Below the pieces are notes generated by a model. The model made no database searches. It was given only the letters and a program-made list of their open reading frames with translations, and was not told where the DNA came from. From Psammoneis japonica (lineage: Eukaryota): a stretch of 64,000 bases of DNA. Numbering within the stretch: position 1 is the stretch's first letter; every line of letters begins with the position of its first letter. Below, piece by piece: positions 1 to 64,000 of the stretch. The position numbers were made by a program, and so were the translations under genes. The DNA is taken from positions 186,001-250,000 of the forward strand of contig QPGO01000044.1 of the NCBI GenBank assembly GCA_008632985.1, read 5' to 3'.

Positions 1-283
1 AGTGTACAGATAACGTTCATTAAAGAAATACGTTGGCAACTCCCGTACACAACCTACGGTATAGTACACGCATGTACAGAAGTACGGACACCGCAGTAGT
101 GCAACATGTTCGAAAGCTTTCGAACGCCAATTCCAGTACGCGCTGTACGGGGCACAACGCACGTCGTGAAGAAACGACGTGGTAGGTCGGTCGCGATCTT
201 TTTCCCAACGCGCGACATCCAGCACATTCCCAATTTTTCTCGAGCGTCCTTGCCACGGTCATCGTCATCACAAAGACACCATC

Positions 284-1395
284 ATGGATACCCCACCTCA
301 TGCTCTGGAGGTATCGCCTGCATCAGAGTTGACATTTACGCTTTCCCGTGCGTCGAGTGGAGCGGATGCAACTCCACGATGCACTTTGACTCTTCGTCAC
401 CCAGGCAACACCGATGAGCATCTCGCGTTCAAGGTACGTTCATGGATATTCGGGTGTGGTTATGCATATGCTGTCAGAACATACGGCCAGACTGGTGTAG
501 TTTTTTTCTCAGTTTTGGTGTTTTCGTTTCTTCTTGCATGCTTGTCTTATAGGTCAAGACCACGCAGCCTAGGCGTTATCTAGTGCGCCCTAATCAGGGA
601 TTAGTGGCTCCTCATAGCTCTGAGACTATATCTATATTACTTGTAGAGAAGGATAAGGAGGTTCTACTCCAGTCGTACGATCGCTTGGGTCAGTCGGCTC
701 TTGATCACTCAAAGGACAAGTTTTTGGTCCAGTCTTGCTGCGTTTCCCGTGAGTTTGCAATGCGTTATATAAATGAAAAGGGAAAAGCTGACACGCTGAA
801 AGGAGATGCCGCGACCAAGGCTTCAAAGGAGTTGGCGGAAGCTCTGACTGGAATGTGGAACGCGGTCACTGCGGGTGGAACAAATCCCGTATACAACAAA
901 AAGCTCCACGTCCGTCACGTTGTCGGTGGTACCAGCGCTGCAGCGGCAAACGCAAGCAAGCCACCGGTTCAGCCTCACGACAAGTCGCTTGCAGCCATTG
1001 AAAACATGAGTGCGGAACAAATGTTTAACGAAGTATCGTCTCTTCGTAGGAAATACGATGAGCTCGTCTCGTTCTCTGTCAACTTAACTGCTGAGAGGGA
1101 TATATTGAACAACACTCTGGAGCAGACGAAGCGTGATTTGAATCGGGAAATGGCGGCACGTGCCGCCTTGGAGAACAAGCAAGGTGGAGGTGGCGCACGT
1201 GGAGGTGCAATGGTTCCCGGGGCATCGGGTTCTTCAGCAGCCGCTCTCATTTTACAGTTTTTGGTTGTCGGGATTGCGTGCTTTTTGGCAGGAGTTCGCT
1301 TGACGCAAGATGGTCGGGTGGGATTTTTGGAGGATGTTCCTGTAATTGGTGGCATGTTCAAAGTTGACGATGATACTGGCACCGCTGAAGCTTGA
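284..1395 (+). CDS. VAMP-associated protein (VAP/Scs2 family: MSP domain, coiled coil, C-terminal TM); 2 exons, 284-433 and 553-1395
   Basis: Splicing the GT(434)..AG(552) intron gives the MSP signature LAFKVKTTQPRRYLVRPNQG; coiled coil LRRKYDELV..LNNTLEQTKRDL; hydrophobic C-terminal anchor ALILQFLVVGIACFLAG. Confidence 0.9.
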
Positions 1396-1724
1396 GAGAT
1401 ACGTTGACATGGGTTTTGTAACAGACGAATTTTCAGAAATCTTGGTTGTCAATGTGCCACGGGTGCTATGGAAAGGAAATTGGTTGTATTTGTATTACAA
1501 AGCCACATGTACGTTAATTCGACTATAAGAAATACTGGAGAATGCCGAACTGGTTTGTGAGGTAGCTGTAGATCAAGGAATCAATCTTAGACACAGGTCT
1601 TTGGTCTTTTTGTGATTTAATGAAAGCTCGCTCATGGATATGCGCTGGTCATGGCTGGTCCACTAGCAGCATGTCGGACTTCTTCACTCTTTCGGCCATG
1701 TTACTTTCAACACGCATTTGCCTA

Positions 1725-2400
1725 CCTGTAGGGCCCTCTAGTAGAGTATTGTGATGACCCACCCTCAATAAAACTCGGTAGCCTACTCACGTCGGCCCGT
1801 CCAGAGCCACCACTGTGAATCGATGGTACCTGCTCTAGAAAGTAGATGCAATTGCGCTTTCGCTTCTTGGCTCTTGAAGTGTCCAGTCGAAGGCGAAATT
1901 CTCATCGGACTACCATCTATTGGTGCTCTCTAGCTAGAGAGGGCCCGTACTTCCTGACTCTAGAGAGTACTTCTAGTACAGAGAAAGTTACAGTAAGGTT
2001 AATGTCCCTCTCTGCATGGCTACCGGAGACTCTCTACTACTCTCTAGAGTAGAGAGCCCTCTACCTACTCTGCACGGTACTCAGGGTAGAGTACTTCTAC
2101 TGTACAACATAGAGAGCCCTCGCAGCCGTACCATAGGTATTCATACTCTAGAGAGTAGAGAGTAGAGTCTACCGTACAGTGTATTGAAAGGTAGTCTACC
2201 GCAAGTGATTGCCTATCTGGCGGCCTACCGGTAGGGCCCTACCTAGACTACGTGTGAATCGAATGAGTATGGTACAAGTTGTTGAACTTGGTACAAGGTA
2301 CATACGAGTATGAATACACTCAATCTACTAGAGTAGAGGCGTTACTGTACAAGTACCTATGGTACTGTACATAAATTCGTACCGGTACGGCGCATGCTAC
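1725..2400. repeat. Low-complexity TAC/GTA/CTAG-rich non-coding tract with short recurring motifs (CTCTAGAG, GGGCCCT/AGAGCCCT, TGTGAATCGA)
   Basis: 8 TpA in the 60 nt from 2041; TGTGAATCGA at ~1814 and ~2253; GGGCCC at 1731, 1941 and ~2235; no credible ORF. Confidence 0.6.
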
Positions 2401-3034
2401 CGTTGAATGGTGGAAAAGACAAAAAAATTACATATTGCCATGCGTAAATTGGACATACATGCATGATGTACATAATTACGAAAGCCAAATTTTAATATCA
2501 ACGCTTTTCACTAATTCAAGATATTAAAGCCCGAATATGTCTCATACTTTGCACATGAAAAACAAAATTTCAAAAGGAGCATTCAATAGTATATAATATG
2601 GATTACAACATAAATAATGCAGTCTTGGGCTGGTCTTGAGAGAAAATTTGGGCGGTTGCGAAATTCTTCCACCAAGCAACAGAGTGGTTGGTTGACCAAA
2701 CTGAAGTATCGAGCGCTATTGACGACTCTGGCATAAATGGCAACAAATCGATTGCTCAATCGGTTTTAGACGTACCGCATTACCGTAGCGCCGAACAAGG
2801 TGAGTTGTCATGATGTACAACGAGCAACGACTGCACTTAGTCATCTTTGGTTGGAGGGAGAAAGAAGTCGTATCGTATCCACTATTAACGATCGTCTTGA
2901 TTCTGTGAACCGTTAATCGTCAGTGTATCTACCTCATGTTCATGAGACTGTTCTAACTCTCGGTCGCTCGACCATTCTTCGATTCGTTGTTGCTGCTGCC
3001 TAGGAACTTGATTTACATCATAAAACAAGGGAAA

Positions 3035-4329
3035 ATGGCTGTTCCAAAGTGCCACGTTGCCCAATTATGGATTTCTGTCATTGCCTTTCTCGGTATAATA
3101 TATCGAGATTGGGTTCATCACCTGCACTTATATCATCATTCCTTAAACGAGCCAACGCTCACTGCATCTGCGCTCACTGCACCTACTCTCACTGCATCCG
3201 TAGACCATCAAGATGAGAGTAGACACGCGTTTGAACCGACTGTAAAAAAAACCGTATCAAAGAAAAAAAAGCCGACTAAGCAAGAGAGAAAGGAGGAAAC
3301 AGTATGCGCAGACTGGCACACGAATATGGATTCATGGTGGCAGCACCACCCTGACTGGGAAATTTCTGAAGAGACAGCGACTGGATACTGCTTCTCACCC
3401 ATGCAGCACAAGGAAAAGGCTGAATTCTTCCGCCAGCTCTATTACATTCAATACACTGGCGACTGTTCCAACGTCAGAACCGTGGAAATCGAGTCCACTG
3501 GCTATGGAGAAACGTTCAACTTGGTTGATGCGGCTCTTCTCTATGCCTACGAGAATAACCAACCCGTTTCATTCCATCCAAGAAAGGGTCGATGGCACTA
3601 TGCTGCCAAGAAGGATGCAAGCACCCCTGTTTGTCCACGCAAAGATATGTCGTGCTACTTTCTGAATGTCACATCCTGTCAAGCCAACCCCGACAAGATT
3701 GAGAAGCCGAAAAAACCAAAAGGCGATTTTTCCGTTAATTCCCGAAAAGGCAGATGGATCTACGAGTATGCCACCCGTGGTCAACATGGTTGAGACGAGA
3801 AGTGTACAAGCTGTCCTCCACAACAGAGCTTGTTACACCATGTACAGTCATGCATGTTCGTCGGACCGATGCTGTACTGGAGAAAGGCAAGCACCGCAAG
3901 TATCACGCCATTCAAGAGTATGTGGATGGAGCTGGAACGGACCTTACCGATAACATTTTTCTTCTCACGGACGATCAAAACGCCATTGAAGAAGCGATTA
4001 CTGAGTTCCCTCAGTATAACTGGATGTACATGGATCGTCCGAGATATAGAGGAACTGAGGGTGGTTTTGAAGCACACATTCCTTCGGACGATCCAAAGTT
4101 CGAGGTGATTGTCATTCTATCAACGTTCAAGTTGGTGAAGCACTGCGAAACTTTTGTGCACGCTAGGAGCAGGTTTGCTACACAGATTCGCAGCAACATG
4201 CTTGATGCCAAAGCGATCGATCTCGACTACGGTAAGCAAGTTTACAATGATTCCAACGACAAAACTGTAGTCATTTCAAAATCATATCTGAGGAAGCAAT
4301 CACCATTTTTTAGTGGTTGGATTCGTTGA
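3035..4329 (+). CDS. Type II membrane alpha-1,6-fucosyltransferase-like (GT23/FUT8-like) protein, with an apparent 1-nt frameshift at ~3785
   Basis: N-terminal TM (LWISVIAFLGIIY); MHVRRTD resembles the FUT8 HVRRTD motif, followed by IFLLTDD; adding one A joins YATRGQ to TWLRREVY. Confidence 0.65.
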
Positions 4330-4384
4330 AAATAGAAAAGAAAACTTTAAATTTTGTCATACAAAACAGCGTGCCTTCAGTGTC

Positions 4385-7288
4385 CTATTCCTGACCTCCC
4401 GAAGCCGAATAAAGTTCAACGTCCAGCGAGTAGGATGCGTAAGAGAATGTCTTGTCGGCGACGTGCGTTTGATATCCATTGTCCACACACGTTCCTCTTG
4501 CCACAGAGAAGGGAGCAAACTGGCCAATACCCCACTGTGCCGGTAGAGACACAATGTGAGGAATGCAGAATTGTGCGCAGGAACTTTCGAACACGTCGCC
4601 ATCACCACTGCCGCCTTCAAGATATCGTTCGCCGTTGTTTCCTCCAGCATAGTTGCTGACAATATCTCCCACTTCCGTCGTGTACTCTAGGTCACACCCA
4701 GTCAAAAAGGGGTACTTGTATTGCTCGGCAGGCTTTCTAACTCGAAAGAGCAACAAGAGCAACATGATCACCCCAAGTGCACCCAAGACTTTCATGGGTA
4801 AGGGCTTGACTTGTGCAGAGGGCTGAGGCTGAGAATTAAAGCTGTTTGTCTCCAACTCGGCGCCCCACGAAACTAAGAGCGGAGTAAAGCACCCAATCAT
4901 CAGTCCGGTGAGGAGCACGACCCAACTATTAAAGGGAAAGAGGGCACAGCCAAGAACGGTAAACAGAATTGTCGATGCCCAAGGCTTTGGGAATTCTTCG
5001 CTCTCTCTTTCGTGCTTCTGCATATCGTCGACATTGACAGACTCTTCTTTCGGCTCATTCACTTCAGCTTGAGTGTGATTGGTATTTGATGGGGGTGAAT
5101 AGTCTTGTACCGAAACAACAGGTTCGTCGACCTCCTGTCGGTAGTCGTTGTAGCCGTCTTCTTGCTTTGATTCTCCGCCGATTACGCTTCTGACAATAGA
5201 AAACACATTCAATCCCAACACCAGCGACAAGCTGGTACAACTAGCACCGTTTGCTACAAGTGCATAGAGCAGGTTCGTTCCCATCATGATGGTAAATGAC
5301 ACCAGACCAAACACCTTCCAACTGCCGACTCGTTCTTCAATCACTCTTGTGTGTCGCCATAGGCAAAACACAACCATCAAGTACGTCAGCACACCACTGC
5401 AGAGAAAGTTTGATGAAATGAGCCTCGTGTACTGGCTTTGGTAGACAATAAGTGTTGGATTGTTGATGCCAAAATCGCTCAGTCCTTGGGCACTTGGGCC
5501 CAAGGATGGATTATTAATGGGATGAGCAAACCCCTCAACAACGAGCATTGCAATAAAGTAAAAGGTTGCGGCAACAAAATACGCAGCCGTCATTGGAAAG
5601 TCCTTGAACCGCTTAAAAAAGGACGACGCGGTCTGTTTCCACTGGGGTGACAACTTTAAGTGATAGTTGGCAAGAATCGCATCCGCGTCAAGCTGCAGGG
5701 GCCGTTGGCTGGATTTTGTCCGTGTGTAAAAGACGCCTGCCGCCAGGAGGCCGCCTAGAACGATGCTCGTGAAAAAGAGCGGAACTGACCGATGCGATGC
5801 ACCAAAGACAGACTTTTCTTCAAACACAGACGACGCCCAGTCCTCAAAACCGTATTCTTGGAGAGCGTAATAAAAGCCAAAGCTACAGTGGCCTTCCGAA
5901 TCCATGAAAAACGTGTCAACATTTCGATGCTTTGCTTGAACGGTACTTATAGAATTCGAAAGCTCACTCCACCACGTGTCATAACTGTAGTCACCACCAC
6001 CGCCGCCGTCTTGGTAACCGTCTCCGCCGCCGTTGCCAGACATCCATTGATAATATTGAAGCGAGATTGGATCAGTGGTGTGCGAGATCAGACCCCAGTT
6101 ATCGCGGTTGGACCCTCGCTTCAACACGTGATCCCAAACCAGGGTGGGGTATTCTGTGTTGTAGCGATACTTGCGGTAGTTGAATCCAATGCCTAAACGA
6201 ACGAACAAACAATATAGAGATGGCCAGGGCCGAGTGGACATGAGAAAAGACCCTCAGCACAGAAATAACCATGCGCTGAAGGACAACAACTCTTACGTTT
6301 CATGATCCTCGACGGATCCCAATTCTCTAGAGCATTCTCCAAAAAGTATTCGGGAGTCAAGTAGACGGGCGAGTCTGAAATGACATTGATTTGGACGGAT
6401 CGTCCTCCCTTGATAAAGGAATTGTAGTGCTTGTTCAACAAATCGTAGACAACCGGAAGAGCAGTCCCTCCAGCGCTGCAACCCGTCAAGGCAATGTGCG
6501 AGGGTTCTTTAAAGTTGCGAAAGATCCATCTCAGTACCGAAAACGTATTGTGTGCACCATGGTGAAGAACGGTTGCGCCATTATCATAGCTTGCCGTCGA
6601 GTCACCCATATGGATGTCTTGCGTGCAATACGGAACGACAACTGTTCCAGAAAAGTGGTATAGGTAGCGTAAGTCATCCAGAAGTAACAATAGAAACACA
6701 TAGTTTCGGCTTTATATTCCTCACCCGTGTTGTATTCGGTAAAATCAACGTCACCGAGTTGTTGTGCACACAGCATGTTGAACGGAGTTCCGTCGTCTCC
6801 ACCGCCAGAAATGCCGTATTGGATTTCACTGCAACTCAAACCCACAAAATTTTCCATCATATATGGAAAGGTCAGTCTATCACTCATCATACTGCAGGTA
6901 TCCGAGTCCCAACTTTTGAAAAAGATGTAACAAGCGAGATTAGATTTGAAACAAATGCTGAATCGAGAATCATCGCCAAAACACAGAAAACGCACCATGC
7001 TCCGCCTCCTTGGAATTCAATCAAGAGCTTTTGTTCATTTGCCTTTTTCTGAGTCGGTCTCGAGAAGAAAAAAGAAAAGGCCGTGCCATCGCCACAGGTG
7101 GGTCTTCCAAGAGAAACGCCCCACTTTTGCGGAGGACAAATCTTGTGAAATTGATTCGGTGTCAGTCTTGACGCTCTGACATTGTCGTGGATTGCGTCGC
7201 TGTCACACACATACTCTCCATAAGCTTCTGACAGCAAAAGTAAAGGTAGTACTATACATCTCCAAAACAACGTGATTGCGTGTGTCAT
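4385..7288 (-). CDS. Multi-exon gene: secreted pectin-acetylesterase/Notum-type hydrolase domain fused to a rhomboid-like multi-TM domain
   Basis: Signal peptide; PAE motifs CGDGT, IEFQGGG, VPYCTQDIHMG, LTGCSAGG (GxSxG), VISDSP; rhomboid-like NPSLGPS...QYTRLISSNFL..G and GASC in the 618-aa ORF. Internal exon boundaries are approximate. Confidence 0.7.
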
Positions 7289-7369
7289 TGTGCTTTTTCT
7301 GTTTGATTTTTCACAAAAACGCATCGGCTTCTTGCGTCATTGTCTCACGCTTTCTTGTGTTATGTGTTA

Positions 7370-9778
7370 TCATCATCTCCGGACAGGGACAGGCGGCGGC
7401 CGAGCGAGGCGAGCGAGCGGCGGAGCGAGCATGCATTGGCGTGCAAAATCGGACATGCCCGGCAAGCAAACATGTCGCTTGCGTGCTTTCCAATGTGTTG
7501 AAAATTTGAAAAAAGCAATTTCTGGAAACACGGAGTTGCAGAGAGCCGCAAACACGTTTTCCGGTCATTGCAGCTGCCACAACAAGCAGGGTCCAGCACC
7601 ATGTTTTTATTTTTCAGCAACTTTCAATGTCCCTGACACCACACACACCAGTTTTTTTTTGCCAAGCATCGATTTTTTTGCTGGACAAGGAAAGCCCAGT
7701 GTTTTTGTGTCGGGACATGAACATGTGTTGCATTTGGCAATCAATGCCAGTGCATTGTTCATTGATTTAATTGAAACATGTGAAAAATGTGTGCACTCTG
7801 TGCAAACAAAAAATGCCACGAATGTTTGATGTTTCTTTGTTCTTTCAAATGACTGACGACAACAGAGAGACAGATCATGAACACGGCTGCCTTCGCGTTC
7901 GACAAAATTAGCCGAACCCTGATGTCGTGAGGAAAAAGGAATTTTTTGCGGTGGATTCAAGGGGATTTGCATCACACTTGCATTTTAAGTTGTTTGAGTC
8001 AGTGTGAAAACAAAGATTCCCCTTTTAGAGTTGTTGCAACTGCTGATCGACAGCAAAGAACGATCACGATGGCAGTGATTGAGCTGTTTTCAATGCAATG
8101 TTGTTTCCTTGACACACTCATGAAAATTTAATGAGAACTTGTGTTGAAAAGAGTGAAATTTTGAATGTGTTCTGTGGGAGAATTGTTGACTGCAAAGCAG
8201 TGCGATGACATGGAACACAGCAACACAGTTGTTGTTGACGTCGTGCATCAGTTTTTAGGATTTGGGGGCCAAAAGGCACAAAAAGAACAAGAATGTTGAA
8301 TGAAAGTTGCAAACAGCACGCATTTTATGGGTGGAGCATCTTGTGTCATCATCGCTTTGGTTGACGAGCAGCATGAGTGTGACGCCATCGTTCGTGGTGT
8401 GGTGTGCTTGTTCCATCGAATTTGATTTGATGGAATGACACGTTGTGGTGTGAAGACCTGCAGGCATTTTATTTGTGCAGACATCCACACCACGTTCACT
8501 TGGGAAAAAGCGGAGTGAGGCCAAAACAGCACCAGGATGTGGCTTCACTGCTGTGTTCACCGACGTCATCTCAGAAAGCAGTGCATGCCAGCATGGCGTG
8601 GCAAACGTGAAGGCGGTCGCCTTCACTCATGATCTGTCACTCTGATGAAGGCGACCCCAAATGCAGCATGCTTGATCAACAATCATGAACTCACCATGAG
8701 ACTGATGTGTGTCGATGGCTTGCAATTGATGTCACATGTGTGTCTCACTGTGCTTTGAAATTCATTGATTGCAGTGAAAACTGTTTGCACCCATCGTTGC
8801 TTTTCAACCGCACAAGCCAAAATGAGCCTGTGACACTCTTGCATGTGCTTGTGCCACACACAACAAGTCCACAAGATTCAACATGCTGTTGATTGTTGTG
8901 GCCATTGAAGGCAGTGCCATTGAGAAAACTGTGATTGCAGAGTTGCCATGGTGAGGTGGTTTCCACGGTTTCCAGCTGCGCCACACCAATGGTGAATTCA
9001 TGCTGAAACTGAGTCGTGCTTGTCGAGTTGGCATGGCTGCCACTTTGCACATCATGTGCCCACAATTGTCAGTGGCAGGGCTGGCAGCAAAAAATCATGA
9101 CTCAGCAGAAAAAAAAAACAACTGAGGTCCCTGACAAGAACACCTGCCCCAGATCACAAGACAAAGATCATGTGGAAGAAGCGGCGACAGGGAAGATGTT
9201 GTGCTTGCCCCCTCCAGCTCATCATCCATTGCTCATGGTGCTGATTTTTTAAAAACATGAAACAATGCACTTTTTTCAATGGCACAGATGGGGTGCTGCT
9301 TCAAGAGACAGTGCAGCAGCCAGCACCCCCTCAGGAGGATGTGTGCGGTGCATCTGGGGGCTGCTGCTCAACAACATGAGTGGTTGGGTGACAGGAGCAC
9401 AAGCAAACAAGCACAGCTGGCTGCACAAAAGCAGGTTCAGGGGACACAAGACAATTTTTCCCATCTCAGCTCTTGTTCTGTGGTTCTTCAAAGTGGGCGG
9501 TGCCATTGAAAATGGGTTTTTTTGCCGCCACCCGCTCATGCACACGCACCAGTCTGTGATGAAATCCAATTTTTGACCAGCCATTGCAATGGGAACAAAA
9601 AGGGCAGCAGCAACTGGGCACATGTTGGTGCACCTGTGAAGTTGATCTTCTTTGGAACAGATTTGAGATGCCACAAGAAAGAGCCACACCAGCAGCTTTG
9701 GAGATGGTGAGGGGGTGGGGTTGTCAATGCAAGGAGTCACCAATCTCAGGTGAGCAGGAAGAAAATGATTTTGCAACG
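7370..9778. mobile_element. Degenerate, unclassified repeat/TE-like block, TpA-depleted
   Basis: Only about ten TpA by eye in ~2.4 kb, nearly all in TTTA/ATTA context; many short Tyr-free ORFs. TE identity is inferred from sharing the signature of the identified TE blocks. Confidence 0.5.
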
Positions 9779-10079
9779 TACCTGAAAGGACTGTGTGTCA
9801 CATTTTTGAACGACAAAAATGACACATTGATGTCCTCTTGTTGTTTTGAGTTGCAAGTCCTAACGAACAGCCAGTCATCGCCACCAGTCCCTCGTATTTA
9901 GGAGTCTGTCCATCAGTCTTGTCCGTGAGAATGCTGATGATGCAGTGCTGTAGATTCTGATTGGCTGGCGTTGGTGGCCGTTGGGGTATTATTACCGGCA
10001 CGCAGCAAACGGCAAACGGAAAACGCGACCATAAAAAGAGAAAACGATGCAACATGCAATCGCAGCAACGTGAATCATC

Positions 10080-11793
10080 ATGATATCCTTGGAACACCTT
10101 TCTCCCAAGATTGCTTTTGCTCTCGTCTCTTTCTCTCTGGGCGAATTGGGAGACGGACTTAACATTTTTCAGGGTATATATTTAGTCGGTCTGGGATGGA
10201 ACGAAGGTTCTGTAGGAATCGCCTTGAGTCTCATGGGGCTTACGACGCTCTTGATACAAACCGTGGCTGGTGACATTGTCGACAAGACAATGTGGGATCG
10301 ACGAATTTTCTTGGCAACCGCCAGTGTTGTCACTGCCATTACAGCATCCGCAATTCTGCTTGTACGAGAGGGAAACACGGACCATGGATTGATCTATATA
10401 ACCAAAATCATCGAGGGCGTTGCTGGATCCTTTATTGCTCCGTGTCTTGCGGCTCTTACGCTAGCAACCTTTGGTCCAGCGCATTTTGACGCAGTCATGG
10501 CGAACAACATTTTGTGGGGGCATGTGGGAAGTGTGGTTGCTGCCTTGTTGGCAGGGACAGTTGCCTTTCTCTTGTACCCCAACATTAAGTACTGTTTCTT
10601 GGTGAATGGATCTTCTGCGTTGCTTGCGATTTGTTTTGTCAAGTTTCTACCTGAAGGTGATCCGCTCATGGGACGCGGTTTCAAGGGTACAGTCGCTCTT
10701 GATGAAGATGGGCACATGGAAGTTATTGAGAGTGATCAATATGGTCTGAAGAAAACAGCTCAGCGACATAAGGACGCCCCACCGTCCACTTCAGAAGCAT
10801 TTTTACCAAAGAAGGAAGAGCCAATACCTGAGGCTTCAACATATTGGGAAGTGTTGTTGGACTGCAAGACCTTTGTGTTGTGTTTGACAGGCTTCTTCTT
10901 TCAGTGAGTTTCGCATGACTCTGTCCGTGCCAAGTCTTTCTGTGGACTAGGCGTACACTTCTAAAACCCCACGCTTTTTGCCTTTTCCGTCTACAGTTTT
11001 GCGAATGCGAATGTTCTTTTGGTGTTGGGTGAAATCATGGGTGGCGACAACGATGATGGTTCGCCCAAGCGAAGCGCCATTCCCTTGATTGCGGGAGCAA
11101 TCGTCCTGGCTCAAGTCACAATGGCAGTTGCAACATGGGCGGGCGACTATTTGACAGCCATAGGGATTGGACGAAAGCCACTCTTTCTCGCAGGCCTACT
11201 ATCCTTACCAGTACGGTGCGGTACGTTCAGTTGTTGCTTGTGCCTCTTTTGTAACTTGTCATTCTAGCCATGACTCATGGCAGACTTGCCGGCATTTCCT
11301 CCTCTTGGTAGCTTTGATAATATACTGGAAGGACTCTGGTGATGCCTTTCTTCTGTCAACTCAAATTTTGGACGGAATCGGTGGTGGCCTCTTTGGTCTG
11401 CTTCACCCTTACCTGCTGGCAGACATCGCGTTTGGAACGGGTCGGTTTAATGTCATGAGTAAGTTGCATTATAATCGAAGCTACGTATACATACGTCGAT
11501 TGGAAGCTTAGCTTTCTCTTTTTTGTTTGTGCTCGAAAGTGGGCTTGACCGCCTCTTGCTTTGGACTAGGTGCTACCATGTCCAACTTTTTTGGCCAACA
11601 GGTTGTGGAGAGACTCGGTCACGTTGCTAGTTTGTCGGGTTCTCTGGTTCTATCAATAGTTCCCATTCTTGTGTTTGGAATATTTATGCCTGAAACAATG
11701 GGGAAACGAGGTACCTTGGCTCCACATCACGAGGATAAAAGACAGCACAACCGTCAAGAACAGCCGGGTGTCCATTACGTTGAGATGGTATAG
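10080..11793 (+). CDS. MFS transporter (about 4 exons)
   Basis: Multiple TM helices; motif-A-like GDIVDKTMWDRR and GDYLTAIGIGRK; GTGRFN; GT-AG introns near 10905, 11222 and 11459. Confidence 0.85.
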
Positions 11794-11897
11794 AAATAAA
11801 AAGTAGAGCGTATCTTTACACTGATAGCGCATGTGGATCTAGTTCTCTCTGATTGTTTTGATCAGCTGTACAAGCGATGGTGACACAAAAGTGACAT

Positions 11898-13312
11898 CTA
11901 ATCTTGTTCGTTTTCAGCCACACGCCTCAATCTATTGTCTATGGATTGCTTCAAACGCTCCATCACCATATGAATAAGGTCTCTACGACTCTGTCCCTCT
12001 GGAACATTCAAATGAAGTAACATTGCTTCTGATCGAAGTTCCTCGAGCTTTAATTGTGTCACTTGAAGGAGTCGCATGAGGTCGTTGCGGCGAAGTTCCT
12101 TGATTTCATTCATTTGTAATCCAAACTCGATTAAATCCTCCCGTAGATCAGAAAGACTTCTTCTGGCAAAGTCTGACGCCGCTTCTGCAGCTATCCTTGC
12201 GGTAGTGTCTGATTGGACAATCCCATTTCGTCGATCTTCCAGGTGAACTCCTGTGATGGTTTCAAACGCGTGGGTTGCATTGGCCGGCAGCATTTCGGAG
12301 AAAGAAAGCCCATGCGAGTAATACCTCCCGACTCTTTCTGCTGGGTTAGACACGAAGACCGCAACGCACCAACCAATAATGATGTCGATGGAATAGTGTC
12401 CACGTGTTGCGAGCAGCCGAATAATCTGAATTACATTGAAAAAGTGCAACGCCAAGGAACACTGGGCAAATAAACAAGAACACAATGCTCGTGGACTCGT
12501 TAGCGAGAAGCAAGAGCAGCGGCGATTAAACTGAATTAGCCCATTTCTAGATAGTATTCTCTAGAGAAATTGAATCTTGTGCGTACCTTGATATAGCCAT
12601 GGATATACATGTGGTTAGCGGCAATCACACAACATGCGACATGCCCGGAAAAAAAGCTCACAAAAGGAAGATGGGGAGAAGTTGGTGCTGTCGGCAAGAC
12701 AGAGCAGTCTTGAAAGAAGCACTGCGCAACTTCGGGAAAGTCATAGAGAGACAAAAGGAACTCTTCCGATGGCGGTAGATAGGTGAACCACCCACAAAAT
12801 GATCGGAAGAGCTGCGTGGCGATGAGACGAAACGCAAGAGTGTAGTCTCCATGCCAAAAAGTCACGTTCGCAGCGTAGGTCGTTGGAACGATTAGTGCCA
12901 GCGAGTTGAGTAGAGCAAGCATATCGTTCCATATTCTGTGCTGCTCTAGAAACCGATATAGAGGTGCTGTTAAAATGAAGCCAGCATCAACGATTGACCC
13001 ACTGCTGCTCGTTTGAAACTCCGTATCTTGATTATTGGCGGTGGCCCCTCGAATGTCAGCATTGTTCGCATTGGTTTCGACAAAGCCTACGATGTGTAAC
13101 GCAACTGACGAGGAACAATTAGTATTACATATAAGAATGAAGCAAATAACGGAAACAGGAAAATTGAATTGGGAAGACTTACTTCCGCCAAGGACAAGAA
13201 ACAGAAAATCCCGCCACATTGCATTGCGCAATCTCTGTTTCTGCCACTTTCGTCCTTGGGAGTTTTGCATTCCCTCCGGCCAATCGGCGTCTTTAGATCT
13301 CTCGTGTGGCAT
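11898..13312 (-). CDS. Phosphatidylcholine:diacylglycerol cholinephosphotransferase (PDCT/ROD1)-like, SMS/PAP2 superfamily; intron-containing
   Basis: FFSGHVACCVIA and RLLATRGHYSIDIIIG match my recollection of the ROD1 catalytic motifs (FSGHV..; RLLGTRGHYTIDL); TYLPPSEEFL..DFP is also similar. Confidence 0.75.
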
Positions 13313-13556
13313 AACGTAGCTCTATTCTGTTTATTCTTTCATGCACATTGCTCCCAGGACTGGCTTCAAAGTGTCGGGCAGTGAGAATTTCGTTGACATC
13401 GTGTCATCGAAACGGGCGGGACTCAACTCAAGACCCAAGAATCCGCCACCACAACGTGTCTCCATCGCGAATGAATCTTGTACGGCGACAATGTTGAACG
13501 ATGTACTGTACTGTGATATCGCCGTGTACTTCTAGTTTGGAAAAAGTGCTTAGAAG

Positions 13557-15857
13557 TTAGGCTGCATGCATGGCCTTGAAATTAAACTGTTCTCGAAAAC
13601 CAAAACCTTGTCCATCGTGTAGAAGCGTCTGGTCGGAAATCGTGTTCATGTCACCGATGTGGATCTGAAAGAAACCGTCGTCGGAGATACCTTCGCCATA
13701 TGCATCAGTAATGACGAATTCACATTCAGCCCCCTCTTGGACATTCACAGTGTCCATCACAATCTCATATTGTTCCGTATATGAGCCCGGGCTCATGCTC
13801 ACGAGTGAAATGCCGTCGCATTCAAGACTCCACCCAATGTCGATGGGGTTACTGTCCATTTTGATTACTACAGTGATTGGCACCAACGCAACTTCCGGTT
13901 TCAGAGAAAGTACGGCGGAGTTTCCCGTTGTAGGCAAAGGAGAATCAATGGGGGACAATGAGGGTGCGGCTGTTCCCAACTTGAAAAAGGACTCAGCCAC
14001 GTATCGAAAGCTATTCCCCTCGACTAGAATATTGGACTCATCTGAAGTGTCATGACCAAGGTACAAACGAAAGTACCCTTGTCCGAAGCTGCAGCACATG
14101 CCATCGCCGTAGGTGTCAGTCACTCTCAGTTTACAGTGAGCCTCTTCCTGGAGGTAAAAGGTGTGTGTTATCCGTTGGTACTGCTCAACGTAAGATGTAG
14201 CGGGAACATAACCTTGAACGGTACCATCGCACTCTAACAGCCATCCTGTTTCGGATGGAAACTTGTCAAGCTGCAAGTCCAACGTGACGGCAATAAGATC
14301 GGTTTCCGAGATAGTGGGTGAAGGAGAGACAGTAGGTGCTGCCTCCGGAGGAGCAACCACCACAAACGGCACAGTCTTCTTCTCCCCAAAGTTACCAGCA
14401 CCTCCAGCTATACGACTCGTTGAATCCATAATATCTTCACCTGCATAGAGTTCAAAATAACCCTCTTCAAGACCATCGCCTTTGCTGTCAAAAATGGTGA
14501 ATTCGCATTCATCCCCAACAAGGAGAAGCGCAGGAACTGTGATGAGGCGATTCGCCTGACCTTCATAGCTTCGAGGGGGCACGTTAAAGACGGTGCGAGT
14601 GCCACACTTCAAACTCCAGCGCGTTTCCCCAGGATTGCCATCTAGCCGAATCACGACTGTTATCGGAACAATAGCAGTTGGCGCCGGGGTTGGCTCTGGG
14701 GATCGGGTAGTGGTGGGCGAGGCTGTTGGAACCACTTCTCCATCCTCCCGTTGTTTTTCTGTGGGTTGCATACTTGGAGCTGAACTTGTCGTCACGGATG
14801 TAGATGATCCAATTACAAATGAAGCCATTACACTATCGCTGAACTCTCCCGTTCCTGATGCAAGTAGCTTACTGCTGTCGGAAATATCATTGCCGCGAAA
14901 CAATTCAAACGACCCGCCCACAATGCCGTTGCTTGCTGAATCCACGATTCTGAGGGTACACTCGGAACCAATCTGCACCTTTTTGGTGGTAACAAGAGCA
15001 CTATTTTTTCTGTCGTCACCATAGGTTCCAGGTGGGACCTCTTCTAGCGTCTCGAGGTCACAGGATAAACTCCATCCGGTTTCACTTGGGCTTTCATCGA
15101 GTTGAATTACAATGGTTACATCCGCCAAGCCCAGAGTTGTTGGTGACAGTGTGAGTGCTGGACTCTCGGGCGGACTAGGCACATTGGTTGTTGGTGGAGG
15201 AGGCGATGGTCTCATTGTTGTCGTGGGCCCGCCATTTGTTGTCAAGGCTAACACGATAGCCACGACAATACATGTAGCAAGTAAAAGAGAACTTGAAATG
15301 CACACTCTTGAATACCACGACCGGCGTCGCGGCCACATGAGAGTCGCTTCAACAAACGGCATATCTCCATTTATCTCTTCGTTTTCATTTCTTTGTGATA
15401 CAATAACCCCTTGGTCCTCTTCTACGAGAACGGCATTGATGAGAACATCGGTCCACAACTGATCATTGTAGGAGGGTGATCTTCGGATCGAAACTATTGT
15501 TGAATCCATGAGAGACTCATCACATGTTATCGCTCGAGATGAACCCGGACCTCGTACCGCCACAGCTCCTGGCTGCGTCTCTTCGGTTTCATGCCGTACC
15601 AATGGTGGAGGGGCAATCATGAGTCTTGTTGAGCTTGAGACCGACGGATCATCGGTGGCCTCGCTACCATTTCTGGCAAAATTGACAGACAAAAAAGATG
15701 AATTCTGGTTATCAAACTTGTCATCTGATATTATAGACAGTGCCACTGCCGAAACGATAGATGAAGACGTTTCTTCGTTTGAGGCAAAGCTGGTTGAATT
15801 GCCTTTTTGTGGCTGCTTTTCCTTTTCGTCCCCTTTGTTCTTGTTATCGTCGTCCAT
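13557..15857 (-). CDS. Single-pass (type II) membrane protein with four repeated extracellular beta-domains and Pro/Thr linkers
   Basis: 766-aa ORF; TM LLLATCIVVAIVLAL; four repeats of I..LD..P.E.GW.L.C...D..G.G...G.F; PGAVAV motif typical of diatom membrane proteins. Confidence 0.8.
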   Translation of the reverse strand: MDDDNKNKGDEKEKQPQKGNSTSFASNEETSSSIVSAVALSIISDDKFDNQNSSFLSVNFARNGSEATDDPSVSSSTRLMIAPPPLVRHETEETQPGAVAVRGPGSSRAITCDESLMDSTIVSIRRSPSYNDQLWTDVLINAVLVEEDQGVIVSQRNENEEINGDMPFVEATLMWPRRRSWYSRVCISSSLLLATCIVVAIVLALTTNGGPTTTMRPSPPPPTTNVPSPPESPALTLSPTTLGLADVTIVIQLDESPSETGWSLSCDLETLEEVPPGTYGDDRKNSALVTTKKVQIGSECTLRIVDSASNGIVGGSFELFRGNDISDSSKLLASGTGEFSDSVMASFVIGSSTSVTTSSAPSMQPTEKQREDGEVVPTASPTTTRSPEPTPAPTAIVPITVVIRLDGNPGETRWSLKCGTRTVFNVPPRSYEGQANRLITVPALLLVGDECEFTIFDSKGDGLEEGYFELYAGEDIMDSTSRIAGGAGNFGEKKTVPFVVVAPPEAAPTVSPSPTISETDLIAVTLDLQLDKFPSETGWLLECDGTVQGYVPATSYVEQYQRITHTFYLQEEAHCKLRVTDTYGDGMCCSFGQGYFRLYLGHDTSDESNILVEGNSFRYVAESFFKLGTAAPSLSPIDSPLPTTGNSAVLSLKPEVALVPITVVIKMDSNPIDIGWSLECDGISLVSMSPGSYTEQYEIVMDTVNVQEGAECEFVITDAYGEGISDDGFFQIHIGDMNTISDQTLLHDGQGFGFREQFNFKAMHAA

Positions 15858-16304
15858 TACAAGATAATTTGAAGGATTGACTCGTAAGCCAACGCGTTGG
15901 TGGCGGAAGGTTGTTTTACTTAGTACTTTTCACCTTTGGTGGAAACAATCTAGAGGAAAACTCACTCTCCCCTCTCCGTCATGGATGCGTTGAAAGTCAA
16001 AGCGGATGAGGGATGAGAAAAATGTTAGCGGAAAGCATTCTTCCGGGACTTGGGTGAAGGTCGAGTCGTGGTTGACGGCACCCTTGCAGGGACAAAACCG
16101 TGTACATACCACAATGCCGTAGGATCTACAGCAATCCCGTCTTATCTTACTGTATTTCGCGCTGAGTCTTGCGAACGACAACAGACGAGCTTATTTTTGA
16201 TGCGACAGCGCAGCAGTGTATGAGTAGAAGGTGCGTGCCGGGTCCTACATGCCCACGTGCGTGATGGGCGTCTCAGTCAAAGGTGGGTGAACTGTGTGCT
16301 GTAG

Positions 16305-17430
16305 AAAACATGCACTCTCAAGCAGAGGTTGGGTGGCCAGCCACTGCACAGGGCCAAACAGCCCCAGTGGTGCAGCCAGCTGTGTCGTCATTGCAGCATT
16401 TTTTGTTGCCATCACATGCACTGCATTTCCACACCTGTCTCAAAGCAAATGTTGTCACCACCCACAAATTGCTGACAGTGACAGCCAGTGAGAGCAACAA
16501 GAACTCAACAACACTGGCGCTGCACTTTCCAAAAATGACCCCTCCCCCAGTCAATTGAACGAAGAGCCCCCCCGGAGCTTGTTGTTGGGTTTCGATCAAC
16601 TTTGTCAACAGCTTTGCATTCAGCCAGATTTGGTCAATTTGTTGGTTCATTTGTCAAGCAAGGATCATCTTGTGGCATTGTTCATGTGTGGTGGTGTGGA
16701 CACGTGTCAAACAGGGTTGATCAAAATTCTGAAAACGGGTTCAAGTCAACGCGCACAACCATGTCTCACCACTCTTCCTTTGAGCAAAAGTCATCATGTG
16801 GAACGCCAATGGTTTTGGGAAAAAACTGCTCTTGATGCATCGGCGAAGCACAAATGTGCAGCAAAAGCACAAAAAAATGTTGACCCAAACCCTGTTTTTG
16901 TGATTTTTGAACCAGCGCACATGGCTTGTCTTCACACATTGTTTTGTTGAAGTTTCGCGGCTTGCCGACTGGCACACGTGCTCAGTCTTGCCAATCCTTG
17001 ATCTTGCCACATGGATTGCAAACACATCTCTGATGTCATTGCCACTGTTGTCATGACAGCCAGGTGCAGAAGCTGCAAAGGAGTGAGCATGAGACCTGCA
17101 ACTCGCTCATGAGTTGCGAAAATAAACTCGCCATGTCATCAGCAGTCTCGCCAGCGGCAATGCTGTCTGTCTGTCTGGCAAAAACTGCATCACACCCCAA
17201 TGATGTTCCAACAATTGTTCTCTTGGCAGTCAGCATGTGAGGGGTTGCAACCATGGTCCACTGCAGCGACCACTGTGCTGATCCACTGAGGCGGTGGCCG
17301 GGAAGAATCATCCCAAGGGATGATTCGTTGAGAGAGACGCATGCCGGTGGGACGGACGGACATCGATGAGCGAGCGAGCGCGCGCGGCGATCGACAGCGG
17401 GAGTTTTCAGTTTTGAGTGTTTTGCAAAAA
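16305..17430. mobile_element. Degenerate, unclassified repeat/TE-like block, TpA-depleted
   Basis: TpA essentially absent (one AATAAA at ~17121); only Tyr-free ORFs; no recognisable domain. Confidence 0.45.
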
Positions 17431-17446
17431 GAGTTGCTACCACGCA

Positions 17447-18457
17447 ATGAACAGCGATGAAGAACGGTTTCGACAGGAAGAGAAGGAGCGCGAACGGAAT
17501 CGCCGGCAGGTAGAGAATCGTGCTAGACAGTGGGCTGTCGCTGGGGATGACGATCAAGAAGATGATAGGAAAGGACGACGAAAAGATGAAAAGAAACATC
17601 GGCGTCACCGCCGCAGCCCGAGTGTGAGTTCGAGAAGCAGCGGCAGCGAGAACGACGTTCCCGAAAGCGACACAGACGCGATGAAAAGAAGAAGCACAGA
17701 AAAAAGAAGCGTCACAAAAAGAAACGACACTACAGCGACGAAAGTAGCTCAATGAGTGACAGTGATTCCTCCTCGTCAAGAGACCGAAAGAAAAAGCGCA
17801 AAAAGAAGAAACATAAAAAGTCAAAAGCTGACAAGAAAGAAAGTGTGGTGCCCGCTGGAGCTGGAAGTTTCGGAAAGTATGGCATCATCAAGCCTTCTGA
17901 TTTTCATAAACAGCAACGGTCCTTTGAGGTTTGGATGGGAGAAGTCAAGGTAGTTTGTTAGGAAATTATTGATGTTACGATCGTGAATTCACAAGCCGAT
18001 GTTTCTTACTTGGTGATACCGCGTGTAGGGCATTCCTGCTTTTACTGGACCAAAGTGGGAATTACAAAATTACTTTGCAGAGTATTGTGAGGACTTCAAC
18101 ACCGCCACCTTGCCTCACGAAAAGTACTACAATTATGACGATTGGGAAATGAAAGAATATCAGAAACGTCAGGCCGCCGAAAGGATTGAGGGAGGTGGAG
18201 CTGTTGCGGACGAGGCACGCCACAGGGCCATGCTCGAAAAGCAACGAAGGGAGAAGCAACAAGCGGAATTGAATGAGATCAAGGCACGTATGGGCAAGGA
18301 CAAGATTGAAGAAATGAAGCACCAGGCGCTTCTGAAGTCGACAATGGCTCATGCATATAAGACGGGCGACGAGGAAACGAGGCAGCGGCTACAGAAAAAG
18401 CTAGAACCAGAGGACGATCGCAATAAGAAGACTGCTGCCCACCCTTGGGCGAAATAG
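17447..18457 (+). CDS. Conserved eukaryotic protein of unknown function (K/R/S-rich N-terminus); intron 17950-18028; apparent 1-nt frameshift near 17650
   Basis: The spliced product reads FGKYGII..SD....RSFEVWMGEVK-GIPAF..KWELQNYFAEYCEDFNTATLPHEKYYNYDDWE, followed by a coiled coil. Confidence 0.7.
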
Positions 18458-18545
18458 GGTAGGGCCCTAAGAATTGTCGGTTCGTCTACAGATCACAATG
18501 TTCTTATCAATCTAGCCAGTTTTCAATTTTCAAAGAAGCTACAAG

Positions 18546-19310
18546 TTAGTCGCCATCATTCACCATCCTTACCACTGCTGGAACCACTTGGTTGTAATGC
18601 TCACCAAGGGCATAATAGTTCAAATGATATGAAACTCGAATGGGGTTTGTTTGATCATAATTTTCTCCTAACATGAGGGGCTCGGCAGCGGAAACCGAGT
18701 AAACCTGAATGGGTCGTTCCAAGGCGAGACTGAGCGCTCGCAATTCCAAATGCCCACCCCAATCGGATGAATTCCGCACACGATCTACATAAACATCAAA
18801 GTCTGGTATCTCATCCGTGTACTCACAAAAGTGCATAAAGTCTTCCGAGTGCTGCACCAGCGAATCAGCGCACTTGGCACGAATGTCGGAGAAGGACTCG
18901 CCCTCCACACACTGTGCCGCTACGGCTCGGTACAAGCAATTGCCATCACTAGGAATCTCCACAATTTCGAGCCCATCTTTGGAAAGGATTCGCTGCATTT
19001 GTTCCAATTCAATCTGCCGTGCACTCGGACCAGCCTCTCTGGTTTCTTTTTCAATCTGAGCCTCCTTCTCCAATTCAGCCTTTTTCGCCTTTTCTCGCTT
19101 TCGCCGAGCCTTGGCTTGTTTGCGCTCTCGAAGTTCAGCCTGCTTATCCTCTTCGGATGGGCCTTCAGTTTCGGGGGGTGGAGTTGTCGGAGTGTCTTGC
19201 GTCGCCTCTTCCTCGCCGTCACCAGAGCTGCCACTGAGTTCTTCCTTATGGTTTGCTTGTAATTCCTTCAACTTGTCATCGTATTCTTTTTCAGTTCTGT
19301 AATTCGACAT
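18546..19310 (-). CDS. OTU-domain deubiquitinase (OTUD6/Otu2-like)
   Basis: IPSDGNCLYRAVA Cys box, WGGHLELRALS, LGEHYN His box; N-terminal coiled coil. Confidence 0.92.
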   Translation of the reverse strand: MSNYRTEKEYDDKLKELQANHKEELSGSSGDGEEEATQDTPTTPPPETEGPSEEDKQAELRERKQAKARRKREKAKKAELEKEAQIEKETREAGPSARQIELEQMQRILSKDGLEIVEIPSDGNCLYRAVAAQCVEGESFSDIRAKCADSLVQHSEDFMHFCEYTDEIPDFDVYVDRVRNSSDWGGHLELRALSLALERPIQVYSVSAAEPLMLGENYDQTNPIRVSYHLNYYALGEHYNQVVPAVVRMVNDGD

Positions 19311-19880
19311 TCGATATGTGTCATCAAGAGGTATTCAAATGATAAGAACGTTATTTTTTTTACGAAACCCACTTACGCTTGCAAAAGCTCCTTTCCTTTC
19401 TTGCCCTTTGTGCCTTTGATCTTTTTCAACGCCGCACGTTTCTCGCCTTCCAGTGCCTTGATTTCTTTCTTTTGCCTCGACAAGACTTCTTCCGACATTT
19501 TCGATGCTTCTTGCGTTCACTTTGTTGATAATGTTAAGAAAGGAAACCGCAAAGGCTGGAGAAGTATGAGTTGAGTTCGTTTCGTGTTTCAAGGGGGTTT
19601 GGAGGTTAGGCGAACTGAGAAGAACGGGATGGAAGTGCGGCGCCGCGCGGTGAGCACGGTAAGTGCGCGCCAAAAATCGAATCGATTGATTCGACAAACA
19701 GGTACGCAAGTCGTGTCGTCACTTTTGAAAATATTAGCTCTCAAAAATGATAGTGCATCAGTTGTGCGTTGATACTAAAAAATCCGCTCACCCACCATCC
19801 GCCGCTGCTCACAAAATTTCTCTCCGCCCCTCACAAAATTTCACTCCCCGCAAGTTCACAACGCAAAAGGGCTGCCAAAA

Positions 19881-21074
19881 ATGGCAGATCGACGTTCCTT
19901 CTTCGTGGGCGGGTTCATCATTAGTGTAACCTGGATTTATCGGCTAGTGATAGCGTTCATCAACTATCGCATATGGAGCGACATGCATATGCTTGACGAG
20001 GCGCGTACTATCGCCATGCCCATGCCTCAGTCCCCCGTGGTTAGACCCACCAACAAAACCTTAGTTATACTCATGGGTAGTTTGAGATGTGGTGAAACCG
20101 CATGGAACAGTCTATATGAAAATCTTCTCGATGTAAATTCGGCCGATCTTGCGCTATTTACCCAAAAACCACCCAAGCAGCATCGGAAAGCGTCAATTTT
20201 GAAGCGGGCCAAGTATATATACGAGTACCCAAACTACAAAGATTGGGGTGATGCCTTGGATCTAATTAATGGTACCGGTTGGAGAGACCCCCTTTTCTCT
20301 GTGTATGAGCCAAGTAATATCGTTTTGGGAGGGGTGAGCAACATTAGCGGAAGTGGGGCCATTATTTTTTCATATCGATGGTTTGTTTCTCAACGTATTC
20401 AAGAACTTGGCTGGACAAAACAATATGATCGCTTTGTCATTTCACGAAATGATCACCTTTACCGGTGTCCTCACGACCTGTCAAAGCTTGATCCAAAATA
20501 CATGTGGGTTCCTGAAGGACAGGATTTCGACGGAATTGCGGATCGTCATTTGGTTGTGAATGCAAGCACTGTCTTGAAAGCATTGAATGTTATCCCACCT
20601 GTTCTGCAAAATCCGACTCGTTATAAAAAAGTCCTGGGAGACCGCCAGTATAATACTGAAAAGTTGCTGAAACTAAGATGGAAGCAAGAGGGGCTTTTGA
20701 GCTCTGTCAGAAGATTTCCTCGCATGATGTTTCTCTGTGGAACACCACAAGATGACGTAGGGTGGCGTAAACTCCAAAGACAGGTGAAGGAAGGAGTGTA
20801 TGTCAAATATGGCCAGGAGTTAGAGCTAAGTAGTGTGACTTGTAGAGATACTATGCAGAAGGCTCAAAAGAAGAAGGCGCAAGAGAAGATGAAGCCGAAA
20901 AAGAAAGCGAAGAAAAAGAAAACAAGAAGGATGAAGGAACAAGAGAAGATGAAACCTAAACTGAAGAGGAAACCGAAGAAACAGACAACAAGAAGGATGA
21001 AGGAACAAGAGAAGATGAAACCTAAACTGAAGAGGAAACCGAAGAAAAAGACAACAATGAAGCGCAAGACATAG
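19881..21074 (+). CDS. Type II membrane protein, possibly glycosyltransferase-like, with a Lys-rich tandemly repeated C-terminal tail
   Basis: 397-aa ORF with N-terminal TM; YDRFVISRND and WVPEGQDFDGIADRH motifs; 66-bp repeat at the 3' end. Confidence 0.65.
   Translation: MADRRSFFVGGFIISVTWIYRLVIAFINYRIWSDMHMLDEARTIAMPMPQSPVVRPTNKTLVILMGSLRCGETAWNSLYENLLDVNSADLALFTQKPPKQHRKASILKRAKYIYEYPNYKDWGDALDLINGTGWRDPLFSVYEPSNIVLGGVSNISGSGAIIFSYRWFVSQRIQELGWTKQYDRFVISRNDHLYRCPHDLSKLDPKYMWVPEGQDFDGIADRHLVVNASTVLKALNVIPPVLQNPTRYKKVLGDRQYNTEKLLKLRWKQEGLLSSVRRFPRMMFLCGTPQDDVGWRKLQRQVKEGVYVKYGQELELSSVTCRDTMQKAQKKKAQEKMKPKKKAKKKKTRRMKEQEKMKPKLKRKPKKQTTRRMKEQEKMKPKLKRKPKKKTTMKRKT
20880..21060 (+). repeat. Coding tandem repeat, 66-bp unit (about 2.7 copies)
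   Basis: CAAGAGAAGATGAAACCTAAACTGAAGAGGAAACCGAAGAAA at 20940 and 21006; diverged copy at 20880. Confidence 0.85.
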
Positions 21075-21557
21075 AAAAGTCCAACACTGGAGTTTAAACA
21101 TGTATAGAACCATATCAGGCCACGACTACACATGAAGGGCTACAAATGAGTGTTGCCACAGATGCCCCTGCATACCGTATGAATACCATAAGTCTCCATC
21201 ATCTTGCTTTCCCGCCTTGCCCCTGGCGCTTCGCGCGACTCTGCAGCTTGCGCGCATGCCGTTAGCATGACTTTGAGCCGCATCTTCTCTTCCGCCGCAC
21301 ATCATGATACATCAACAGCACTCTCGGCCGACTGTTCCAAGCTTCTGACTCGAGTGCATGCGTTCGATAGACATCATAGGACAGGACTGATTTCATAACT
21401 TAGCCTGAATTGCTCCACTTTCTTGAAATTTCTTTCCAGAGGTGGTTTTGAAATTGGCAGGCCAAGTCGCATAAAACTGCATCAATCGTCAATGCCACCA
21501 CGAAAAGCAGCATAATCTGCTAATTTACAGCCATTGTGACGGAGGGCAAACTTCACC

Positions 21558-23555
21558 ATGGTTGATTTTGGTTCCCCTCGTGGCTCCGCTACGATTTCTC
21601 CTGCCACGAGCGAAGGCAGCACTTCAAATCTACAACAAGTGGAGCGCAGTCCTTTCTTTGAACCCACAGATCCACGAAAGCTGCGACGAATGTCCACCCC
21701 GGGTGGAACGGTGCATCTGAAGAGGTTAAAAGACGAAGCCGAGCACAAATCCACCATTGTCGGGGCCAGCGCCAATCTCATTGTTTATATTGTCGGAGCT
21801 GGTTTGGTTGGGGTGCCTTTTGCTCTCCGAGAAGCTGGCCTTGTGGCGGGTGTCGTTATGGTTGTAATTTGTGCGGCAATTACGGAGAAATCGCTCCGTC
21901 TCCTTATTGAAACCGCCAAACACATTGACGCTCCTTCTTACGAGATTCTATACGAGGCGTCTTTCGGCTATCCGGGGTTTATAGCGATGAGTCTCTTTAT
22001 GTTCTCCTTGAGCTACGGATCCATGGTTTCCTATATGATGATTATGAAAGATACATTGTCGGATTTGATTGGCATCGATGAGAATGATCACAACTTGAGA
22101 AGGTCCATCTTGGCTGCAGCCACCTTGCTTATCTTGTTCCCGCTCAGTGTTCAACGAGACATGGCCGACTTGGCGAAAACTTCCAAGATCTCCGTTGTGT
22201 TTTACTGCATGATTGTCGCTTTTGTTCTGTTCAATAGTCCAGTTCGTGAGTCAATAAATGCAAATGGTGGTTGGAAACATACTCTCTCGGACAATATAAT
22301 ACGACCGCAATCATTCTTCACCGCCCTTGGTGTGTTGATTTTCGCCTACGTCTGTCAACATTCGGCCTTTATTCTTGCAGGATCCCTCGAGAAGCCGACG
22401 AAAGAAAGATGGTCTCGGGTTTCTGGCAGTGCCCTCTTCTTTTCAGGAATGATTTACGTTGTATGCGGCGTGATTGGGTATCTCGGATTTCTTGAAAAGA
22501 CGGAGGGTAACTTTCTCAACAACTTTGAAAGTCTTGGCGACCCGCTTCTCATCAAGCTGTGCAATGTGGTTAGAACCATGCTGTGTTTCTGCATGTTTTT
22601 CGTATACCCGATGGATGCTTTTGTGTCACGCCACGTTTGTATTGTCTTGCTGTTTGAGGGACGACGTGCGCATGAGGGTGACGACCATGCTGTTTTGGCG
22701 CGCAGAGATAGACGAATCATTCTGACCACTGTCATTATTGGCATTACCCTGTTGCCCGCGCTGCTCTTGCGAGACCTTGGTGTTGTCTTGGCCATTACGG
22801 GCTCTGTTGCCGGGTCTTTTCTAAGCTACATTGGGCCAGGCACAGCATACTTGGCGATACATGGTGAGGAATTTCTCAGAATAGTTGATCAAAAATGGAC
22901 ATGGCTGACGAGAAAGCCCGAGAATGATCTGGATGTGGACGTTGAAGTGACGTCGCACGGAAGTCCGCACAGTGGCATGATGTCTCCTCTTATTGATGTG
23001 CCTGAAGATCCACCGAGCTATCTTTCGATCCAGGAGTTGTTTGGGACAGTGTGTTGGTTTGGCCTACTTATGCCCCTGTGGATTCGTCTTGCAAATCACG
23101 GACAAAACAACCTGGAGAAGCACTTTGAAAGTGAGGCACTCAAGAGTCCCCACACCAGCCGTCTCGGCAAGGTAGTGCATCACAATATACCGAAAGCTCG
23201 TGTAAAAGCAGAGTTCAAGAAGCCAAGGAAAATGCTTTACCCTCCCAAGGGTTCTTCTGGGGATTTTTCACGGTTGAAAAGAACTTTCAGTGAGCCAGCG
23301 CTAGCCGGAAAAGTTGTTCCTCGAAATGCAGACGTGATGATCGGATACGGATCCATCTCATCGAGCGTAAGAGAGAAGCATGAATCAAAGCCTAGGCAAA
23401 GAAGTGGCATGGAAGACTCGGACGAAGTTGGAGAAGAAGACCCACAGGATTCTTGTCCTAATCTCTACGACTTTTTTGTTGCGATCGGCTATATTGTGTT
23501 TGGAATGATCGCCATGATAGTTGGCCTTGTTTCAATGTATTTAAACCGGCGCTGA
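21558..23555 (+). CDS. Amino-acid transporter, AAAP/SLC38 family
   Basis: 665-aa ORF; GASANLI..IVGAG..GVPFA..EAG and FAYVCQH motifs; about 11 TM segments. Confidence 0.92.
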   Translation: MVDFGSPRGSATISPATSEGSTSNLQQVERSPFFEPTDPRKLRRMSTPGGTVHLKRLKDEAEHKSTIVGASANLIVYIVGAGLVGVPFALREAGLVAGVVMVVICAAITEKSLRLLIETAKHIDAPSYEILYEASFGYPGFIAMSLFMFSLSYGSMVSYMMIMKDTLSDLIGIDENDHNLRRSILAAATLLILFPLSVQRDMADLAKTSKISVVFYCMIVAFVLFNSPVRESINANGGWKHTLSDNIIRPQSFFTALGVLIFAYVCQHSAFILAGSLEKPTKERWSRVSGSALFFSGMIYVVCGVIGYLGFLEKTEGNFLNNFESLGDPLLIKLCNVVRTMLCFCMFFVYPMDAFVSRHVCIVLLFEGRRAHEGDDHAVLARRDRRIILTTVIIGITLLPALLLRDLGVVLAITGSVAGSFLSYIGPGTAYLAIHGEEFLRIVDQKWTWLTRKPENDLDVDVEVTSHGSPHSGMMSPLIDVPEDPPSYLSIQELFGTVCWFGLLMPLWIRLANHGQNNLEKHFESEALKSPHTSRLGKVVHHNIPKARVKAEFKKPRKMLYPPKGSSGDFSRLKRTFSEPALAGKVVPRNADVMIGYGSISSSVREKHESKPRQRSGMEDSDEVGEEDPQDSCPNLYDFFVAIGYIVFGMIAMIVGLVSMYLNRR

Positions 23556-23862
23556 TTGACGCATGGCAGACCATGATTGCTGTGCACGGTCCTTATGAAT
23601 AATGCCGGTATGGCTTGGAGGTTAATGAAGAAAAGTCTGCAGATAGCATAGCGGAGCAGGCGATCCCTCGTACTGCCGTGATATTCCGCCATCGGTGGGT
23701 TTCACCATATTATTCTTTTCAGACTGAACCACCAGGTAGCACCATTGTGTAGGTGGAACAGAAAAGAAAATTTCGAGGAGATTATCGTTATGAATTAAAA
23801 TACGAGTACTAGGGATGGTATTGGGAAGAACATCATTCCATTTTGCCTGGACCACACGGTTA

Positions 23863-24902
23863 TTACTTCGACGTCCTTTTCAAATTGAACTGCCGACGCG
23901 CCTTCTTGACCTTTGACTGCTTCCTTTGCGGCTGTGTTTTCTCTGTGGCTTTCGCTTCCTGCTTTTTATGATCGGATTCAGCCTCCGCGATAGCCAATGA
24001 AGCTACGACTGATGCGGCATCAGAACCTGAGCTCGTCGAATTGTACGAAAACGCTGATTTATCATCTCTGCTTGGCACGTCTTGCATTTCTGCAGTCTTT
24101 TCTACTTCAACAGAAGCTAGAATCTTGTTGGCAGAATTCATGATGTTAAGACTTCTCTTGAGTTCCTTTATCCTTTCCTCCGCTTCGTCCGATGACTTTC
24201 GTTTCTCTAGCTTTCTTATGGTCTTTTTCGATTCAGCCAAATCTTGCTTGAGCTGTTTCACCTGATCAGCCAGCTGGCTCTCCGTTTCTGTCTTTTCTCG
24301 AGTCATCTTTACTTGAATTCTTTCCTCCGCCCTTTCAACAAAGTTCTTCATAATGACAGCACGTTTGTAGTTGGGTCCCTTAGTTGGGGCGCATTCAAGG
24401 GGTCGCAGTCCGTTTCCACCTTTCACATTGATAGCGTTGGGATATTTTTCGACAAAGAGATATACGATGTCCTCGGACGACCCATGGCGAAAAGCTAGAT
24501 GCAGCGGCAACATGGATTGGTCGTCTTTGCTTTTGAGAGCAGCTGGATAAAGTTGAACGAGGCGTTCCACCAACTGTAGGGTGCGCCAAAAATGATTGCT
24601 GCATGAAGTGGCAGCTGACTCCAACGAAGTTCGCCGTTCTCTTCATGCCGAGATACCCATGTCCTTGCCTGATCATAAGGTGAGTCACCCTGTTGGTATT
24701 CAAACCAGCTTTTTTCTTCCTTGAACCTAAGCAGCTTGACTGCCGCTCCCCATGCCTTCTCTTCAATCGCCTGATACAGAACGGTTGGATTATCATCGTA
24801 GTCGCATTCTAGAACTCTTCCTTCAGATGTATCTGTGGCTTCTGTGCTGCTCTCGTCGAACACAGATCCTGCCTCATCAATAGTACAGCATTCAAACATC
24901 AT
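23863..24902 (-). CDS. Ankyrin-like repeat plus coiled-coil protein (diatom-type family); apparent 1-nt frameshift near 24575
   Basis: ECDYDDNPTVLYQAIE, WSQLPLHAAIIF, MLPLHLAFRHG; adding one A gives GAPYKLVERLVQLYP; paralog at 32032. Confidence 0.75.
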
Positions 24903-27429
24903 GGTTGCCGATCCTACGATACGACAGCCAGAGGAATGTGTGCTGATGCACGACGTAACAGCGCTTCGCTACAGTACGGTTTTGTGAGCCTTCAAACGCA
25001 ACGGCTATAATTTGCGACAAATAGGTATCGATACAGTAAAATCATAAATATAATAGAAGTTGGATGCTCCATTCAAAATGTTTTCTTCGCGCTCGTACAT
25101 TATTTATAACGTTGACATCGCAAAGAGAGCACCCCCGCCACTCCCAACCCCCGCCAGCGCTATATCCCTCGTGAAGATTTTCGTCTGTTTTTTGTCCGTT
25201 CGTGCTCCTGTGGGCACGAACGGAGGCTGCGTAGGAGCGTACTGCCAAATCCTGGAGATGCCCGTTTTCATGCCAACAAAAAAAGGAGACAATGGCGTCG
25301 TTCTCAGTTCTGTATCAATGCCGAAGTCGCGACGTCTAGAACCGCAGCGCGCCGTTTTTCTGCTCGTAGACTTGCACGCTGTCATGGTGCAAAGGTCATT
25401 GCATGCACAGAGTCTACGATGAGTCTGTGCTGGAGCAAGAAATCTCGATTTGAATTCTCAGCAACCAACCGTGACTTTTTGAATTTTCATTTTTATGCTG
25501 CATCCCAAGTGGTCTTACCATCTCGCATCCCAGATTCTACACACACAAGACAACACAGAGATGTCATTCCATGCATGCCAACACCAATGGATGAATCGGC
25601 GTTGTGCTCTGTGATGACGTCCGAGTCAGATTGGGTGGAGCACTTCAATCCATCAGAGGACTTGAATTTTTGTGACAAGGATCTCCACTTGATTGAGGAC
25701 AGCTTGATGGATGAGCATGACAGAACCGAGCAGTCAAAGGACCGCCCAAAATGGAAATTGGACAACGATGGGAAAGACGTCAAGATCACCTTTAGCCAAG
25801 CTCCCCAAAAGGCATGGGAGACGGCCAAAGCTGAGATTCTGGGATGTCGTGAGAGGGTGAAAAAACTTGCAGGAAGAGAACACAAATTGACCGCCATTGA
25901 GGACATTGCATTGCCATTTGTGGGTGGTGCACAATCAGCCATGCGAAGAAGCAGAATCATCTTTACGTGCCACTGCACTCGGAGCACCGGCAGGACAGCA
26001 TGGCACCGTGCATTGTGGTGAAAAATGGACAGAAATTTGGAAATCTTGCAGAGAAGACAGAGCGCATGATGTGCATGGTTTTGCTGGAGGAAGACAGGCT
26101 GGACATGACACATCAGGGACTCAGAGCTTTTGACGTGGAGCGAGAATTAGGAAAGTGTCATCCGTGGGTGTTTGTGATGTCACCAATTGGAGCACGACCG
26201 TGCCCATCACTGAAATGTGATGATGACATGGAAGACCAACAGCACACATCATGTCTGAGCTGTTTGCATCTGTGATGTGAAACTGCCAGCAGCCAGAGAG
26301 CACACCATTTTTCAATGACAGAGCAACATGGTGTTCATTGTTGTGGGTTGCTGTTGACAGGATTTGAACAAGATTTTAGTTTGTGGCACACAATTGTGTG
26401 TGCTCTGAGCTCTGCATGCATTGTGCAATGCAGTTTGCTTTTGAGCCACTCAGTGCACAAGAACAACAACAGTGGTGCCGATGTCATGACACCAGTCTTT
26501 CTGCTCCTGTGACGGTCTCTGGTGGTCTCTGCACGGAGACTCATCTGCCATTTAGACAGCAGCAAGGAGTCGTTGTTTTCTTCCAACCATTTTCTCTTCA
26601 ATTTCTGTCAGGTTGACAGTCTTGCTCATTTTCATCCATTTTGAGTGTTCATCATGTCATTGAGAAATTTTTGATGACGTGCATTGTTGGCGGTGGGAAG
26701 CATGTGCCCAACTTCCCCATTGCTGTGTGTTTGGATGGGATGATTGCATTGGGATCCATTCAAGGTTTTTCATCACCAAATGCATCTGTTCAATGAACAA
26801 TCATCCACCAGAAGTTCTTGAGCTGCTGACAGCTGAGATTCAAAATTCCCTTTGGCTGTTCTTTCTGCCTGCCAGACAGACCAGCCTGCATTGTTTGGGC
26901 CTCTGCACTCTGCATGCACTCTGTGCACATGCACTCCAACTCTGGCCCTGCCACATGCATGCCAAGTCCATTGCCACCTGTCCACCCTGGATTGCTGGTC
27001 TTCCACAGTTCCACAAGGTCCACAAGGACAACTGTGAGAGGAAGCAGCTGTGGTTGCAGTCTGCGTTGGGGCAAGAGTGCCTTTCCCACATTTGTTTGTC
27101 CCTCCACAGCTCCTTCTTTTGGCCGGCCTGATCGGGTCATCCAAGCAACATAAAATGACAAAGGTTTGGAGGTTTTGTCCACCTCTGGCCAGCTTGTCAG
27201 CAGGGGTTTCTAGCCCATTGCTCTGCTCTCAAGCAACCCAAAGCACGCCAGTGGTGGGTTTGGACGTGATGTCACAACTCCAAGGACCAGATGGGAAGCT
27301 TGGCACTTTTCACCACTGATGGGACACCACAGCCCGGCTTCTGATTTGCAAGATGGCTCAAGATCTCAAGTCAAGTTTCAAGTCAAGTCCAGCTGAGCTC
27401 CTGGATCAAGCTCCAATGCTCTCCACAGC

Positions 27430-29690
27430 TGCACCATGGTTCTCACCAGGCAGCAACAAACCAACGGTTTTGAGCACATTTTGAGTGTTGTCCTGAAACA
27501 AGCTGCAAACAGCCCACTGTGCTCTGCCCTCAGCATTGATGGGACCAACTCATGCCAGGATCTCTTTGCATTTACTCCAGAACATCTCAACGCCTCAGTT
27601 TGCAATGATGGCACCAGCCAGATGCCTTTGCCACACAGCCACAAAGCACTCCTCATGGCATTGATCAGCATCCACACCATTAAATTGCATGAAGGTGCTG
27701 GTGTCAGTGACAACCCCACCTTGTTTGCACATGAAGAATTTGCTGATTGTGATTTCAGTCATAAACACATTGCATTCCTCTCTTCTGGCATTGCACCATC
27801 CACACCCACAACCAGCTCTTTGCCCCCAAAACCATGTGACCCAGTTTGTGACTTCAAACAAGGCATTGAGCATGACCCACTCACCTTCACAAGAACTCTC
27901 AAGTCTGCCCAACAAGCAGTGGCACACATGGCACACCTCCATTGTTGCACAAGCCTGCTCTCATGATGTCAACTGCATCCTCAATCCAACATGCAAGCCC
28001 TCCACACCCAAGGACAAGGCCCTGAGATGGTTCCCTTGTCTTTGTTGCAAATTGCCTCTTGGTTGGGCCAAACCCAGTCATGTTGGAGAAACAAGGTGCT
28101 GCGTTGACACAAGACAAGGCCTTTTCTTCCCAGCCATTGTTGTTGTTGGCTTCTCTGGGATCCAATGGAGTCACCAAAAGCCATCCCAGGACAACTGAGC
28201 ACTTGCACTGTTGCACAGATGGTTTTCTTGCATCTGTGGGTGGGGTGGCTGGGCCAAACCCAGCAGTGTCAGAGAGACAAGGTCCTGCATTGACACAAGA
28301 CAAGGACTTTTCTTCCCAACCATTGTTGTTGTTTTTGGCTCCTCTGGGATCAGAGTCACCAAAAGCCATCCCAAGATGACAACTGAGCAGCACTTGCACT
28401 GTTGCACAGATGGTTTTCTTGTCACTGTTGTTGGCATGGCTGGGCCAAACCCAGTCATGTCAGAGAGACAAAGGGCTGCATTGACACAAGATGAGGCCTT
28501 TTCTTCCCAACTTTGTTGTTGTTGGCTCCTCTGGGATCCAACAGAGTGCATTTTGTGGAAAGCAGCCTGGAAAAAATGACCCAATGTGATGGTGGTTCTA
28601 ATGATGGCACAGGAGCCAATCCTTGCAATGTCATTTTTGGGTGTTTTTGGTGCAATTGGTCAGCCAACCTGCCAACAGAAGCACATGTTTGCTGCATTTG
28701 AATGCATCTTGCAAAATGACAAAGAGGCAAGGCACTCATTTGTGAACATGTTGGCTCTTCTGATGCTCAAGCAGTGTGCCGCAAACTGTTCAAGTGCACC
28801 CTTGCATCTGCTGCGCATCCCTTGAGTCATTGACCCTTCTCACACACACCACCACCACTTGCCTTGTGATGGCACCCAGAAAGCAACCACCCATGCCTTC
28901 ACACTTCACTGGCAGGACACCAACTCCGCAAGTGCAAAGCTCTGATCCTGACTGCAGACTGCTTCTCTGCTGGCCAGAAATGCATGTCATGCTTGCAAAT
29001 GCCACTCACCCTGTTGAAGAACTCCGCTCAGCAAAGAACCAAGCCAACCAGTGTCACACACAGAGTGGCATGAGCTTTTCATACGAGCAACATTGTGGGC
29101 TCCTGCTTTCTGTGGCGGCACAGTGTGACAGCACTTTCACCCCCAAGATGGCCTCCTGTGCCCTGCACCATGCCATCTCCGCCCATGACCTGGTCCCCAA
29201 CGACTCCAATGATGATGCATTTTTTGACATCAACAGTGACGTTGATGCTTGCAGTGCCTCCCTCACCAAGGAATGCAACTTGTTGCCAATGGACACCTCA
29301 CAGATGCACCCACTGACAGTGTCTGCTCTGGAGTTGTGTCCCTCCATGGTCTTTGCTCCATGGTCTTCGGCTGATGATCTTCCTGGCTGAACTCAACAAA
29401 CTAGAGACATGGGTGACCAACATTGGCAATGCCTGTCTCAAAGCTGCAACCAAGGAGAAACTGCACATTGCAGCAGGCCCCAAATTCAGCAAGCTGGAAG
29501 GACACATCCTTGTCATCCACAAGACTCCACATGGACCACGCAGCTCCAGCCTCAGGTGGCATGAATGCTCACCAATTGTTTGCATGCCAAAGGTCTCTTC
29601 CTGTGTCATGCTGAACCCGGCATCTGTTTGCATTGGAATGGCAACTGCTGTGAATGCGCGGCAGTGCATGTGGACAACCTGGCCTCTTTG
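27430..29690 (+). mobile_element. Ty1/Copia (CoDi-like) relic with an internal deletion (gag joined to RT)
   Basis: gag-like DFKQGIEHDP, WHTSIVAQACSHDVNCILNP and MLANATHPVEELR; RT-like LRLMIFLAELNKLETWVTNIGNACL..KEKLHIAAGPKF..LEGHILVIHKTPHG.RSS.LRWHE. Confidence 0.8.
28064..28547. repeat. Diverged tandem repeat, ~186-191 bp unit, about 2.6 copies
   Basis: TGGGCCAAACCCAG starts at 28064, 28250 and 28441, each followed by homologous TTGACACAAGA..TTTTCTTCCCA..CTCTGGGATC. Confidence 0.85.
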
Positions 29691-32031
29691 CCATGAAGGA
29701 CAATTGTGTGTGCTTGCAGTTCTGCATGTGATGTGCGACGCAGTTTGCTTTCAAGCCACTTGGCACAGAAGAATGACAACAGCAGTGCTGATGTCATGAC
29801 ATCAGTCTTTTGGCTCCTGTGATGGTCTCTGCACGGAGACTCTTCAGAGTTGTTGTTTTCTTCCACCCATTTTTTTTTTCAATTTCTGTCACTGTTGTTG
29901 TGGTCATTTGGAGCTGCAGCTCACAGCTCAGGTCATTTGAAAACAGTTGGGCAACCAAACAAGAGAGACACAAATCAGACCAATGGAAATGTCACAAGCC
30001 AGCACATCTCTGTGAATGAAAACAAAACATTTTTTTCACACATTTTCCAGCACAATGACAACATTGCACACATTTAAAAAATGCCATGATGTGCAACTTT
30101 GGATTTGTGTCAAACCCAGATGCTTTGTAGAATCACCACCAGCAGTGATGCAATGGAAAGACCCAGATGTGCAATTTTGGCCACAGTTTTTTTCTGCACA
30201 TCTTGGTTGGAAAAAAACTGTGCACAGAAATTGCACTGAGAATCCTTCAAGATGGACAGAAAAACCTGGACATGCAACAAAAGGACTGTGAGTGTTCAAC
30301 TTTTTGTCAACCAAAGTTGTGTGACACTTTCTGAAATTTGTGTTTGAAAACTTGGGTGAGCTCTCCTCACATGAAAATTGTGCATTTTCTGCATGAGCCT
30401 TGAAAACAACAGTTAAAAATGTGCACAGACAGTGACCGTTACTCAACACAATGTGCAGCACCAAGACGTGTGCATTGTGCAGTGGATGGCACAACATGAT
30501 GACCCACAAAGATGAGAGACCATGCATTTTTCTCAGAGGATTGAAATGAGTGAAGCCTTCTTCAGACTTGCACACACACATGTTGCGAAGCAGGTGGGGA
30601 GGAAAGATGCTCCAGAGCACTGCACTGATGTCTGATGCAAAAGTTCATGCTGGTGTGGCATTTTCTCCAGGAGCAGCAACAATGACTCCTCTCAATCTTG
30701 TGCCATGCTAGAACACAGCTGGCTGACCTCCAGAAACTTTGGGCAGATGGCGCAAGGTTTCTGGCTGCAGCAGATTGGTGCAACGGGCAATCTCCTGCAG
30801 AGAACATGATGCAACTCACACGCATGTGCTCACAGGCTGCAAGGTGTGTGGCGCACATCAGAGCTCCTCCATCAAAGACTTTAACACACAAGAAACAACC
30901 TTCCTTTTCTCAGAGGCAGCAGCCAGCTTCGCCCTGCTGAAGAAACAATCTCGTGCCCCCTGCTGAGGGGACGATGTCTGGCACCTTTTTTGCCTGCATT
31001 TGTCAAAGCGGCTCATGATTTGCACCATTTGTTGTGAGCTTTGCTGCAACTCACACTGGTGGTGAAAATTGATCACACAACAAGTGCCACAAGCAAGCGC
31101 AGTCCCCCCCCACCACCACAGCGGCCATCCCCTCACACAATTTTTTGTCCGCTGCATTTTGTGCTTGGCTGGCAGTTGTGCCAAAGGTCAGAAACATGGC
31201 AGGGTTGAGCTCCCCCAAAAAAAGTTCAGGGAGAGCAGCCAAAAAGAAGAAAAACTCAGCAAAGAAACAAAGCAACCCATCAGCGCACAATTTCTGATGA
31301 GTGAACGCACTTCGTGCGGACAAATGTGTGCGATGCTTGGTCAAACATGTGGTGATTCACCAATGATGTGTGTGTGTGTGTGGTTTCTCCAAGATTTTTG
31401 TCTTGAAGCTCTCACTCCTGCACAAATGTTTGCAATGTTTTGTGAGTGTGATGTGCAGCTCATGTTTGCAATGTTTTTTTAGCATGTTGCTGTGGTGGTC
31501 ATGCACGTGCTGAAAAATCAGCAGTGCCTTTTTGTTCAGAAAAGTTGCCCAGAGCAAGAACTTGCCATGAAAAAGGGAACATACACGAGAAAATAAGCTC
31601 CAATCCAAAACTTGCGGTGTGGCTTTAATTGCCGTCCCTCTGGAAAGTGGGCCCACTCTTGGTAACCTTGCGGTGGCATGGACGACGTTGTCCAAGAAAA
31701 GATTTACTGGCCGTTACAAGTACAATCTCAAATGGCACCGACCGTAAATACTTTTAACCATGCTTTAAAATATGTTTGAAATAGAGTAAAATCCGATACT
31801 GAGTTGCTTGGTTGTCCGTTGAATGAGAATTAAAAACCTTCGTGTTTTGATGCTTTCATTTGGGATCACTTCTATGTTAATAAAAGAAGTTCATGCAATT
31901 TGGTAATTAGAAATGTTTAAAGTATAATATATTTGGCGACAAGCGTTTTGGGTTATATTTCTTCTTTTCAAACACGAATATACAATTAAAGAGTTTCGGA
32001 TGATTTTTTCCCCGCCACAACGCAGTGAGAA

Positions 32032-33348
32032 ATGGCGCCCTCAACAGTACCGTCGGCATCCGTATCTCTTACAATGTCAACCCCGTCTCCACCGTATATA
32101 ACAAACCGTAGCGCCAGTAATTCGCAAAGTCCCTCTTGGCAAGAGCGGAAAGAATGTGACTACGACTTGAATCCGACTTATTTGTACCAGGCAATTGAAG
32201 CTCGAGAATGGGGCCATGTGAAGCATGTTTTTGATCAATCTTCCGCACACGATCAGGTGGTGACGTGGGTAACACGAAAAGAAATAAACGGTAAACTGCG
32301 TTGGAGACTCTTACCCATTCATGCTGCAATTATTTTCAAGTCACCGCTTGAGATTATTGAACTGCTTTTGCAGGAGTATCCCGAGAGTTCAAAATGCAAA
32401 GATGATCATGGCATGATTCCGTTACACCTTGCTTTCCGAAACGGATCCGATTGGGATGTCTTGGAAGAGCTGCTCGTTTCGTATCCTCAGGGCATTGCGG
32501 TGAAGGATCGTAAAGGCCGAACGCCCATTCAATGTGCCAACAGCGCCACACAGAAGCAAGCGTCCGTCATTGAACTGTACACTCAAATTTCCGTCTCTGG
32601 TGAACGACAGCGACTGACTAACGAAAGCCGTTCCATGATGGAATCTCGTGTTGCGGCGCTTCAAAATACGCACAACAAGTCCTTGTCGTCGCTCAAGGAG
32701 GAATGTCAAGGAAAAATTGAAGACTTGGAAAAATGCTTGATTCTGAAGGAAGAAGAACTCCTCGAGTTGAGGCAATCGCACGCTCAATCAAAAAAGGCGC
32801 TTGAAGAAAAGGAGGCATCTGAAAAGAAGCTTGCGTTGAAGCTTGAAGAGGTGTCTATGGCATTGGAATCGATGAGTAAAATGAAAGCGGCAGAAGACAG
32901 TCTTGTGCGGAAGAAGCATTTAGCTCGCGAAAAGGTTTTAAAGGATGCCAATGATGAGCTGCTCTTATTGGTACAGAACCTGCTGGGGCAACAGAACTCT
33001 CTCAAGATTGCTCTTGACAAGCAAGCTTGGGAAGCAACAGACAAGATGCAAGAGGTGGAGTCTGCTGTGAAGAACGCAACCAGTCATCACACGCAAGTTG
33101 CTGATGATGATTCTTCGTCAAGAGAACGAGACGTGTTGAGAGACTTTTTGGAAGGATCCACTCGAGATACTTCCGACCGCCTTTCGAATGTTTTGGAAAA
33201 GACACGACTTTTAGAAGAAGCGCAAGTGGACCAGGTTGAAAGCGCGCTTTCCTTTGAATCAAATCTTTTGTGCTTGGAAAGGACACGTCCTGTTGGGTCC
33301 TTCATGACACTAGAAGAAAAGAGAGATGAATCATTCCGTAGCGAGTGA
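32032..33348 (+). CDS. Ankyrin-like repeat plus coiled-coil protein, paralog of 23863-24902
   Basis: 438-aa ORF; ECDYDLNPTYLYQAIE, WRLLPIHAAIIF, MIPLHLAFRNG, KDRKGRTP. Confidence 0.85.
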   Translation: MAPSTVPSASVSLTMSTPSPPYITNRSASNSQSPSWQERKECDYDLNPTYLYQAIEAREWGHVKHVFDQSSAHDQVVTWVTRKEINGKLRWRLLPIHAAIIFKSPLEIIELLLQEYPESSKCKDDHGMIPLHLAFRNGSDWDVLEELLVSYPQGIAVKDRKGRTPIQCANSATQKQASVIELYTQISVSGERQRLTNESRSMMESRVAALQNTHNKSLSSLKEECQGKIEDLEKCLILKEEELLELRQSHAQSKKALEEKEASEKKLALKLEEVSMALESMSKMKAAEDSLVRKKHLAREKVLKDANDELLLLVQNLLGQQNSLKIALDKQAWEATDKMQEVESAVKNATSHHTQVADDDSSSRERDVLRDFLEGSTRDTSDRLSNVLEKTRLLEEAQVDQVESALSFESNLLCLERTRPVGSFMTLEEKRDESFRSE

Positions 33349-33739
33349 CCATTGGAATGCACTACTTGTAGAACGCGCTAGAAATTATAAAGTATTGCTT
33401 CAAAAAGTTACATCCTTTCTGCACCGTACTGTAATGATAGGAGTCAAAAGTGTGGTTTAATGCTTCGTATCTCAGAACAAATTTGGCAACCCTCTCTTCC
33501 ACTGCAATTGACACGACAACGAAGCTTTCTGACACTGGAACAACTCGCACGACTAGTCTAATGCGAGTACGAAAGGACACAATGGAGGGGCTCTAGCTAG
33601 GCTTGAAAAAGTTAGACCCAAACTTTTCCACGCGGAAACCTGCGCGTCTTGTGCTGAAAAATCGTCACCATGACGAACCCTCCGCCGCCTCCGGCTAGCC
33701 CTGACGGGGATTATCACCCTGATCCACCTTTTGCCATTA

Positions 33740-36000
33740 GAAGTTCCTCCTGCTCTGACCAGAACTGGCATTGGTGTGTCCAACCATTTGGAAATGCAAG
33801 AGATTGCCCATTGTTTCCAGTTGACATCCAATGACCCCAGTGCCCTGCTGTGTTGGCGATTGGCCACACTGTGATTCTCCATGCCCTCCAACAGAAAGCA
33901 ACTCAAGACCCTTTGGTCAACAAGGTGTCAATTTATTCAAACTGGCAATTCCCAACCTTTGCAGACCTTGTCATGGAGTTTCTCTCTCAGGATTGACACG
34001 TGTTGCAGTGCTGACTTGTGGTTTCCTTGATTGGTTGTTTCTTTGCAGGTTGTCTTGTTGCGCCACTCCTTGATTGGTTCAAGGGGATGCTTGGCTCCAT
34101 GGGACAATGTTTGTTCAACTTTGTCCCACAGTGGATGACACTGCATTAGAAGGGGGCGAAGTGCATCAATGGATCGGAACTCTGAGCCACAGCCCAGGAT
34201 GGATGTTTGTTGTGTGCTTCAAGTGCTCTCTTGAGATCCAGGTTGAAACATTGAGAGAGGATCATCCAGTTTCGTTTGGCTTCATTTGCAGGCTTGATTG
34301 TTGGGTGTTGTGGCCAAGAAGGCCGGGGTGGATCAAGTGAAGCATTCAAAAATTGTCTCTTGCTGGAGGTTGGTGAAGGAGATGAGCAAGTCATCTGCAT
34401 CACTGCGGACTGTTGCGTTGGCGCAATCTTGTTCAACCAAAGTTGAGCACGCTGGTCAACATCAAAGAGTGCCTTGGCCAGGAAGGATGAGTCTTTGGCC
34501 TGTTGGTTGTCATGCAAGATGCCATGTTTCTTGACATGGTGAATCCAGGTGAGGAGGTTTTGGGTCACCAGGGAGTTTTTGCCCATGACAATGGCAAGTG
34601 GGCTTGCAAAGTTTTGGATTTGGAAGGACAGAGTGTTGGCTGTGGCAGGCAACTTGAGCTTCTGTTCTGTGATCGTCTTGATGTCTTTGTCTGGCAACCC
34701 TTTTCCTTCTTTGACTTGCAAATGAAGGCACATTGCAGAGGCTGATGTTGTCTTGTTGTCATTGCTGCCTGGGGAGACAGGTGGGACTGAAGTTGTTTGG
34801 GAGATCATCTCTGTCCCAGAGGAATTCTCCACCTGGCATTGCTGCAATGGTTCCTTGCTTGAGGACTGTGAGGCAACTGAATCTGTTCCTGAGGGTGTGT
34901 TGTGCCCAGTTTCTGACTGCAGTGAATGTTGGTTGTTTGAAGAATGAGGATGCAAGATCGGATGGACTGGTGGGTGCGGTGTCACCATCCAAAGATGATC
35001 CAAAAAGGATCATTCATTGGGAGTGGGCTGCCAATTTCTCAAAATTGGCTGTCTTTTTCTCCAGGCATTTGCTCTGATCTGATCATTTGGATTGCAGGTG
35101 TGTCATGAGCTTGGTGATGCTCAAAACAACACCTTGCAGCATTGCATTGGAGGTGACACCTGGGTGGTTTGTCGCAGTGTCACTCAATGCAATGGAGGAC
35201 TTGTCAAGTTCTTCAAAGCATTGCAGAACTGCTGCATTGGCGACAGCACTTTGGGTGAAGGCTGGAATCTTGTTGTGGGCAATGGCCCAAAGGGAGGCAG
35301 CAAGCCATCAACAGAAGTTCTTGGATGTGCTGGGACAGTTTTTGTCACCTTTGTGAGCTTGATCGCAGTCATTTGTGGCCAAGAGGGTGGCAATTGGTGG
35401 TGGGTTGGATGCAGACCAGTCATCTTTGTCCATGAATCGGCTCGTTGTGAATGAAGGGAAAGGGGCAGCCAATTGGATGGAACATGGCTTTGGCGGCTGA
35501 TTCCAATTGAGTTGGAGGGGCAATGTTGTCTGCTTGTTTGTCAGCTGATTCCAGGTTTTTGATGTTGTTCCAGGTTGGGGTGTTAAGTTTCATTGTTGTG
35601 AAGAAGTCTTCTGAGTTCACTTGTGCAGAGCATGCATGTGAGCCCATTCCAACTGACATTGCATGGAATGTTTCCGACTGGAGTCTTGTGCCACCAACAA
35701 CAGCACAGTTGTGGAGCAGAACGGGATTCCCTGTTGCTTGGCATGCACTGAGGAAAACTGTGTCTCCTTTGAGATGCATTCAATGGCTTGATTCCACAGG
35801 AGTTTTGTGTGGAATCTCTCGCAGAGAGCCCAACATGTGATCTGTGTCATCGTTCAACAGTCGGTTCACAAAGAAGTTTTTCCAGCTGTTTGCCAGCAAC
35901 ATGGCAGACAAATTGTTGTCTTTTAAAGACTGGGACAACTTGACAGAGCTTGCAACACATGACAATGATTGTCACAGCATTGTCAACAACTTCCAAAGTC
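33740..36000 (-). mobile_element. Relic of a DIRS/Ngaro-like (tyrosine-recombinase) retrotransposon: ORF1 plus start of RT
   Basis: HPLWDKVEQTLSHGAKHPLEP...GNHKSA resembles the pre-RT region of Ngaro-like elements, from memory; ORF1-like DSSFLAKALFDVDQRAQLWL; TpA-depleted. Confidence 0.55.
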
Positions 36001-36683
36001 AACTGTTGACCATCGGCATGTGAAATTGAATTCACCGAATGTCGCACGCGCAGCCGAAAGAATTGACAAATCTGTCTGGTTGTCCTTCCGTCCAAATTTT
36101 GTGTGTCACACGCACTCTCCGCTCTGACTCCGAGGACCAACAAAGCATGCAGCAAGGCCAGAGTTGGGGCGTTTGCCCATGAAGTGCCTGCAGAGCACAG
36201 AGGCCTGAGCTGGGTGGACTGGTCCATCTGGCAACCCCCTGAGCAGCAACTGCCACAGGAAACTCGGAACCTCAACCATTGAAAAATCAAAAAATTCTTG
36301 GTGGAATGAACAACATTGGTGACAAGGAACCTCAAACAGACTGCCTGGAAGCAATTGCCAAATGGACATGTGCAGCAATGAAGACAATTGAGCCAACTCA
36401 AATGTCTGGCAACAAAGAAGTGTTGGGAGTGTGCTTCCATGGACAAGGTGGGCATTGTCGGCAAAACAATGACAATGATGACAGCCACTTGGCAAAGGAT
36501 GAAACAATTAGAAAGACTGTTGACATGACAAAATTTGAAGAAGAGTGTGACAGAAGAAAAACAATGCTCCTTGCTGCCATCCAAACAGCAGATGAACCTC
36601 TGTGGAGAGACTGCCACAGGAGCTGAGAGGTGCGCATCACAAAGCCAGGCTGTTGTTGTTGTTGTTGTTGCTGCTGCTGCTGC

Positions 36684-36715
<32 letters not shown>

Positions 36716-37500
36716 TTTTTGGGAGCTGAGTGGCTCAAGAGCAAAGCCACATCAATTGCACAAAAGCACATGGAGCCAAAAGCACACAAACCTGTGTTGC
36801 TGGCAATTGGAGTGATGAGTTGAAAACCCCTGCAAGGGGGGAAGCCTTTGTCATTTTGCATCAGCTGGGAAGTCAAACACAAGCAAACACAGGAAAGCAC
36901 ACCTCCAATCTTCAGTGCAGGCTGCAAGCTTCTTCTTGCAGTCATCCTTGTGGACCTTGCAGAGCTGGGGCGACCAGAAGAACAGCGGTCTGGGGTCGTG
37001 GATGTGGAGCAGCGGGCATGGCGCACTTGTGGCAAAGCTTGAGCTGGGGCATGCACGCACAAATTGTTGTGCACAGAGCACAGCAGAGACCTCTGAGTTG
37101 GGCAGCAGAGATCTCTGAGTTGGGGGGGGGGGGGGGGCTGGGTTGTCTGGTGACCCCCTGAGCAGGAACAGCTGCAAGGAGCTCGGAGCCTCTCAGCTGC
37201 TGGAAAATCTTGAAAGTCCCAATGGAGTCAATGCACCCAGCAATGAGAAACCTTGAACAGATCAGAGAACAGTTGCCAAGTTGGCACACCTGACCCGCCA
37301 ATTGCTGCAGCTGAACCAACCCAAGTGCACAGCAATGAGGAAGTCATGCAGGTGCTTCCACCAGTGCAGCGTGCGTTGTTGGGGCAATGACGATGTTGGC
37401 TGCTCAGCGGACAAAACAGTGGGCAAGGCCGCCAATCTGATGGAAGATTAAGATGAGCATGGCAAAAGAAAAATGACATCGGCCACAAAATGGTTTTGCC
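36000..37500. mobile_element. Degenerate repeat DNA related in reverse orientation to 26.3-27.1 kb
   Basis: Reverse complement of ~36720-36760 matches TTGAGCCACTCAG at ~26440; KVHKDDCKKK (minus, ~36950) versus KVHKDNCERK (plus, ~27020). Confidence 0.6.
36651..36713. repeat. (TGT/TGC)n trinucleotide microsatellite
   Basis: About 21 consecutive TGT/TGC triplets. Confidence 0.95.
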
Positions 37501-37656
37501 ATGGCGTGAGCTTTAAACTGAAAACAGAAACAAAGGTTTTATTCTTTACAGCATCGCAGAACAGCTGCCAGGGTAGCTGCATTGGCACATTTTGGAAAGC
37601 GTAAATCAACTTAGAACAGGTTGTTGTGGGATGTTTATTACCCACTTGCGCAATCT

Positions 37657-39335
37657 TTAGAAACAGCTCCCGTAAACGCCAATAAAAAAGTCAGTAACCT
37701 CCACTGAGCCAAACTGACCATCTGATACAATAAACGGTGTTTCTCCAGGAATCCCGAAGGTGTAGGATCCATCTCCATATAAACAGCAAATGCCGTCACC
37801 ATCTATCAGAGCAAAACAACAGAGACGACATTTAGAATCTATGTGAGGTACTCATAGATGATTTCACAAGGGGTCAAGCGCTTACATGAATCCTCAACAA
37901 CAAGAGTGTAATCATCGTCTTCTAGGCACATTGTTTCCACATATGTAGCAATCACAAAGTTCTGATAAGGACCACCGCTGGCAACTACGTTGCCGTTTGA
38001 ATCGGTCACCGTCCAGGTCGTCTCCGACCCAAATGAGTCAGTGGTGATAGACATTTCGACCTCGGTACAGGGACCTGGTGTAGCGGAAGGCGGTGGAGTT
38101 GGAGGCAACGTTGGCGGCGGCGGCGGGCCTGCCGTCAAATGACGGTAAGTCTCAACCGTGTCCACCATCTTCGTCGTCTGGTCTTGAGTAAACCGGAACA
38201 TGCAACAATCTAGCATCAAACAAAAAATGTGGTTGAGAGAGACAATAAAGTCACCTCATGAGAACATTTCCGTGAGGCTCACCGTCACTGTAGTCCATGA
38301 AATTGTGAATAGGATCCACTCCACCGCCCGGACATGTATCTCGGCCCATGTTACATCCAAAATGTGGGCTTGCCTCAGGAGGTGTGTCATCAATGCCGTC
38401 ACCCGGGAAACATCCGTCTTGGAAAGTGTGAAAAAGCCCAGCCCAATGGCCGACCTGAAAGAAAAGAAGGGCGTCAACCGGTGAGTTCGTTTCATACAAG
38501 ATAAGGGTGACAACAACATGCATCGAGCACTTTGCAGCACCTCGTGTGTAAGAGTATCTCCTTCATCGAAGTTTAGAGAGCCAAGGTCAGGAAATGTTGT
38601 CCACAGCATTACAACTCCGTCCTCCTTGTCAACAAATGCAGGGTCCGAAGGAGAGCAATAAAAGAATGGAAATGTGGCATATCCAAGAATTCCACCCTGG
38701 ATGGTACCAGTGTAGATGTTCAGGTCCGAACAGGTTCCCCTGTGAAGCTGAGGCTTGTAGTCGCTCTCCGTGCCTTGCATGTCATTAAACCAGATATCAT
38801 TAGCGATGCGGTTAGTTTCCTCTAGGACGAAACGTATCGGAGTCTCGAAGCCATCCGCAACATTGTTGATGCCCTGTGCAAAGGAGCAGCGATTGTAGAG
38901 CCTCTCAACTGCACTAAAACCGTCATTGAGAACGTCCATCTGCTTTTGGATCACCTGATCGCTGATAATACCGGTGCCATCTTGCCTGTGTATGTTGTGA
39001 AGGTACACCTTGACAATGTAAATGTCATCCTCTGTGAGTTCTTGTCTCGTTTCATTGTTCCAACGTTCAGGCGGAAGACGACCACTATCGATGAGAGCCT
39101 GCTTTTTCTTACGGTGATCTTCGAGCATATCTGTGAACCTTTTCGTGTCGTCTTCACTTGGAGCTTCGAAACCACACGTACGATGCTCACTTTCGTCTGG
39201 ACTATAAAGCCCTCGACGAACGTTACCGTGGTTATGATGATCGTCATCGTGATCATGGTGATGGTGATGCTGATGCCCTGCGGTCATGGCCACGAAGAGG
39301 GAGGAGAGTAATACTGGGCTGAAACAGAACTTCAT
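37657..39335 (-). CDS. Secreted zinc metalloprotease, M43 (pappalysin/ulilysin) family, with a C-terminal DGDGICC-type domain; 4 exons
   Basis: Signal peptide, His-rich propeptide, RTCG Cys-switch-like motif, LGYATFP, spliced [14 protein letters not shown] zinc motif, [11 protein letters not shown]et-turn. Confidence 0.9.
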
Positions 39336-39914
39336 TGTCTGCAAGAAAGCGCGTGAGATCGTCGAAATCCAAAATGGAAGAAGAGGGAGAGATTCGACCT
39401 GATGGACATTTGCTTTTTATTGCTTTTGACATCATCCTTCCGCGGTTTGGTGGGGATAACTTCAATGCGTTATGCGTTATGCGTTTAGAATGAGATTTTT
39501 CGTTTCCACTGGTCCACTGGTCGAGAAATTTGGCTGGCGTTCAGGCGTTGGGGTCTCACAGCACGGCCACGATAATATGTTCCTCTCTACTGTGCTAAAA
39601 TTCAAAATACTCTGTGTACGGTACTCATGGTAAAACGTCTTGCGTTAGCCGCGAGAAATTTCGCTGTCGTTCAGTCTCAAATCGCCACCAAAATCCCATA
39701 AGCCCTTGTTGATAGGAAACATGGCTCCGAATATTTGCATAAAAATGTCGAAATATTGATCAGTTGGACGTTGGATGGAAAATTTGGTCAAAGGTAAAAA
39801 ATAGTGTAGGAGGTGCTCCATGATGTGATCTTGCTTTTATCTTTCTCACTTTTCTGCTCGTAAACGTCGAGAGTAATTGTTGTCATAAAATTTCTCTACA
39901 GACAAGCAGCAAGA

Positions 39915-42900
39915 ATGGTTATCATGACGAGATGGACCGTTCTCTTTCCGGCAGGTTTGTTTGCACTTTCTTGTCGTGGAGGCATGGCGTCTGGTGAAGC
40001 GAACACCGCGCCTTATGTGATTAAAAAAGGTTGCAAAGAGGCCAAGTGCGCGGTTGACTTGTCCGATTTTACCTCTGGAGATCTCAGTGGCGTTGATTCC
40101 ATCATCTTCGAGCTAGATGGAGGTGACTCCCATACATTCAAACAGACGGGAAAGGTCATGCAAAATTTTTTCCATGGCGAAAACGAGAATAATGTGGATG
40201 CTATGAATCTGTTGGTGCGAAAGTTCCCGGAGAATGGCTCCGCTCTCTTGGTCGGTTCTATCTCTGTCGGGGAGAAAATCTACAAGATTCAGCCGGATGA
40301 GTTCGGAAACGAGAATATAATCGAGACCGATAGGGCTGACTATCCAGACGAAGCCGACCCTGAAGAAGTTGGAACTATTCAAGAGAGTAAGAAGCACAAG
40401 GTCGATTTTGATGGGCAACGGCGACGAAAGCTACTCCCTAATGATGATTCTGGGGGCATTATCGATATCATGGTTTTATGGACAGGATTAGCTGGTACGC
40501 AATCATCTTTCCATTTATGGTGTGTCTTTTGTTGCCTTGTTGCTCATCATCTTCTTTATGCAGAATGTAGAAATTCTGGGCTATCAATCGGTTGTACACT
40601 CACTGCTCAAACAAGGAACAACATGCTCACGCTAATCGACCTTTCAGTTGCAGAGACCAACACGGCGTACGACCTATCGGGCATCGAAACAAGCTTACGG
40701 CTTGTTCACGCCTATAGAGAGGCTTCATATGTCGAACTTGATTATTATACCACACTATACGATCTCAGGGGAACGAGTGACGGAAATATGGATGACGTAC
40801 ATGCGAAACGCATTGAGTACGGAGCGGATGTTGTGGCTATGCTTGTTGGTAGACAGGAATTTTGCGGTCTTGGCTTTGTGGGACCAAGATTTGATCTTAT
40901 GTTCTCTGTGACGAATTATTTCTGCTCTGCTGGATTTTTCACGTTTGGTCACGAAATTGGTGAGTCGCTTCTCTTCGCTCTCCCCGCTTCTTTTCAAGAA
41001 GAAGTTGGAATTGCACTTTAAGACTAACCAGTTTTTGCCTCTTTGATCTATTCTACAGGACACAACCAGGTAAGTCAAACGCATGCATTTCACTCCATGT
41101 AGGTTGACGAAAGCACGACTGAACATACAGCGACATAATCATTTGGATTCAAATAGGGATGCCTTCACGATCAAGGAACCGAGGGTGAATGTTCGACCAT
41201 AAACTATAACTACGGGTGAGTGCTAGTTCTGTCATTTTGATTTTGATGTGGTTTGATGTGCTAATTGAACACTTCCCTGGTTTTTCATTCTTAATTTCAA
41301 AAAGATGGAGAGACCCACAAGCACGCTTACGAACCATTCTAGCATACAACTGCGTAAGCGGTGAGTGCGACAATAACGTAGGGGGCGGTTGTACCCGGGT
41401 GCAACGTTTCTCTACTCCAGATAAATCAGTGAGTTAATTTTCGACGAAAATGCTGATCGTGTGCTTTTTGGTTCGAAGAACTTACAAAATTGCTTTTTTT
41501 ATGTTGCTTGGACAGTTTAATGGAATTGACCTTGGCAGCTCCACGGCAAACAATGTCCGACAGATCAATGAAGTAAAGGAGATAATTGCGGGATACACGA
41601 CAGCGATCACCCCGACGCCGCAACCGACCCCGTTCCTAATAACCCCTAGTCCGACAACGCCAACTGGCGAAGTACCGACAGGAGCATGCTGTTCAAAGTT
41701 TAAGAAAGAATGCAGCGTTACCACGAGGGCTAATTGCAACATCTTAGATGGTATTTACCAGGGCGACCGCAAGGTAAGCGACATAAACAGCTCGATTTAA
41801 AGTTGAACTGGTTTAGCTTCTAACGGGACCTCATCGTTTTGGCTATCTTTTGCTATCTCCAGCCCTGTGATCCTTATCGCTGCACGGTTGAAGGAGCTTG
41901 CTGTTTGTCGTCGGGAAGCTGTGAATCGGATAGCAAATTGTTCCGATGTGAAAACAAACTAGGTGGTGTGTTCCAGGGTTTCGGCACAAAATGCCAAGAC
42001 ACGTCATGCAAGGCGGGAGCGTGTTGTTCAAAATTCCAGAAAGAATGCAGCGTACTCCCCGAGGCTTCCTGTAGAAAGTCAGATGGAGTTTATCAAGGTG
42101 ATGATACGGTAAGAGCCACTTGACATTACTTTGAATTTCTTCAAAATGTTTATAGAACTCACTCCCCCTCCTTGATCATTTTTAGACCTGCAGTAATGGT
42201 CGCTGCTGTCTCGAAGGGGCTTGCTGCCTGGACTCGGGAGAATGCGTACCGAACGTCAAACGTTTTCGGTGCGAAAACTTTCTTGGCGGGACCTTCAAGG
42301 GCTTTGATACAGCATGCGAAGACAGCTTTTGTCCTGTCATTACTCCTTCTCCAACAATGAGCCCAACCACAACGGGGCTTACACCCGGAGCGTGTTGTTC
42401 GAAGCGCAGAAAAGAATGCTTAATTGACACAAAGGACTCTTGCGAAGCTTCTGATGGAGTTTTCCAAGGTGATGACACGGTAAGACCTGGTCACGTTATG
42501 AGCAAATGTGTGTGTAGCCTTTATTCTTACAAAGATCTGTGATTGCATCTTTGCCTTTTAAGCTTTGCGATGCGGATCGATGCGGTATCGAAGGGGCTTG
42601 CTGCCTTCCCTCGGGTGAATGCATTCCGGACAGTAGGCTTTATCGCTGTGAAAATACACTTGGTGGTACATTCCAAGGATACACCACAACTTGTACGGAC
42701 GGATTATGCCCCACGTCAGGAGCATGTTGTTCAAAGACTAAGAAGGAATGCAACGTGATCTCGGAATCGGATTGCAAGAATTCTGACGGAGTTTACCAGG
42801 GAGCCGAAACGGTAAGAGACCATTGAACAGAATCGATTCGAAGCAATGATAGGATTCTAACGGGGCCTCGGTCATCTATTTGTTACAAACTTTCAGGTTT

Positions 42901-43411
42901 GCAATGCTGATCAATGCTCACTTGAAGGAGCCTGCTGCTTGGATTCAGGGAGCTGCATCCCAAACAGGAGGATTTATAATTGCCAAACTCAACTTGGAGG
43001 TACTTTCCAGGGATACGGTACAACGTGTGAGGACGACTCGTGTCTCGTCACCAATGTGAAGCAAGGAGCATGTTGTTCAAAGACCGATAAAGTTTGCATC
43101 ATTGTCTCCGAGGAGTCTTGCGGACTCGTAGATGGTGTTTACCAGGGTGATGATACGGTAAGAGTCAGTGGCTTCATGCCGGTTTGTTGTTGAAACGTTG
43201 ATTCTAACATCGCCATGTCCACCCTTCTCCACCAAAGATTTGCGATTCTTATCGCTGCACTGTCAAAGGGGCCTGTTGTTTGGACTCGGGTGGCTGCGCT
43301 TCGAACACTAAGTCTTTTGAATGCAGGCAAAAACTTGGTGGAACGTTCCAGGGTTTTGGCACAAATTGCCAAGACAGCTTTTGCCCAGCCACGAGTACTC
43401 TTCAACTCTAG
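39915..43411 (+). CDS. Secreted metzincin (reprolysin-like/M12B-M72 type) with exon-encoded C-terminal GACC Cys-rich repeats; many introns
   Basis: Signal peptide; IDIMVLWT, RIEYGADVV, spliced FTFGHEIGHNQGCLHD; about ten GACC...C...(D/G)G.(Y/F)QG modules; TAG at 43409-43411. Confidence 0.85.
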
Positions 43412-43912
43412 ATAAAAGGTCAAGTTGATGAAAAGAGAAGAAAGTTAAAGAATGGCACGTGAGTTGACAAAACTTTGTTTCGTGTTACATTTATATGAAA
43501 ACGCTGATTAAATTGACATCAGTTAGTTTTAGATTGAGCAAATTTTACCTTAGTGAAGCGCGCATGAAGCGATGCAGTTATGTAACTAGGGAACTCGCCT
43601 GACGGATGAGGGGCGAAACGCTTGTTTGGAATTATGCTCAGGTCATGATAATAATCACAATCTACACTCTCCTTAGGAAAACAGTGAATCTTTCACGACA
43701 TGCGGGCATACACAACACGTATCGTACTCTATATATCTCTCAACTACCTAAGATAACACAACCCACCTTTTGCCTTTTTCCGTCGTACCACTAATTTAGA
43801 ACTGGCGGCCGACATCGCATCGAACTCTCACTTTGGTTGTTCAAAGTCACCATCATGGTCCAGTCCGGCACTTCCAATCACGAGCTACTCTTGAGCGTCC
43901 TGTCTATCGAAG

Positions 43913-44074
43913 TGAATAAATTACCCTGTAGTCGCATGAACTAGGGATAAGACTAAAAGAAAGGCTTGTAACATCGTGCTACTTTTCTAGAAGTGAAATC
44001 TAAACCTGGGGAACCGCCGTGCGCCCAATCGCCAATGACAAAGCACACCAAACTAATTGGAATTGATAACATGG
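43913..44074 (-). repeat. LTR-like direct repeat, copy A (3' LTR; retains TA/CG)
   Basis: TG...CA bounded (TGAATAAATT...GATAACA); homologous to 54121-54287. The true LTR may extend further. Confidence 0.75.
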
Positions 44075-45423
44075 TCGAGTCGGCTTGACCCAATTTACTC
44101 TCCGGCCGCATTTAGTCACTCTGGCGTGACAAGGAAACCCTGGCAACCTGCAACAACCCCATGGGCAAAAGGGAACCGGATGTGACAGACGACCAGTCTT
44201 CACAGATGCCATGGAGAAGCATGCCCACAAGTCCATCTTGCTTCATGCTGCCATGCATGATCTTGATTGCAAGATCTGCTGGATTGCATTCCAAACGAAT
44301 GTGTCCAGTGAGTGACTCACCCATTGCCACCGACTCTTGTGTGGTGTGGTGGCAAACAGAGTTTGACTTCTTCTTCAAAGTGGACTCTGGACTTTGTGTG
44401 TTGTGGACAACTGACATGTTGTCCCTGCAGATGTGGGGTGGACCAGCCAGCGGCACGCCCATCATCCTCAGTTTGTGTCGCAAGCCATGCAGAGACTCCA
44501 TGTCCTGCTTCATGGCTCTGCAAACTTGGCTCCAAAAACCAAGGTTTCAATCATGCTTTGGCACTTGGAAAACCACGTGATCAAGGCCATCTTCATGATG
44601 TGGATGAAGAAGCTGGTGCATGAGCGTCTTGTCAACTTGTCATTCACATGATCCAAGTTGACGAACAAGCACAGATCAACCTCCAAGCACAGAGGTTCTG
44701 GCACATTGGGTGGGATTGCTTCCTGCACGTCCCCATGAAATGACCTCCAGTCTCATTCTTTGAAGTCAGACATGTCAATGTCGGGATGTGTTGGGTTGAA
44801 CACCAACCTGGCATTGTGTCTTGCCTTGAGGTGTCCACAGACATGGAACATGGCCTCAAGGAGGTGACCCTCCCTGGGCACAGCAAGAAACAAGGCAAGC
44901 TCAGAAACCTCCATTGTCAGGTCGACACATCCAAGTTCCACTGTTCGTTGCAGGACACCCACCTGTGACTGGCAGACCATGCACCTGTCTCAGGACGACA
45001 GTCCCATGGAAATGGAGCTGATGCCTGACTTGGCAACGTCCGTCCAGGGTGGCATTTGTCCAGATGCACCTCCACATTCTTGATGGCCTGCTGGATGTGC
45101 TTGCTGGAGCTCATGCCCCATGCATGGATGCCATTTGGCATCTGCACCTCTCAGATGTTGGCACCCAGATGCATCTCAGGGTCGCCAGTTGAACCAGGCT
45201 TCATCTTGAAGCAATGATCCAACTCCTTGGGTGTGCTCATGGCATCGTGGTGTGCCATCAGTGCATCATCCATGTGCAGCAGTGCATGCACACAGTGCCA
45301 AAACCTGTCCTTGGGTTGGACTGCTTCCTTGAGCCATGCATCGGGATTGGCCAAGCAAGGCTTCCACCCAAGATGGTGCATGCAGGAGGCCAGGTGATTC
45401 CTGAAGGTTGCGCCTGTGCCTGT

Positions 45424-45712
45424 GCTCTTCAAACCGCAAAGTGTGTGCTTGACTGTCTCACACCTTCCTGCATTGTGTCCCAACTCTGGGCCCAGAGTCA
45501 TGGTGATCTTCTTGCTGTTGGGGGCAGCAATGCAAACACCCTCAATGTCAGTGGCCTTAACCTCCAAGCTCTTCAAACCGCAAAGTGTGTGCTTGACTGT
45601 CTCACACCTTCCTGCATTGTGTCCCAACTCTGGGCCCAGAGTTGTGGTGATCTTCTTGCTGTTGGGGGCAGCAATGCAAACACCCTCAATGTCAGTGGCC
45701 TTAACCTCCAAG
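45424..45712. repeat. 144-bp in-frame tandem duplication within the Copia RT
   Basis: GCTCTTCAAACCGCAAAG starts at 45424 and 45568; the copies are identical except for one CA/TG dinucleotide. Confidence 0.95.
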
Positions 45713-48700
45713 CAATTCAGAGCAGCCAGAGTGGAGGCAATCCTCACACTCTCACATGACACAATGCTGGCGCACATCAAGGTGGTGGGAGTGTCAGTGG
45801 TGCATCCACCAGCTGCATGGCATGCCTTGCACTTGAAGTCTTACAGCTTTACAGACCAAGTGACATCTGATGTGCTGGCATCCCACCAACTGCTTGTTGT
45901 CATCGATGATCTCAAACGCCTTGTCAACCACACCCATTTCCTTGTCTGCAGCATCTTGCCACATGCAGTTGCTGTTTGCCTGGTCAATCTTGACTGCCTC
46001 TTCATGCATCTTGGGAACATGCATCCTGCACTTGTGCACTTGCTTGTGATGCTGCTTGCTCACTGCAGCAATGATCTGCAGGCATTTCTTAAAGGTGTGT
46101 GGAACACACCATGCAAAAGCTGGTTCATCCTCAATTGATTGGGCTCTGGCACATTTGGCCGGTTCGACAGGGTTCGATTCCTTGAAGTCTGCAAGGCATT
46201 CCCATGTTGTGGTCCCATCCTTCCAGTGCACACAAAGGTGTTGTCCTTTGGTTGTCTTGTGCATGGTTTGGCATCCTCTGCTGTCCTGCAGAAGGTGGGC
46301 GTCATCCTTCTAGACTGCATGCCCATTGGTCTTGTGATCAACGACAGTGTCCAGAAGCAAGCACTGGTTGCCCTTGTTGTTGCATTGCATGGACATGTTC
46401 TCAGCTGTGACATTGGCCGCGAACTCATCTTCCTGGCCATCAGGAAATTTGACCTCATGTGCATGAGCATCTAGGATGGGATTGGCACTGGATCTGCCCA
46501 TCGGTGTTCCATCCAAATCGAGCTTGTGCCGTTTGACTGTCCCGGTTTGTTGGGTGTCCCCGCGTGGTGGCAACACTTCTGAGTTCACACAAACATCAAA
46601 AGCGGCATCGGGTGCATTTTCCTTGTCGGGTGCAATTGCAGGAGCCTCCTGGTTGGCATCATCTTCACGCGGATTGAAAGTGGGGGTTGTGGCATTGGGG
46701 TCATTGATGTCCTTGACCGTCACACCCGGACCTGGCTTGGCCTCTGTCAGCCCATCGAACTTCTTACGTGATGCCAAGTGTGTCTTGTGGCACTGTTCCT
46801 TAGGGCTCAAGGGTCAACAGGATGAATGGTGGATGACTTGTCCATTGTTCTTCAGCATCTTTGCCATCACAGCCCAACCTGTGCTGTGGCTTGGACCAAG
46901 GTGACGGCCTCAGACCTCCTTGTTCTCTGGGAATGAGATGGCTGTGTCCCCAAGCATGACTCAGTCACACCAACTGAACTCACTTGTGTGCAAAATGTCA
47001 GCTGTCTGTCCAGACACTGTGGTTTCTGGGACCTCTCCCTCCAACTCGTAAATGTCATGGACAGTGTAGAATCAGATGAGAGCTTCAAGCTCAAGACAAT
47101 CATCCCAAAGACATTTTGGGGATTGAGTCTTTGCCATCTTGTGTCCTGCACCCTGCTTGAGTTCACAAACAGTTCCCTCAGCAAAGTTGGACTGTGGGGC
47201 ATGCAGGGTTCAGTCTGCTTGATGTGGCAGTTGGCCTCCCTGGCCTTCTTGCTGAACTGACTCAGTGTCTGCTCCTTTGGCCCATCCATGATCATCATGT
47301 GGGGTGTGCCATCTTGCGCAAAGAGCAAGAAAAGTGCTTCATGTGCCAGTCCTTTAGATCTGAGGGAACAAGCCCATCCCCAACCATTGGACATGCCAAA
47401 GACCTGAGCACAGGCATTGCAACTTCTCAACTTGGTCTCAAGGAGATCAAGGCATTGGAGTGCATCTCCTTTGCAACATGCCTGTGCTGCAGCTGTTGGT
47501 TGTTGATCCAAAACCTCTGAGACAGTGTTGGATGAAGGACCATTTGCATGCCATGCTGCACCATGACTTTGACAGTGTTCTCAGCATCCTTGACACTGAT
47601 TGACCAATTCTTGGCCAAACGTTCTGCATCAATGTGCAGTCCCCACTTCATTGTCTTGAGTGAAGAGAGACTGATCAAGGCCAGCATCACATGGTCATCA
47701 TGTGCATGCAAGATGTCTTAAAGTGGATCTCTCTTGCACCATGGTGCATGAGAGCTTTGTGCTCATGATCTGGATCTGAGGATGCGCATTGTCCCTGGTC
47801 TCAGGCACATGACCAAGAGAGTCCATCATGGAATCCTCTCTGGCTTCAAAGTCAGCAGTTTGTGGGTCCCATTCTGGGGACTTGCAAGCAAGTTTTGCTG
47901 CCATGCCATCTTGCATGGCTGCCTCACACTCCAAAGCAGCAGGTTTGGAAGTGGGGGAGCAACTTGTGACCCCTTTGAGTTCCAACAGAATCAGGAGGTT
48001 GTCCCCATTTGCATCTGTTAACGTCACTGCATGTGACTTGCTGTCAGGCTTTGTCAGTGGGAATTTTGGTTGCAGGTTGACTCCCATGTCATTCAGCCAT
48101 GACTGTGGGACACAAAAGGTTGTGTTCAAGGTTCAGGACAGCATGCACTGCCTGGTGGACTGCCAGGATTCATTGTTGGCCCGAGGCGGGGTCAGCACAA
48201 GCAATGGCTCTGCTTGCAGTGTGCAGGCTCTTGTTGGCACCTTGTTCTGGGTTGCAACCTGTGACATCTGCTGGGCGATTGTGGTCAAGTGAAATTAAAG
48301 CAGGCTTGCCTGGTGCACTCATGTCTGCATGACCATCTAAGTCAGTGCAAGCTTCAGTGCATGTGGCTTCCTGCACGGTCATCTGAGTCATGCACAGAGT
48401 CCAAAGCGGGCTGAGACCTGGGGTTGGAGAGGATCACTCCTTCTCCTTCCTGCCAGGTTTGGGGTGTCCTTCAGAAACTGGAAGTTGGAGTGGTTGTGCT
48501 TCTGCTTGATGACAGGCCTTTTTGTGGTTTCCTTGGACTCACTGGCACTTTTGTCCTGCTGGTCCTCAACATGAGTGGCAATGGCTGCAACCACACTGGC
48601 AAGGGCCTTGATTTGTTTTGAGTTCTCAGCCACAGACATTGTGCCCTGGCCACTGCAAGAGTGTTGCACAGAGACTTGAGCTTCTTGTGAGGTTTTGGGG

Positions 48701-49499
48701 ACACTCGCTTGTGCTCCTTGTTGGGACAGTGCTTGTCCTCAACGTCTTTCTCATGAATGATGTCATTGCACTGGCGCTTGGCAGACTTCAAGGCAGCAAT
48801 GTGGAGCTTCTTGGTTTCACCATCCGGCTTGGACTGCTTGATGAAGTCTTTACAGAGGATGACACACCCATCAAAATCACTGTGCAGTGGTGTGCCAGCC
48901 ACAATTTGTGCTTTGATGGAGTCAAGGGATGCACCCTTGACACTGTCCACAAGGTGGCGCACCTTTGAGCACTCGTCAATTCCAGCACAGCCGCGCTCCT
49001 TGAGACCTTCAAGGACAGAGTGCTGTTTGACATGAACACACACCAAGCACTCGAAGTTCCAGTTTTGGCATTTGTCGTGGCAGGAAAGACCTGCTGAGCA
49101 CTTTTCAGCCGTGCTGGCCATGTCATCTGCGTTGTTGGGGCCCAAGAAGTGGTTGTGCCAATTCAGGTGGGCCATCCTGCCGTCCTGATTGTGCTGAGCC
49201 TTCTTGATGCATGCCCAACATGAATGTTTCCACGTGATCCCAGCAACAATCTCCCAAACCTTCATGTCATTGGCGGCAAATGTTTTGGTGGGCTGTGGGT
49301 CAGCCCCCTTGGCAAAGTGGGGGGCATGGGCAATCATTTTGGCGCAGGCATTGGCACAGCCGTCAGTTGTTGGCATCGTCGTCTGCCTCCGGCATCACCG
49401 TCTGAGTCCCTTGGACCATGCAGGCCAGGGGAATGTTGGTCTCCCTGCAACAAGCATGAAGATGCTCGTGGACAGCTTCCATCATCTTCGGCCAGTCCT

Positions 49500-52400
49500 G
49501 GCCTGTTCCGGCTCCAGGTGATCCGCAAGGGTTCGATTCCCATCATTTGCCCATTTTTGCATTTGGCGCATTGGACTTTTTCAAAATCCGTTTTTTGCCA
49601 AATCGAAGGGCAAGTGTGCACTTTACATGTATTTTCGGGTGTACAGTCTGCTCGCTCTAACATGTGCTGGGGGGCACACATGAAATTTCAGCACATGTTA
49701 TAGAGAGGGTGTGTGTTGTCCCTCCCTGGTGCAAATCTACGTACATTGATCCTGTGTGCAGAAACTGTGCAAGGTTTTGTGCAGGGCCCTGGCAGATCTT
49801 GCACATGCACCAGTCCACCAAAATAAAACAAATGTGAAAGGGCATCATTTGCAGGCAACGGGAAAAAAATGGTCTCCACACGGTGCAGTCGCCACCGGTG
49901 CTGTTGTGCACATGCGCGCAGCACAGTGGCCGTCATCGAACCTCTCGTCTGTCATCACTGCAGCACTCATTGGCACATTTCAAAGAGTCCCTCCCTTCAT
50001 CAATTCTTTGCTTCTGCCACAAAGACAGCCACCAGGACTGGTTCTCAGAGGTGCGTCATTGTCAATGAGGGTGTTTGGAGTCATTGCAAGTCTGGTCCAA
50101 TGGGCCTTCACCTCAAACATGGTCTTAGAACAGTGATGTCTGGCCTTCATCCACAAGGGTCAAGCCGGATTTTCAGCACATGTCACAGAGAGGGCACATG
50201 TTAAAAAGTGTGTGTTGTGGCAAGCAGACTGTGCACTCACCTTTTCATTTTCAAAAAGATCAAAAATGAAGGAGTTGAATGTGCTAAAATGTGATTTTCG
50301 GCTGGTGTCTCACTCCACATGAAAAATGCTTGTGATCGCTCACTTTTTCATTTTTCAGAGCTTGTGTGTTTGGTCTTCTTCAACTCAACTGACGTCCAAA
50401 CATGCCTCATTTCTACATGCACCAAACAGTTAGTTTGTTTGAGCATGCCAAAAAAATGTGTCCTCTTGACTTGCCATCCGTCTCATCCACCAGCCCTTTC
50501 GTTGCACAAATTTCAATCAAATTTCCAATCCATCATGGGGAAGAAGAGGAAGAAGCAAACTGGAGTTGGCCATTGACACAAGTCAGGGACTGGCAACAGC
50601 AAAAACAAAAAGCCTTGTTGTGAACTTAAAACACACTCCAAGGCCTCTGCCCAAGTTGATGCCGAAGCTGAAGGAGCTGCAGCCACTCCCTCCAACCCCA
50701 ACCATGACAATGCCACTGTCACTCCCTCCATTGCTCCCACCAACCAAGCTCCTTCCAACCCAAACCCCTCCACAGAGCACCCCACTCATTGTTCAGGGTT
50801 GTCCTTTCCAAGACAACCTGGCCCCTCCCAAATGCACACTGCAGGAGCAGCCGCCACTCCCTCCAACCTCACCTCTGACAATGCTGCCATCACTCCCTCT
50901 GTCACTTCTGCCAACCCAACCATCACTTCCGCCAACTGAGCTGCGCACCTCCACAGATTGCCCCACTTTCAATCCTCATGCATTTGAAGCAACCCACAAA
51001 GATCCACAACAAGCGCTGTGTCGTGCAGTGGTCAAAGCAAGAGAAGCAGTGTTGTCTTGCGCCACCACTCAAGAACAACAAATCTGTGCCTTCATGTGTG
51101 CTTTGCATTTTCCTGATTTAGCCCCACACGTTGAGGCTTGTAATTTGACACTGTCAAAAACAAATTCTGTGGCCTTGCAAATGACCCAGCAGTTGGGCAA
51201 AATGTGGGCACGTGCCAATGGCAACAACAATGGTCAACACCACCTTGCCAACAACAAAAAATCGTTTTTCCGTCCTGTGGCAATTGGAATCTCCAGTTCT
51301 CCAGAAAAACCTGCTGACGAGCCCAAATTGTCTTCCTTTGACCATGCCAATGCACTTGGCCTGAATCGAAACACTGTTTGTTGCCAAATGAAGCAGGGAT
51401 TCCCAAGCAGTGTCAAAAAATGAATGCAAGTCAATGCAGCATGTGTCAATGCGGTGATTGCACCAACGCAAATTTTCTGCAAGATGTGTTGAACAGGTTT
51501 CGAAGGAAGCTTTTAAAAGAGATGGAGGTGGAGCAACAGCAGTTGAAGGTTGCAAATGAGGATCCTGAAAACTCCAAGAACTGTGACCATGCCACTGGCA
51601 AATTGGAGGAAACAAAGTGTGGCTGTCAAGAGGAAGCGTTTGGCCCCAACAGCCATCACCTTCATCCCAAAGCCCGAGATGCAGTTGCAACCATCATTTG
51701 CGGCAATCTCAATGGTCAGGATCATCCTCATTGGAAATGCATTTTGGGTGAATGCAAGCATTGCCCATCCTGTCCAACTCCATTGTTGGAACAGAATGAA
51801 AGTCCCAGTGCTCCCCAAGTTTTGTTTCAACGTCACTTGACTGTAAAAAGTTGTTCCAAGCATGGCATGTTCATGGAAGCATGTCCTGTTTGTGAGGCAG
51901 ATCCAGATGGGAACCAGGATGCAAAGGTCAAATGAAGGACCTTGTTGACAAGGTTCTGCAAACCAGTCAGGGTCTTTACACAAGAGCACTGCATTCCCAT
52001 TCCAAGTTTAAAGAAGCTGCATTGCCACCTTCCCCATGTGGCAATTCTTGGGAAAAATCATTGCATGAAATTGCATCACAAAGCATTTGAGTCAATGCCC
52101 AACAGCATTTTCACATCTCATGACTGCTCTGAGCATCAGAAGGCAGAGTTTGACAAACAAGTTCAGGGTGATCATCATGGCAACAACCAAACATTGTCAA
52201 ATGGAGGAAGAGTTTGCGATGCAATGGTTGACAATGAGCTTCAGAAAACACATCATGCGCGTCTCTCTGACTCTTCCAAGCAAGATGCCACCACCACCCC
52301 TGCTCACTTGGAAAAGTTTGGCACCTGGTTAAAAAAGAACCACAACCTGTGTCATGCATGGCTTGTGATTTGGGATTTGGGATCACACCGATGGTTGTGC

Positions 52401-53045
52401 CAAACAGCACTGATGTGCTTTGGCACTGTGCTTGTTTTCTGTGTTTGTGCACAAACACAACATTGTGTTTGATCATGCCATTGGAGCACCTGGACATGGC
52501 AAAGGAGAGGTTGATGGAATTGGAGCCTGTGCGCAAACAACAACACAACAAATTGACTTGCTGAATTCAAAACAAGAGAATGCAAAGAGATGGTGTCATC
52601 CACAACAACAGCAACTCTGCAGAGCCGCAATTGCACTGTGACGACAATGATGCAACTTTGAAATGAAAGGAACAGAGGGTTCCACACAAAACCGCAAGGG
52701 CAAAGAGGGGGTTGCAGAGCGGTGACAGTGGTGTGCTGCATTGTGGCTGGTGTTGTTGTGTGTTGGGTGGATGGCACGTGTTTGTAGAAGTCAGTGTTGT
52801 TCTGCACATTGCCAGAAAAACACCAAATGCCAACTGACACGATTCTTCCTGTGACGCAATGTGCACCTTGGTTGTTGAAGATGAGCATTGTTGTCACAAA
52901 TGTGTGGCATCATTGGAGTGATCAATGTTCACAAAAAGCCAAAAGGTGCAAGCTCTGCTGGGTGGAGACAAAAATGTCTGGTGCTGTTGACTGCATGGAA
53001 AAACTACCATGATGAAAAGCTGATCACCTGGAGCTGGAACAGGCC
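49500..53045 (+). mobile_element. Cut-and-paste DNA transposon (Sola-like) with 24-bp TIRs and a 4-bp TSD (TCCT), inserted in the Copia gag
   Basis: TIRs 49500-49523 GGCCTGTTCCGGCTCCAGGTGATC and 53022-53045 (23/24 match); TCCT at 49496-49499 and 53046-53049; transposase relic with WDHTDGCAKQH*C and AIGAPGHGKGEVDG. Confidence 0.88.
51380..52640 (+). pseudogene. Degenerate DDD-type transposase of the nested element
   Basis: CILGECKHCP Cys cluster; DCSE..K.EFDKQVQGDHHG; LSDSSKQDATTT; TDGCAKQ; GHGKGEVDG; interrupted by frameshifts and a CGA->TGA-type stop. Confidence 0.75.
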
Positions 53046-54120
53046 TCCTTTTTGATGACAGCAGGCAGGGCCTTGGGGTTCTCCTGGGATGTTTCCACCT
53101 CATGGAGATGGCAGGGCCCCCACACTTGGTTGAGAGCAATGTCAGCAGCACACAGCACACATGAGATGCACTCACAGTGACAAGCAGCAAATGCAGCAAG
53201 CTTGAGATTCATCTCAGCCCGCAGCAATGCGGTCGTCCCCTGGTTGGGTTGTGGATTTGCTCCACCACCTGCTGCACCTCCTGGGCAATGTGCAACCTTG
53301 CATGAGGTCTCAACCTCACACATGGTTGTTGAGATCATGCAGCTCCTCAACTGCATTGATTCCCTGGTCTGTTGCAAGGGACACTGAAGCTTCATTCATG
53401 AAGTCCAGTCAGCAGCATGCAGAAGACATGACTGCAACATTGGCTGCCATGGTCAATGGCTTGGTGGTTCAATGTTGATGATGAGGAAACTCTTTCACAT
53501 GAGTTGTGTGGTTCTCATGCAAAAGTGAGTGAGTTGCACAAAGTTCAAATCACTTTTTCATTGTTGCATGTGAATCCGTTGGTTTGTTGGACCAATGTGT
53601 CCATGTTGAGACTTGTGTGTCTGCACAAACCAACATGTGCTCCCACAATCTTCCTGATCAATGCTGGTGGTGAGTGCAAAGCACTGTTTTGGGGATCATG
53701 CGGTGTGATCACATCATTGTGTCTGGACATGACATGTGAGTTTAGTGACCAATGGATGTCATGTCGTGTTAAAATCTGTGTGTGATGTTGTCACCCAGTG
53801 ATTTCAAATTGCTCAAACATTTGCCTCCAAGATGACTTTGGAATGGAAATTGCATCCCAAATCCATGGATTGTGCTCTGTGTTTGTGCATGTGTGCTGTG
53901 ACACATCAGAACAGACAATGCTGCAGTTGCTGTCAACAAGCATTTAAACTTGCACTGATTCTGGGAGCACAGAACTCGTCAAACACAAACACCTCTTGCA
54001 TTCGTGGGTGTTTTTTAGCCATCCCTAACTTTTGTGGAACGTTCTGTGGCATTGCAAATTGTTCGCAAGCAAAGATGATGCTCAGAATCATTGTGTTGTG
54101 TGGCAATGGCTCTGACAAGG

Positions 54121-54287
54121 TGAATGAATTACCCTGCAGTTGCATGAACCAGGGACAAGACTAAAAGAAAGGCTTGTGACATTGTGCCACTTTTCTAGAA
54201 GTGAAATCTAAACCTGGGGAACCACCGTGCAATGCACCTGATTGCCAATGACAAAGCACAACAAACTGATTGGAATTGACAACATGG
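54121..54287 (-). repeat. LTR-like direct repeat, copy B (5' LTR; hypermutated)
   Basis: Aligns to copy A; followed on the minus strand by CCTTGTCAGAGCCA, which resembles a decayed tRNA-Met PBS (TGGTATCAGAGC). Confidence 0.75.
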
Positions 54288-54289
54288 CA

Positions 54290-57200
54290 AATTCTTCAGA
54301 AGAGCGTGGCACACGCAATGGAGTTCGTGGAGAAAAGGTCAGCAGCCCAGTGTGAACTGACATGATGGTTGGTTGCAGCAGAGACCACTGCAGCAAACAA
54401 GGTGACATTTTGGCCGTTGCTCCCACAGCTCATTGCCAGCACCAAGCACTGTGCTCTTCTCATGGTGAAGGTTGGCAAACTGTTTGAAGGTGTTTGTCTC
54501 AACCAGTTTGCCAAACAAATTTGGAAGGATGTCTTCAATGAGTGCGCATCTTTTGCTCCCATGACACTCATGTTTGGCAGCAGCATCAACCCACCTCCAC
54601 ACCTGCTGCACTACATTGGTGGGTTTGGGTGCAAAAATTGGAGTTCCTTGATGAGTTTGGACTCATTTTTGCTGTGAGCTGTTTTGCACTCATGCACTTG
54701 TTCCCAGTTGCTGTTTTTTGGAATGGACCAAATGCAAGCTGTCACATTGCTAAATTGACAGGTCAACAAGGCCATGCACATGACAGTTGATCAGCACAAC
54801 ACAATGTGCTGTTGCCATGTTGTGAAATCATGTGGGCAACCCATTGCCCATCTGGCAATGGGTGCAGGCATGACCACATTCATTTGAGTCTCACAGTCAG
54901 TCTGTCACCAGTGTTTGACATCGTCAACAAGGTTTCAACCTTTTTGCATGATGAGTGTCACAAATGAGTGTTGAAAGATCTTGTCACCAACATTTGTGCA
55001 GCTGGTGCAGTGCAAACAAACAACAGCTGGGAGTGCAATGTCCTGGCATTGACAGCAATGCACAGCTTGATGGATCTGCTGGAGCAAGCAGCGCTGCTCA
55101 CCAGAGCACCAACAGCCAACCAGCTTCAGGTGAGATGACAGATTGTTTGCTTTGTGGCTTCACTCAACAAAGCATGGCTGTCACCACACATGACATTGTC
55201 AATGAAGCATCAAACTCTTTCCATGCTTGCAACAAGCTCAAGTTGCAGAAATTGGTGATCATGGCATTTGTCAGCAACTGCAAGGAGCATGATTTTGGAA
55301 GTTTTGACAAATGAACACAAACTGAGAAGTTCCAACAAATGAACATCAATGTTGAACAAAAGGGTCAGTTGTGTCCAATTGTTGCTGCCACATTGGCAAA
55401 GCTTGGTGCTCCAAAACTGGTCACCAACAATTGTTTGTGCTTGTTTGCAAAGGACAGTCCTGGTGCCACTGTGGGCAGCAGGGATCTCTTTGAGAGCAAG
55501 TGCAGCATTGGAAGAGCTCTCATCATGATGCATGACCATTTGGATTTGTTGCCTGCTGTTGCATTCATCCACAAGAAGTTTGCTGAACCAGGTGCTGTTG
55601 ACAACAACTGCTGTCTAGCTTGGCAAAATGCACCAATTTGCTGGACCGCTCCTTGTTGTCTTTTGTTGCATGGTTGTCTGCCAGGAAGAACTTGCAGCTT
55701 GACAAGGATCAAGCCAAGCTGGAAGAGTTGCAAGTTCACTTTGACAGACCCCACAGACTTTGCTCAACAAGAGCCACCACAACTTCCATTGCCAGACATC
55801 ATGAGCTTCATGGCAGTTGATTGTCTGAGCATCAAGAAGGCAAAAGAAGTGTGCACAGCATTGAGCACAAAAGGCACAAGGATGGAGAACACCTTTGTTC
55901 TGTCAAACCCAGCACTGTTCAATGCAGCAGGCATGTGCTGGGCACAGACTCTGTTCACTGGGACCATTTGCCACCTGCCAGTTTGAAACGTTGATGCCAG
56001 CCATTGCACAAAGCCAAGGGGGGTGCTGTGAGAGCTTTTTTGTTGCACTTGTTGTTTGGTGCAAACTTTGGAAACAGGTGCTCTTGATTGTGGAAGTGTC
56101 TTCATTGTGCAAGAAAGTTGGTTGTCATGTCACCAGTGTGACCAACAAAAAAAAAACATTTTGGCTTTGAAAGCAGTCACTTTGTTGTTTTCCATGGCTC
56201 TGTTGTCTGAGAAGAAAGAGCTGATGGCACATGACTGTCATTTGTTGGAGGAAAATGGGCCCATCATGTCTCCTCTGGTCATGATGAAAGATGACCAGGG
56301 ATTTCTCAGGGTGCACTTGGACTGATGTGAGACAGCCCTGTTTGTTGTGCCAATCATTTGTTTGTCACTGTTTCTTTTTTGTTTCTGAATCTGTTGCTCT
56401 CGCATCCACAAAGCTCAAGAGTGCAATCTGTGCATTGCACTGTGCTCACAACAAGAAATTGTTGCTTTGATTTGCAATCCAACTGAACCAATGCAGCAGA
56501 AGCAACGACTGCCTGGAATGTTGTGTTGATGCACACACAGTGCAAATGGCAGCAAGCTCCAGCTGATTGCAGTTTGTTCAAAGCAACAGGTGGATGGACA
56601 GGTGCTGGGTGCATTGGGTGTGCTGGCAGATTGGTCACTGCATGGGTGCACTGGTTTGTCATTTTGTGAGTGGGGGTGAATGAGTTGCCAGAGGGCAGAG
56701 GGCAGCATGGAATGGCTGGTGAATGGGCTGGCAGATGTGTTGAGACAGGCACAAGCACAAAGCTGGGTTGGCTGATGCTTCTGTCTTTGCTGTTTTTCCA
56801 GTTGCTGCTGCTCCTTGAGCTTCAGCTCACTCTTCATTTTGTCTGTCCTTTCTTGTTTTGCACACTTTCTGACCAGAAGCTTTGTTGAACATGATTGGAC
56901 AACATTGGCACACTGAAATTTCAACACATGAGTGAAGTTGTTCAACAGCACGCACACACAGATAAATGCGTGCATCATCTTGTTGAATGTTTGTGCATGG
57001 CAAAAATGTTGAATCAAACTTTCATCAATTCACCCATGCACATGAATGCAGCACATGAGGCACAGAGGAAAAACAGGTCATGCAAACATCATTTTAGTTG
57101 TGCAGTGCAACAAAGCAACATGTGATCTGTAAAATTGAACTGCAATCCCTGCACATCAAGGTCCAAACAGTCTGTGTGCAACCACTGCAGAGGCCAGTGG

Positions 57201-60200
57201 TGTTGGACATGCAGTGGTGTTGAAGTGTGCTGCTGTTGGCAGTGCTTGGGCCCTTTCATTCCAGATGTGTGCACAAGTTTTGGTTGGTGGAAATGAGTGA
57301 CTTATGCTGGTTGACCAGTGTCTGCTGTCTGGTGCCAATGTTGAGGCCACAGACATGCCAAAGTTAAGAGCAATTGACCACACCGCCCACCAGGAAAGGA
57401 GGAAGATGTGGCAGCAACATTGGAAGAAAGGCAGGAGAGCAGCAAACAAGAATCCCCAATGCTGTCTTTGCAGTCACCAACTTGTGAGCCACAAGAGCAA
57501 GAAGGCATTGGGAAGAAAGGGAGAGACAGAACAGAGCCAAGGCAATGAAATGGAAAAGGAAAGATCTGGAAAAGCAGAGGAACAGCACATGAGTGCAGGA
57601 GGAAAAGGCTGAAGACAAACAGGAGGCTAAAGACAATGCCAGCACTGAGTCACAAGATCCACCAGAAGAACAACTTTCCACTTCATCTGATGACAAGGAG
57701 GTGGACAATGCACCAAAATGTTCACAGGACAATGATGTGTCTCTGCTGTCTTCACCAGCTGCTGAAGGGGCTGCGTGTCTGTCCAAGCCATTTGCAAAAA
57801 AGAGCTGAGTTGACACAGAGACACTGTCATCATAAGAACAACAGATGCTCACAGTGCCAACTGAGAAAAGCACAGTGTTTGACATGGCTGGTGAAGCCAT
57901 GCTTGGAATCAATCAAGAGCAAAAGAGGTGGTGCCATTGTCCACACCAGGGATTGATGACCCCATCATGCACAATGCCAAGTCTGTCACAAAGGACTGTG
58001 TGTTGCCAGGCTGGCAGAATGCTGCATGCACCACCCAACAAAGACAGTGTCTTGCTGCACCAAAGAGTTCATGATGTGCAACACAGCAATGTCATGCACA
58101 ACAGTGATTTTGCAAAGCACATGCCAGACAATTTTGAGAAGAAGCCATCAAAGAAGCACCCAAACAACATGAAGTGCAAAGACCTGGTGTTCCATGAAGA
58201 GGCCTGGGGCAGGAAACTTGGCACCATGGCAGTTGCCAAGTGCTCTGCAAAGCATTCAGAAGATTTTGGGAGTGCGCTGAGTGCAAGAGTGCAACAAATG
58301 TCAGGTGAGTGATGCCTGCCATTGATTGCACTGTGTGTGCCATGCAACTGACATGCTTCATGCCACCATGCATTTGCACAGTGTGCTGGGCAAAAACACC
58401 CAAGATGGGAGCAAAAGATGCTGATGCAGATGGGGTGCTGGAAGAGATGTGGTGACTCCTGCAAAATGGTGGGGGAAGAACCCTCCAGGCAGGGAACTCA
58501 GCATGGATTTTTGTGGGCCTCTGCCTTTCTTTGCAGCTTTTGTGTTGCCACTGGAGAAAAGATTCTCCAATGAACAAAGCTGCATGTTGCTCATGTCAAA
58601 CAAAATCAAGCTCCACAACAACCTCCAAGTGCACACACATGGGGGAAGACACTGGCTGAGTGCACAACCACACAGGAAGTGGAAATGATCATGGTCATGC
58701 TGGACAATGTCATTGCAAAGAATGCAACAGATCCAGAAAAGTTCAAGATTGGAGCAAAAGGGCAGCTGTGGAGGGTGAATGACAGAAAGGCTAAAAAGGC
58801 ACCATCACATGGCATGGGGTGGGAGAAGCACAAGCAAGCATTGGATGAAAGTCATTGTGCTGAGGACACCAATGCACACCCAGACCACTTTGGCCTCCAA
58901 GAAGCCAGTGCTGCACATCAGAAGATGAAAAGAAAAGGGAAGAAGAGAGCTGTCAATGTGCCACTGGAAGCCATTGACTTGGTGTTTGGCATCCCCAAAA
59001 GTGGCAAGGAGAAAGTTTTTGGCAGCTTGGCAAACTTTGTCTTGTGAGTGTGAAAACAATGTTTGGCTTGCAAACTGTGTGCAATGAAAGCACCAAAATG
59101 ACAATAGAAACAAAATGCCGCTGATTGTGACAGCAGTGTTTTGCAAGCAGCCAAGCTCTTTCAAGTGACAGAACATTGCATGGCACAAGTCATGCAACAT
59201 CACAAATCATGTTTTGACCAATGTGAAAATTTTGCCCTGCTTCAACTGGTTTCAGAAATTTGTTTGCACCTTCCTGGCAGCACCATTTCACAAGAAAGCA
59301 CCACCAGGGAGTTGGGGTTTTGCGATGCTGCCCCAAAACACTTGTCTCCAGCTGGAGGACCACAACCATGTGACAGCACAAAGAATCTGAAAGAGTGATG
59401 GTTGCAATGGTCCAAAAAAGATGGTGGTTTGGACACCTTGTTCATGTGTTAATTTCACCATCATTTGCGATCTTTTCTTCTTTTTTCTCATGGCTGGCAG
59501 GCATGGTGTCACCACGACAATGGTCTGGTGTGCACCATCTGGAGTGTGCCCACCACACACCAGTTTGGAGCAGGCCCACAGCAAGCATTTTCTCCCAAAC
59601 ATGCACCCGCGTCATTTTGGAATTTGGAATTTTGTTCTGCTGCAACCCCACCACCATGCCACAACCACAACTTCAGCAATGGCCAATGAAAGTGACAAAA
59701 AGGACAACTGTTCAGACAGAAGAGCAATTCAAGAACTTGTTGGACTTTGCAGTGTGAAGCTGTTGGGTGACTCATTGCACAATGACTCAGCAGGTTTGCC
59801 GGGTGTGTCTCCAATGCCAAAGAAAAAAGCAAGGCAAGTGCGCTCCATCATTCATTGGGGCTGGATGTCAGGGTCAGTGGTTCTTTTTTGTGTGGATCTG
59901 GAACATGGGGGCAATGATTGCGGAGAGGCTCAGCTGATCTTTGTTGCTTGAAATTGCATGACGAAGTCAATTTTGGGTGAGCCACACATGCATTTGCCCC
60001 AGTCCCACATTTGCATTGGTTGGAAGAGAACATGAGTGTGCAGTTTGTTGATTTCAGTGAATCCCATCTTGACAATGGTGAGCAGACAAGCATCATCATT
60101 GTGTGGGGCAGAAAGTGCTGCTGGACCTTGCGGGGAATTTGACAAGAATGCAACTCCATTTTGACCACAAGGACAAGTGGAGAAGGCAGTGGCCCATTTT

Positions 60201-61600
60201 GGCACAAATTTGATGAGGATGTCAAGGGAGGAATCCTCTTGATCTTTCCTTTCGACAAGCAAAAACCTGCAACGGAAAAACATTGCATCATCAACGTTGA
60301 CTTTTGACAATGACACAGTGGTCAGAAGAAGATGCCAGCCCTTCTGTGTCACAACCTCCAATGCTGCAGTGCATCGCTGAAAAAGCTGTGTTGCAATCAG
60401 ATGTGGTGGCTTGGTTGTCACTCTTGGGTCCAAAAACTGCACCAGCCAGTTGCAAGCGAGACTCTGATTGGTTGCTTGTCCACTGTTTGCATGTGTTGCA
60501 GATCTGACTGATGACAAAATGATGTCCAAATGTTGCCATCCAGTCTGCGCAGTTTCAGCCCATGATCCTGTTTCCAAATTTCTTTCCTCACTTGCATGCA
60601 TGCATCCTGACAATGTCAAAGTTGCGGGGAGACCCCATGTGCTAAAATGGGTTGAACAGACTCAGCCCTTTTTTGAACCCTGCTTCCTGCTGGTTGAGTT
60701 GTTTGTTGAAGCTCTTGGAGATGGTGACCTTTTCAAGCATTGCCGCCCATTTCCTGTTGCCACAGTCATCAGAGTCAATTGCACAAGCTTGCCATGAGCC
60801 GCCATGAACAACCAAGTTGGGGTTGCATTGAATCCACGCACATCAACACCAAGTTTGTTGTTTTGATGTCACCAGAAAACATTTTCAGCAACTCTGCGAC
60901 ACTGCTTTGAGACAGAAAAAGCTGTGGGAAGATTGGTTGGCAGCAAATCAATTGCTCAGTTAACCAAACAACAATGTTGCACCCTTTCCAAACAAACAGC
61001 ACCACTGCCTGTTGGCACTCTAATGCTGCTGACTGCCACTGCATCAGCTGTTGCCATGCCTCTGCCAACCACCACACCAGCTGGCTGCTCCAAGGCCCCC
61101 AATTCCTGCACTGCCCAGCTGCTCCAATGCCTCCAACTTCTGCCGCGCCGCATCACAGCTGCTCCAACACCACCCACTCTCTGTGCAAACTGGCTGCTCT
61201 GGCCAAACTGGCCGCCATGCCACCTGGCCACTCCAACGCCACCGACTCTTGCACCACCTGGCTGCTCCATGCGGTGTGCTCCCATGCTGCCCAGCCCACA
61301 ACATTTGGAGATGAGTGCAACCTCCTTGTCTGCTGCTTGCACACAGACTTTTCCAAAAGTGCTCTTCAATCTGTCCAATGTGAAAAAAATGGAAATGCAC
61401 AAGTTGTGAGAATGGAGCACCGACAGCAGCAAAATCCAAGAAGGGAGTTTTCACCCATTTTTGGATTTTCTCTGTTGCAACACTCATGTTTTGTGCAGGA
61501 AAAAGTTTGGTGACAAAATCAAACAGCATCTGTGAGTCCATGTTTTCCATGGGTCATTGGACTCACGATGGAGAGTGTGTCCCCTCGAACTCATCGTCCT
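54290..61600. mobile_element. Further degenerate, unclassified TE-like DNA, TpA- and CpG-depleted
   Basis: Same dinucleotide signature; fragments of formerly coding sequence (e.g. 55339-55986, 59930-60619) with no family I can name. Confidence 0.55.
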
Positions 61601-61860
61601 TTTCCCCTTCTTTTTTTATAAACTCGGAGCCAATGTGGAAGTCTTGAGTCTGGAGAAATGAGGTGCTTAACAACCATCAAGTTGCATCAAGATTGCATGA
61701 GAGATCAATGGTCAAGCATTCAGAGATGACGGCTGCTAGGTTGAAGAAAATCTAGCGGTTTGGGGCGCTACAGCGTATGACATTTTTTCAATTACATGTT
61801 GTGAGGCTATCCCCTTTGCTGCACTCCCATGGTACACCGATTTATGATGCAGTACTTGAA

Positions 61861-64000
61861 TTAGTTGGAAAGACAGGATCCAAGGTCGGTGAATTTTAAC
61901 CCCCCCTCGGTCTTTCCTAACGAGCCTCCACGTTCTCCGGTGTCAATGTTCACGGTATAGAAATCCCCAGTCTTGGCAGAATGAGCGTACAGCTTGCCAC
62001 CACGAGTAAAAGCAAGCTGTAATGCAACGGCGCAATCCTTGTTTTTGTGAGTAGTGCAAATGTTCGAGTACGTACCCGTACTCAAATCAATCTTGAAGAA
62101 CTCCTTGCTGCTGCCACCTTGGCCATTGGAGCTGCCATACAAAATACCGTCATAGATCGCCACATCTCCAAAACGATATCTTTTGTGCTCGGAACCTGTG
62201 AACCTGTCCTTGACCCAAATGAAATCATCCACTTCGCCGTTTGGTTTGAAGGAAATAGCGCTGAGATTGTCTGTGTTTTCCGGAATATAAAAATACTTTC
62301 CATCCATGAATGAGGCAGAAAACACTTTTCCTTTAATTCTACCCGCACGAACAATTTCATCCGCCTCAAAGTCGTAGAAGTAGAGAGCACTGGATTTACC
62401 ATTTAGCTCGGCAGAAAAATAGAGGCGTTTAGAAGAAGCATCGTACGCCACGCCATTAGGCTCATTCTCAGCCTCGGGATGAAAACTCCCGGTGTCTTTG
62501 ATGAGTGTTGCCGCAGGTGTTCCGGACAAGTCAATTTCGTAAATATTATCTTCCTTATTGTCATGTGTGAAACGAATTCCATAGATGGTGTCGGGCTTGC
62601 ATTGAGTGGGAGAGGAAGTTGGAGAAGTAGTGGGTGCGACCGGGCACTCGCTGTCGCCACAGGTAGTGCCGAACCCCTGGAACGTGCCACCAAACTTGTT
62701 TTGGCAACGGAATGTCTTGATGTCTTGGATGCATTGACCAGACTCCACGCAACAGGCGCCTTCAACTTTGCATTGATTGGCATGACAGGACTGAAAAACA
62801 AACAGTGTGAGTCACATGATTAGAACCATTACTTCATTTCGACTCCACAGTGACTTTGCTCACCGTATCATCGCCTTTGTAAACACCATCGAATGTCCTA
62901 CAAGACGCCTCTGAGATCCTGTAGCACTCCTTTTTGGTCTTTAAGCAACACGCTCCGACCTTTGGAGGGGTGACGAGACACGAGGCGCCCCTACAGGTTG
63001 TACCGAAACCCTGAAACGTTCCACTGAATTTGTTCCGGCATAGGAAACTCTTGGTGTCGGGGATGCAACTGCCCGATTCCAAGCAGCAGGCCCCTTCCAC
63101 AGGGCAGCGATCAGCATCACAGGACTGCAAGAATGTTGATCAGGGACGATTAGAAACAAAAGATTGTGTGGCAATGTCATCATACAGCGAAATATAGTCT
63201 TACAGTACCGTCTCCTTGATACACTCCATCGCAAGATGCCTTGGTGGTAATGTTGCATTCCTTTTTAAGCTTGGAACAGCACGCTCCTGTCTCTTCTTCC
63301 ACGGGCGTTGGACTTGGAGTGGGAGAGGAAGTAGCTACGACTGGGCACTCGCTATCGTCGCAGTTAGTACCAAAACCCTGGAATGTCCCATCTAACTTGT
63401 TTTTGCACATGAAAATTTTGCTGTCAGGAACACAGTCCCCCGACTTTAAGCAGCAGGCACCTACGATACTACAGGTGCCGCTATCACACGTCTTCAATAG
63501 GGGGATTCAAGGAGGACATCAGGTTAGAACTTAGAGTGAGTCAAATTTGGGTCAAAAGTACGAAAAAGACCACTAACCGTGTCGTCACCCTGATAAATCC
63601 CATCCTTCAAATTACACGACGCTTCTGATTCTTCCACTAAGCATTTTTTCCAGAACTTCAGACAGCAAGCCCCCTTTTTAGTCGGGACGGGACTTGGAGT
63701 GGGAGAGGAAGTAGCCACGACTGGGCACTCGCTATCGTCGCAATTAGTGCCAAAGCCTTGGAATGTCCCATCTAACTTGTTTTTGCACATAAAAATTTTG
63801 CTGTCAGGAACACAGTCCCCCGACTTTAGGCAGCAGGCACCTACGATACTACAGGTGTCGCTAGCACACGTCTTCAATAGGGGGATTCAAGGAGGACATC
63901 AGGTTAGAACTTAGAGTGAGTCAACTTTGGGTCAAAAGTACGAAAAAGACCACTAACCGTGTCGTCACCCTGATAAATCCCATCCTTCAAATTGCACGAC
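61861..64000 (-). CDS. 3' part of a GACC Cys-rich repeat protein ending in a beta-propeller-like domain (5' end lies outside the window)
   Basis: Exons with GACC..C...GTFQGFGT.C and GACC.K.KKEC..DG.YQGD modules, homologous to the 39915 gene; final exon has PNGVAYD, FGDVAIYDGILYG and LAFTRGGKLY; TAA at 61861-61863. Confidence 0.8.
63310..64000. repeat. 380-bp tandem duplication of an exon+intron unit
   Basis: GGACTTGGAGTGGGAGAGGAAG at 63310 and 63690; the intron sequences are nearly identical. Confidence 0.92.

Follow-up and report, generated by a model that had tools for sequence, protein, structure and literature searches.

About half of the 64-kb window, by which we mean the whole stretch of diatom DNA that was analysed, consists of five sharp blocks in which TpA is almost erased and CpG is depleted to very different extents. 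We think it probable that two mutational processes, a fast one acting on TpA and a slow one acting on CpG, have operated in the same silent domains on repeated non-coding DNA. All five blocks are saturated for TpA loss, with observed/expected ratios (O/E) of 0.02–0.06 compared with 0.52–0.69 in those parts of the window where TA is normal, and their CpG O/E ranges from 0.19 to 0.78 (0.77–1.01 in normal parts). The blocks have 39.2 fewer TA and 36.7 fewer CG per kb than normal DNA in the window, and 42.5 more strand-pooled TG (equivalent to 85 TG plus CA). The corresponding block/background ratios are ×0.09 for TA, ×0.25 for CG, ×1.59 for CA/TG, ×0.85 for GA/TC and ×1.18 for GC; AA/TT (×1.04) and AG/CT (×0.99) are unchanged. 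For the pooled blocks, TA O/E is 0.05 and CA/TG O/E is 1.84.

One block, an HMM segment at 7369–9860, lies between two divergent genes and holds 11 TpA (O/E 0.062), with O/E of 0.51 for CpG and 1.8 for TG/CA. The segment contains positions 7370–9778, for which a reading of the sequence alone had estimated about ten TpA by eye. A dinucleotide count gives exactly 10 (O/E 0.06; at 7608, 7768, 7909, 7986, 8026, 8129, 8256, 8326, 8470 and 9250), and all of the survivor hexamers and CpG strings quoted in that sequence-only reading are present. CA and TG are in excess (O/E 1.86 and 1.74, respectively). The statement that CpG is still common is right in that 68 CpGs remain, but their O/E of 0.51 is about half of the background and they are very unevenly spread (O/E of 1.29, 0.68, 0.31 and 0.27 from the left edge to the right tail). 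The left edge (7369–7506) is a GCG-rich microsatellite that retains 15 CpG, has a depth equal to that of the flanks (56.9) and aligned with no other copy; it has 0 TpA compared with 3.4 expected (P(0) = 0.03), which makes the left boundary of the block soft. Across the left half (7507–8500; summed contig depth of 205–243 compared with about 56 in the flanks), TpA is nearly gone (O/E 0.11) and CpG mostly retained; 9 of the 10 surviving TpA are found here, all nine as TTA and eight as TTTA. TpA (1 site, O/E 0.02) and CpG are both depleted in the right half (8501–9510), where the summed depth is 463–614 and up to 29 contigs overlap at one place, related contigs being more numerous there. The right tail (9511–9860; depth 55.9), with which no other copy aligned, is free of TA, with 0 TpA compared with 10.4 expected over 9511–9778 (P = 3 × 10−5). 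The CpG-poor segment of this block spans 8653–9863.

Summed contig depth, which is not equivalent to copy number, is 2–11 times that of the flanks in the interior of this block and at 16525–17526. By this measure the block interior is multi-copy, yet the TA-free tail at 9511–9778 is at single depth; tandem repeats at 41.7–43.4 kb and 62.6–64 kb show no TA depletion. Pfam searches of the six frames of 7300–9900 (stops as X) returned no family at E ≤ 0.1 (Zn_ribbon_Elf1, at E = 0.96, is at chance level), and self-BLAST returned no relative of the block elsewhere in the window. The block is repeated non-coding DNA that has been inserted between two genes of the diatom, and it is probably decayed mobile-element sequence in at least two parts. 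At the block edges the sequence is not an assembly artefact: it is matched there by Logan contigs of public run X1, which span 4000–7658 and 9034–9983 with four other letters each. Run X1 is possibly the sample behind the window assembly, and all of the listed read sets derive from a single sample in a single study; run X3 contributed no cover, and run X2 covered little of the block interior. Among the differences listed (40 of 262), 7 are single-contig, full-depth differences inside the block, 4 of which are CG versus TG or CA (8373, 9186, 9206 and 9349), and the 7 also include one pair (8347/8348) in which the same dinucleotide reads CA or TG. From the CG versus TG/CA differences between assembly and contigs, CpG decay in this block looks to be still in progress.

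The other four blocks range from CpG-retaining to strongly CpG-poor. The block at 16303–17730 (TA O/E 0.058; summed depth 116–155) retains CpG (O/E 0.775) and was not called CpG-poor. The next, at 25539–31581 (TA O/E 0.05; CpG O/E 0.21), is CpG-poor only from 26200 and includes a Copia reverse transcriptase (RT)-like fragment at 29276–29715 (tblastn with P0002, amino acids 913–1051; E = 1.7 × 10−7). Both dinucleotides are depleted in the block at 33739–37448 (TA O/E 0.021; CpG O/E 0.236; CpG-poor segment 33706–37369) and in the largest block, at 44114–61616 (TA O/E 0.057; CpG O/E 0.193; CpG-poor segment 44191–61729). Segmenting TA and CG separately over the window, we found three TA-poor segments that retain CpG (7369–8652, 16303–17730 and 25539–26199), and TA was normal in none of the CpG-poor segments; each of these is inside a TA-poor block or no more than about 115 nt from one. 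The suggestion that TpA erosion can run ahead of CpG loss is therefore borne out. The stronger suggestion, that the two are independent, is not supported in that form: TA and CG O/E are correlated over the whole stretch (Spearman's ρ = 0.76; 128 windows of 500 nt), 6 of the 8 edges of the four CpG-poor segments in the strict model coincide with a TA-poor block edge to about 115 nt, and the CpG-richer half of 7370–9778 holds 9 of its 10 TpA (P = 0.008). The two losses are uncoupled in extent, TA being saturated at any CpG level, but they share domains and edges.

The same correlation and shared edges could reflect one enzyme or repair bias that turns the two palindromic YR steps, TA and CG, into TG/CA in silent domains, the CpG differences between blocks being a matter of starting content. 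TA and CG give identical products with a good mass balance, their O/E values are weakly and positively correlated within blocks (ρ = 0.21–0.26, P = 0.02–0.05), and ADAT2-type enzymes, as cited in a preprint on Bigelowiella natans (bioRxiv 10.64898/2026.01.13.699255), deaminate both A and C in DNA. We nevertheless regard a single process as improbable. CG O/E varies between 0.19 and 0.78 at a constant TA O/E of 0.02–0.06; neighbour odds ratios (ORs) span 0.09–7 for TA compared with 0.7–1.5 for CG, the surviving CpGs depending weakly on their neighbours (GCG, OR 1.5; TCG, OR 0.7); and the B. natans hypermutation is AT>GC in 230 of 231 mutations (bioRxiv 10.64898/2026.01.13.699255). We read the CpG>TpG/CpA change that accompanies TpA loss as a second process.

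The contexts of the surviving TpA depart from what base composition predicts. Within 7370–9778, T precedes 10 of 10 survivors (the block's own composition gives 0.348; P = 2.6 × 10−5) and TTTA accounts for 9 of 10 (expected 0.137; P = 1.5 × 10−7). With the five blocks pooled, and with the window's gene-rich DNA rather than the true ancestors of the repeats standing in as 'ancestor' for this and all other retention and gain figures, TpA retention is 0.031, 0.077, 0.22 and 0.43 for flanking T/A runs of 0, 1, 2 and 3 or more, and TTTA and TAAA together account for 55 of 106 survivors, compared with 199 of 1,374 background TpA. The proposal that TpA next to T/A tracts is protected thus captures a real effect, but as a rule it is incomplete, and the tract effect is superimposed on a first-order rule, namely that YTAR is spared and RTAY erased. 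YTAR makes up 64 of 106 survivors compared with 242 of 1,374 TpA in normal DNA (OR 7.1, P = 1 × 10−20) and 141 of 685 TpA outside open reading frames (ORFs) (OR 5.9); RTAY makes up 4 of 106 compared with 408 of 1,374 in the background. Retention is highest at TTAA (0.44), lower at CTAA/TTAG (0.27) and CTAG (0.13), and at the bottom of the range 0.01 for ATAC/GTAT and 0 for ATAT; by 3′ base it follows TAA > TAG >> TAC, TAT. The gain of TG per kb by 3′ base is 16.7 for C, 11.6 for T, 9.1 for G and 5.2 for A, and the product of TTTA is TTTG, not TTCA. The additional effect of a T run is seen in the retention of TTTAY (0.13–0.17) compared with VTTAY (0.02–0.04); TTTAG is retained at 0.66. TTTAT, which the rule based on the following base (the +1 rule) calls vulnerable, makes up 3 of the 10 survivors in 7370–9778. 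Survivors in the same interval number 9 at TTTA and 1 at TAAA, on 48 runs of each (P = 0.015); a strand-symmetric model does not predict such an inequality. Single-strand (transcription-like) targeting as the source of this asymmetry is unsupported, as TG (125) and CA (110) are similar in number in the left half.

The direction of change can be followed in the largest block, in which we identified a Copia-type retrotransposon remnant with frameshifts (44199–48391, minus strand; P0002 amino acids 2–1410 map to 48391>44199). An ORF at 45794–46264 (minus strand) matches P0001 and P0002 (PF07727, RVT_2; E = 1 × 10−35). The Copia identity is based on protein search alone: Pfam detected no transposon domain in 44100–48600 or 44100–46800 (minus strand, three frames each) and 0 significant families among 37 ORFs of at least 150 amino acids in the blocks. 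Of 37 codons that are Tyr in homologues, 14 are now His, 9 Cys and only 1 Tyr, in the context TTTAC; in comparison, His is kept at 18 of 30 codons and Cys at 11 of 19. The 59 Arg codons are now Arg (13), Gln (10), Cys (10) or His (8), among other outcomes. At the codon level, the remnant is proof of both TA>CA/TG and CG>TG/CA. The +1 rule is obeyed in 12 of 16 informative events at Tyr codons (P = 0.038, binomial; contexts classed by eye), and splitting the Tyr products by the preceding base gives P = 0.077. Tyr>His changes outnumber Tyr>Cys changes even though the sense-strand A of all Tyr codons is in T-A-Y, and part of the Tyr>His changes may be ordinary divergence. A paralogue alignment gives a second view. 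The repeat copy just outside the block (43912–44074, plus strand) retains TA and CG, and in the copy within the block (54120–54287, plus strand) 9 of 13 TpA and 5 of 6 CpG are now TG or CA (manual count on the alignment). The four TpA that the inside copy retains are TTAC, CTAA, CTAG and CTAA, and the product strand obeys the +1 rule at 3 of 6 informative sites, read by eye in this one pair.

These comparisons also bear on whether the surviving TpA are survivors at all. They could have been born after erasure, through T<>A change or slippage within T/A runs or through C>T change at CA/TG; runs of T and of A are frequent in the blocks (TT O/E 1.40), and 7608 (TTTTTATTTTT) and 8470 (TTTTATTT) resemble single changes within a T run. 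We judge this highly improbable. Births from TG/CA should track TTGT > TTGC > TTGG > TTGA, but the survivors follow the reverse order (TTAA > TTAG > TTAC > TTAT), and T>A change in T runs predicts TTTAT, which is exceeded in strand-pooled counts (9) by both TTTAA (25) and TTTAG (17). Moreover, the four retained TpA of the paralogue pair are common to both copies and are therefore old, and the only retained Tyr codon is TTTAC. It is hardly credible that no mutator was involved and that the blocks either never had TA or CG or reflect a sequencing or assembly artefact (for example, miscalled modified bases): block 7369–9860 has no Pfam domain or within-window relative and the listed read sets share one sample and study, but the run X1 contigs reproduce the TA-poor sequence on either edge of the block, Tyr codons of a recognizable Copia polyprotein are now His or Cys, and the outside paralogue retains TA and CG that the inside copy has lost.

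Under the reading that we prefer, of a fast TpA process and a slow CpG process, the first produces TpA-specific transitions, TA to TG or CA, perhaps through A-to-I deamination of the A in 5′-TA on either strand. T-A-Y is hit at a rate far above T-A-R (+1 base C ≥ T > G >> A), and a run of T on the 5′ side or of A on the 3′ side slows the process further, so that the last TpA are YTAR, chiefly TTTA(R) and TTTAAA. The second process, slower and only weakly dependent on neighbours, turns CpG into TpG/CpA; 5mC deamination is its likely cause because repeats in diatoms are methylated at CpG. The dinucleotide balance, the neighbour rule, the direction of change and the nesting of CpG-poor within TA-poor DNA are observed, whereas the chemistry, the enzyme and the methylation are inferred. 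The left half of block 7369–9860 would then be at an early stage, with TpA only at refractory TTTA sites and CpG at about 0.7–0.8 of expectation, and the right half at a late stage (TpA 1%, CpG 0.3); 'stage' may stand for time or for exposure.

TpA is already fully erased in DNA where CpG decay is only beginning, and the reverse is never seen in the window. This kinetic order separates the TpA process from cytosine methylation damage and provides a two-clock staging of silent DNA. The graded neighbour rule, by which T-A-Y is lost fast and T-A-R slowly and T/A runs protect, can be tested on candidate deaminases and on published de novo mutations, and the surviving TpA at junctions of T runs with A or G offer a sequence fingerprint of a little-known DNA-mutating process. 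More tentatively, and as a possibility that we would not yet favour, the process may be the work of a natural, domain-targeted diatom DNA adenine mutator that reads 5′-T-A-Y-3′, is hindered at T(n)A(n) junctions, outpaces 5mC decay and differs from it in mechanism, and forms one ancient defence with the TpA hypermutation of the rhizarian Bigelowiella, a defence that would hence be widespread across SAR. If so, the neighbour rule predicts the earliest de novo mutations in B. natans and would serve to single out the enzyme in vitro. A DNA adenine deaminase that is natural and TA-specific, if real, would be of interest to base editing.

Several known systems differ from the blocks in their targets. 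ADAR enzymes prefer a 5′ U or A about equally, then C, then G, and favour a 3′ G; AA is edited too and UAG serves as a good site, but in the blocks AA/TT is unchanged and TAG is spared (CTAA/TTAG 0.27, TTTAG 0.66). Pol eta WA-motif mutagenesis yields A>G at TA and AA, and a comparison with it, as the sequence-only reading had proposed, fails on the AA/TT (1.04) and AG/CT (0.99) ratios. In repeat-induced point mutation (RIP), known from Neurospora and other ascomycetes and set off by sequence duplication, CpA becomes TpA, which enriches TpA at the expense of CpA/TpG. RIP resembles the diatom pattern as a sharply bordered transition hypermutation of repeated or mobile DNA that has a dinucleotide preference, but the polarity is opposite: the blocks lose TpA at A:T pairs and gain CpA/TpG (TA O/E 0.05, CA/TG O/E 1.84). 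Diatoms do have DNMT4 enzymes related to RID, described as being of unknown function (PMC9998398).

The proposed comparison with TadA fits better, as the T-A-Y preference is TadA-like. Among TadA-derived editors, ABE3.1 is reported to prefer YAC and ABE8e-YA to prefer YAY over YAR, and they share with the blocks A>G change in DNA, a 5′ pyrimidine and 3′ Y over R (PMC12528748). In the blocks, a 5′ T without targeting of AA is evident from the dinucleotide ratios (TA ×0.09, AA/TT ×1.04), and 3′ Y over R from both retention and TG gain (C > T > G > A). The editors are engineered enzymes that Cas9 directs to single-stranded DNA, and CA is a substrate for them alongside TA (PMC12528748), whereas the diatom enzyme is putative. 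For the CpG half of the pattern, methylated repeats offer a precedent: deamination of 5mC decays their CpG. Such decay resembles the blocks in converting CpG to TpG/CpA in repeat domains, gradually and with weak neighbour dependence, and the expected products are found at Arg codons (28 of 59 now Gln, Cys or His), at the paralogue's CG sites (5 of 6) and in the contig differences. It accounts for this half only, and would require the block CpG to be methylated; diatom methylation is reported to be mainly at CpG and on repeats (PMC5124317).

The closest counterpart is in B. natans, whose preprint was the only report found in a literature search for diatom TpA hypermutation, RIP or dinucleotide patterns. 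That 2026 preprint is the only known report of a genome defence that rewrites A:T pairs at TpA; it concerns an unrelated alga and identifies no enzyme. Mutation-accumulation lines of B. natans show A>G/T>C hypermutation, restricted to TpA, of integrated giant-virus and virophage DNA at de novo rates of about 10−7 to 10−6 per site per generation, and an ADAT2-like A-deaminase is proposed (Mettrop et al., bioRxiv 10.64898/2026.01.13.699255, 2026); the words 'context', 'flanking', 'trinucleotide', 'CpG' and 'diatom' are absent from its main text, which describes neither a neighbour rule nor a relation to CpG decay. B. natans is a chlorarachniophyte (Rhizaria) in which ongoing mutation was measured, whereas the diatom offers a footprint alone. 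The spectrum in B. natans is almost purely AT>GC, whereas the diatom blocks also lose CpG, with CpG>TpG/CpA strong in 3 of the 5 (CG O/E 0.19–0.24), and erasure is deeper in the diatom (O/E 0.02–0.06 compared with a Rho of 0.45 in the B. natans NCLDV region). In both, TpA becomes TpG or CpA within bounded regions of foreign or mobile origin, represented here by the five sharp blocks, the Copia remnant at 44199–48391 and the fragment at 29276–29715. The long-term footprint described for B. natans is likewise low in TpA and high in CpA plus TpG, and is enriched for reverse-transcriptase and DDE domains. Finding this TpA footprint in a diatom as well points to a process that occurs widely among marine protists.

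By its sequence, the window is diatom DNA. Its long intron-poor ORFs include an Aa_trans amino-acid transporter, an MFS transporter and an ankyrin protein. The transporter has 252 homologues at E ≤ 0.001 (best identity 56%), and every organism-named match among the 120 listed is a diatom (Stephanocyclus, Thalassiosira, Attheya, Nitzschia, Seminavis, Cylindrotheca, Epithemia, Mayamaea and Pseudo-nitzschia). Two-state segmentation of the 64 kb by TpA density yielded five TA-poor blocks and six normal stretches. The normal stretches have observed/expected (O/E) ratios of 0.52–0.69 for TA, 0.77–1.01 for CG and 1.1–1.2 for TG/CA. The corresponding values are 0.062, 0.51 and 1.8 at 7369–9860, the block of main interest here; 0.058, 0.775 and 1.58 at 16303–17730; 0.050, 0.209 and 1.86 at 25539–31581; 0.021, 0.236 and 1.76 at 33739–37448; and 0.057, 0.193 and 1.87 at 44114–61616. 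Relative to normal DNA, the blocks have together lost 39.2 TA and 36.7 CG per kb and gained 42.5 strand-pooled TG (85 TG+CA), with little shift in other dinucleotides (AA/TT ×1.04). The mildly lower GA/TC (×0.85) and the higher GC (×1.18) in the pooled blocks may reflect the composition of the ancestors. Tandem repeats of about 320–380 nt (5 copies) at 41676–43386 and 62617–64000, related copies 20 kb apart with 65–97% identity, have normal TpA (O/E 0.5–0.9); repetition by itself is therefore insufficient to trigger erasure.

The sequence-only reading had put the TpA between 7370 and 9778 at about ten by eye. The count is exactly 10 (O/E 0.06), far from chance, and the survivor and CpG strings that it quoted are all found. 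Survivor contexts differ from base-composition expectation: T precedes TpA in 10/10 (0.348 expected from block composition, P = 2.6 × 10−5) and TT in 9/10, giving TTTA (0.137 expected, P = 1.5 × 10−7). CpG, described as still common, does persist at 68 sites (O/E 0.51), but at half the level of normal DNA and unevenly, with O/E falling from 1.29 in a GCG-rich microsatellite (7369–7506) to 0.68 (7507–8500), 0.31 (8501–9510) and 0.27 (9511–9860).

This block lies between divergent genes, with minus-strand ORFs ending near 7000 on one side and the MFS gene starting at 10080 on the other. No Pfam family was found in any frame at E ≤ 0.1, nor any relative of the block elsewhere in the 64-kb window. 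We compared the window with Logan contigs of one public sequencing run (a single sample and study, possibly the source of the assembly itself), matched at no less than 80% likeness. Contigs spanning 4000–7658 and 9034–9983, with four other letters in each, agree with the assembly at both block edges, and the TA-poor sequence is therefore real there. Contig depths were summed, a measure that does not give copy number: the flanks stand at about 56, 7507–8508 at 205–243 and 8509–9510 at 463–614, and as many as 29 different contigs overlie a single place in the interior. The raised depth shows the interior to be part of repeated families, its left and right halves being unlike. Transitions account for 180 of the 248 differences among matched pieces. 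Our reading is that the block consists of repeat DNA that is composite and decayed.

The tail at 9511–9778 contains no TpA (10.4 expected, P = 3 × 10−5) and matched no further contig (depth 55.9, the flank level); 7369–7506 shares this TA-free state outside the multi-contig interior. Either the tail is a diverged, unique part of an element or erasure spread a few hundred bases past the repeated core. Survivors are also strand-asymmetric, with 8 TTTA and 0 TAAA at 7507–8500 and 9 versus 1 in the whole block, although T-runs and A-runs are equally frequent (48 each; Fisher P = 0.015). In the left half TG (125) and CA (110) are nonetheless similar. A strand-symmetric mutator does not explain the asymmetry, which may be due to chance or to inheritance from a source copy.

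The proposal that TpA loss is uncoupled from CpG loss is borne out in degree but not in space. Across 128 windows of 500 nt the two depletions coincide (ρ = 0.76). A separate segmentation placed CpG-poor DNA at 8653–9863, 26200–31585, 33706–37369 and 44191–61729; of these eight edges, six are no more than about 115 nt from the edge of a TA-poor block, and the others, 8653 and 26200, fall inside one. TpA is at its floor in every block while CpG O/E ranges from 0.19 to 0.78, and three TA-poor segments keep CpG (7369–8652, 16303–17730 and 25539–26199), as expected if TpA erosion runs ahead. Comparison of both segmentations revealed no CpG-poor segment with normal TpA in the window. Inside blocks the relationship is weak and positive (ρ = 0.21–0.26, P = 0.02–0.05); within 7369–9778, nine TpA survive in the CpG-rich half (7369–8500, CG O/E 0.82) and one in the CpG-poor half (8501–9778, 0.30; P = 0.008). 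CpG loss depends weakly on its neighbours (odds ratio (OR) 1.5 for GCG, 0.7 for TCG). Our conclusion is that two processes share these domains, a fast one acting on TpA and a slow one on CpG. The slow one seems to be still in progress in the block: among the differences listed between assembly and contigs, seven are single-contig and at full depth, four of which set CG against TG/CA (8373, 9186, 9206 and 9349) and look like allelic or strain polymorphism from ongoing CpG decay. One further pair, CA versus TG at the single dinucleotide 8347–8348, looks like polymorphism of the same sort in which a single ancestral YR step was resolved independently. Most simply, the CpG component would be 5mC deamination, because diatom methylation is described in one account as mainly CpG and located on repeats (PMC5124317).

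To define the neighbour rule, 106 surviving TpA, taken from the five blocks after a 100-nt trim of each, were compared with 1374 TpA in normal DNA, the normal DNA of this one window serving as the ancestor proxy for retention. YTAR (Y, pyrimidine; R, purine) makes up 64/106 survivors and 242/1374 normal TpA (OR 7.1, P = 1 × 10−20), or 141/685 with non-ORF TpA as the control (OR 5.9); RTAY is depleted (4/106 versus 408/1374, OR 0.09). Retention falls from 0.44 for TTAA through 0.27 (CTAA/TTAG) and 0.13 (CTAG) to 0.02 (GTAC), 0.01 (ATAC/GTAT) and 0 (ATAT). The suggestion that T/A tracts protect adjacent TpA holds as a graded effect added to this rule: as the longest flanking run (5′ T or 3′ A) lengthens from 0 through 1 and 2 to 3 or more, retention climbs through 0.031, 0.077, 0.22 and 0.43, and it reaches 0.79 for TTTAAA (6 against 8). 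TTTA or TAAA comprises 55/106 survivors compared with 199/1374 normal TpA (OR 6.4, P = 1 × 10−17), TTTA is enriched further among TTA half-sites (61/108 versus 207/630, P = 4 × 10−6), and tracts protect even with an unfavourable base 3′ of the changed A (+1; TTTAC 0.17 and TTTAT 0.13 versus VTTAC 0.04 and VTTAT 0.02). By block, in order, YTAR accounts for 7/10, 1/5, 13/20, 4/5 and 39/66 survivors, the exception being the small block at 16403–17630 (trimmed). Four of its five survivors lie at 17438–17566, close to the right edge, and the true right boundary of 16303–17730 may be about 300 nt to the left of that segmented. The graded tract effect and the nesting of CpG decay within TpA erasure are what the block at 7369–9860 adds.

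The direction of change is visible in recognizable elements. An ORF at 45794–46264(−) resembles two proteins with PF07727 (Copia-type reverse transcriptase; E = 1 × 10−35), residues 2–1410 of one of which align by tblastn, frameshifted, to 48391>44199; a further Copia fragment lies at 29276–29715. These matches, elsewhere in the window than 7369–9860, show that the process acts on mobile elements. In the remnant, 37 codons for Tyr in the homologue(s) now read His (14), Cys (9), Tyr (1) or other residues (13), whereas the controls are kept at 18/30 (His), 11/19 (Cys) and 15/28 (Phe) codons; the CpG counterpart is 59 Arg codons, of which 13 are still Arg and 10 read Gln, 10 Cys and 8 His. Also within the remnant, a 144-nt tandem duplication (45424–45711, 99% identical) has two TA-poor units sharing a surviving CTTAAC (45558 and 45702), and therefore postdates erasure. 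In a paralogue pair, the copy inside the largest block (54120–54287) has TG/CA at 9/13 TpA and 5/6 CpG of the copy just outside it (43912–44074; manual alignment count).

Survivors could instead be newly born. Births from TG/CA would track TG contexts, but these run TTGT > TTGC > TTGG > TTGA in the blocks and the survivor order is the reverse. T>A changes within T runs would yield TTTAT, which is among the rarer strand-pooled classes (TTTAA 25, TTTAG 17, TTTAT 9, TTTAC 9). The paralogues have four kept TpA in common. Differential loss is therefore needed to explain the survivors, although a few, such as 7608, may have newly arisen.

Because TA is self-complementary, retention cannot separate 5′ from 3′ effects; products can. 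TG gain per kb is 16.7, 11.6, 9.1 and 5.2 with C, T, G and A after the G, and is nearly independent of the base preceding T. In five of six non-palindromic flank pairs, one product is in clear excess, namely that formed from the A with the more favourable +1 base; the sixth (ATGC 2.90, GTGT 2.76), with pyrimidines at both +1 positions, is near-equal. TTTA sites become TTTG, not TTCA. In the Copia remnant, a purine precedes 11/14 Tyr>His (antisense-strand) changes and a pyrimidine 6/9 Tyr>Cys (sense-strand) changes (P = 0.077), and 12/16 informative Tyr events, with contexts classed by eye, are consistent with C, T > G > A (binomial P = 0.038); product strand agrees with the +1 rule at 3/6 informative paralogue sites. 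The best description is that the A of 5′-T-A-Y-3′ is changed on either strand, with +1 purines and T/A runs slowing the change. This preference fits that given for TadA-derived DNA adenine deaminases, YAC and ‘YAY > YAR’ (PMC12528748), one of two comparisons that the sequence-only reading had proposed. We infer that the responsible enzyme is an adenine deaminase. Pol eta, the other comparison, has the motif WA and does not fit, AA being untouched in the blocks; ADAR, for which UA is about equal to AA and a 3′ G is preferred, does not fit either, because AA is untouched and TAG spared. The initial observation is confirmed and its interpretation partly supported.

A literature search for such TpA hypermutation in a diatom found no report. 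The logic is similar to that of fungal RIP, with opposite polarity; diatom DNMT4 enzymes are described as related to RID, with function not known (PMC9998398). The same kind of process is reported in mutation-accumulation lines of Bigelowiella natans, in which 231/302 nuclear mutations fell in two integrated viral regions and 230 of these 231 were A>G or T>C, every one at TpA (Mettrop et al., bioRxiv 10.64898/2026.01.13.699255). That preprint also describes TpA-poor, CpA+TpG-rich clusters enriched for reverse-transcriptase and DDE domains and proposes an ADAT2 homologue as the enzyme; the words context, flanking, trinucleotide, CpG and diatom are absent from its main text. The diatom is a new example of a kind of process described once, in 2026.

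Follow-up and report, generated by a model that had tools for sequence, protein, structure and literature searches.

Five blocks with a combined length of 30.4 kb, within the 64 kb of the window (the whole stretch of diatom DNA analyzed here), are almost devoid of TpA, and the evidence strongly favors the view that a dead copia retrotransposon and silent DNA in these blocks have been overwritten by two processes, the decay of CpG and an A:T>G:C process specific to TpA. Both would have run close to completion within the blocks, in place on chromosomal DNA and on both strands. The first would be ordinary CpG>TpG/CpA decay, of the kind expected from 5mC deamination; the second would turn TpA into TpG on one strand, a change that appears as TpA>CpA on the complementary strand. 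The TpA process is probably carried out by an enzyme and directed at chromatin that is silenced or foreign, and it is apparently of the same kind as a process measured directly in Bigelowiella natans.

Composition of the depleted blocks

The blocks, and two stretches within block 5, are as follows (o/e, observed/expected ratio).

7369–9778: block 1, TpA o/e 0.06, CpG still 0.51
16303–17122: block 2, 0 TpA in 820 nt, CpG o/e 0.41
25539–31479: block 3, TpA o/e 0.05, CpG 0.21
33739–37448: block 4, TpA o/e 0.02, CpG 0.24
44114–61616: block 5, 17.5 kb, with 66 TpA (o/e 0.06) and 200 CpG (o/e 0.19)
49600–49760: small island of near-normal TpA and CpG within block 5
54300–61400: single-copy part of block 5, 7.1 kb, the most depleted (TpA o/e 0.03, CpG 0.11)

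Inside the five blocks (30,384 bp), TpA has an o/e ratio of 0.05 (100 TpA), with CpG at 0.23, TG at 1.84 and CA at 1.85; the corresponding values for the 33,616 bp outside are 0.59, 0.93, 1.19 and 1.14, and about 92% of the TpA level in the window's normal DNA has been removed. The loss is specific to this step. AA/TT stands at 1.18 outside and 1.21 inside and AT at 0.90 and 0.86, respectively, there is likewise no depletion of the remaining steps that contain A or T, and no dinucleotide other than TA, CG, TG and CA shifts by more than 0.18 o/e between blocks and outside, in agreement with a sequence-only reading of this DNA that had placed the changes specifically at TpA. In terms of frequency, the combined loss of TA and CG (0.0762) is roughly balanced by the gain of TG and CA (0.0853). 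The depletion is restricted to the blocks, the edges of which are mostly sharp (~50–100 bp), with those on the left of blocks 1 and 3 being more gradual; block 5 (TG o/e 1.87, CA 1.86) is sharp at both edges, and blocks 3 and 4 have inverted homologous segments in common.

Judging from their composition and content, the blocks would be silenced, gene-free, repeat-rich nuclear DNA. Ordinary host families are found among the 16 long ORFs outside them, and the copia remnants described below sit in blocks 3 and 5. Most of the block DNA returned neither a homologue nor a Pfam family, and none of the 128 open frames of block 5 contains a Pfam family above the cut-off. The island at 49600–49760 coincides with the most repeated stretch, with a summed depth of 4860 versus about 60–70 for single copy. 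The 54300–61400 part, in which no gene or transposon is recognizable, is single copy at a likeness of at least 85%, its depth in sequencing run X1 being 67–105 compared with 60–70 for single-copy flanks. Single-copy DNA is affected, and the earlier description of the process as transposon-targeted has to be revised: the targeting goes by block, as these single-copy 7.1 kb are the most depleted and LTR copy A (below) is spared.

The letters themselves were checked on accurate-read 31-mer contigs from the public run X1 (depth about 55–67). The contigs reproduce the window sequence, and one of 7182 nt, spanning 54194–61374, shows 2 differences from it, at 54612 (TA>CA) and 59265 (TG>CG). The bases on which the sequence-only reading relied are therefore also those of the X1 contigs, where X1 may be the assembly's own data. 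Run X1 shares its sample with the other runs on record. It is very improbable that TA and CG are truly present and that modified heterochromatin bases (5mC, modified T or A) have been miscalled. A palindromic miscall from both strands would also produce a random mixture of TG and CA, and neither the assembly nor run X1 has a recorded platform; however, contigs that reproduce kilobases exactly require accurate reads (short reads or HiFi), and the base calls of short reads or HiFi are unaffected by such modifications. Furthermore, the blocks bear indels, frame hops and 74 unrelated amino-acid changes, like old dead DNA.

Direction of change in a copia remnant and an LTR pair

The direction of change was assessed from the following features.

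44114–48500, minus strand: decayed Ty1/copia-type polyprotein gene (integrase to RT/RNase H), interrupted by stops and frame hops
45797–47200, minus strand: P0121, the in-frame search query, 468 aa with 5 stops read as X
45419–45713: tandem duplication in the RT region, 2 × 144 nt, 99% identical
29264–29727, plus strand: second copia RT fragment, in block 3
43913–44071, minus strand: LTR copy A, 159 nt, TG...CA ends, normal composition
54121–54284, minus strand: LTR copy B, 164 nt, TG...CA ends, within depleted block 5

The P0121 query gave 5078 protein matches at E ≤ 0.001, the best being P0122 (5.8e-107), and tblastn placed the homologues on 44.0–48.5 kb of the minus strand. No Pfam family was scored in the window's own copia copy; RVT_2 is present in the homologues P0122, P0129 and P0131, just downstream of the part matched by P0121. 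Together, the pol homology, the RVT_2 homologues and the direct LTRs with TG...CA ends identify the block 5 element, at the level of sequence, as a Ty1/copia LTR retrotransposon.

In the outgroup test, 475 codons were scored, each with at least 8 homologues and a consensus of at least 60%. All 24 conserved Tyr (TAY) codons are now CAY or TGY in the window, encoding His at 13 positions and Cys at 11, and therefore TpA has been lost, on both strands. Of the 874 cells that 77 homologues contribute to the Tyr columns, 716 are Tyr and 28 are His or Cys, and the conserved Tyr codons of the block 3 copia fragment (2/2) are similarly Cys/His. The 36 conserved Arg codons read R 13, H 7, Q 7, C 6, K 2 and stop 1 in the window, with AGR accounting for 9 of the 13 kept, and conserved K (21/22), E (23/26) and N (10/11) are kept. 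From a total of 155 amino-acid differences, 36 lie one TA>TG/CA step and 45 one CG>TG/CA step from the consensus; neither process explains the other 74. The consensus of the protein family of the element interior thus has Tyr (TAY) at the 24 codons where the window has none, as expected if TpA is the ancestral state. The second, strand-symmetric TpA>TpG/CpA process that the sequence-only reading had proposed besides CpG decay is borne out by these outgroup Tyr codons, by the TpA-only depletion and by the matching letters.

LTR copy A adjoins block 5 from outside, where the minus-strand copia remnant has its RNase H/RT part; the pol remnant abuts it in the orientation expected for a 3' LTR. The interior between A and B is 10 kb long and contains other repeats, and the right flank of B resembles the family's internal sequence adjoining the LTR (as seen at joints of X1 contigs). 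Copies A and B are probably the LTRs of this dead copia element but may not flank a single insertion: a comparison of the 5 nt to the left of A (CGAAG) with those to the right of B (TGGCA) revealed no target-site duplication, and the family has roughly a dozen copies. The TpA/ApT ratio of copy A is 1.09, compared with 0.64 in neighboring normal DNA, a value that would also be expected from a TpA-creating process acting on A. The sparing of copy A, 40 bp from the saturated interior, is not accounted for by the two-process explanation.

The earlier counts for the two LTR copies proved exact: copy A has 12 TpA and 6 CpG, of which 8 and 5, respectively, are TG or CA in copy B, which has 4 TpA and 1 CpG (counted over 43913–44071 and 54121–54284). 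The single changes at TpA of copy A are located at 43918, 43929, 43942, 43948, 43970, 43980, 44055 and 44067 and have become CA five times and TG three times; those at CpG (n = 5) are at 43933, 43975, 44016, 44023 and 44030. In addition, there is one adjacent double change (CA>TG at 44026–44027), one transversion (44048 C>A) and one indel of 5 nt, and no new TpA is present in copy B relative to copy A over the whole LTR alignment. TpA accounts for 24 of the 93 A/T bases but for all 8 single A:T>G:C changes (hypergeometric P = 7.2e-6), and CpG for 12 of the 66 G/C bases but for all 5 single G:C>A:T changes (P = 8.9e-5). When the longer homology (43903–44075 versus 54111–54288, 173 aligned bases) is compared, the 21 mismatches comprise 9 TA>TG/CA, 6 CG>TG/CA, one TG<->CA pair (2 bases), 2 other transitions and 2 transversions, with 15 of the 21 affecting the 40 bases that make up TA or CG steps (P = 5.4e-7); in purine/pyrimidine coding, the copies are 96.1% identical over 178 columns. 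Two copies alone cannot polarize these changes, as the sequence-only reading had them do; the direction comes from the outgroup and the block-wide composition.

Polarity is central to the idea that only cytosine deamination was at work, with RIP-like C>T changes at CpA/TpG adding TpA to copy A and 5mC decay removing CpG from copy B. With the direction set separately for each site, every one of the 13 single A/B differences becomes a C>T or G>A change, and the TpA/ApT ratio of copy A does exceed that of nearby normal DNA. Nevertheless, the (CpA+TpG)/(ApC+GpT) ratio of copy A is 1.11, and therefore CpA and TpG are not depleted in it, and the conserved Tyr codons beside copy A (24/24) show TAY>CAY/TGY, contradicting this account for the element interior. 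Moreover, a TpA o/e of 0.05 as in the blocks is the outcome of no C>T process, and 80 related elements from metagenomes keep TpA at o/e 0.47–0.99. Cytosine deamination alone is accordingly extremely improbable. It is equally hard to credit that TpA and CpG were absent from the blocks from the start, as in DNA of foreign origin or under selection, a view with which the lack of homologues for most block DNA would agree. One LTR is present in both states, the Tyr codons have been specifically replaced, the TG<->CA double differences between repeat copies (below) represent decay following duplication, and the mass balance is consistent with conversion; for the copia element an intrinsic composition is contradicted.

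Strand symmetry, sequence preference and candidate chemistry

The TpA process is symmetric with respect to strand: the Tyr product ratio is His:Cys = 13:11, the blocks contain 3573 TG and 3429 CA, and the local TG/CA skew is near binomial (sd of z = 1.21, 58 bins). Adjacent TG<->CA double differences between within-block repeat pairs number 19 in 339 aligned nt, 7 in 141 and 10 in 187, compared with 4 in 649 and 8 in 841 for repeat pairs in normal DNA, and 4 of the 6 mismatches between the tandem duplication copies are two such TG<->CA pairs. The double differences imply that the within-block repeat copies decayed independently, after duplication.

RNA editing, in which an ADAR-like enzyme would have acted on the retrotransposon transcript and the changes been fixed via reverse transcription and re-insertion, is contradicted by the strand symmetry and has a negligible probability. 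The affected element is a retrotransposon, and ADARs favor U before the edited A (bioRxiv 10.64898/2026.01.13.699255), but editing predicts A>G on the coding strand (Tyr>Cys) only, and 13 of the 24 changes are Tyr>His, equivalent to T>C on the coding strand. The most depleted part is, furthermore, single-copy DNA of 7.1 kb, and the block edges lie in place, cutting between LTR A and the interior.

Surviving TpA is over-represented in TTAA (5.7x) and CTAA (3.4x), and survival is 0 for ATAT, 0.16x for ATAC, 0.19x for ATAG and 0.22x for GTAC. The Tyr product varies with the preceding base, with R-TAY giving His 11 times and Cys 3 times, and Y-TAY giving Cys 8 times and His twice (Fisher P = 0.011). 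These values point to 5'-TAY-3' as a candidate sequence preference of the TpA process, which is weak in the A/B pair, where 3 sites fit and 3 do not.

The sequence-only reading had also put forward the error-prone repair of T:G mismatches by a Pol-eta-like polymerase with a WA>WG spectrum; such repair synthesis, here considered at methylated CpG, would leave the TpA process itself real. The losses of TpA and CpG do share the same blocks; however, WA>WG is disfavored because WA covers AA and the AA/TT ratio is unchanged (1.18 outside, 1.21 inside). In block 1, TpA is down to 0.06 with half of the CpG kept (0.51), and the B. natans TpA process is reported to run with GC>AT near zero in the same regions (bioRxiv 10.64898/2026.01.13.699255). 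We consider this route quite improbable.

The chemistry that we tentatively prefer, and which may be correct, is deamination of adenine, leaving hypoxanthine that is read as G, by a DNA deaminase of the TadA/ADAT type with a preference for 5'-TAY-3'. Adenine deamination by the tRNA adenosine deaminases TadA and ADAT2-ADAT3 reads as A>G, like the blocks, and the anticodon-loop target of TadA/ADAT is preceded by U, as for ADARs. An alternative, unlikely but deserving mention, is that thymine is the target, with a TET/JBP-like enzyme modifying T at TpA (to 5hmU or a derivative) and mispairing or misrepair leading to T>C. T>C at TpA, on either strand, is indistinguishable from A>G on the other strand, and dinoflagellate 5hmU is enriched at TpA. 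Against this, the flank dependence of the product fits a per-strand trinucleotide preference; as that preference can be written either as TAY (adenine) or as RTA (thymine), it does not decide between the two. Returning to the adenine deaminase, the proposal leaves its action on chromosomal double-stranded DNA and its aiming at blocks unexplained; DNA editing has been reported for amphioxus ADAT2 and an ADAT2-like candidate has been named for B. natans (both via bioRxiv 10.64898/2026.01.13.699255).

It is possible, though doubtful, that such a deaminase belongs to a repeat-independent, chromatin-guided DNA-editing defense in diatoms, hitting the 5'-TAY-3' adenine on either strand within silenced blocks; cytosine at CpG might then be a target of the same enzyme or complex. 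If so, TpA conversion and CpG decay would together erase both self-complementary YpR steps, transposons and other invading DNA would be irreversibly killed, and the defense would correspond in function to fungal RIP while working by the opposite chemistry. Given that a rhizarian alga shows this spectrum in action, it would also be old and widespread in SAR lineages.

The TpA process is probably no quirk of one alga, it affects retrotransposons and single-copy DNA alike, and it can be studied in diatoms, which offer transformable model species and have a large ecological weight. It can be detected by composition (TpA o/e <0.1 with TG/CA near 1.9) and read out at the protein level from His or Cys in place of Tyr, and the candidate TAY preference is a constraint that every proposed enzyme must reproduce. 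For annotation, the blocks mask transposons from domain searches (no Pfam in the 128 frames of block 5), and long spurious open frames occur in them because TAA and TAG stops vanish.

Relation to known systems

RIP is, to our knowledge, confined to fungi. As in fungal RIP, selfish or silenced DNA has been mutated in place until its coding capacity was destroyed, leaving a dinucleotide footprint and compositionally distinct blocks. However, RIP proceeds by C>T mostly at CpA and creates TpA, whereas here TpA is destroyed, and it needs duplicated sequence, whereas here a single-copy 7.1-kb stretch (at a likeness of at least 85%) is the most affected. RIP itself was rejected as a candidate, the values for block 5 (TpA/ApT 0.07, (CpA+TpG)/(ApC+GpT) 1.92) being the opposite of RIP indices.

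LTR retrotransposons of Phaeodactylum are reported to be CpG-methylated (PMC2806351). CpG decay by way of 5mC would cover the CG>TG/CA half of the footprint and the Arg>His/Gln/Cys changes, but it cannot remove TpA: a metagenomic element with a CpG o/e of 0.01 (L002) still has TpA at 0.47, with TG/CA at just 1.51. The APOBEC/ADAR editing of retroelements in animals is likewise hypermutation read as host defense, there driven by deaminases. Its targets are cDNA or RNA and it is strand-asymmetric, whereas here both strands are equally affected and non-retroelement DNA is included.

Among the works retrieved by full-text literature search, a single one reports a TpA-destroying process in parts of a nuclear genome, that of the chlorarachniophyte B. 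natans, and the earlier statement that no system with such a spectrum had been described is superseded by that 2026 preprint (bioRxiv 10.64898/2026.01.13.699255, Mettrop et al.). According to the preprint text available, of the 231 mutations that mutation-accumulation lines acquired within two integrated viral regions, 230 were A>G or T>C, all of these changes lying at TpA and arising at ~6e-7 per site per generation, a de novo rate about 1000-fold over background; TpA-poor coding sequences are enriched in reverse transcriptase and DDE domains (bioRxiv 10.64898/2026.01.13.699255). The diatom blocks match this description in several respects. Changes are A:T>G:C only, at TpA, giving TpG or CpA by strand; they occupy discrete regions, of non-host origin in B. 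natans and here including copia remnants in blocks 3 and 5, with normal adjacent host genes; single-copy DNA can be affected; and the long-term footprint is TpA depletion with a gain of CpA+TpG. The two cases differ in host, B. natans being a rhizarian alga and the present one a diatom, and in evidence, the process having been measured de novo in B. natans and being known here from its footprint alone. The depletion is far deeper here (o/e 0.02–0.06 in the blocks versus a Rho of 0.45 for the B. natans NCLDV region), CpG decay accompanies TpA loss here and CpG is absent from the preprint text available, and the flank preference and sharp edge at the LTR seen here are not described for B. natans in that text. 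Relative to B. natans, the new elements are the diatom host, the near-saturation, the co-occurring CpG decay, the single-copy stretch affected and the candidate 5'-TAY-3' preference.

TpA-poor blocks and their surroundings

Across the whole window the observed/expected (o/e) frequency of TpA is 0.35, with TG and CA each at about 1.5. Counts in 250-nt bins, together with the positions of single TpA and CpG sites, delimit five TpA-poor blocks:

7369-9778, block 1, left edge more gradual
16303-17122, block 2
25539-31479, block 3, left edge more gradual
33739-37448, block 4
44114-61616, block 5

At most edges other than the two marked as gradual, the transition takes place within ~50–100 bp. The blocks total 30,384 bp and the DNA outside them (hereafter normal DNA) 33,616 bp. 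The change in composition between the two is concentrated in four dinucleotides, the shift for all others being no more than 0.18 o/e.

Dinucleotide o/e in the blocks and outside them
Dinucleotide; blocks; outside
TpA; 0.05 (100 sites); 0.59
CpG; 0.23; 0.93
TG; 1.84; 1.19
CA; 1.85; 1.14
AT; 0.86; 0.90
GC; 1.19; 1.01
GA/TC; 0.94; ~1.1

In terms of frequency, the combined loss of TA and CG in the blocks (0.0762) is close to the combined gain of TG and CA (0.0853). Loss of TpA is uncoupled from loss of CpG, as seen in block 1, where CpG o/e is still 0.51 despite a TpA o/e of 0.06. Directly after block 2, the stretch 17123-17750 has 7 TpA in ~630 nt, yet 25 CpG per 250 nt; it overlaps a 277-aa minus-strand ORF (17054-17884) without a Pfam family.

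Normal DNA contains a 671-aa amino-acid transporter ORF (21540-23552; 245 matches, the best 56% identical), for which the organisms named among 120 listed of the 245 matches are all diatoms, and the remaining long ORFs of normal DNA belong to ordinary eukaryotic families. Within the blocks TAA and TAG are nearly absent and TGA is almost the sole stop, so long spurious ORFs arise on both strands; 32 ORFs of at least 150 aa lie between 43 and 63 kb. No Pfam family was found for the 40 ORFs of at least 150 aa across all blocks, and the 88 ORFs of 75–149 aa in block 5 gave four matches, all under the curated cut-offs (E 0.0018–0.0082). Within the 7.1 kb of block 5 that is single-copy, a 223-aa ORF (55315-55983) drew 174 candidates, none at E ≤ 0.01; together with the Pfam results, this leaves the 7.1 kb without a recognizable origin.

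Several repeated arrangements accompany the blocks. On either side of block 5 lie paralogous genes in inverted orientation (41677-43403 and 62615-64000), made of ~340–380-nt tandem repeats and ~78–88% identical to each other in purine/pyrimidine coding, and the minus-strand ORF 61864-62811 carries a DUF6923 repeat. Inverted homologous segments (26381-27242 and 36145-37480) are common to blocks 3 and 4 and lie to either side of an ankyrin-repeat ORF (32029-33345), itself normal. At 20857-21089, three 66-nt tandem repeats encode a Lys/Glu-rich stretch within a 431-aa ORF (19779-21071).

The LTR pair, the copia remnant and the direction of change

The features considered here are:

43913-44071, LTR copy A
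54121-54284, LTR copy B
45797-47200, minus strand, 468-aa read-through of a copia remnant (P0121)
29264-29727, second reverse transcriptase (RT) fragment, in block 3

The counts on which the sequence-only reading was built are correct as written: copy A has 12 TpA and 6 CpG, eight and five of which are changed in copy B, where 4 TpA and 1 CpG are present. In the alignment, the eight single changes at TpA of copy A read CA (five) or TG (three) in copy B, and five further single changes fall at CpG of copy A; the remaining differences are a change of two adjacent bases (CA>TG), a single transversion and a 5-nt indel. All eight single A:T>G:C changes are on TpA bases, which are 24 of the 93 A/T bases (P = 7.2e-6), and all five single G:C>A:T changes are on CpG bases, which are 12 of the 66 G/C bases (P = 8.9e-5). 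Coded as purines and pyrimidines only, the copies share 96.1% identity. The first base of block 5 lies 43 nt past the end of copy A, which leaves A outside the block and B inside; copy A is spared, although the copia interior 43 nt away is saturated. The TpA/ApT ratio of copy A is 1.09, versus 0.64 in the neighborhood, and its (CpA+TpG)/(ApC+GpT) ratio, 1.11, is unlike that left by fungal repeat-induced point mutation (RIP). For the LTR pair itself, we infer the direction of loss from the copia element alongside (below).

Both copies have TG...CA ends. A search for a target-site duplication at their flanks found none, the flanking pentamers being different; read joints reveal that other copies of the family continue past the LTR differently from the window, and the 10-kb interior between A and B includes other, highly repeated sequence. 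In view of these observations, A and B are no more than a possible pair from one insertion. The sequence beside copy B resembles what we take to be a copia initiator-tRNA-Met primer-binding site with one TA>TG change; the window contains no tRNA genes with which this putative site could be compared.

Frame-by-frame translation of the minus strand at 44.1–50.2 kb revealed a long degenerate reading frame, the in-frame part of which, read through five stops as X, is P0121. This has 5078 protein matches at E ≤ 0.001 (best E 5.8e-107), and in three long homologues the Ty1/copia reverse transcriptase domain (RVT_2) directly follows the part matched by P0121. With 150 homologues, tblastn placed the remnant at ~44.0–48.5 kb on the minus strand and also located the RT fragment in block 3. 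The RVT_2 domains of the long homologues and the tblastn placement together indicate that the DNA adjoining copy A belongs to a dead copia element, of which it forms the 3′ part, and copy A occupies what would be the expected position of its 3′ LTR. A search of metagenome contigs for close relatives of P0121 gave 68 pattern matches, none of which was confirmed.

As two copies give no direction, the protein family was taken as the outgroup, and 475 codons were scored, the requirement for each being coverage by 8 or more homologues and a consensus of 60% or higher.

Conserved residues of the copia family and their state in the window
Residue; codons; window
Tyr (TAY); 24; His (CAY) 13, Cys (TGY) 11, Tyr 0
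Arg; 36; Arg 13, His 7, Gln 7, Cys 6, Lys 2, stop 1
Lys; 22; 21 kept
Glu; 26; 23 kept
Asn; 11; 10 kept
Gly; 44; 38 kept

Nine of the 13 Arg codons kept in the window are AGR. Among the 155 amino-acid differences from the consensus, 36 are one TA>TG/CA step away, 45 are one CG>TG/CA step away and 74 are neither. At the conserved-Tyr columns, the 874 cells of 77 homologues are Tyr in 716 cases and His or Cys in 28. In overall composition, P0121 is at 0.4% for Tyr (family median 3.4), 4.5% for Cys (1.4) and 6.0% for His (2.6). Both conserved Tyr codons (2/2) of the RT fragment in block 3 are Cys or His. The related metagenome elements, taken as the best 80 of 575 confirmed matches and so under-sampling decayed copies, have TpA o/e values of 0.47–0.99. 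The Tyr codons of the outgroup and these related elements together indicate that TpA was lost in the copia element of the window. The polarity proposed in the sequence-only reading, loss of TpA, therefore stands for the copia interior, on the basis of the protein family and not of the LTR pair from which it had been drawn. Among 40 listed of 725 read differences, other copies have CG (8) or TA (3) where the window has TG/CA, and the reverse occurs for CG in 3 and TA in 1, a listing too selective to polarize the changes.

Two relatives are distinctive. L002, a metagenome contig of 4250 nt with a related copia element, has a CpG o/e of 0.01, TpA of 0.47 and TG/CA of only 1.51, that is, CpG decay without TpA loss. 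P0197, a homologue of 293 aa, is at 0.7% for Tyr, while its Cys (3.4%) and His (3.8%) are elevated, and its source may be a partly hypermutated copy from another data set.

Spectrum, strand symmetry and copy number

Where an ancestral TA or CG became TG in one copy and CA in the other, adjacent TG<->CA double differences are expected. Repeat pairs with both members in blocks abound in them, with counts of 19 (339 aligned nt), 7 (141), 10 (187) and 8 (110), against 4 (649), 2 (651) and 8 (841) for repeat pairs outside the blocks. Within the blocks TG (3573) and CA (3429) are similarly abundant, the local TG/CA skew is near binomial (sd of z = 1.21, 58 bins), and no strand-coordinated clusters of TG or CA were seen across the 58 bins. 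This strand symmetry, also evident in the His:Cys ratio of 13:11, excludes editing of the RNA or cDNA of the element.

Summed depth in X1, a public sequencing run, identifies 43.8–53.2 kb as multi-copy (~180 to 4860), and 54.3–61.4 kb is at single-copy depth, yet is the most depleted part (TpA o/e 0.03, CpG 0.11). The process is independent of repetition. Within block 5, a near-normal TpA/CpG island (49600-49760) coincides with the most repeated stretch of the window (X1 summed depth 4860) and has loose read ends at 49645, as a recent insertion might if mutation has yet to reach it.

The sequence context of the surviving TpA is uneven, with TTAA (5.7x) and CTAA (3.4x) enriched, and ATAT (0), ATAC (0.16x), ATAG (0.19x) and GTAC (0.22x) depleted. 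The product of the Tyr codons varies with the preceding base: R-TAY became His in 11 cases and Cys in 3, and Y-TAY became Cys in 8 and His in 2 (Fisher P = 0.011). A 5′-TAY-3′ preference of the mutated A is followed at 13 of 16 amino-acid-changing TA sites in informative contexts (P = 0.02), a count subject to ascertainment because only protein-visible changes enter it. By our own reading of the eight LTR-pair sites, three fit this preference and three do not, which adds no support.

Repair synthesis of the Pol eta type, a candidate of the sequence-only reading, would convert WA to WG, of which TA is one case; it is disfavored because AA, the other, is untouched (o/e 1.18 outside, 1.21 in the blocks). 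The central proposal of that reading, a second, strand-symmetric process making A->G changes specifically at TpA in silenced repeats, is supported, its direction coming from the outgroup, and the process is restricted to the blocks and acts on single-copy DNA.

Three runs of one sample contain the stretch, and contigs were built from their 31-mers. Those from X1 (depth ~55–67) include long pieces identical to the window, and one of 7182 nt across 54194-61374 has two differences from it, both T>C (54612, window TpA to CpA; 59265, TpG to CpG), which may be allelic. Such clean contigs at this depth indicate accurate reads, the base calls of which should be unaffected by DNA modification; X1 is possibly the assembly's own data, so this check is not fully independent. 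A second run, X2, covers the normal flanks only, with 43.8–60.5 kb bare, and a third, X3, gives no cover; these gaps are the basis for no conclusion.

Candidate chemistry and comparison with known systems

The footprint suggests an enzymatic process that would be aimed at silenced or foreign chromatin. Our preferred chemistry, held tentatively, is deamination of adenine by a TadA/ADAT-like DNA deaminase. A route through modification of thymine, leading to T>C, would have the same outcome by sequence alone, and we consider it improbable. An ADAT2-like protein is a candidate named for the chlorarachniophyte Bigelowiella natans in a preprint (Mettrop et al., 10.64898/2026.01.13.699255), the only work with the same spectrum in the full-text literature searched.

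According to the available text of that preprint, the nuclear point mutations in mutation-accumulation lines of B. natans numbered 302, of which 231 lay in an integrated NCLDV region and a virophage region; all but one of these (230) were A>G or T>C, every one at TpA. Mutation ran at ~6e-7 per site per generation and was confined to some of the lines; clusters poor in TpA and rich in CpA+TpG were also found, and TpA-poor coding sequences were enriched in reverse transcriptase and DDE domains (10.64898/2026.01.13.699255). The sequence-only reading was aware of no described genome-defence system with this spectrum, a position overtaken by the preprint, which describes this hypermutation spectrum.

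The diatom literature searched yielded no report of such a TpA process. A 2025 preprint on diatom transposons has no occurrence of TpA, dinucleotides, hypermutation or RIP, and a Phaeodactylum mutation-accumulation paper, in the text examined, describes mutation biased toward GC>AT, the mutable contexts being CG, CC and TG, and mentions no TpA process. LTR elements of Phaeodactylum are reported to be CpG-methylated (Maumus et al. 2009, PMC2806351), in keeping with the CpG component of the footprint.

Fungal RIP is a functional analogue, but its chemistry is opposite to that of the process in the window, and it depends on repeats, whereas here the single-copy 54.3–61.4 kb is the most depleted; on neither feature does the window belong with RIP. 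The diatom case is a further instance of a targeted hypermutation found so far, among the literature searched, in one 2026 preprint. CpG, diatoms and flanking context are not mentioned in the available text of the B. natans preprint (10.64898/2026.01.13.699255), and relative to B. natans the window adds a diatom host, a deeper footprint, co-decay of CpG, a flank preference and a single-copy stretch that was also hit.

Follow-up and report, generated by a model that had tools for sequence, protein, structure and literature searches.

RIP in Neurospora and other ascomycetes converts C to T, mainly at CpA, so that TpA is created, according to the accessible part of the source (PMC2621366). In basidiomycetes (Pucciniomycotina), a CpG-biased RIP-like hypermutation converts C to T at CpG in transposons and leaves an excess of TpG and CpA, as far as the accessible sections of PMC3318451 extend. 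APOBEC3 editing of retroviruses and LTR retrotransposons involves C to U conversion on minus-strand cDNA, which appears as G to A on one strand (PMC4866542, accessible part). For diatoms, the accessible portions of PMC5124317 and PMC9998398 describe transposable elements (TEs) as CpG-methylated, and that of PMC9998398 mentions DNMT4s related to RID, of unknown function. Methylation-driven CpG decay, as in vertebrates and plants, turns CpG into TpG or CpA in methylated transposon domains; TpA is not known as its target. The adenosine deaminases ADAR and TadA/ADAT have an A to G outcome and prefer a 5' U or T; ADARs prefer a 3' G and the natural target of TadA is U-A-C. To our knowledge, RIP-like DNA-level hypermutation of transposons has been established in fungi only, and we know of no natural DNA-level adenine hypermutator of transposons.

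Here, a 64-kb stretch of DNA, termed the window, was analysed as a whole. Tyrosine codons have been lost from a copia-type pol, and this loss is one symptom of a broader TA depletion, confined to the transposon islands of this diatom-like genome, of which it represents the coding footprint: saturating, strand-symmetric TpA to CpA or TpG transitions. Searches of openly available full texts, including the accessible parts of PMC2806351, PMC9998398, PMC5124317 and the preprint 10.1101/2025.10.24.684338, returned no report of TpA-to-CpA/TpG transposon hypermutation, and a mutation process that erases TpA is apparently undescribed.

TA-free islands and the copia-type remnant

The hypermutated islands of the window are located as follows.

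44115-61600, no strand: largest TA-free, CG-poor, CA/TG-rich island, which holds the copia remnant and a TA-bearing patch at about 49600-49850
25600-31450, no strand: hypermutated island in which repeat copies have many CA/TG discordances and a further copia RT fragment lies at 29249-29610 on the plus strand
34000-37440, no strand: hypermutated island with a repeat family common with 26.5-27.1 kb
7400-9750, no strand: smaller hypermutated island
16300-17300, no strand: smaller hypermutated island

The islands total 29.9 kb and display a TA density of 3.0/kb against 42.7/kb in the background (14-fold lower), a CG density of 14.1/kb against 50.6/kb, and a CA+TG density of 230.4/kb against 144.4/kb (1.6-fold higher). 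The mass balance between islands and background consists of a CA+TG gain of 86/kb for a TA+CG loss of 76/kb, and that of the copia element, with 80 intact relatives as ancestral proxy, of a gain of 85/kb for a loss of 80/kb; in both cases background DNA or unrelated intact relatives stand in for the ancestral composition, and survival figures are approximate. TA o/e has a median of 0.69 and a minimum of 0.47 among the 80 intact relatives, against about 0.08 in the copia element of the window, whose parts are listed below.

44112-47711, minus strand: decayed pol from a Ty1/copia-type LTR retrotransposon, with an integrase-like region, RT and RNase H, delimited by tblastn of residues 37-1155 of the relative P0002
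48471-49394, minus strand: putative gag, a long TA-free ORF upstream of pol, named from its position, with no family match
45424-45711, minus strand: 144-bp tandem duplication in RT (45424-45567 and 45568-45711), identical except for CA at 45499-45500 against TG at 45643-45644
43901-44074, minus strand: 174-bp LTR (TG...CA) belonging to this family and immediately following the pol stop, unmutated, with 13 TA and 7 CG
54111-54288, minus strand: second LTR copy inside the island, hypermutated; relative to the first copy, CA/TG has replaced TA at 9 sites and TG/CA has replaced CG at 6

Judged by homology, on which its kinship is based, the region 44112-47711 is a dead pol remnant of Ty1/copia type (RVT_2). 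Residues 37-1155 of the intact relative P0002 (1165 aa) align by tblastn with 47711-44214 as six segments spread over three reading frames, and a homologue search with the RT frame retrieved 2235 proteins at E <=0.001. These relatives are aquatic metagenome and genome proteins; RVT_2 was recognised by Pfam in P0002, P0007 and P0022 (E of 1e-14, 2e-10 and 3e-21, respectively), and PF07727 (RVT_2) is present in 48 of 54 near-length homologues. The remnant is collinear with P0002 37-1155, and the TEPY-type motif (P0002 residue ~206) lies upstream of RT (637-833). No integrase family was matched by Pfam at E <=0.001 in P0002, P0007 or P0022, and the integrase ORF of the remnant, used as a query for longer proteins, found no homologue. 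Upstream of pol, 48092-48406 (minus strand) matches the N-terminal part of the relatives' polyproteins and 49533-49557 resembles the complement of a tRNA 3' end; tRNA and Rfam scans of the window returned nothing. In other family copies from run X1, and there alone, a purine tract lies within 38 additional bases that connect the 3' LTR to the pol end.

Among 1081 codons in the aligned frames, 2 encode Tyr, 67 His and 50 Cys, and 8 are stops, against a Tyr content of 3.0-4.8% in full-length relatives. The initial annotation had stated that the process destroys TE function. This is borne out by the loss of the catalytic-box Tyr, the 8 in-frame stops, five frame changes and the 144-bp RT duplication: the copy is dead.

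The pol and putative gag ORFs of the 44112-49394 element gave no relevant Pfam match at E up to 10, and Pfam matched none of 51 long ORFs taken from the remaining islands. The frame 51342-52469 found no match as a homologue query, and 51342-51932 found no usable match in the protein atlas. Thus, hypermutated elements are invisible to Pfam (0 matches for 11 + 51 ORFs), and standard TE annotation will undercount them. Stops in TA-free DNA, counted in six frames, comprise 842 TGA against 68 TAA and 36 TAG; with almost only TGA left, such DNA yields long spurious ORFs.

Fate of conserved tyrosine codons

Conserved columns were defined as those with one residue in at least 60% of at least 10 aligned Tyr-normal relatives, the latter comprising 142 of the 150 best hits after removal of seven with Tyr <1% and one intermediate. 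Tyr is retained at none of 21 conserved Tyr columns (19 independent, as two fall in the tandem duplication), of which 11 are now CAY (His) and 10 TGY (Cys), in agreement with the initial claim that conserved tyrosines of this pol read His or Cys. Control residues were largely retained (Phe 12/17, Asp 21/28, Lys 18/19, Pro 24/25, Gly 37/42), and all non-Tyr conserved columns together kept 286/398 against 0/21 for Tyr (Fisher p = 1.1e-11). Tyr has thus disappeared far faster than residues such as Phe and Asp. Motifs with a replaced Tyr include the following.

45265-45276, minus strand: RT catalytic box HMDD, Tyr codon 45274-45276 now CAC
44466-44483, minus strand: LRHKLR motif (LRYKLR in relatives), Tyr codon 44475-44477 now CAC
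47203-47214, minus strand: TEPC motif (TEPY in relatives), Tyr codon 47203-47205 now TGC

The change of YVDD to HMDD affects a position occupied by Tyr in 127/137 relatives, with 2 His and 2 Cys. Relatives do not share His or Cys at these sites. Tyr is likewise found in 15/20 relatives at the LRYKLR position and in 5/5 aligned relatives at TEPY. The proposed change of LYGLKS to LCGLKS was located at 45424-45441 (Tyr in 70/74 relatives) and again at 45568-45585 (46/68), and that of CYH to CHH at 44346-44357, where relatives read xYH (Tyr in 11/18). The reading of HICRDN (44418-44435) as a former YIYGDN stands in part: this motif is poorly conserved among relatives, its first position being Tyr in 4/20 and its second divided between Tyr (8/20) and Phe (7/20).

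As relatives keep Tyr at these columns, the ancestral codon was TAY and the change ran from TA to CA (His) or from TA to TG (Cys), which is the direction first proposed. The near-equal ratio of 11 His to 10 Cys is expected if either strand was hit. This tally provides the cleanest polarity test for the whole TpA phenomenon.

A parallel CpG footprint, absent from the initial annotation, was observed at Arg, where 8 of 22 conserved columns are kept and 12 are now His, Gln or Cys (7 CAN, 5 TGY). Reversion of a CA or TG accounts for 70 of the 133 changed conserved columns, and only 11 require a single transition in some other context.

An artefact of sequencing or assembly at modified bases, or a living TE lineage under selection against TA and CG, could in principle generate such a composition. 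Modified bases can give systematic miscalls on some platforms, and a combined suppression of CpG and UpA with CpA/UpG excess is a habit of RNA viruses. Both possibilities are effectively refuted: k-mer contigs of run X1 give identical letters, the copy carries stops, frameshifts and a replaced catalytic Tyr, 142/150 relatives are Tyr-normal, and 80/80 intact relatives have a TA o/e of at least 0.47. X1 contigs at a unique depth of about 55 show 0 differences over 43382-44010, 45934-46560, 47092-47591 and 48040-49025 (X1 may be the window's own sample). Two differences from the window were found at unique depth, CG against CA at 49362 and TG against CA at 49457-8, which may reflect either strain variation or mutation that occurred recently in situ.

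Context, strand symmetry and timing of TpA loss

The pattern is best explained by a post-integration, DNA-level hypermutation of repeats with RIP-like logic and TpA specificity, superimposed on ordinary CpG decay, to which we assign a probability of roughly 0.6. TA survival is 0.003 in RTAY, 0.037 in RTAR, 0.050 in YTAY and 0.27 in YTAR, values that fit the product of independent per-strand survivals of 0.08 for TAY and 0.52 for TAR. Per strand, TA disappears about 3.7 times faster before a pyrimidine than before a purine, and the product classes gained most are YTGY and RCAR. Tyr codons with a 5' pyrimidine gave 7 Cys to 2 His, and those with a 5' purine 3 Cys to 9 His. CG survival ranges from 0.23 to 0.37 and displays no context rule of the TA kind. 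In seven other Tyr-poor database relatives the His:Cys ratio is 28:25, and the choice at the same column varies between copies. The 5' half of the Tyr columns is enriched in Cys and the 3' half in His; strand-processive events were considered as a cause and rejected, as the local CA/TG skew is not above background, and this regional clustering is treated as a context effect or chance.

TA loss is close to binary. TA o/e in 300-bp windows is bimodal: 101 windows fall below 0.2 and 97 reach 0.4 or more, with 15 in between (0.2-0.4), while CG o/e among the TA-free windows spreads from 0 to 1. These properties bear on a passive, chronic bias in methylated heterochromatin, in which CpG would decay through 5-methylcytosine deamination and TpA through a modified T or A or a repair defect, with no dedicated defence. 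TA-free and CG-poor regions do coincide, since CG o/e is below 0.5 in 91/101 TA-depleted windows and in 0/97 TA-normal windows. The accessible part of PMC5124317 reports a binary pattern of hypermethylated repeat islands of up to 30 kb in a centric diatom. TA-bearing patches within islands, such as 49600-49850, could be young insertions. However, a clock should leave intermediates, whereas TA loss is all-or-none in the same windows in which CG o/e runs from 0 to about 1, and TA is gone where CG is near normal (0 TA and 15 CG at 49001-49500; 3 TA and 22 CG at 25540-26200). The scarcity of non-context substitutions would, moreover, require a passive TA rate well over an order of magnitude above the ordinary rate, and we know of no passive TpA hotspot of such a rate. 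Passive bias is therefore judged unlikely, if still appreciable.

Editing coupled to retrotransposition, by an APOBEC3- or ADAR-like deaminase acting on element RNA and/or single-stranded cDNA in the particle, would deliver insertions that are already hypermutated. The hypermutated zone begins some 40 bases or less from the junction between the internal region and the 3' LTR: the 3' LTR and a 37-base linker after the pol stop are unmutated, while the adjoining pol lacks TA for more than 1.4 kb. APOBEC3G editing of HIV cDNA falls sharply 3' of the polypurine tract. The classified hypermutated sequences of the window are all copia-type, and variation of CA/TG states among copies is also expected from editing at each insertion. 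Against this stand the strand-symmetric outcomes (11 His:10 Cys, 28:25, and 7 CAN:5 TGY for Arg), as editing of RNA or of minus-strand cDNA alone would be one-directional; both directions would require equal editing of RNA and cDNA, and RNA editing would not spare an LTR that is also in the RNA. The LTR copy at 54111-54288 is itself heavily mutated (19 transitions and 2 transversions over 173 bases aligned with 43901-44074), the 3' neighbour preference is for a pyrimidine rather than the G of ADAR, and 17 kb of heterogeneous sequence, for the most part unclassifiable, is devoid of TA save for one or two spared patches of LTR size. The tandem duplication argues in the same direction. Both units share their Tyr-to-Cys codons, which places the duplication after most of the hypermutation, and the single CA/TG discordance between them arose later still, in an RT that was already Tyr-less and dead. 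Retrotransposition-coupled editing is consequently regarded as quite improbable.

Island copies mutated independently of one another. Discordant to concordant CA/TG dinucleotides number 22:50, 33:53, 27:29 and 7:34 in island repeat pairs, against 5:47, 0:40 and 10:63 in host repeats, and run X1 family copies differ mostly by transitions (402 places against 108 with transversion), including adjacent TG/CA doubles. Several observations nevertheless count against post-integration hypermutation. At several CA/TG doubles one state is common to most other copies (at 44345-6, about 81% of depth), and therefore some mutated copies multiplied after mutation or outcomes are partly deterministic. The step at the pol/LTR border is not obviously predicted by a chromatin- or homology-targeted DNA process, and recombination of the 3' LTR with a younger copy, or a sharp domain edge, would be ad hoc explanations. 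Upstream of gag, no 5' LTR corresponding to the 3' LTR was found, nor did the window contain a bona fide 5'/3' LTR pair of one insertion. No hypermutated non-retroelement sequence was revealed in the islands by Pfam, two homologue searches and the protein atlas applied to the other ORFs.

Under post-integration hypermutation, the TpA process would act on integrated double-stranded DNA, hitting each strand independently with the ~3.7-fold preference for A before a pyrimidine, such that 5'-TAY-3' would become TGY and, through the other strand, RTA would become RCA. It would operate as an all-or-none switch per region rather than a slow clock, and such switch-like behaviour makes enzyme-driven hypermutation aimed at silenced repeats most likely. 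The chemistry would be A:T to G:C at TpA, most simply through deamination of adenine to hypoxanthine, or alternatively through amination of T to 5-methyl-C; the slower, graded CpG to TpG/CpA arm would most simply arise if methylated cytosines were deaminated in these same regions. The trigger may be repeat homology, small RNA or chromatin state. Tentatively, and with the odds leaning against it, this may represent a diatom-lineage genome defence with RIP-like targeting, in which a natural DNA adenine deaminase, or an enzyme aminating thymine to 5-methylcytosine, is recruited to silenced repeats beside CpG methylation and converts A:T to G:C at TpA (best at RTAY) in integrated transposons, erasing Tyr, the ATA, TTA, CTA and GTA codons, and TAA and TAG stops. 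If real, it would constitute a new eukaryotic way to kill mobile DNA, offer a possible role for unexplained diatom deaminase or DNMT4-type genes, and point to a natural enzyme with a DNA activity like that of adenine base editors. In genomes with such hypermutated elements, ages derived from LTR divergence will be inflated.

Comparison with known systems

Methylation-driven CpG decay resembles the CG arm described here, in which CG is reduced from 50.6/kb outside to 14.1/kb in the islands in a graded manner and Arg CGN codons become CAN or TGY, in putatively methylated repeats; it explains this arm alone. The CpG-biased process of Pucciniomycotina displays the same CpG to TpG/CpA outcome. In the accessible part of its description (PMC3318451) it has no TpA arm, and the CG arm observed here is graded and apparently slower than TA loss.

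RIP, which depends on a RID/DNMT4-type enzyme and is premeiotic, shares with this locus near-saturating transitions in repeats and transposons, on both strands and independently in each copy, a dinucleotide signature and the destruction of coding capacity. In contrast, RIP creates TpA and has no A:T to G:C arm, whereas here TpA is destroyed and CpA and TpG are created: instead of CpA to TpA change and TpA excess, TpA is 14-fold down and CpA/TpG 1.6-fold up in the islands. RIP also mutates sufficiently long duplications, while host tandem repeats of the window with 80-96% identity keep TA and CG (332 bp at 93% plain identity, 308/332; 640-830 bp at ~61-65%), although these may be too short or diverged to qualify.

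APOBEC3 editing resembles the present case in that hypermutation kills copies, which are fossilised in the genome (PMC4866542, accessible part). It differs in marking one strand with G to A, while the outcomes reported here are strand-symmetric at Tyr (11:10), at Arg (7 CAN:5 TGY) and in other copies (28:25), and include A:T to G:C. ADAR and TadA have RNA as their substrate and would leave a mark on just one of a retroelement's strands; here both strands are equally affected and, instead of a 3' G, a pyrimidine following TA accelerates its loss about 3.7-fold. The U-A-C target of TadA resembles the T-A-Y preference measured in these islands.

A decayed copia polyprotein gene

The structural context of the copia remnant is given below. 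It lies in the last of five transposon islands, in which both self-complementary pyrimidine-purine steps (TA and CG) are almost absent.

About 7.4-9.75, 16.3-17.3, 25.6-31.45, 34.0-37.44 and 44.1-61.6 kb: the five islands
44112-47711, minus strand: decayed polyprotein gene, located by tblastn to intact relatives
48471-49394, minus strand: TA-free ORF of 307 codons, at the putative gag position
Within the copia remnant, minus strand: 144-bp tandem duplication in the reverse transcriptase (RT)

Pfam gave no match to the remnant's own ORFs, even at E = 10. A HMMER search of 1.84 billion representatives with the RT frame 44647-45840, its TGA codons read through for the search only, retrieved 2235 proteins at E <= 0.001, including 26 at <= 1e-30. 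Full-length relatives (1000-1900 aa) are of normal composition, with 3.0-4.8% Tyr; three score RVT_2, the Ty1/copia reverse transcriptase family, and a second search yielded 54 near-length homologues, 48 of which carry PF07727. Residues 37-1155 of the closest full-length relative among the matches listed (P0002, 1165 aa) align by tblastn to 47711-44214 as six pieces spread over all three frames. The segment 48092-48406 aligns with the N-terminal part of two relative polyproteins. A 5' LTR was sought in the window and not found. With the YXDD Tyr lost, eight in-frame stops in aligned codons, five frame changes and the RT duplication, the copy is dead, bearing out the view of the initial annotation that element function had been destroyed. 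Selection in a living lineage is thereby practically excluded. Elsewhere in the window lies a host transporter gene, whose nearest protein cluster has mostly Bacillariophyta among its known members; on this ground the genome is described as diatom-like.

Conserved columns, covered by 10 or more aligned relatives of which 60% or more share one residue, were mapped by tblastn from 142 Tyr-normal relatives (Tyr at least 2.5%) among the best 150 of the 2235 matches, seven with Tyr below 1% and one in between being left out. This gave 419 columns.

Retention of conserved residues in the copia remnant
Tyr: 0/21 kept; 11 His (CAT/CAC), 10 Cys (TGT/TGC)
Lys: 18/19 kept
Pro: 24/25 kept
Gly: 37/42 kept
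Glu: 21/26 kept
Asp: 21/28 kept
Phe: 12/17 kept
All non-Tyr conserved residues: 286/398 kept

The 21 Tyr columns represent 19 independent ones, two being counted twice inside the tandem duplication. Tyr was lost faster than all other residues taken together (Fisher p = 1.1e-11) and than the controls Phe (2e-6) and Asp (3e-8). When the limits were relaxed to 5 or more relatives and 50% or more Tyr, 30 columns had a Tyr majority; they now read 14 Cys, 12 His, 4 other and 0 Tyr. It had been proposed from six motifs that Tyr codons decay from TA to CA or TG; the 21 conserved Tyr columns are indeed now only CAY or TGY, and five of the motif changes (HMDD, LRHKLR, LCGLKS, xHH and TEPC) hold. For the sixth, YIYGDN to HICRDN, conservation is weak: Tyr occurs in only 4/20 and 8/20 relatives. 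Eight of 22 conserved Arg columns are kept (five as AGR codons), the changed ones including CAN (His/Gln) and TGY (Cys) codons. Reverting CA or TG to TA or CG accounts for 70 of the 133 conserved columns that changed. Among the rest, a single transition in another context is required in 11, mixed transitions in 13 and a transversion in 39. The Tyr, Arg and column counts therefore set the direction of change: TA became CA or TG, and CG became TG or CA.

The seven Tyr-poor relatives among the 150 best matches carry, at the same Tyr columns, 28 His, 25 Cys, 1 Tyr and 6 other residues, the choice of His or Cys varying between copies. It follows that the effect extends beyond this locus.

Composition of the islands

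Dinucleotides per kb, islands (29.9 kb) and background (32.0 kb)
TA: 3.0 and 42.7
CG: 14.1 and 50.6
CA+TG: 230.4 and 144.4

Relative to the background, CA+TG is up 86/kb in the islands, and TA plus CG down 76/kb. As a second ancestral proxy, 80 metagenome loci encoding intact relatives contain 43.8 TA, 54.7 CG and 144.5 CA+TG per kb, compared with 3.2, 15.1 and 229.7 for the window copia, and TA o/e is at least 0.47 in all 80. One locus of 4250 bases, encoding an intact-looking copia relative, has a CG o/e of 0.01 but a TA o/e of 0.47; with CpG wholly lost and TpA kept, it shows that elsewhere one depletion can arise without the other.

Because TA is absent, stops across the six frames of 44100-61500 are almost all TGA (842 TGA, 68 TAA, 36 TAG; in 37.5-44 kb, 264, 169 and 118), and every frame therefore shows long spurious ORFs; Pfam detected none of the real ORFs there. 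Pfam, homologue searches and the protein atlas assigned other island ORFs to no element class. A 375-codon plus-strand frame at 51342-52469, with one TGA and many Cys/His motifs (e.g. KCILGECKHCPSCP), looks from its sequence like a genuine gene, though hypermutated, belonging to a different mobile element; a homologue search returned no match to it. A TA-bearing, CG-normal patch at 49600-49850 may be a young insertion that escaped hypermutation. In X1, the one public sequencing run that contains the stretch, k-mers of the ~145-bp segment at 49500-49645 have a depth of about 11,900, against about 55 for unique sequence, which implies ~200 copies. In complement, positions 49533-49557 resemble a tRNA 3' end (T-arm and CCA-like terminus). 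The segment could represent a primer-binding site or a SINE of tRNA origin; ARAGORN and Rfam gave no match to it.

Strand symmetry, context and independence of copies

Both strands are affected alike. His:Cys is 11:10 in the window copia and 28:25 in other copies, Arg has become CAN 7 times and TGY 5 times, and local CA/TG skew (p < 0.01) occurs in 2/65 island versus 4/67 outside windows of 400 bp. Surviving TAs follow a tetranucleotide rule.

Survival of TA by flanking base (island count; background count; approximate survival, with background counts as ancestral proxy; two-strand model)
RTAY: 1; 402; 0.003; 0.007
RTAR: 13; 377; 0.037; 0.043
YTAY: 16; 342; 0.050; 0.043
YTAR: 61; 245; 0.27; 0.27

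The model assumes survival of about 0.08 for A before a pyrimidine and about 0.52 before a purine; strands processed independently with these values would give the survival observed. YTGY and RCAR are the most-gained product classes, as predicted, and Tyr codons became 7 Cys and 2 His after a 5' pyrimidine, 3 Cys and 9 His after a 5' purine. CG survival (0.23-0.37) obeys no flanking-context rule, which sets the two arms apart in mechanism. They also differ in tempo. TA o/e is bimodal in 300-bp windows (101 below 0.2, 15 at 0.2-0.4, 97 at or above 0.4), whereas CG o/e within TA-free windows ranges from 0 to about 1, most CG persisting at 49001-49500 (0 TA, 15 CG) and 25540-26200 (3 TA, 22 CG). 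TA loss thus resembles a fast switch and CG loss a slow clock. Chronic passive mutational bias in heterochromatin would fit the coincidence of TA and CG loss; it does not fit this bimodality and is unlikely, though not negligible.

Repeat copies were altered separately. Island repeat pairs are CA/TG discordant versus concordant at 22 vs 50, 33 vs 53, 27 vs 29 and 7 vs 34 sites, compared with 5 vs 47, 0 vs 40 and 10 vs 63 in more diverged host repeats. The halves of the 144-bp duplication, which lies in an RT already devoid of Tyr, are identical save for CA (45499-45500) versus TG (45643-45644); a leftover TA or CG must therefore have changed in each half on its own after duplication. Contigs from the single run X1, which may be the window's source sample, show zero differences from the window, over four stretches between 43382 and 49025, at a unique depth of about 55, and a sequencing artefact is accordingly as good as eliminated. 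The run also reveals many paralogous copies, whose differences are chiefly transitions (402 places, versus 108 with transversions), adjacent TG/CA doubles among them. The big island is flanked on each side, in inverted orientation, by arrays of tandem ~330-bp units (41677-43400 and 62600-64000); the units encode a Cys-rich module, C..C..EGACCL.SG.C...RCEN.LGG.FQG.GT.C.D.SC, and keep normal TA and CG despite being repeated (61-93% identical). At 20857-21079 a 60-bp tandem repeat encodes a Lys-rich tail (KMKPKLKRKPKK...) at the C-terminus of the host ORF 19779-21074.

Two copies of the family LTR allow the states before and after mutation to be compared directly. The LTR at 43901-44074 retains 13 TA and 7 CG. 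Across 173 bases, its copy inside the island (54111-54288) shows 19 transitions and 2 transversions; nine of the changes turned TA into CA or TG and six turned CG into TG or CA. Of the four TAs kept in both copies, three are YTAR. The unmutated 174-bp LTR and an intact 37-base linker are followed by 1.4 kb of pol without TA. Editing of copia RNA and/or cDNA during retrotransposition, before integration, would explain this sharp boundary, yet it predicts a strand asymmetry seen neither in the window nor in other copies, and any editing at the RNA stage would hit the LTR as well; we regard it as distinctly improbable. A process acting on integrated double-stranded DNA best explains the symmetric, context-multiplicative, per-copy and post-duplication action, and leaves the abrupt step from LTR and linker to TA-less pol unexplained.

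Proposed chemistry and comparison with known systems

Targeted, enzyme-driven hypermutation is more likely than passive decay, because the change is all-or-none and restricted to transposon islands. A change of TA to TG amounts to A to G and appears as TA to CA on the other strand, and the simplest route would be adenine deamination to hypoxanthine at 5'-T-A-Y; T amination to 5-methyl-C at R-T-A would be formally equivalent. The natural U-A-C target of TadA-type deaminases resembles the 5'-T-A-Y preference of the islands, whereas the 3'-G preference of ADARs differs from the 3'-pyrimidine preference observed here. The CG arm would most simply reflect 5-methylcytosine deamination within the same domains. 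Diatom transposable elements are described as CpG-methylated (PMC5124317, PMC9998398), and binary methylated islands of up to 30 kb are reported for a centric diatom (PMC5124317).

The logic of killing repeats by point mutation is shared with repeat-induced point mutation (RIP), APOBEC editing and CpG decay. Not known from those systems are an A:T to G:C arm directed at TpA, the saturation of that arm and its tetranucleotide rule. In the openly accessible full-text literature, no description of TpA-to-CpA/TpG transposon hypermutation was found for diatoms or elsewhere. The probability that the enzyme responsible has an activity of a categorically new kind is substantial.
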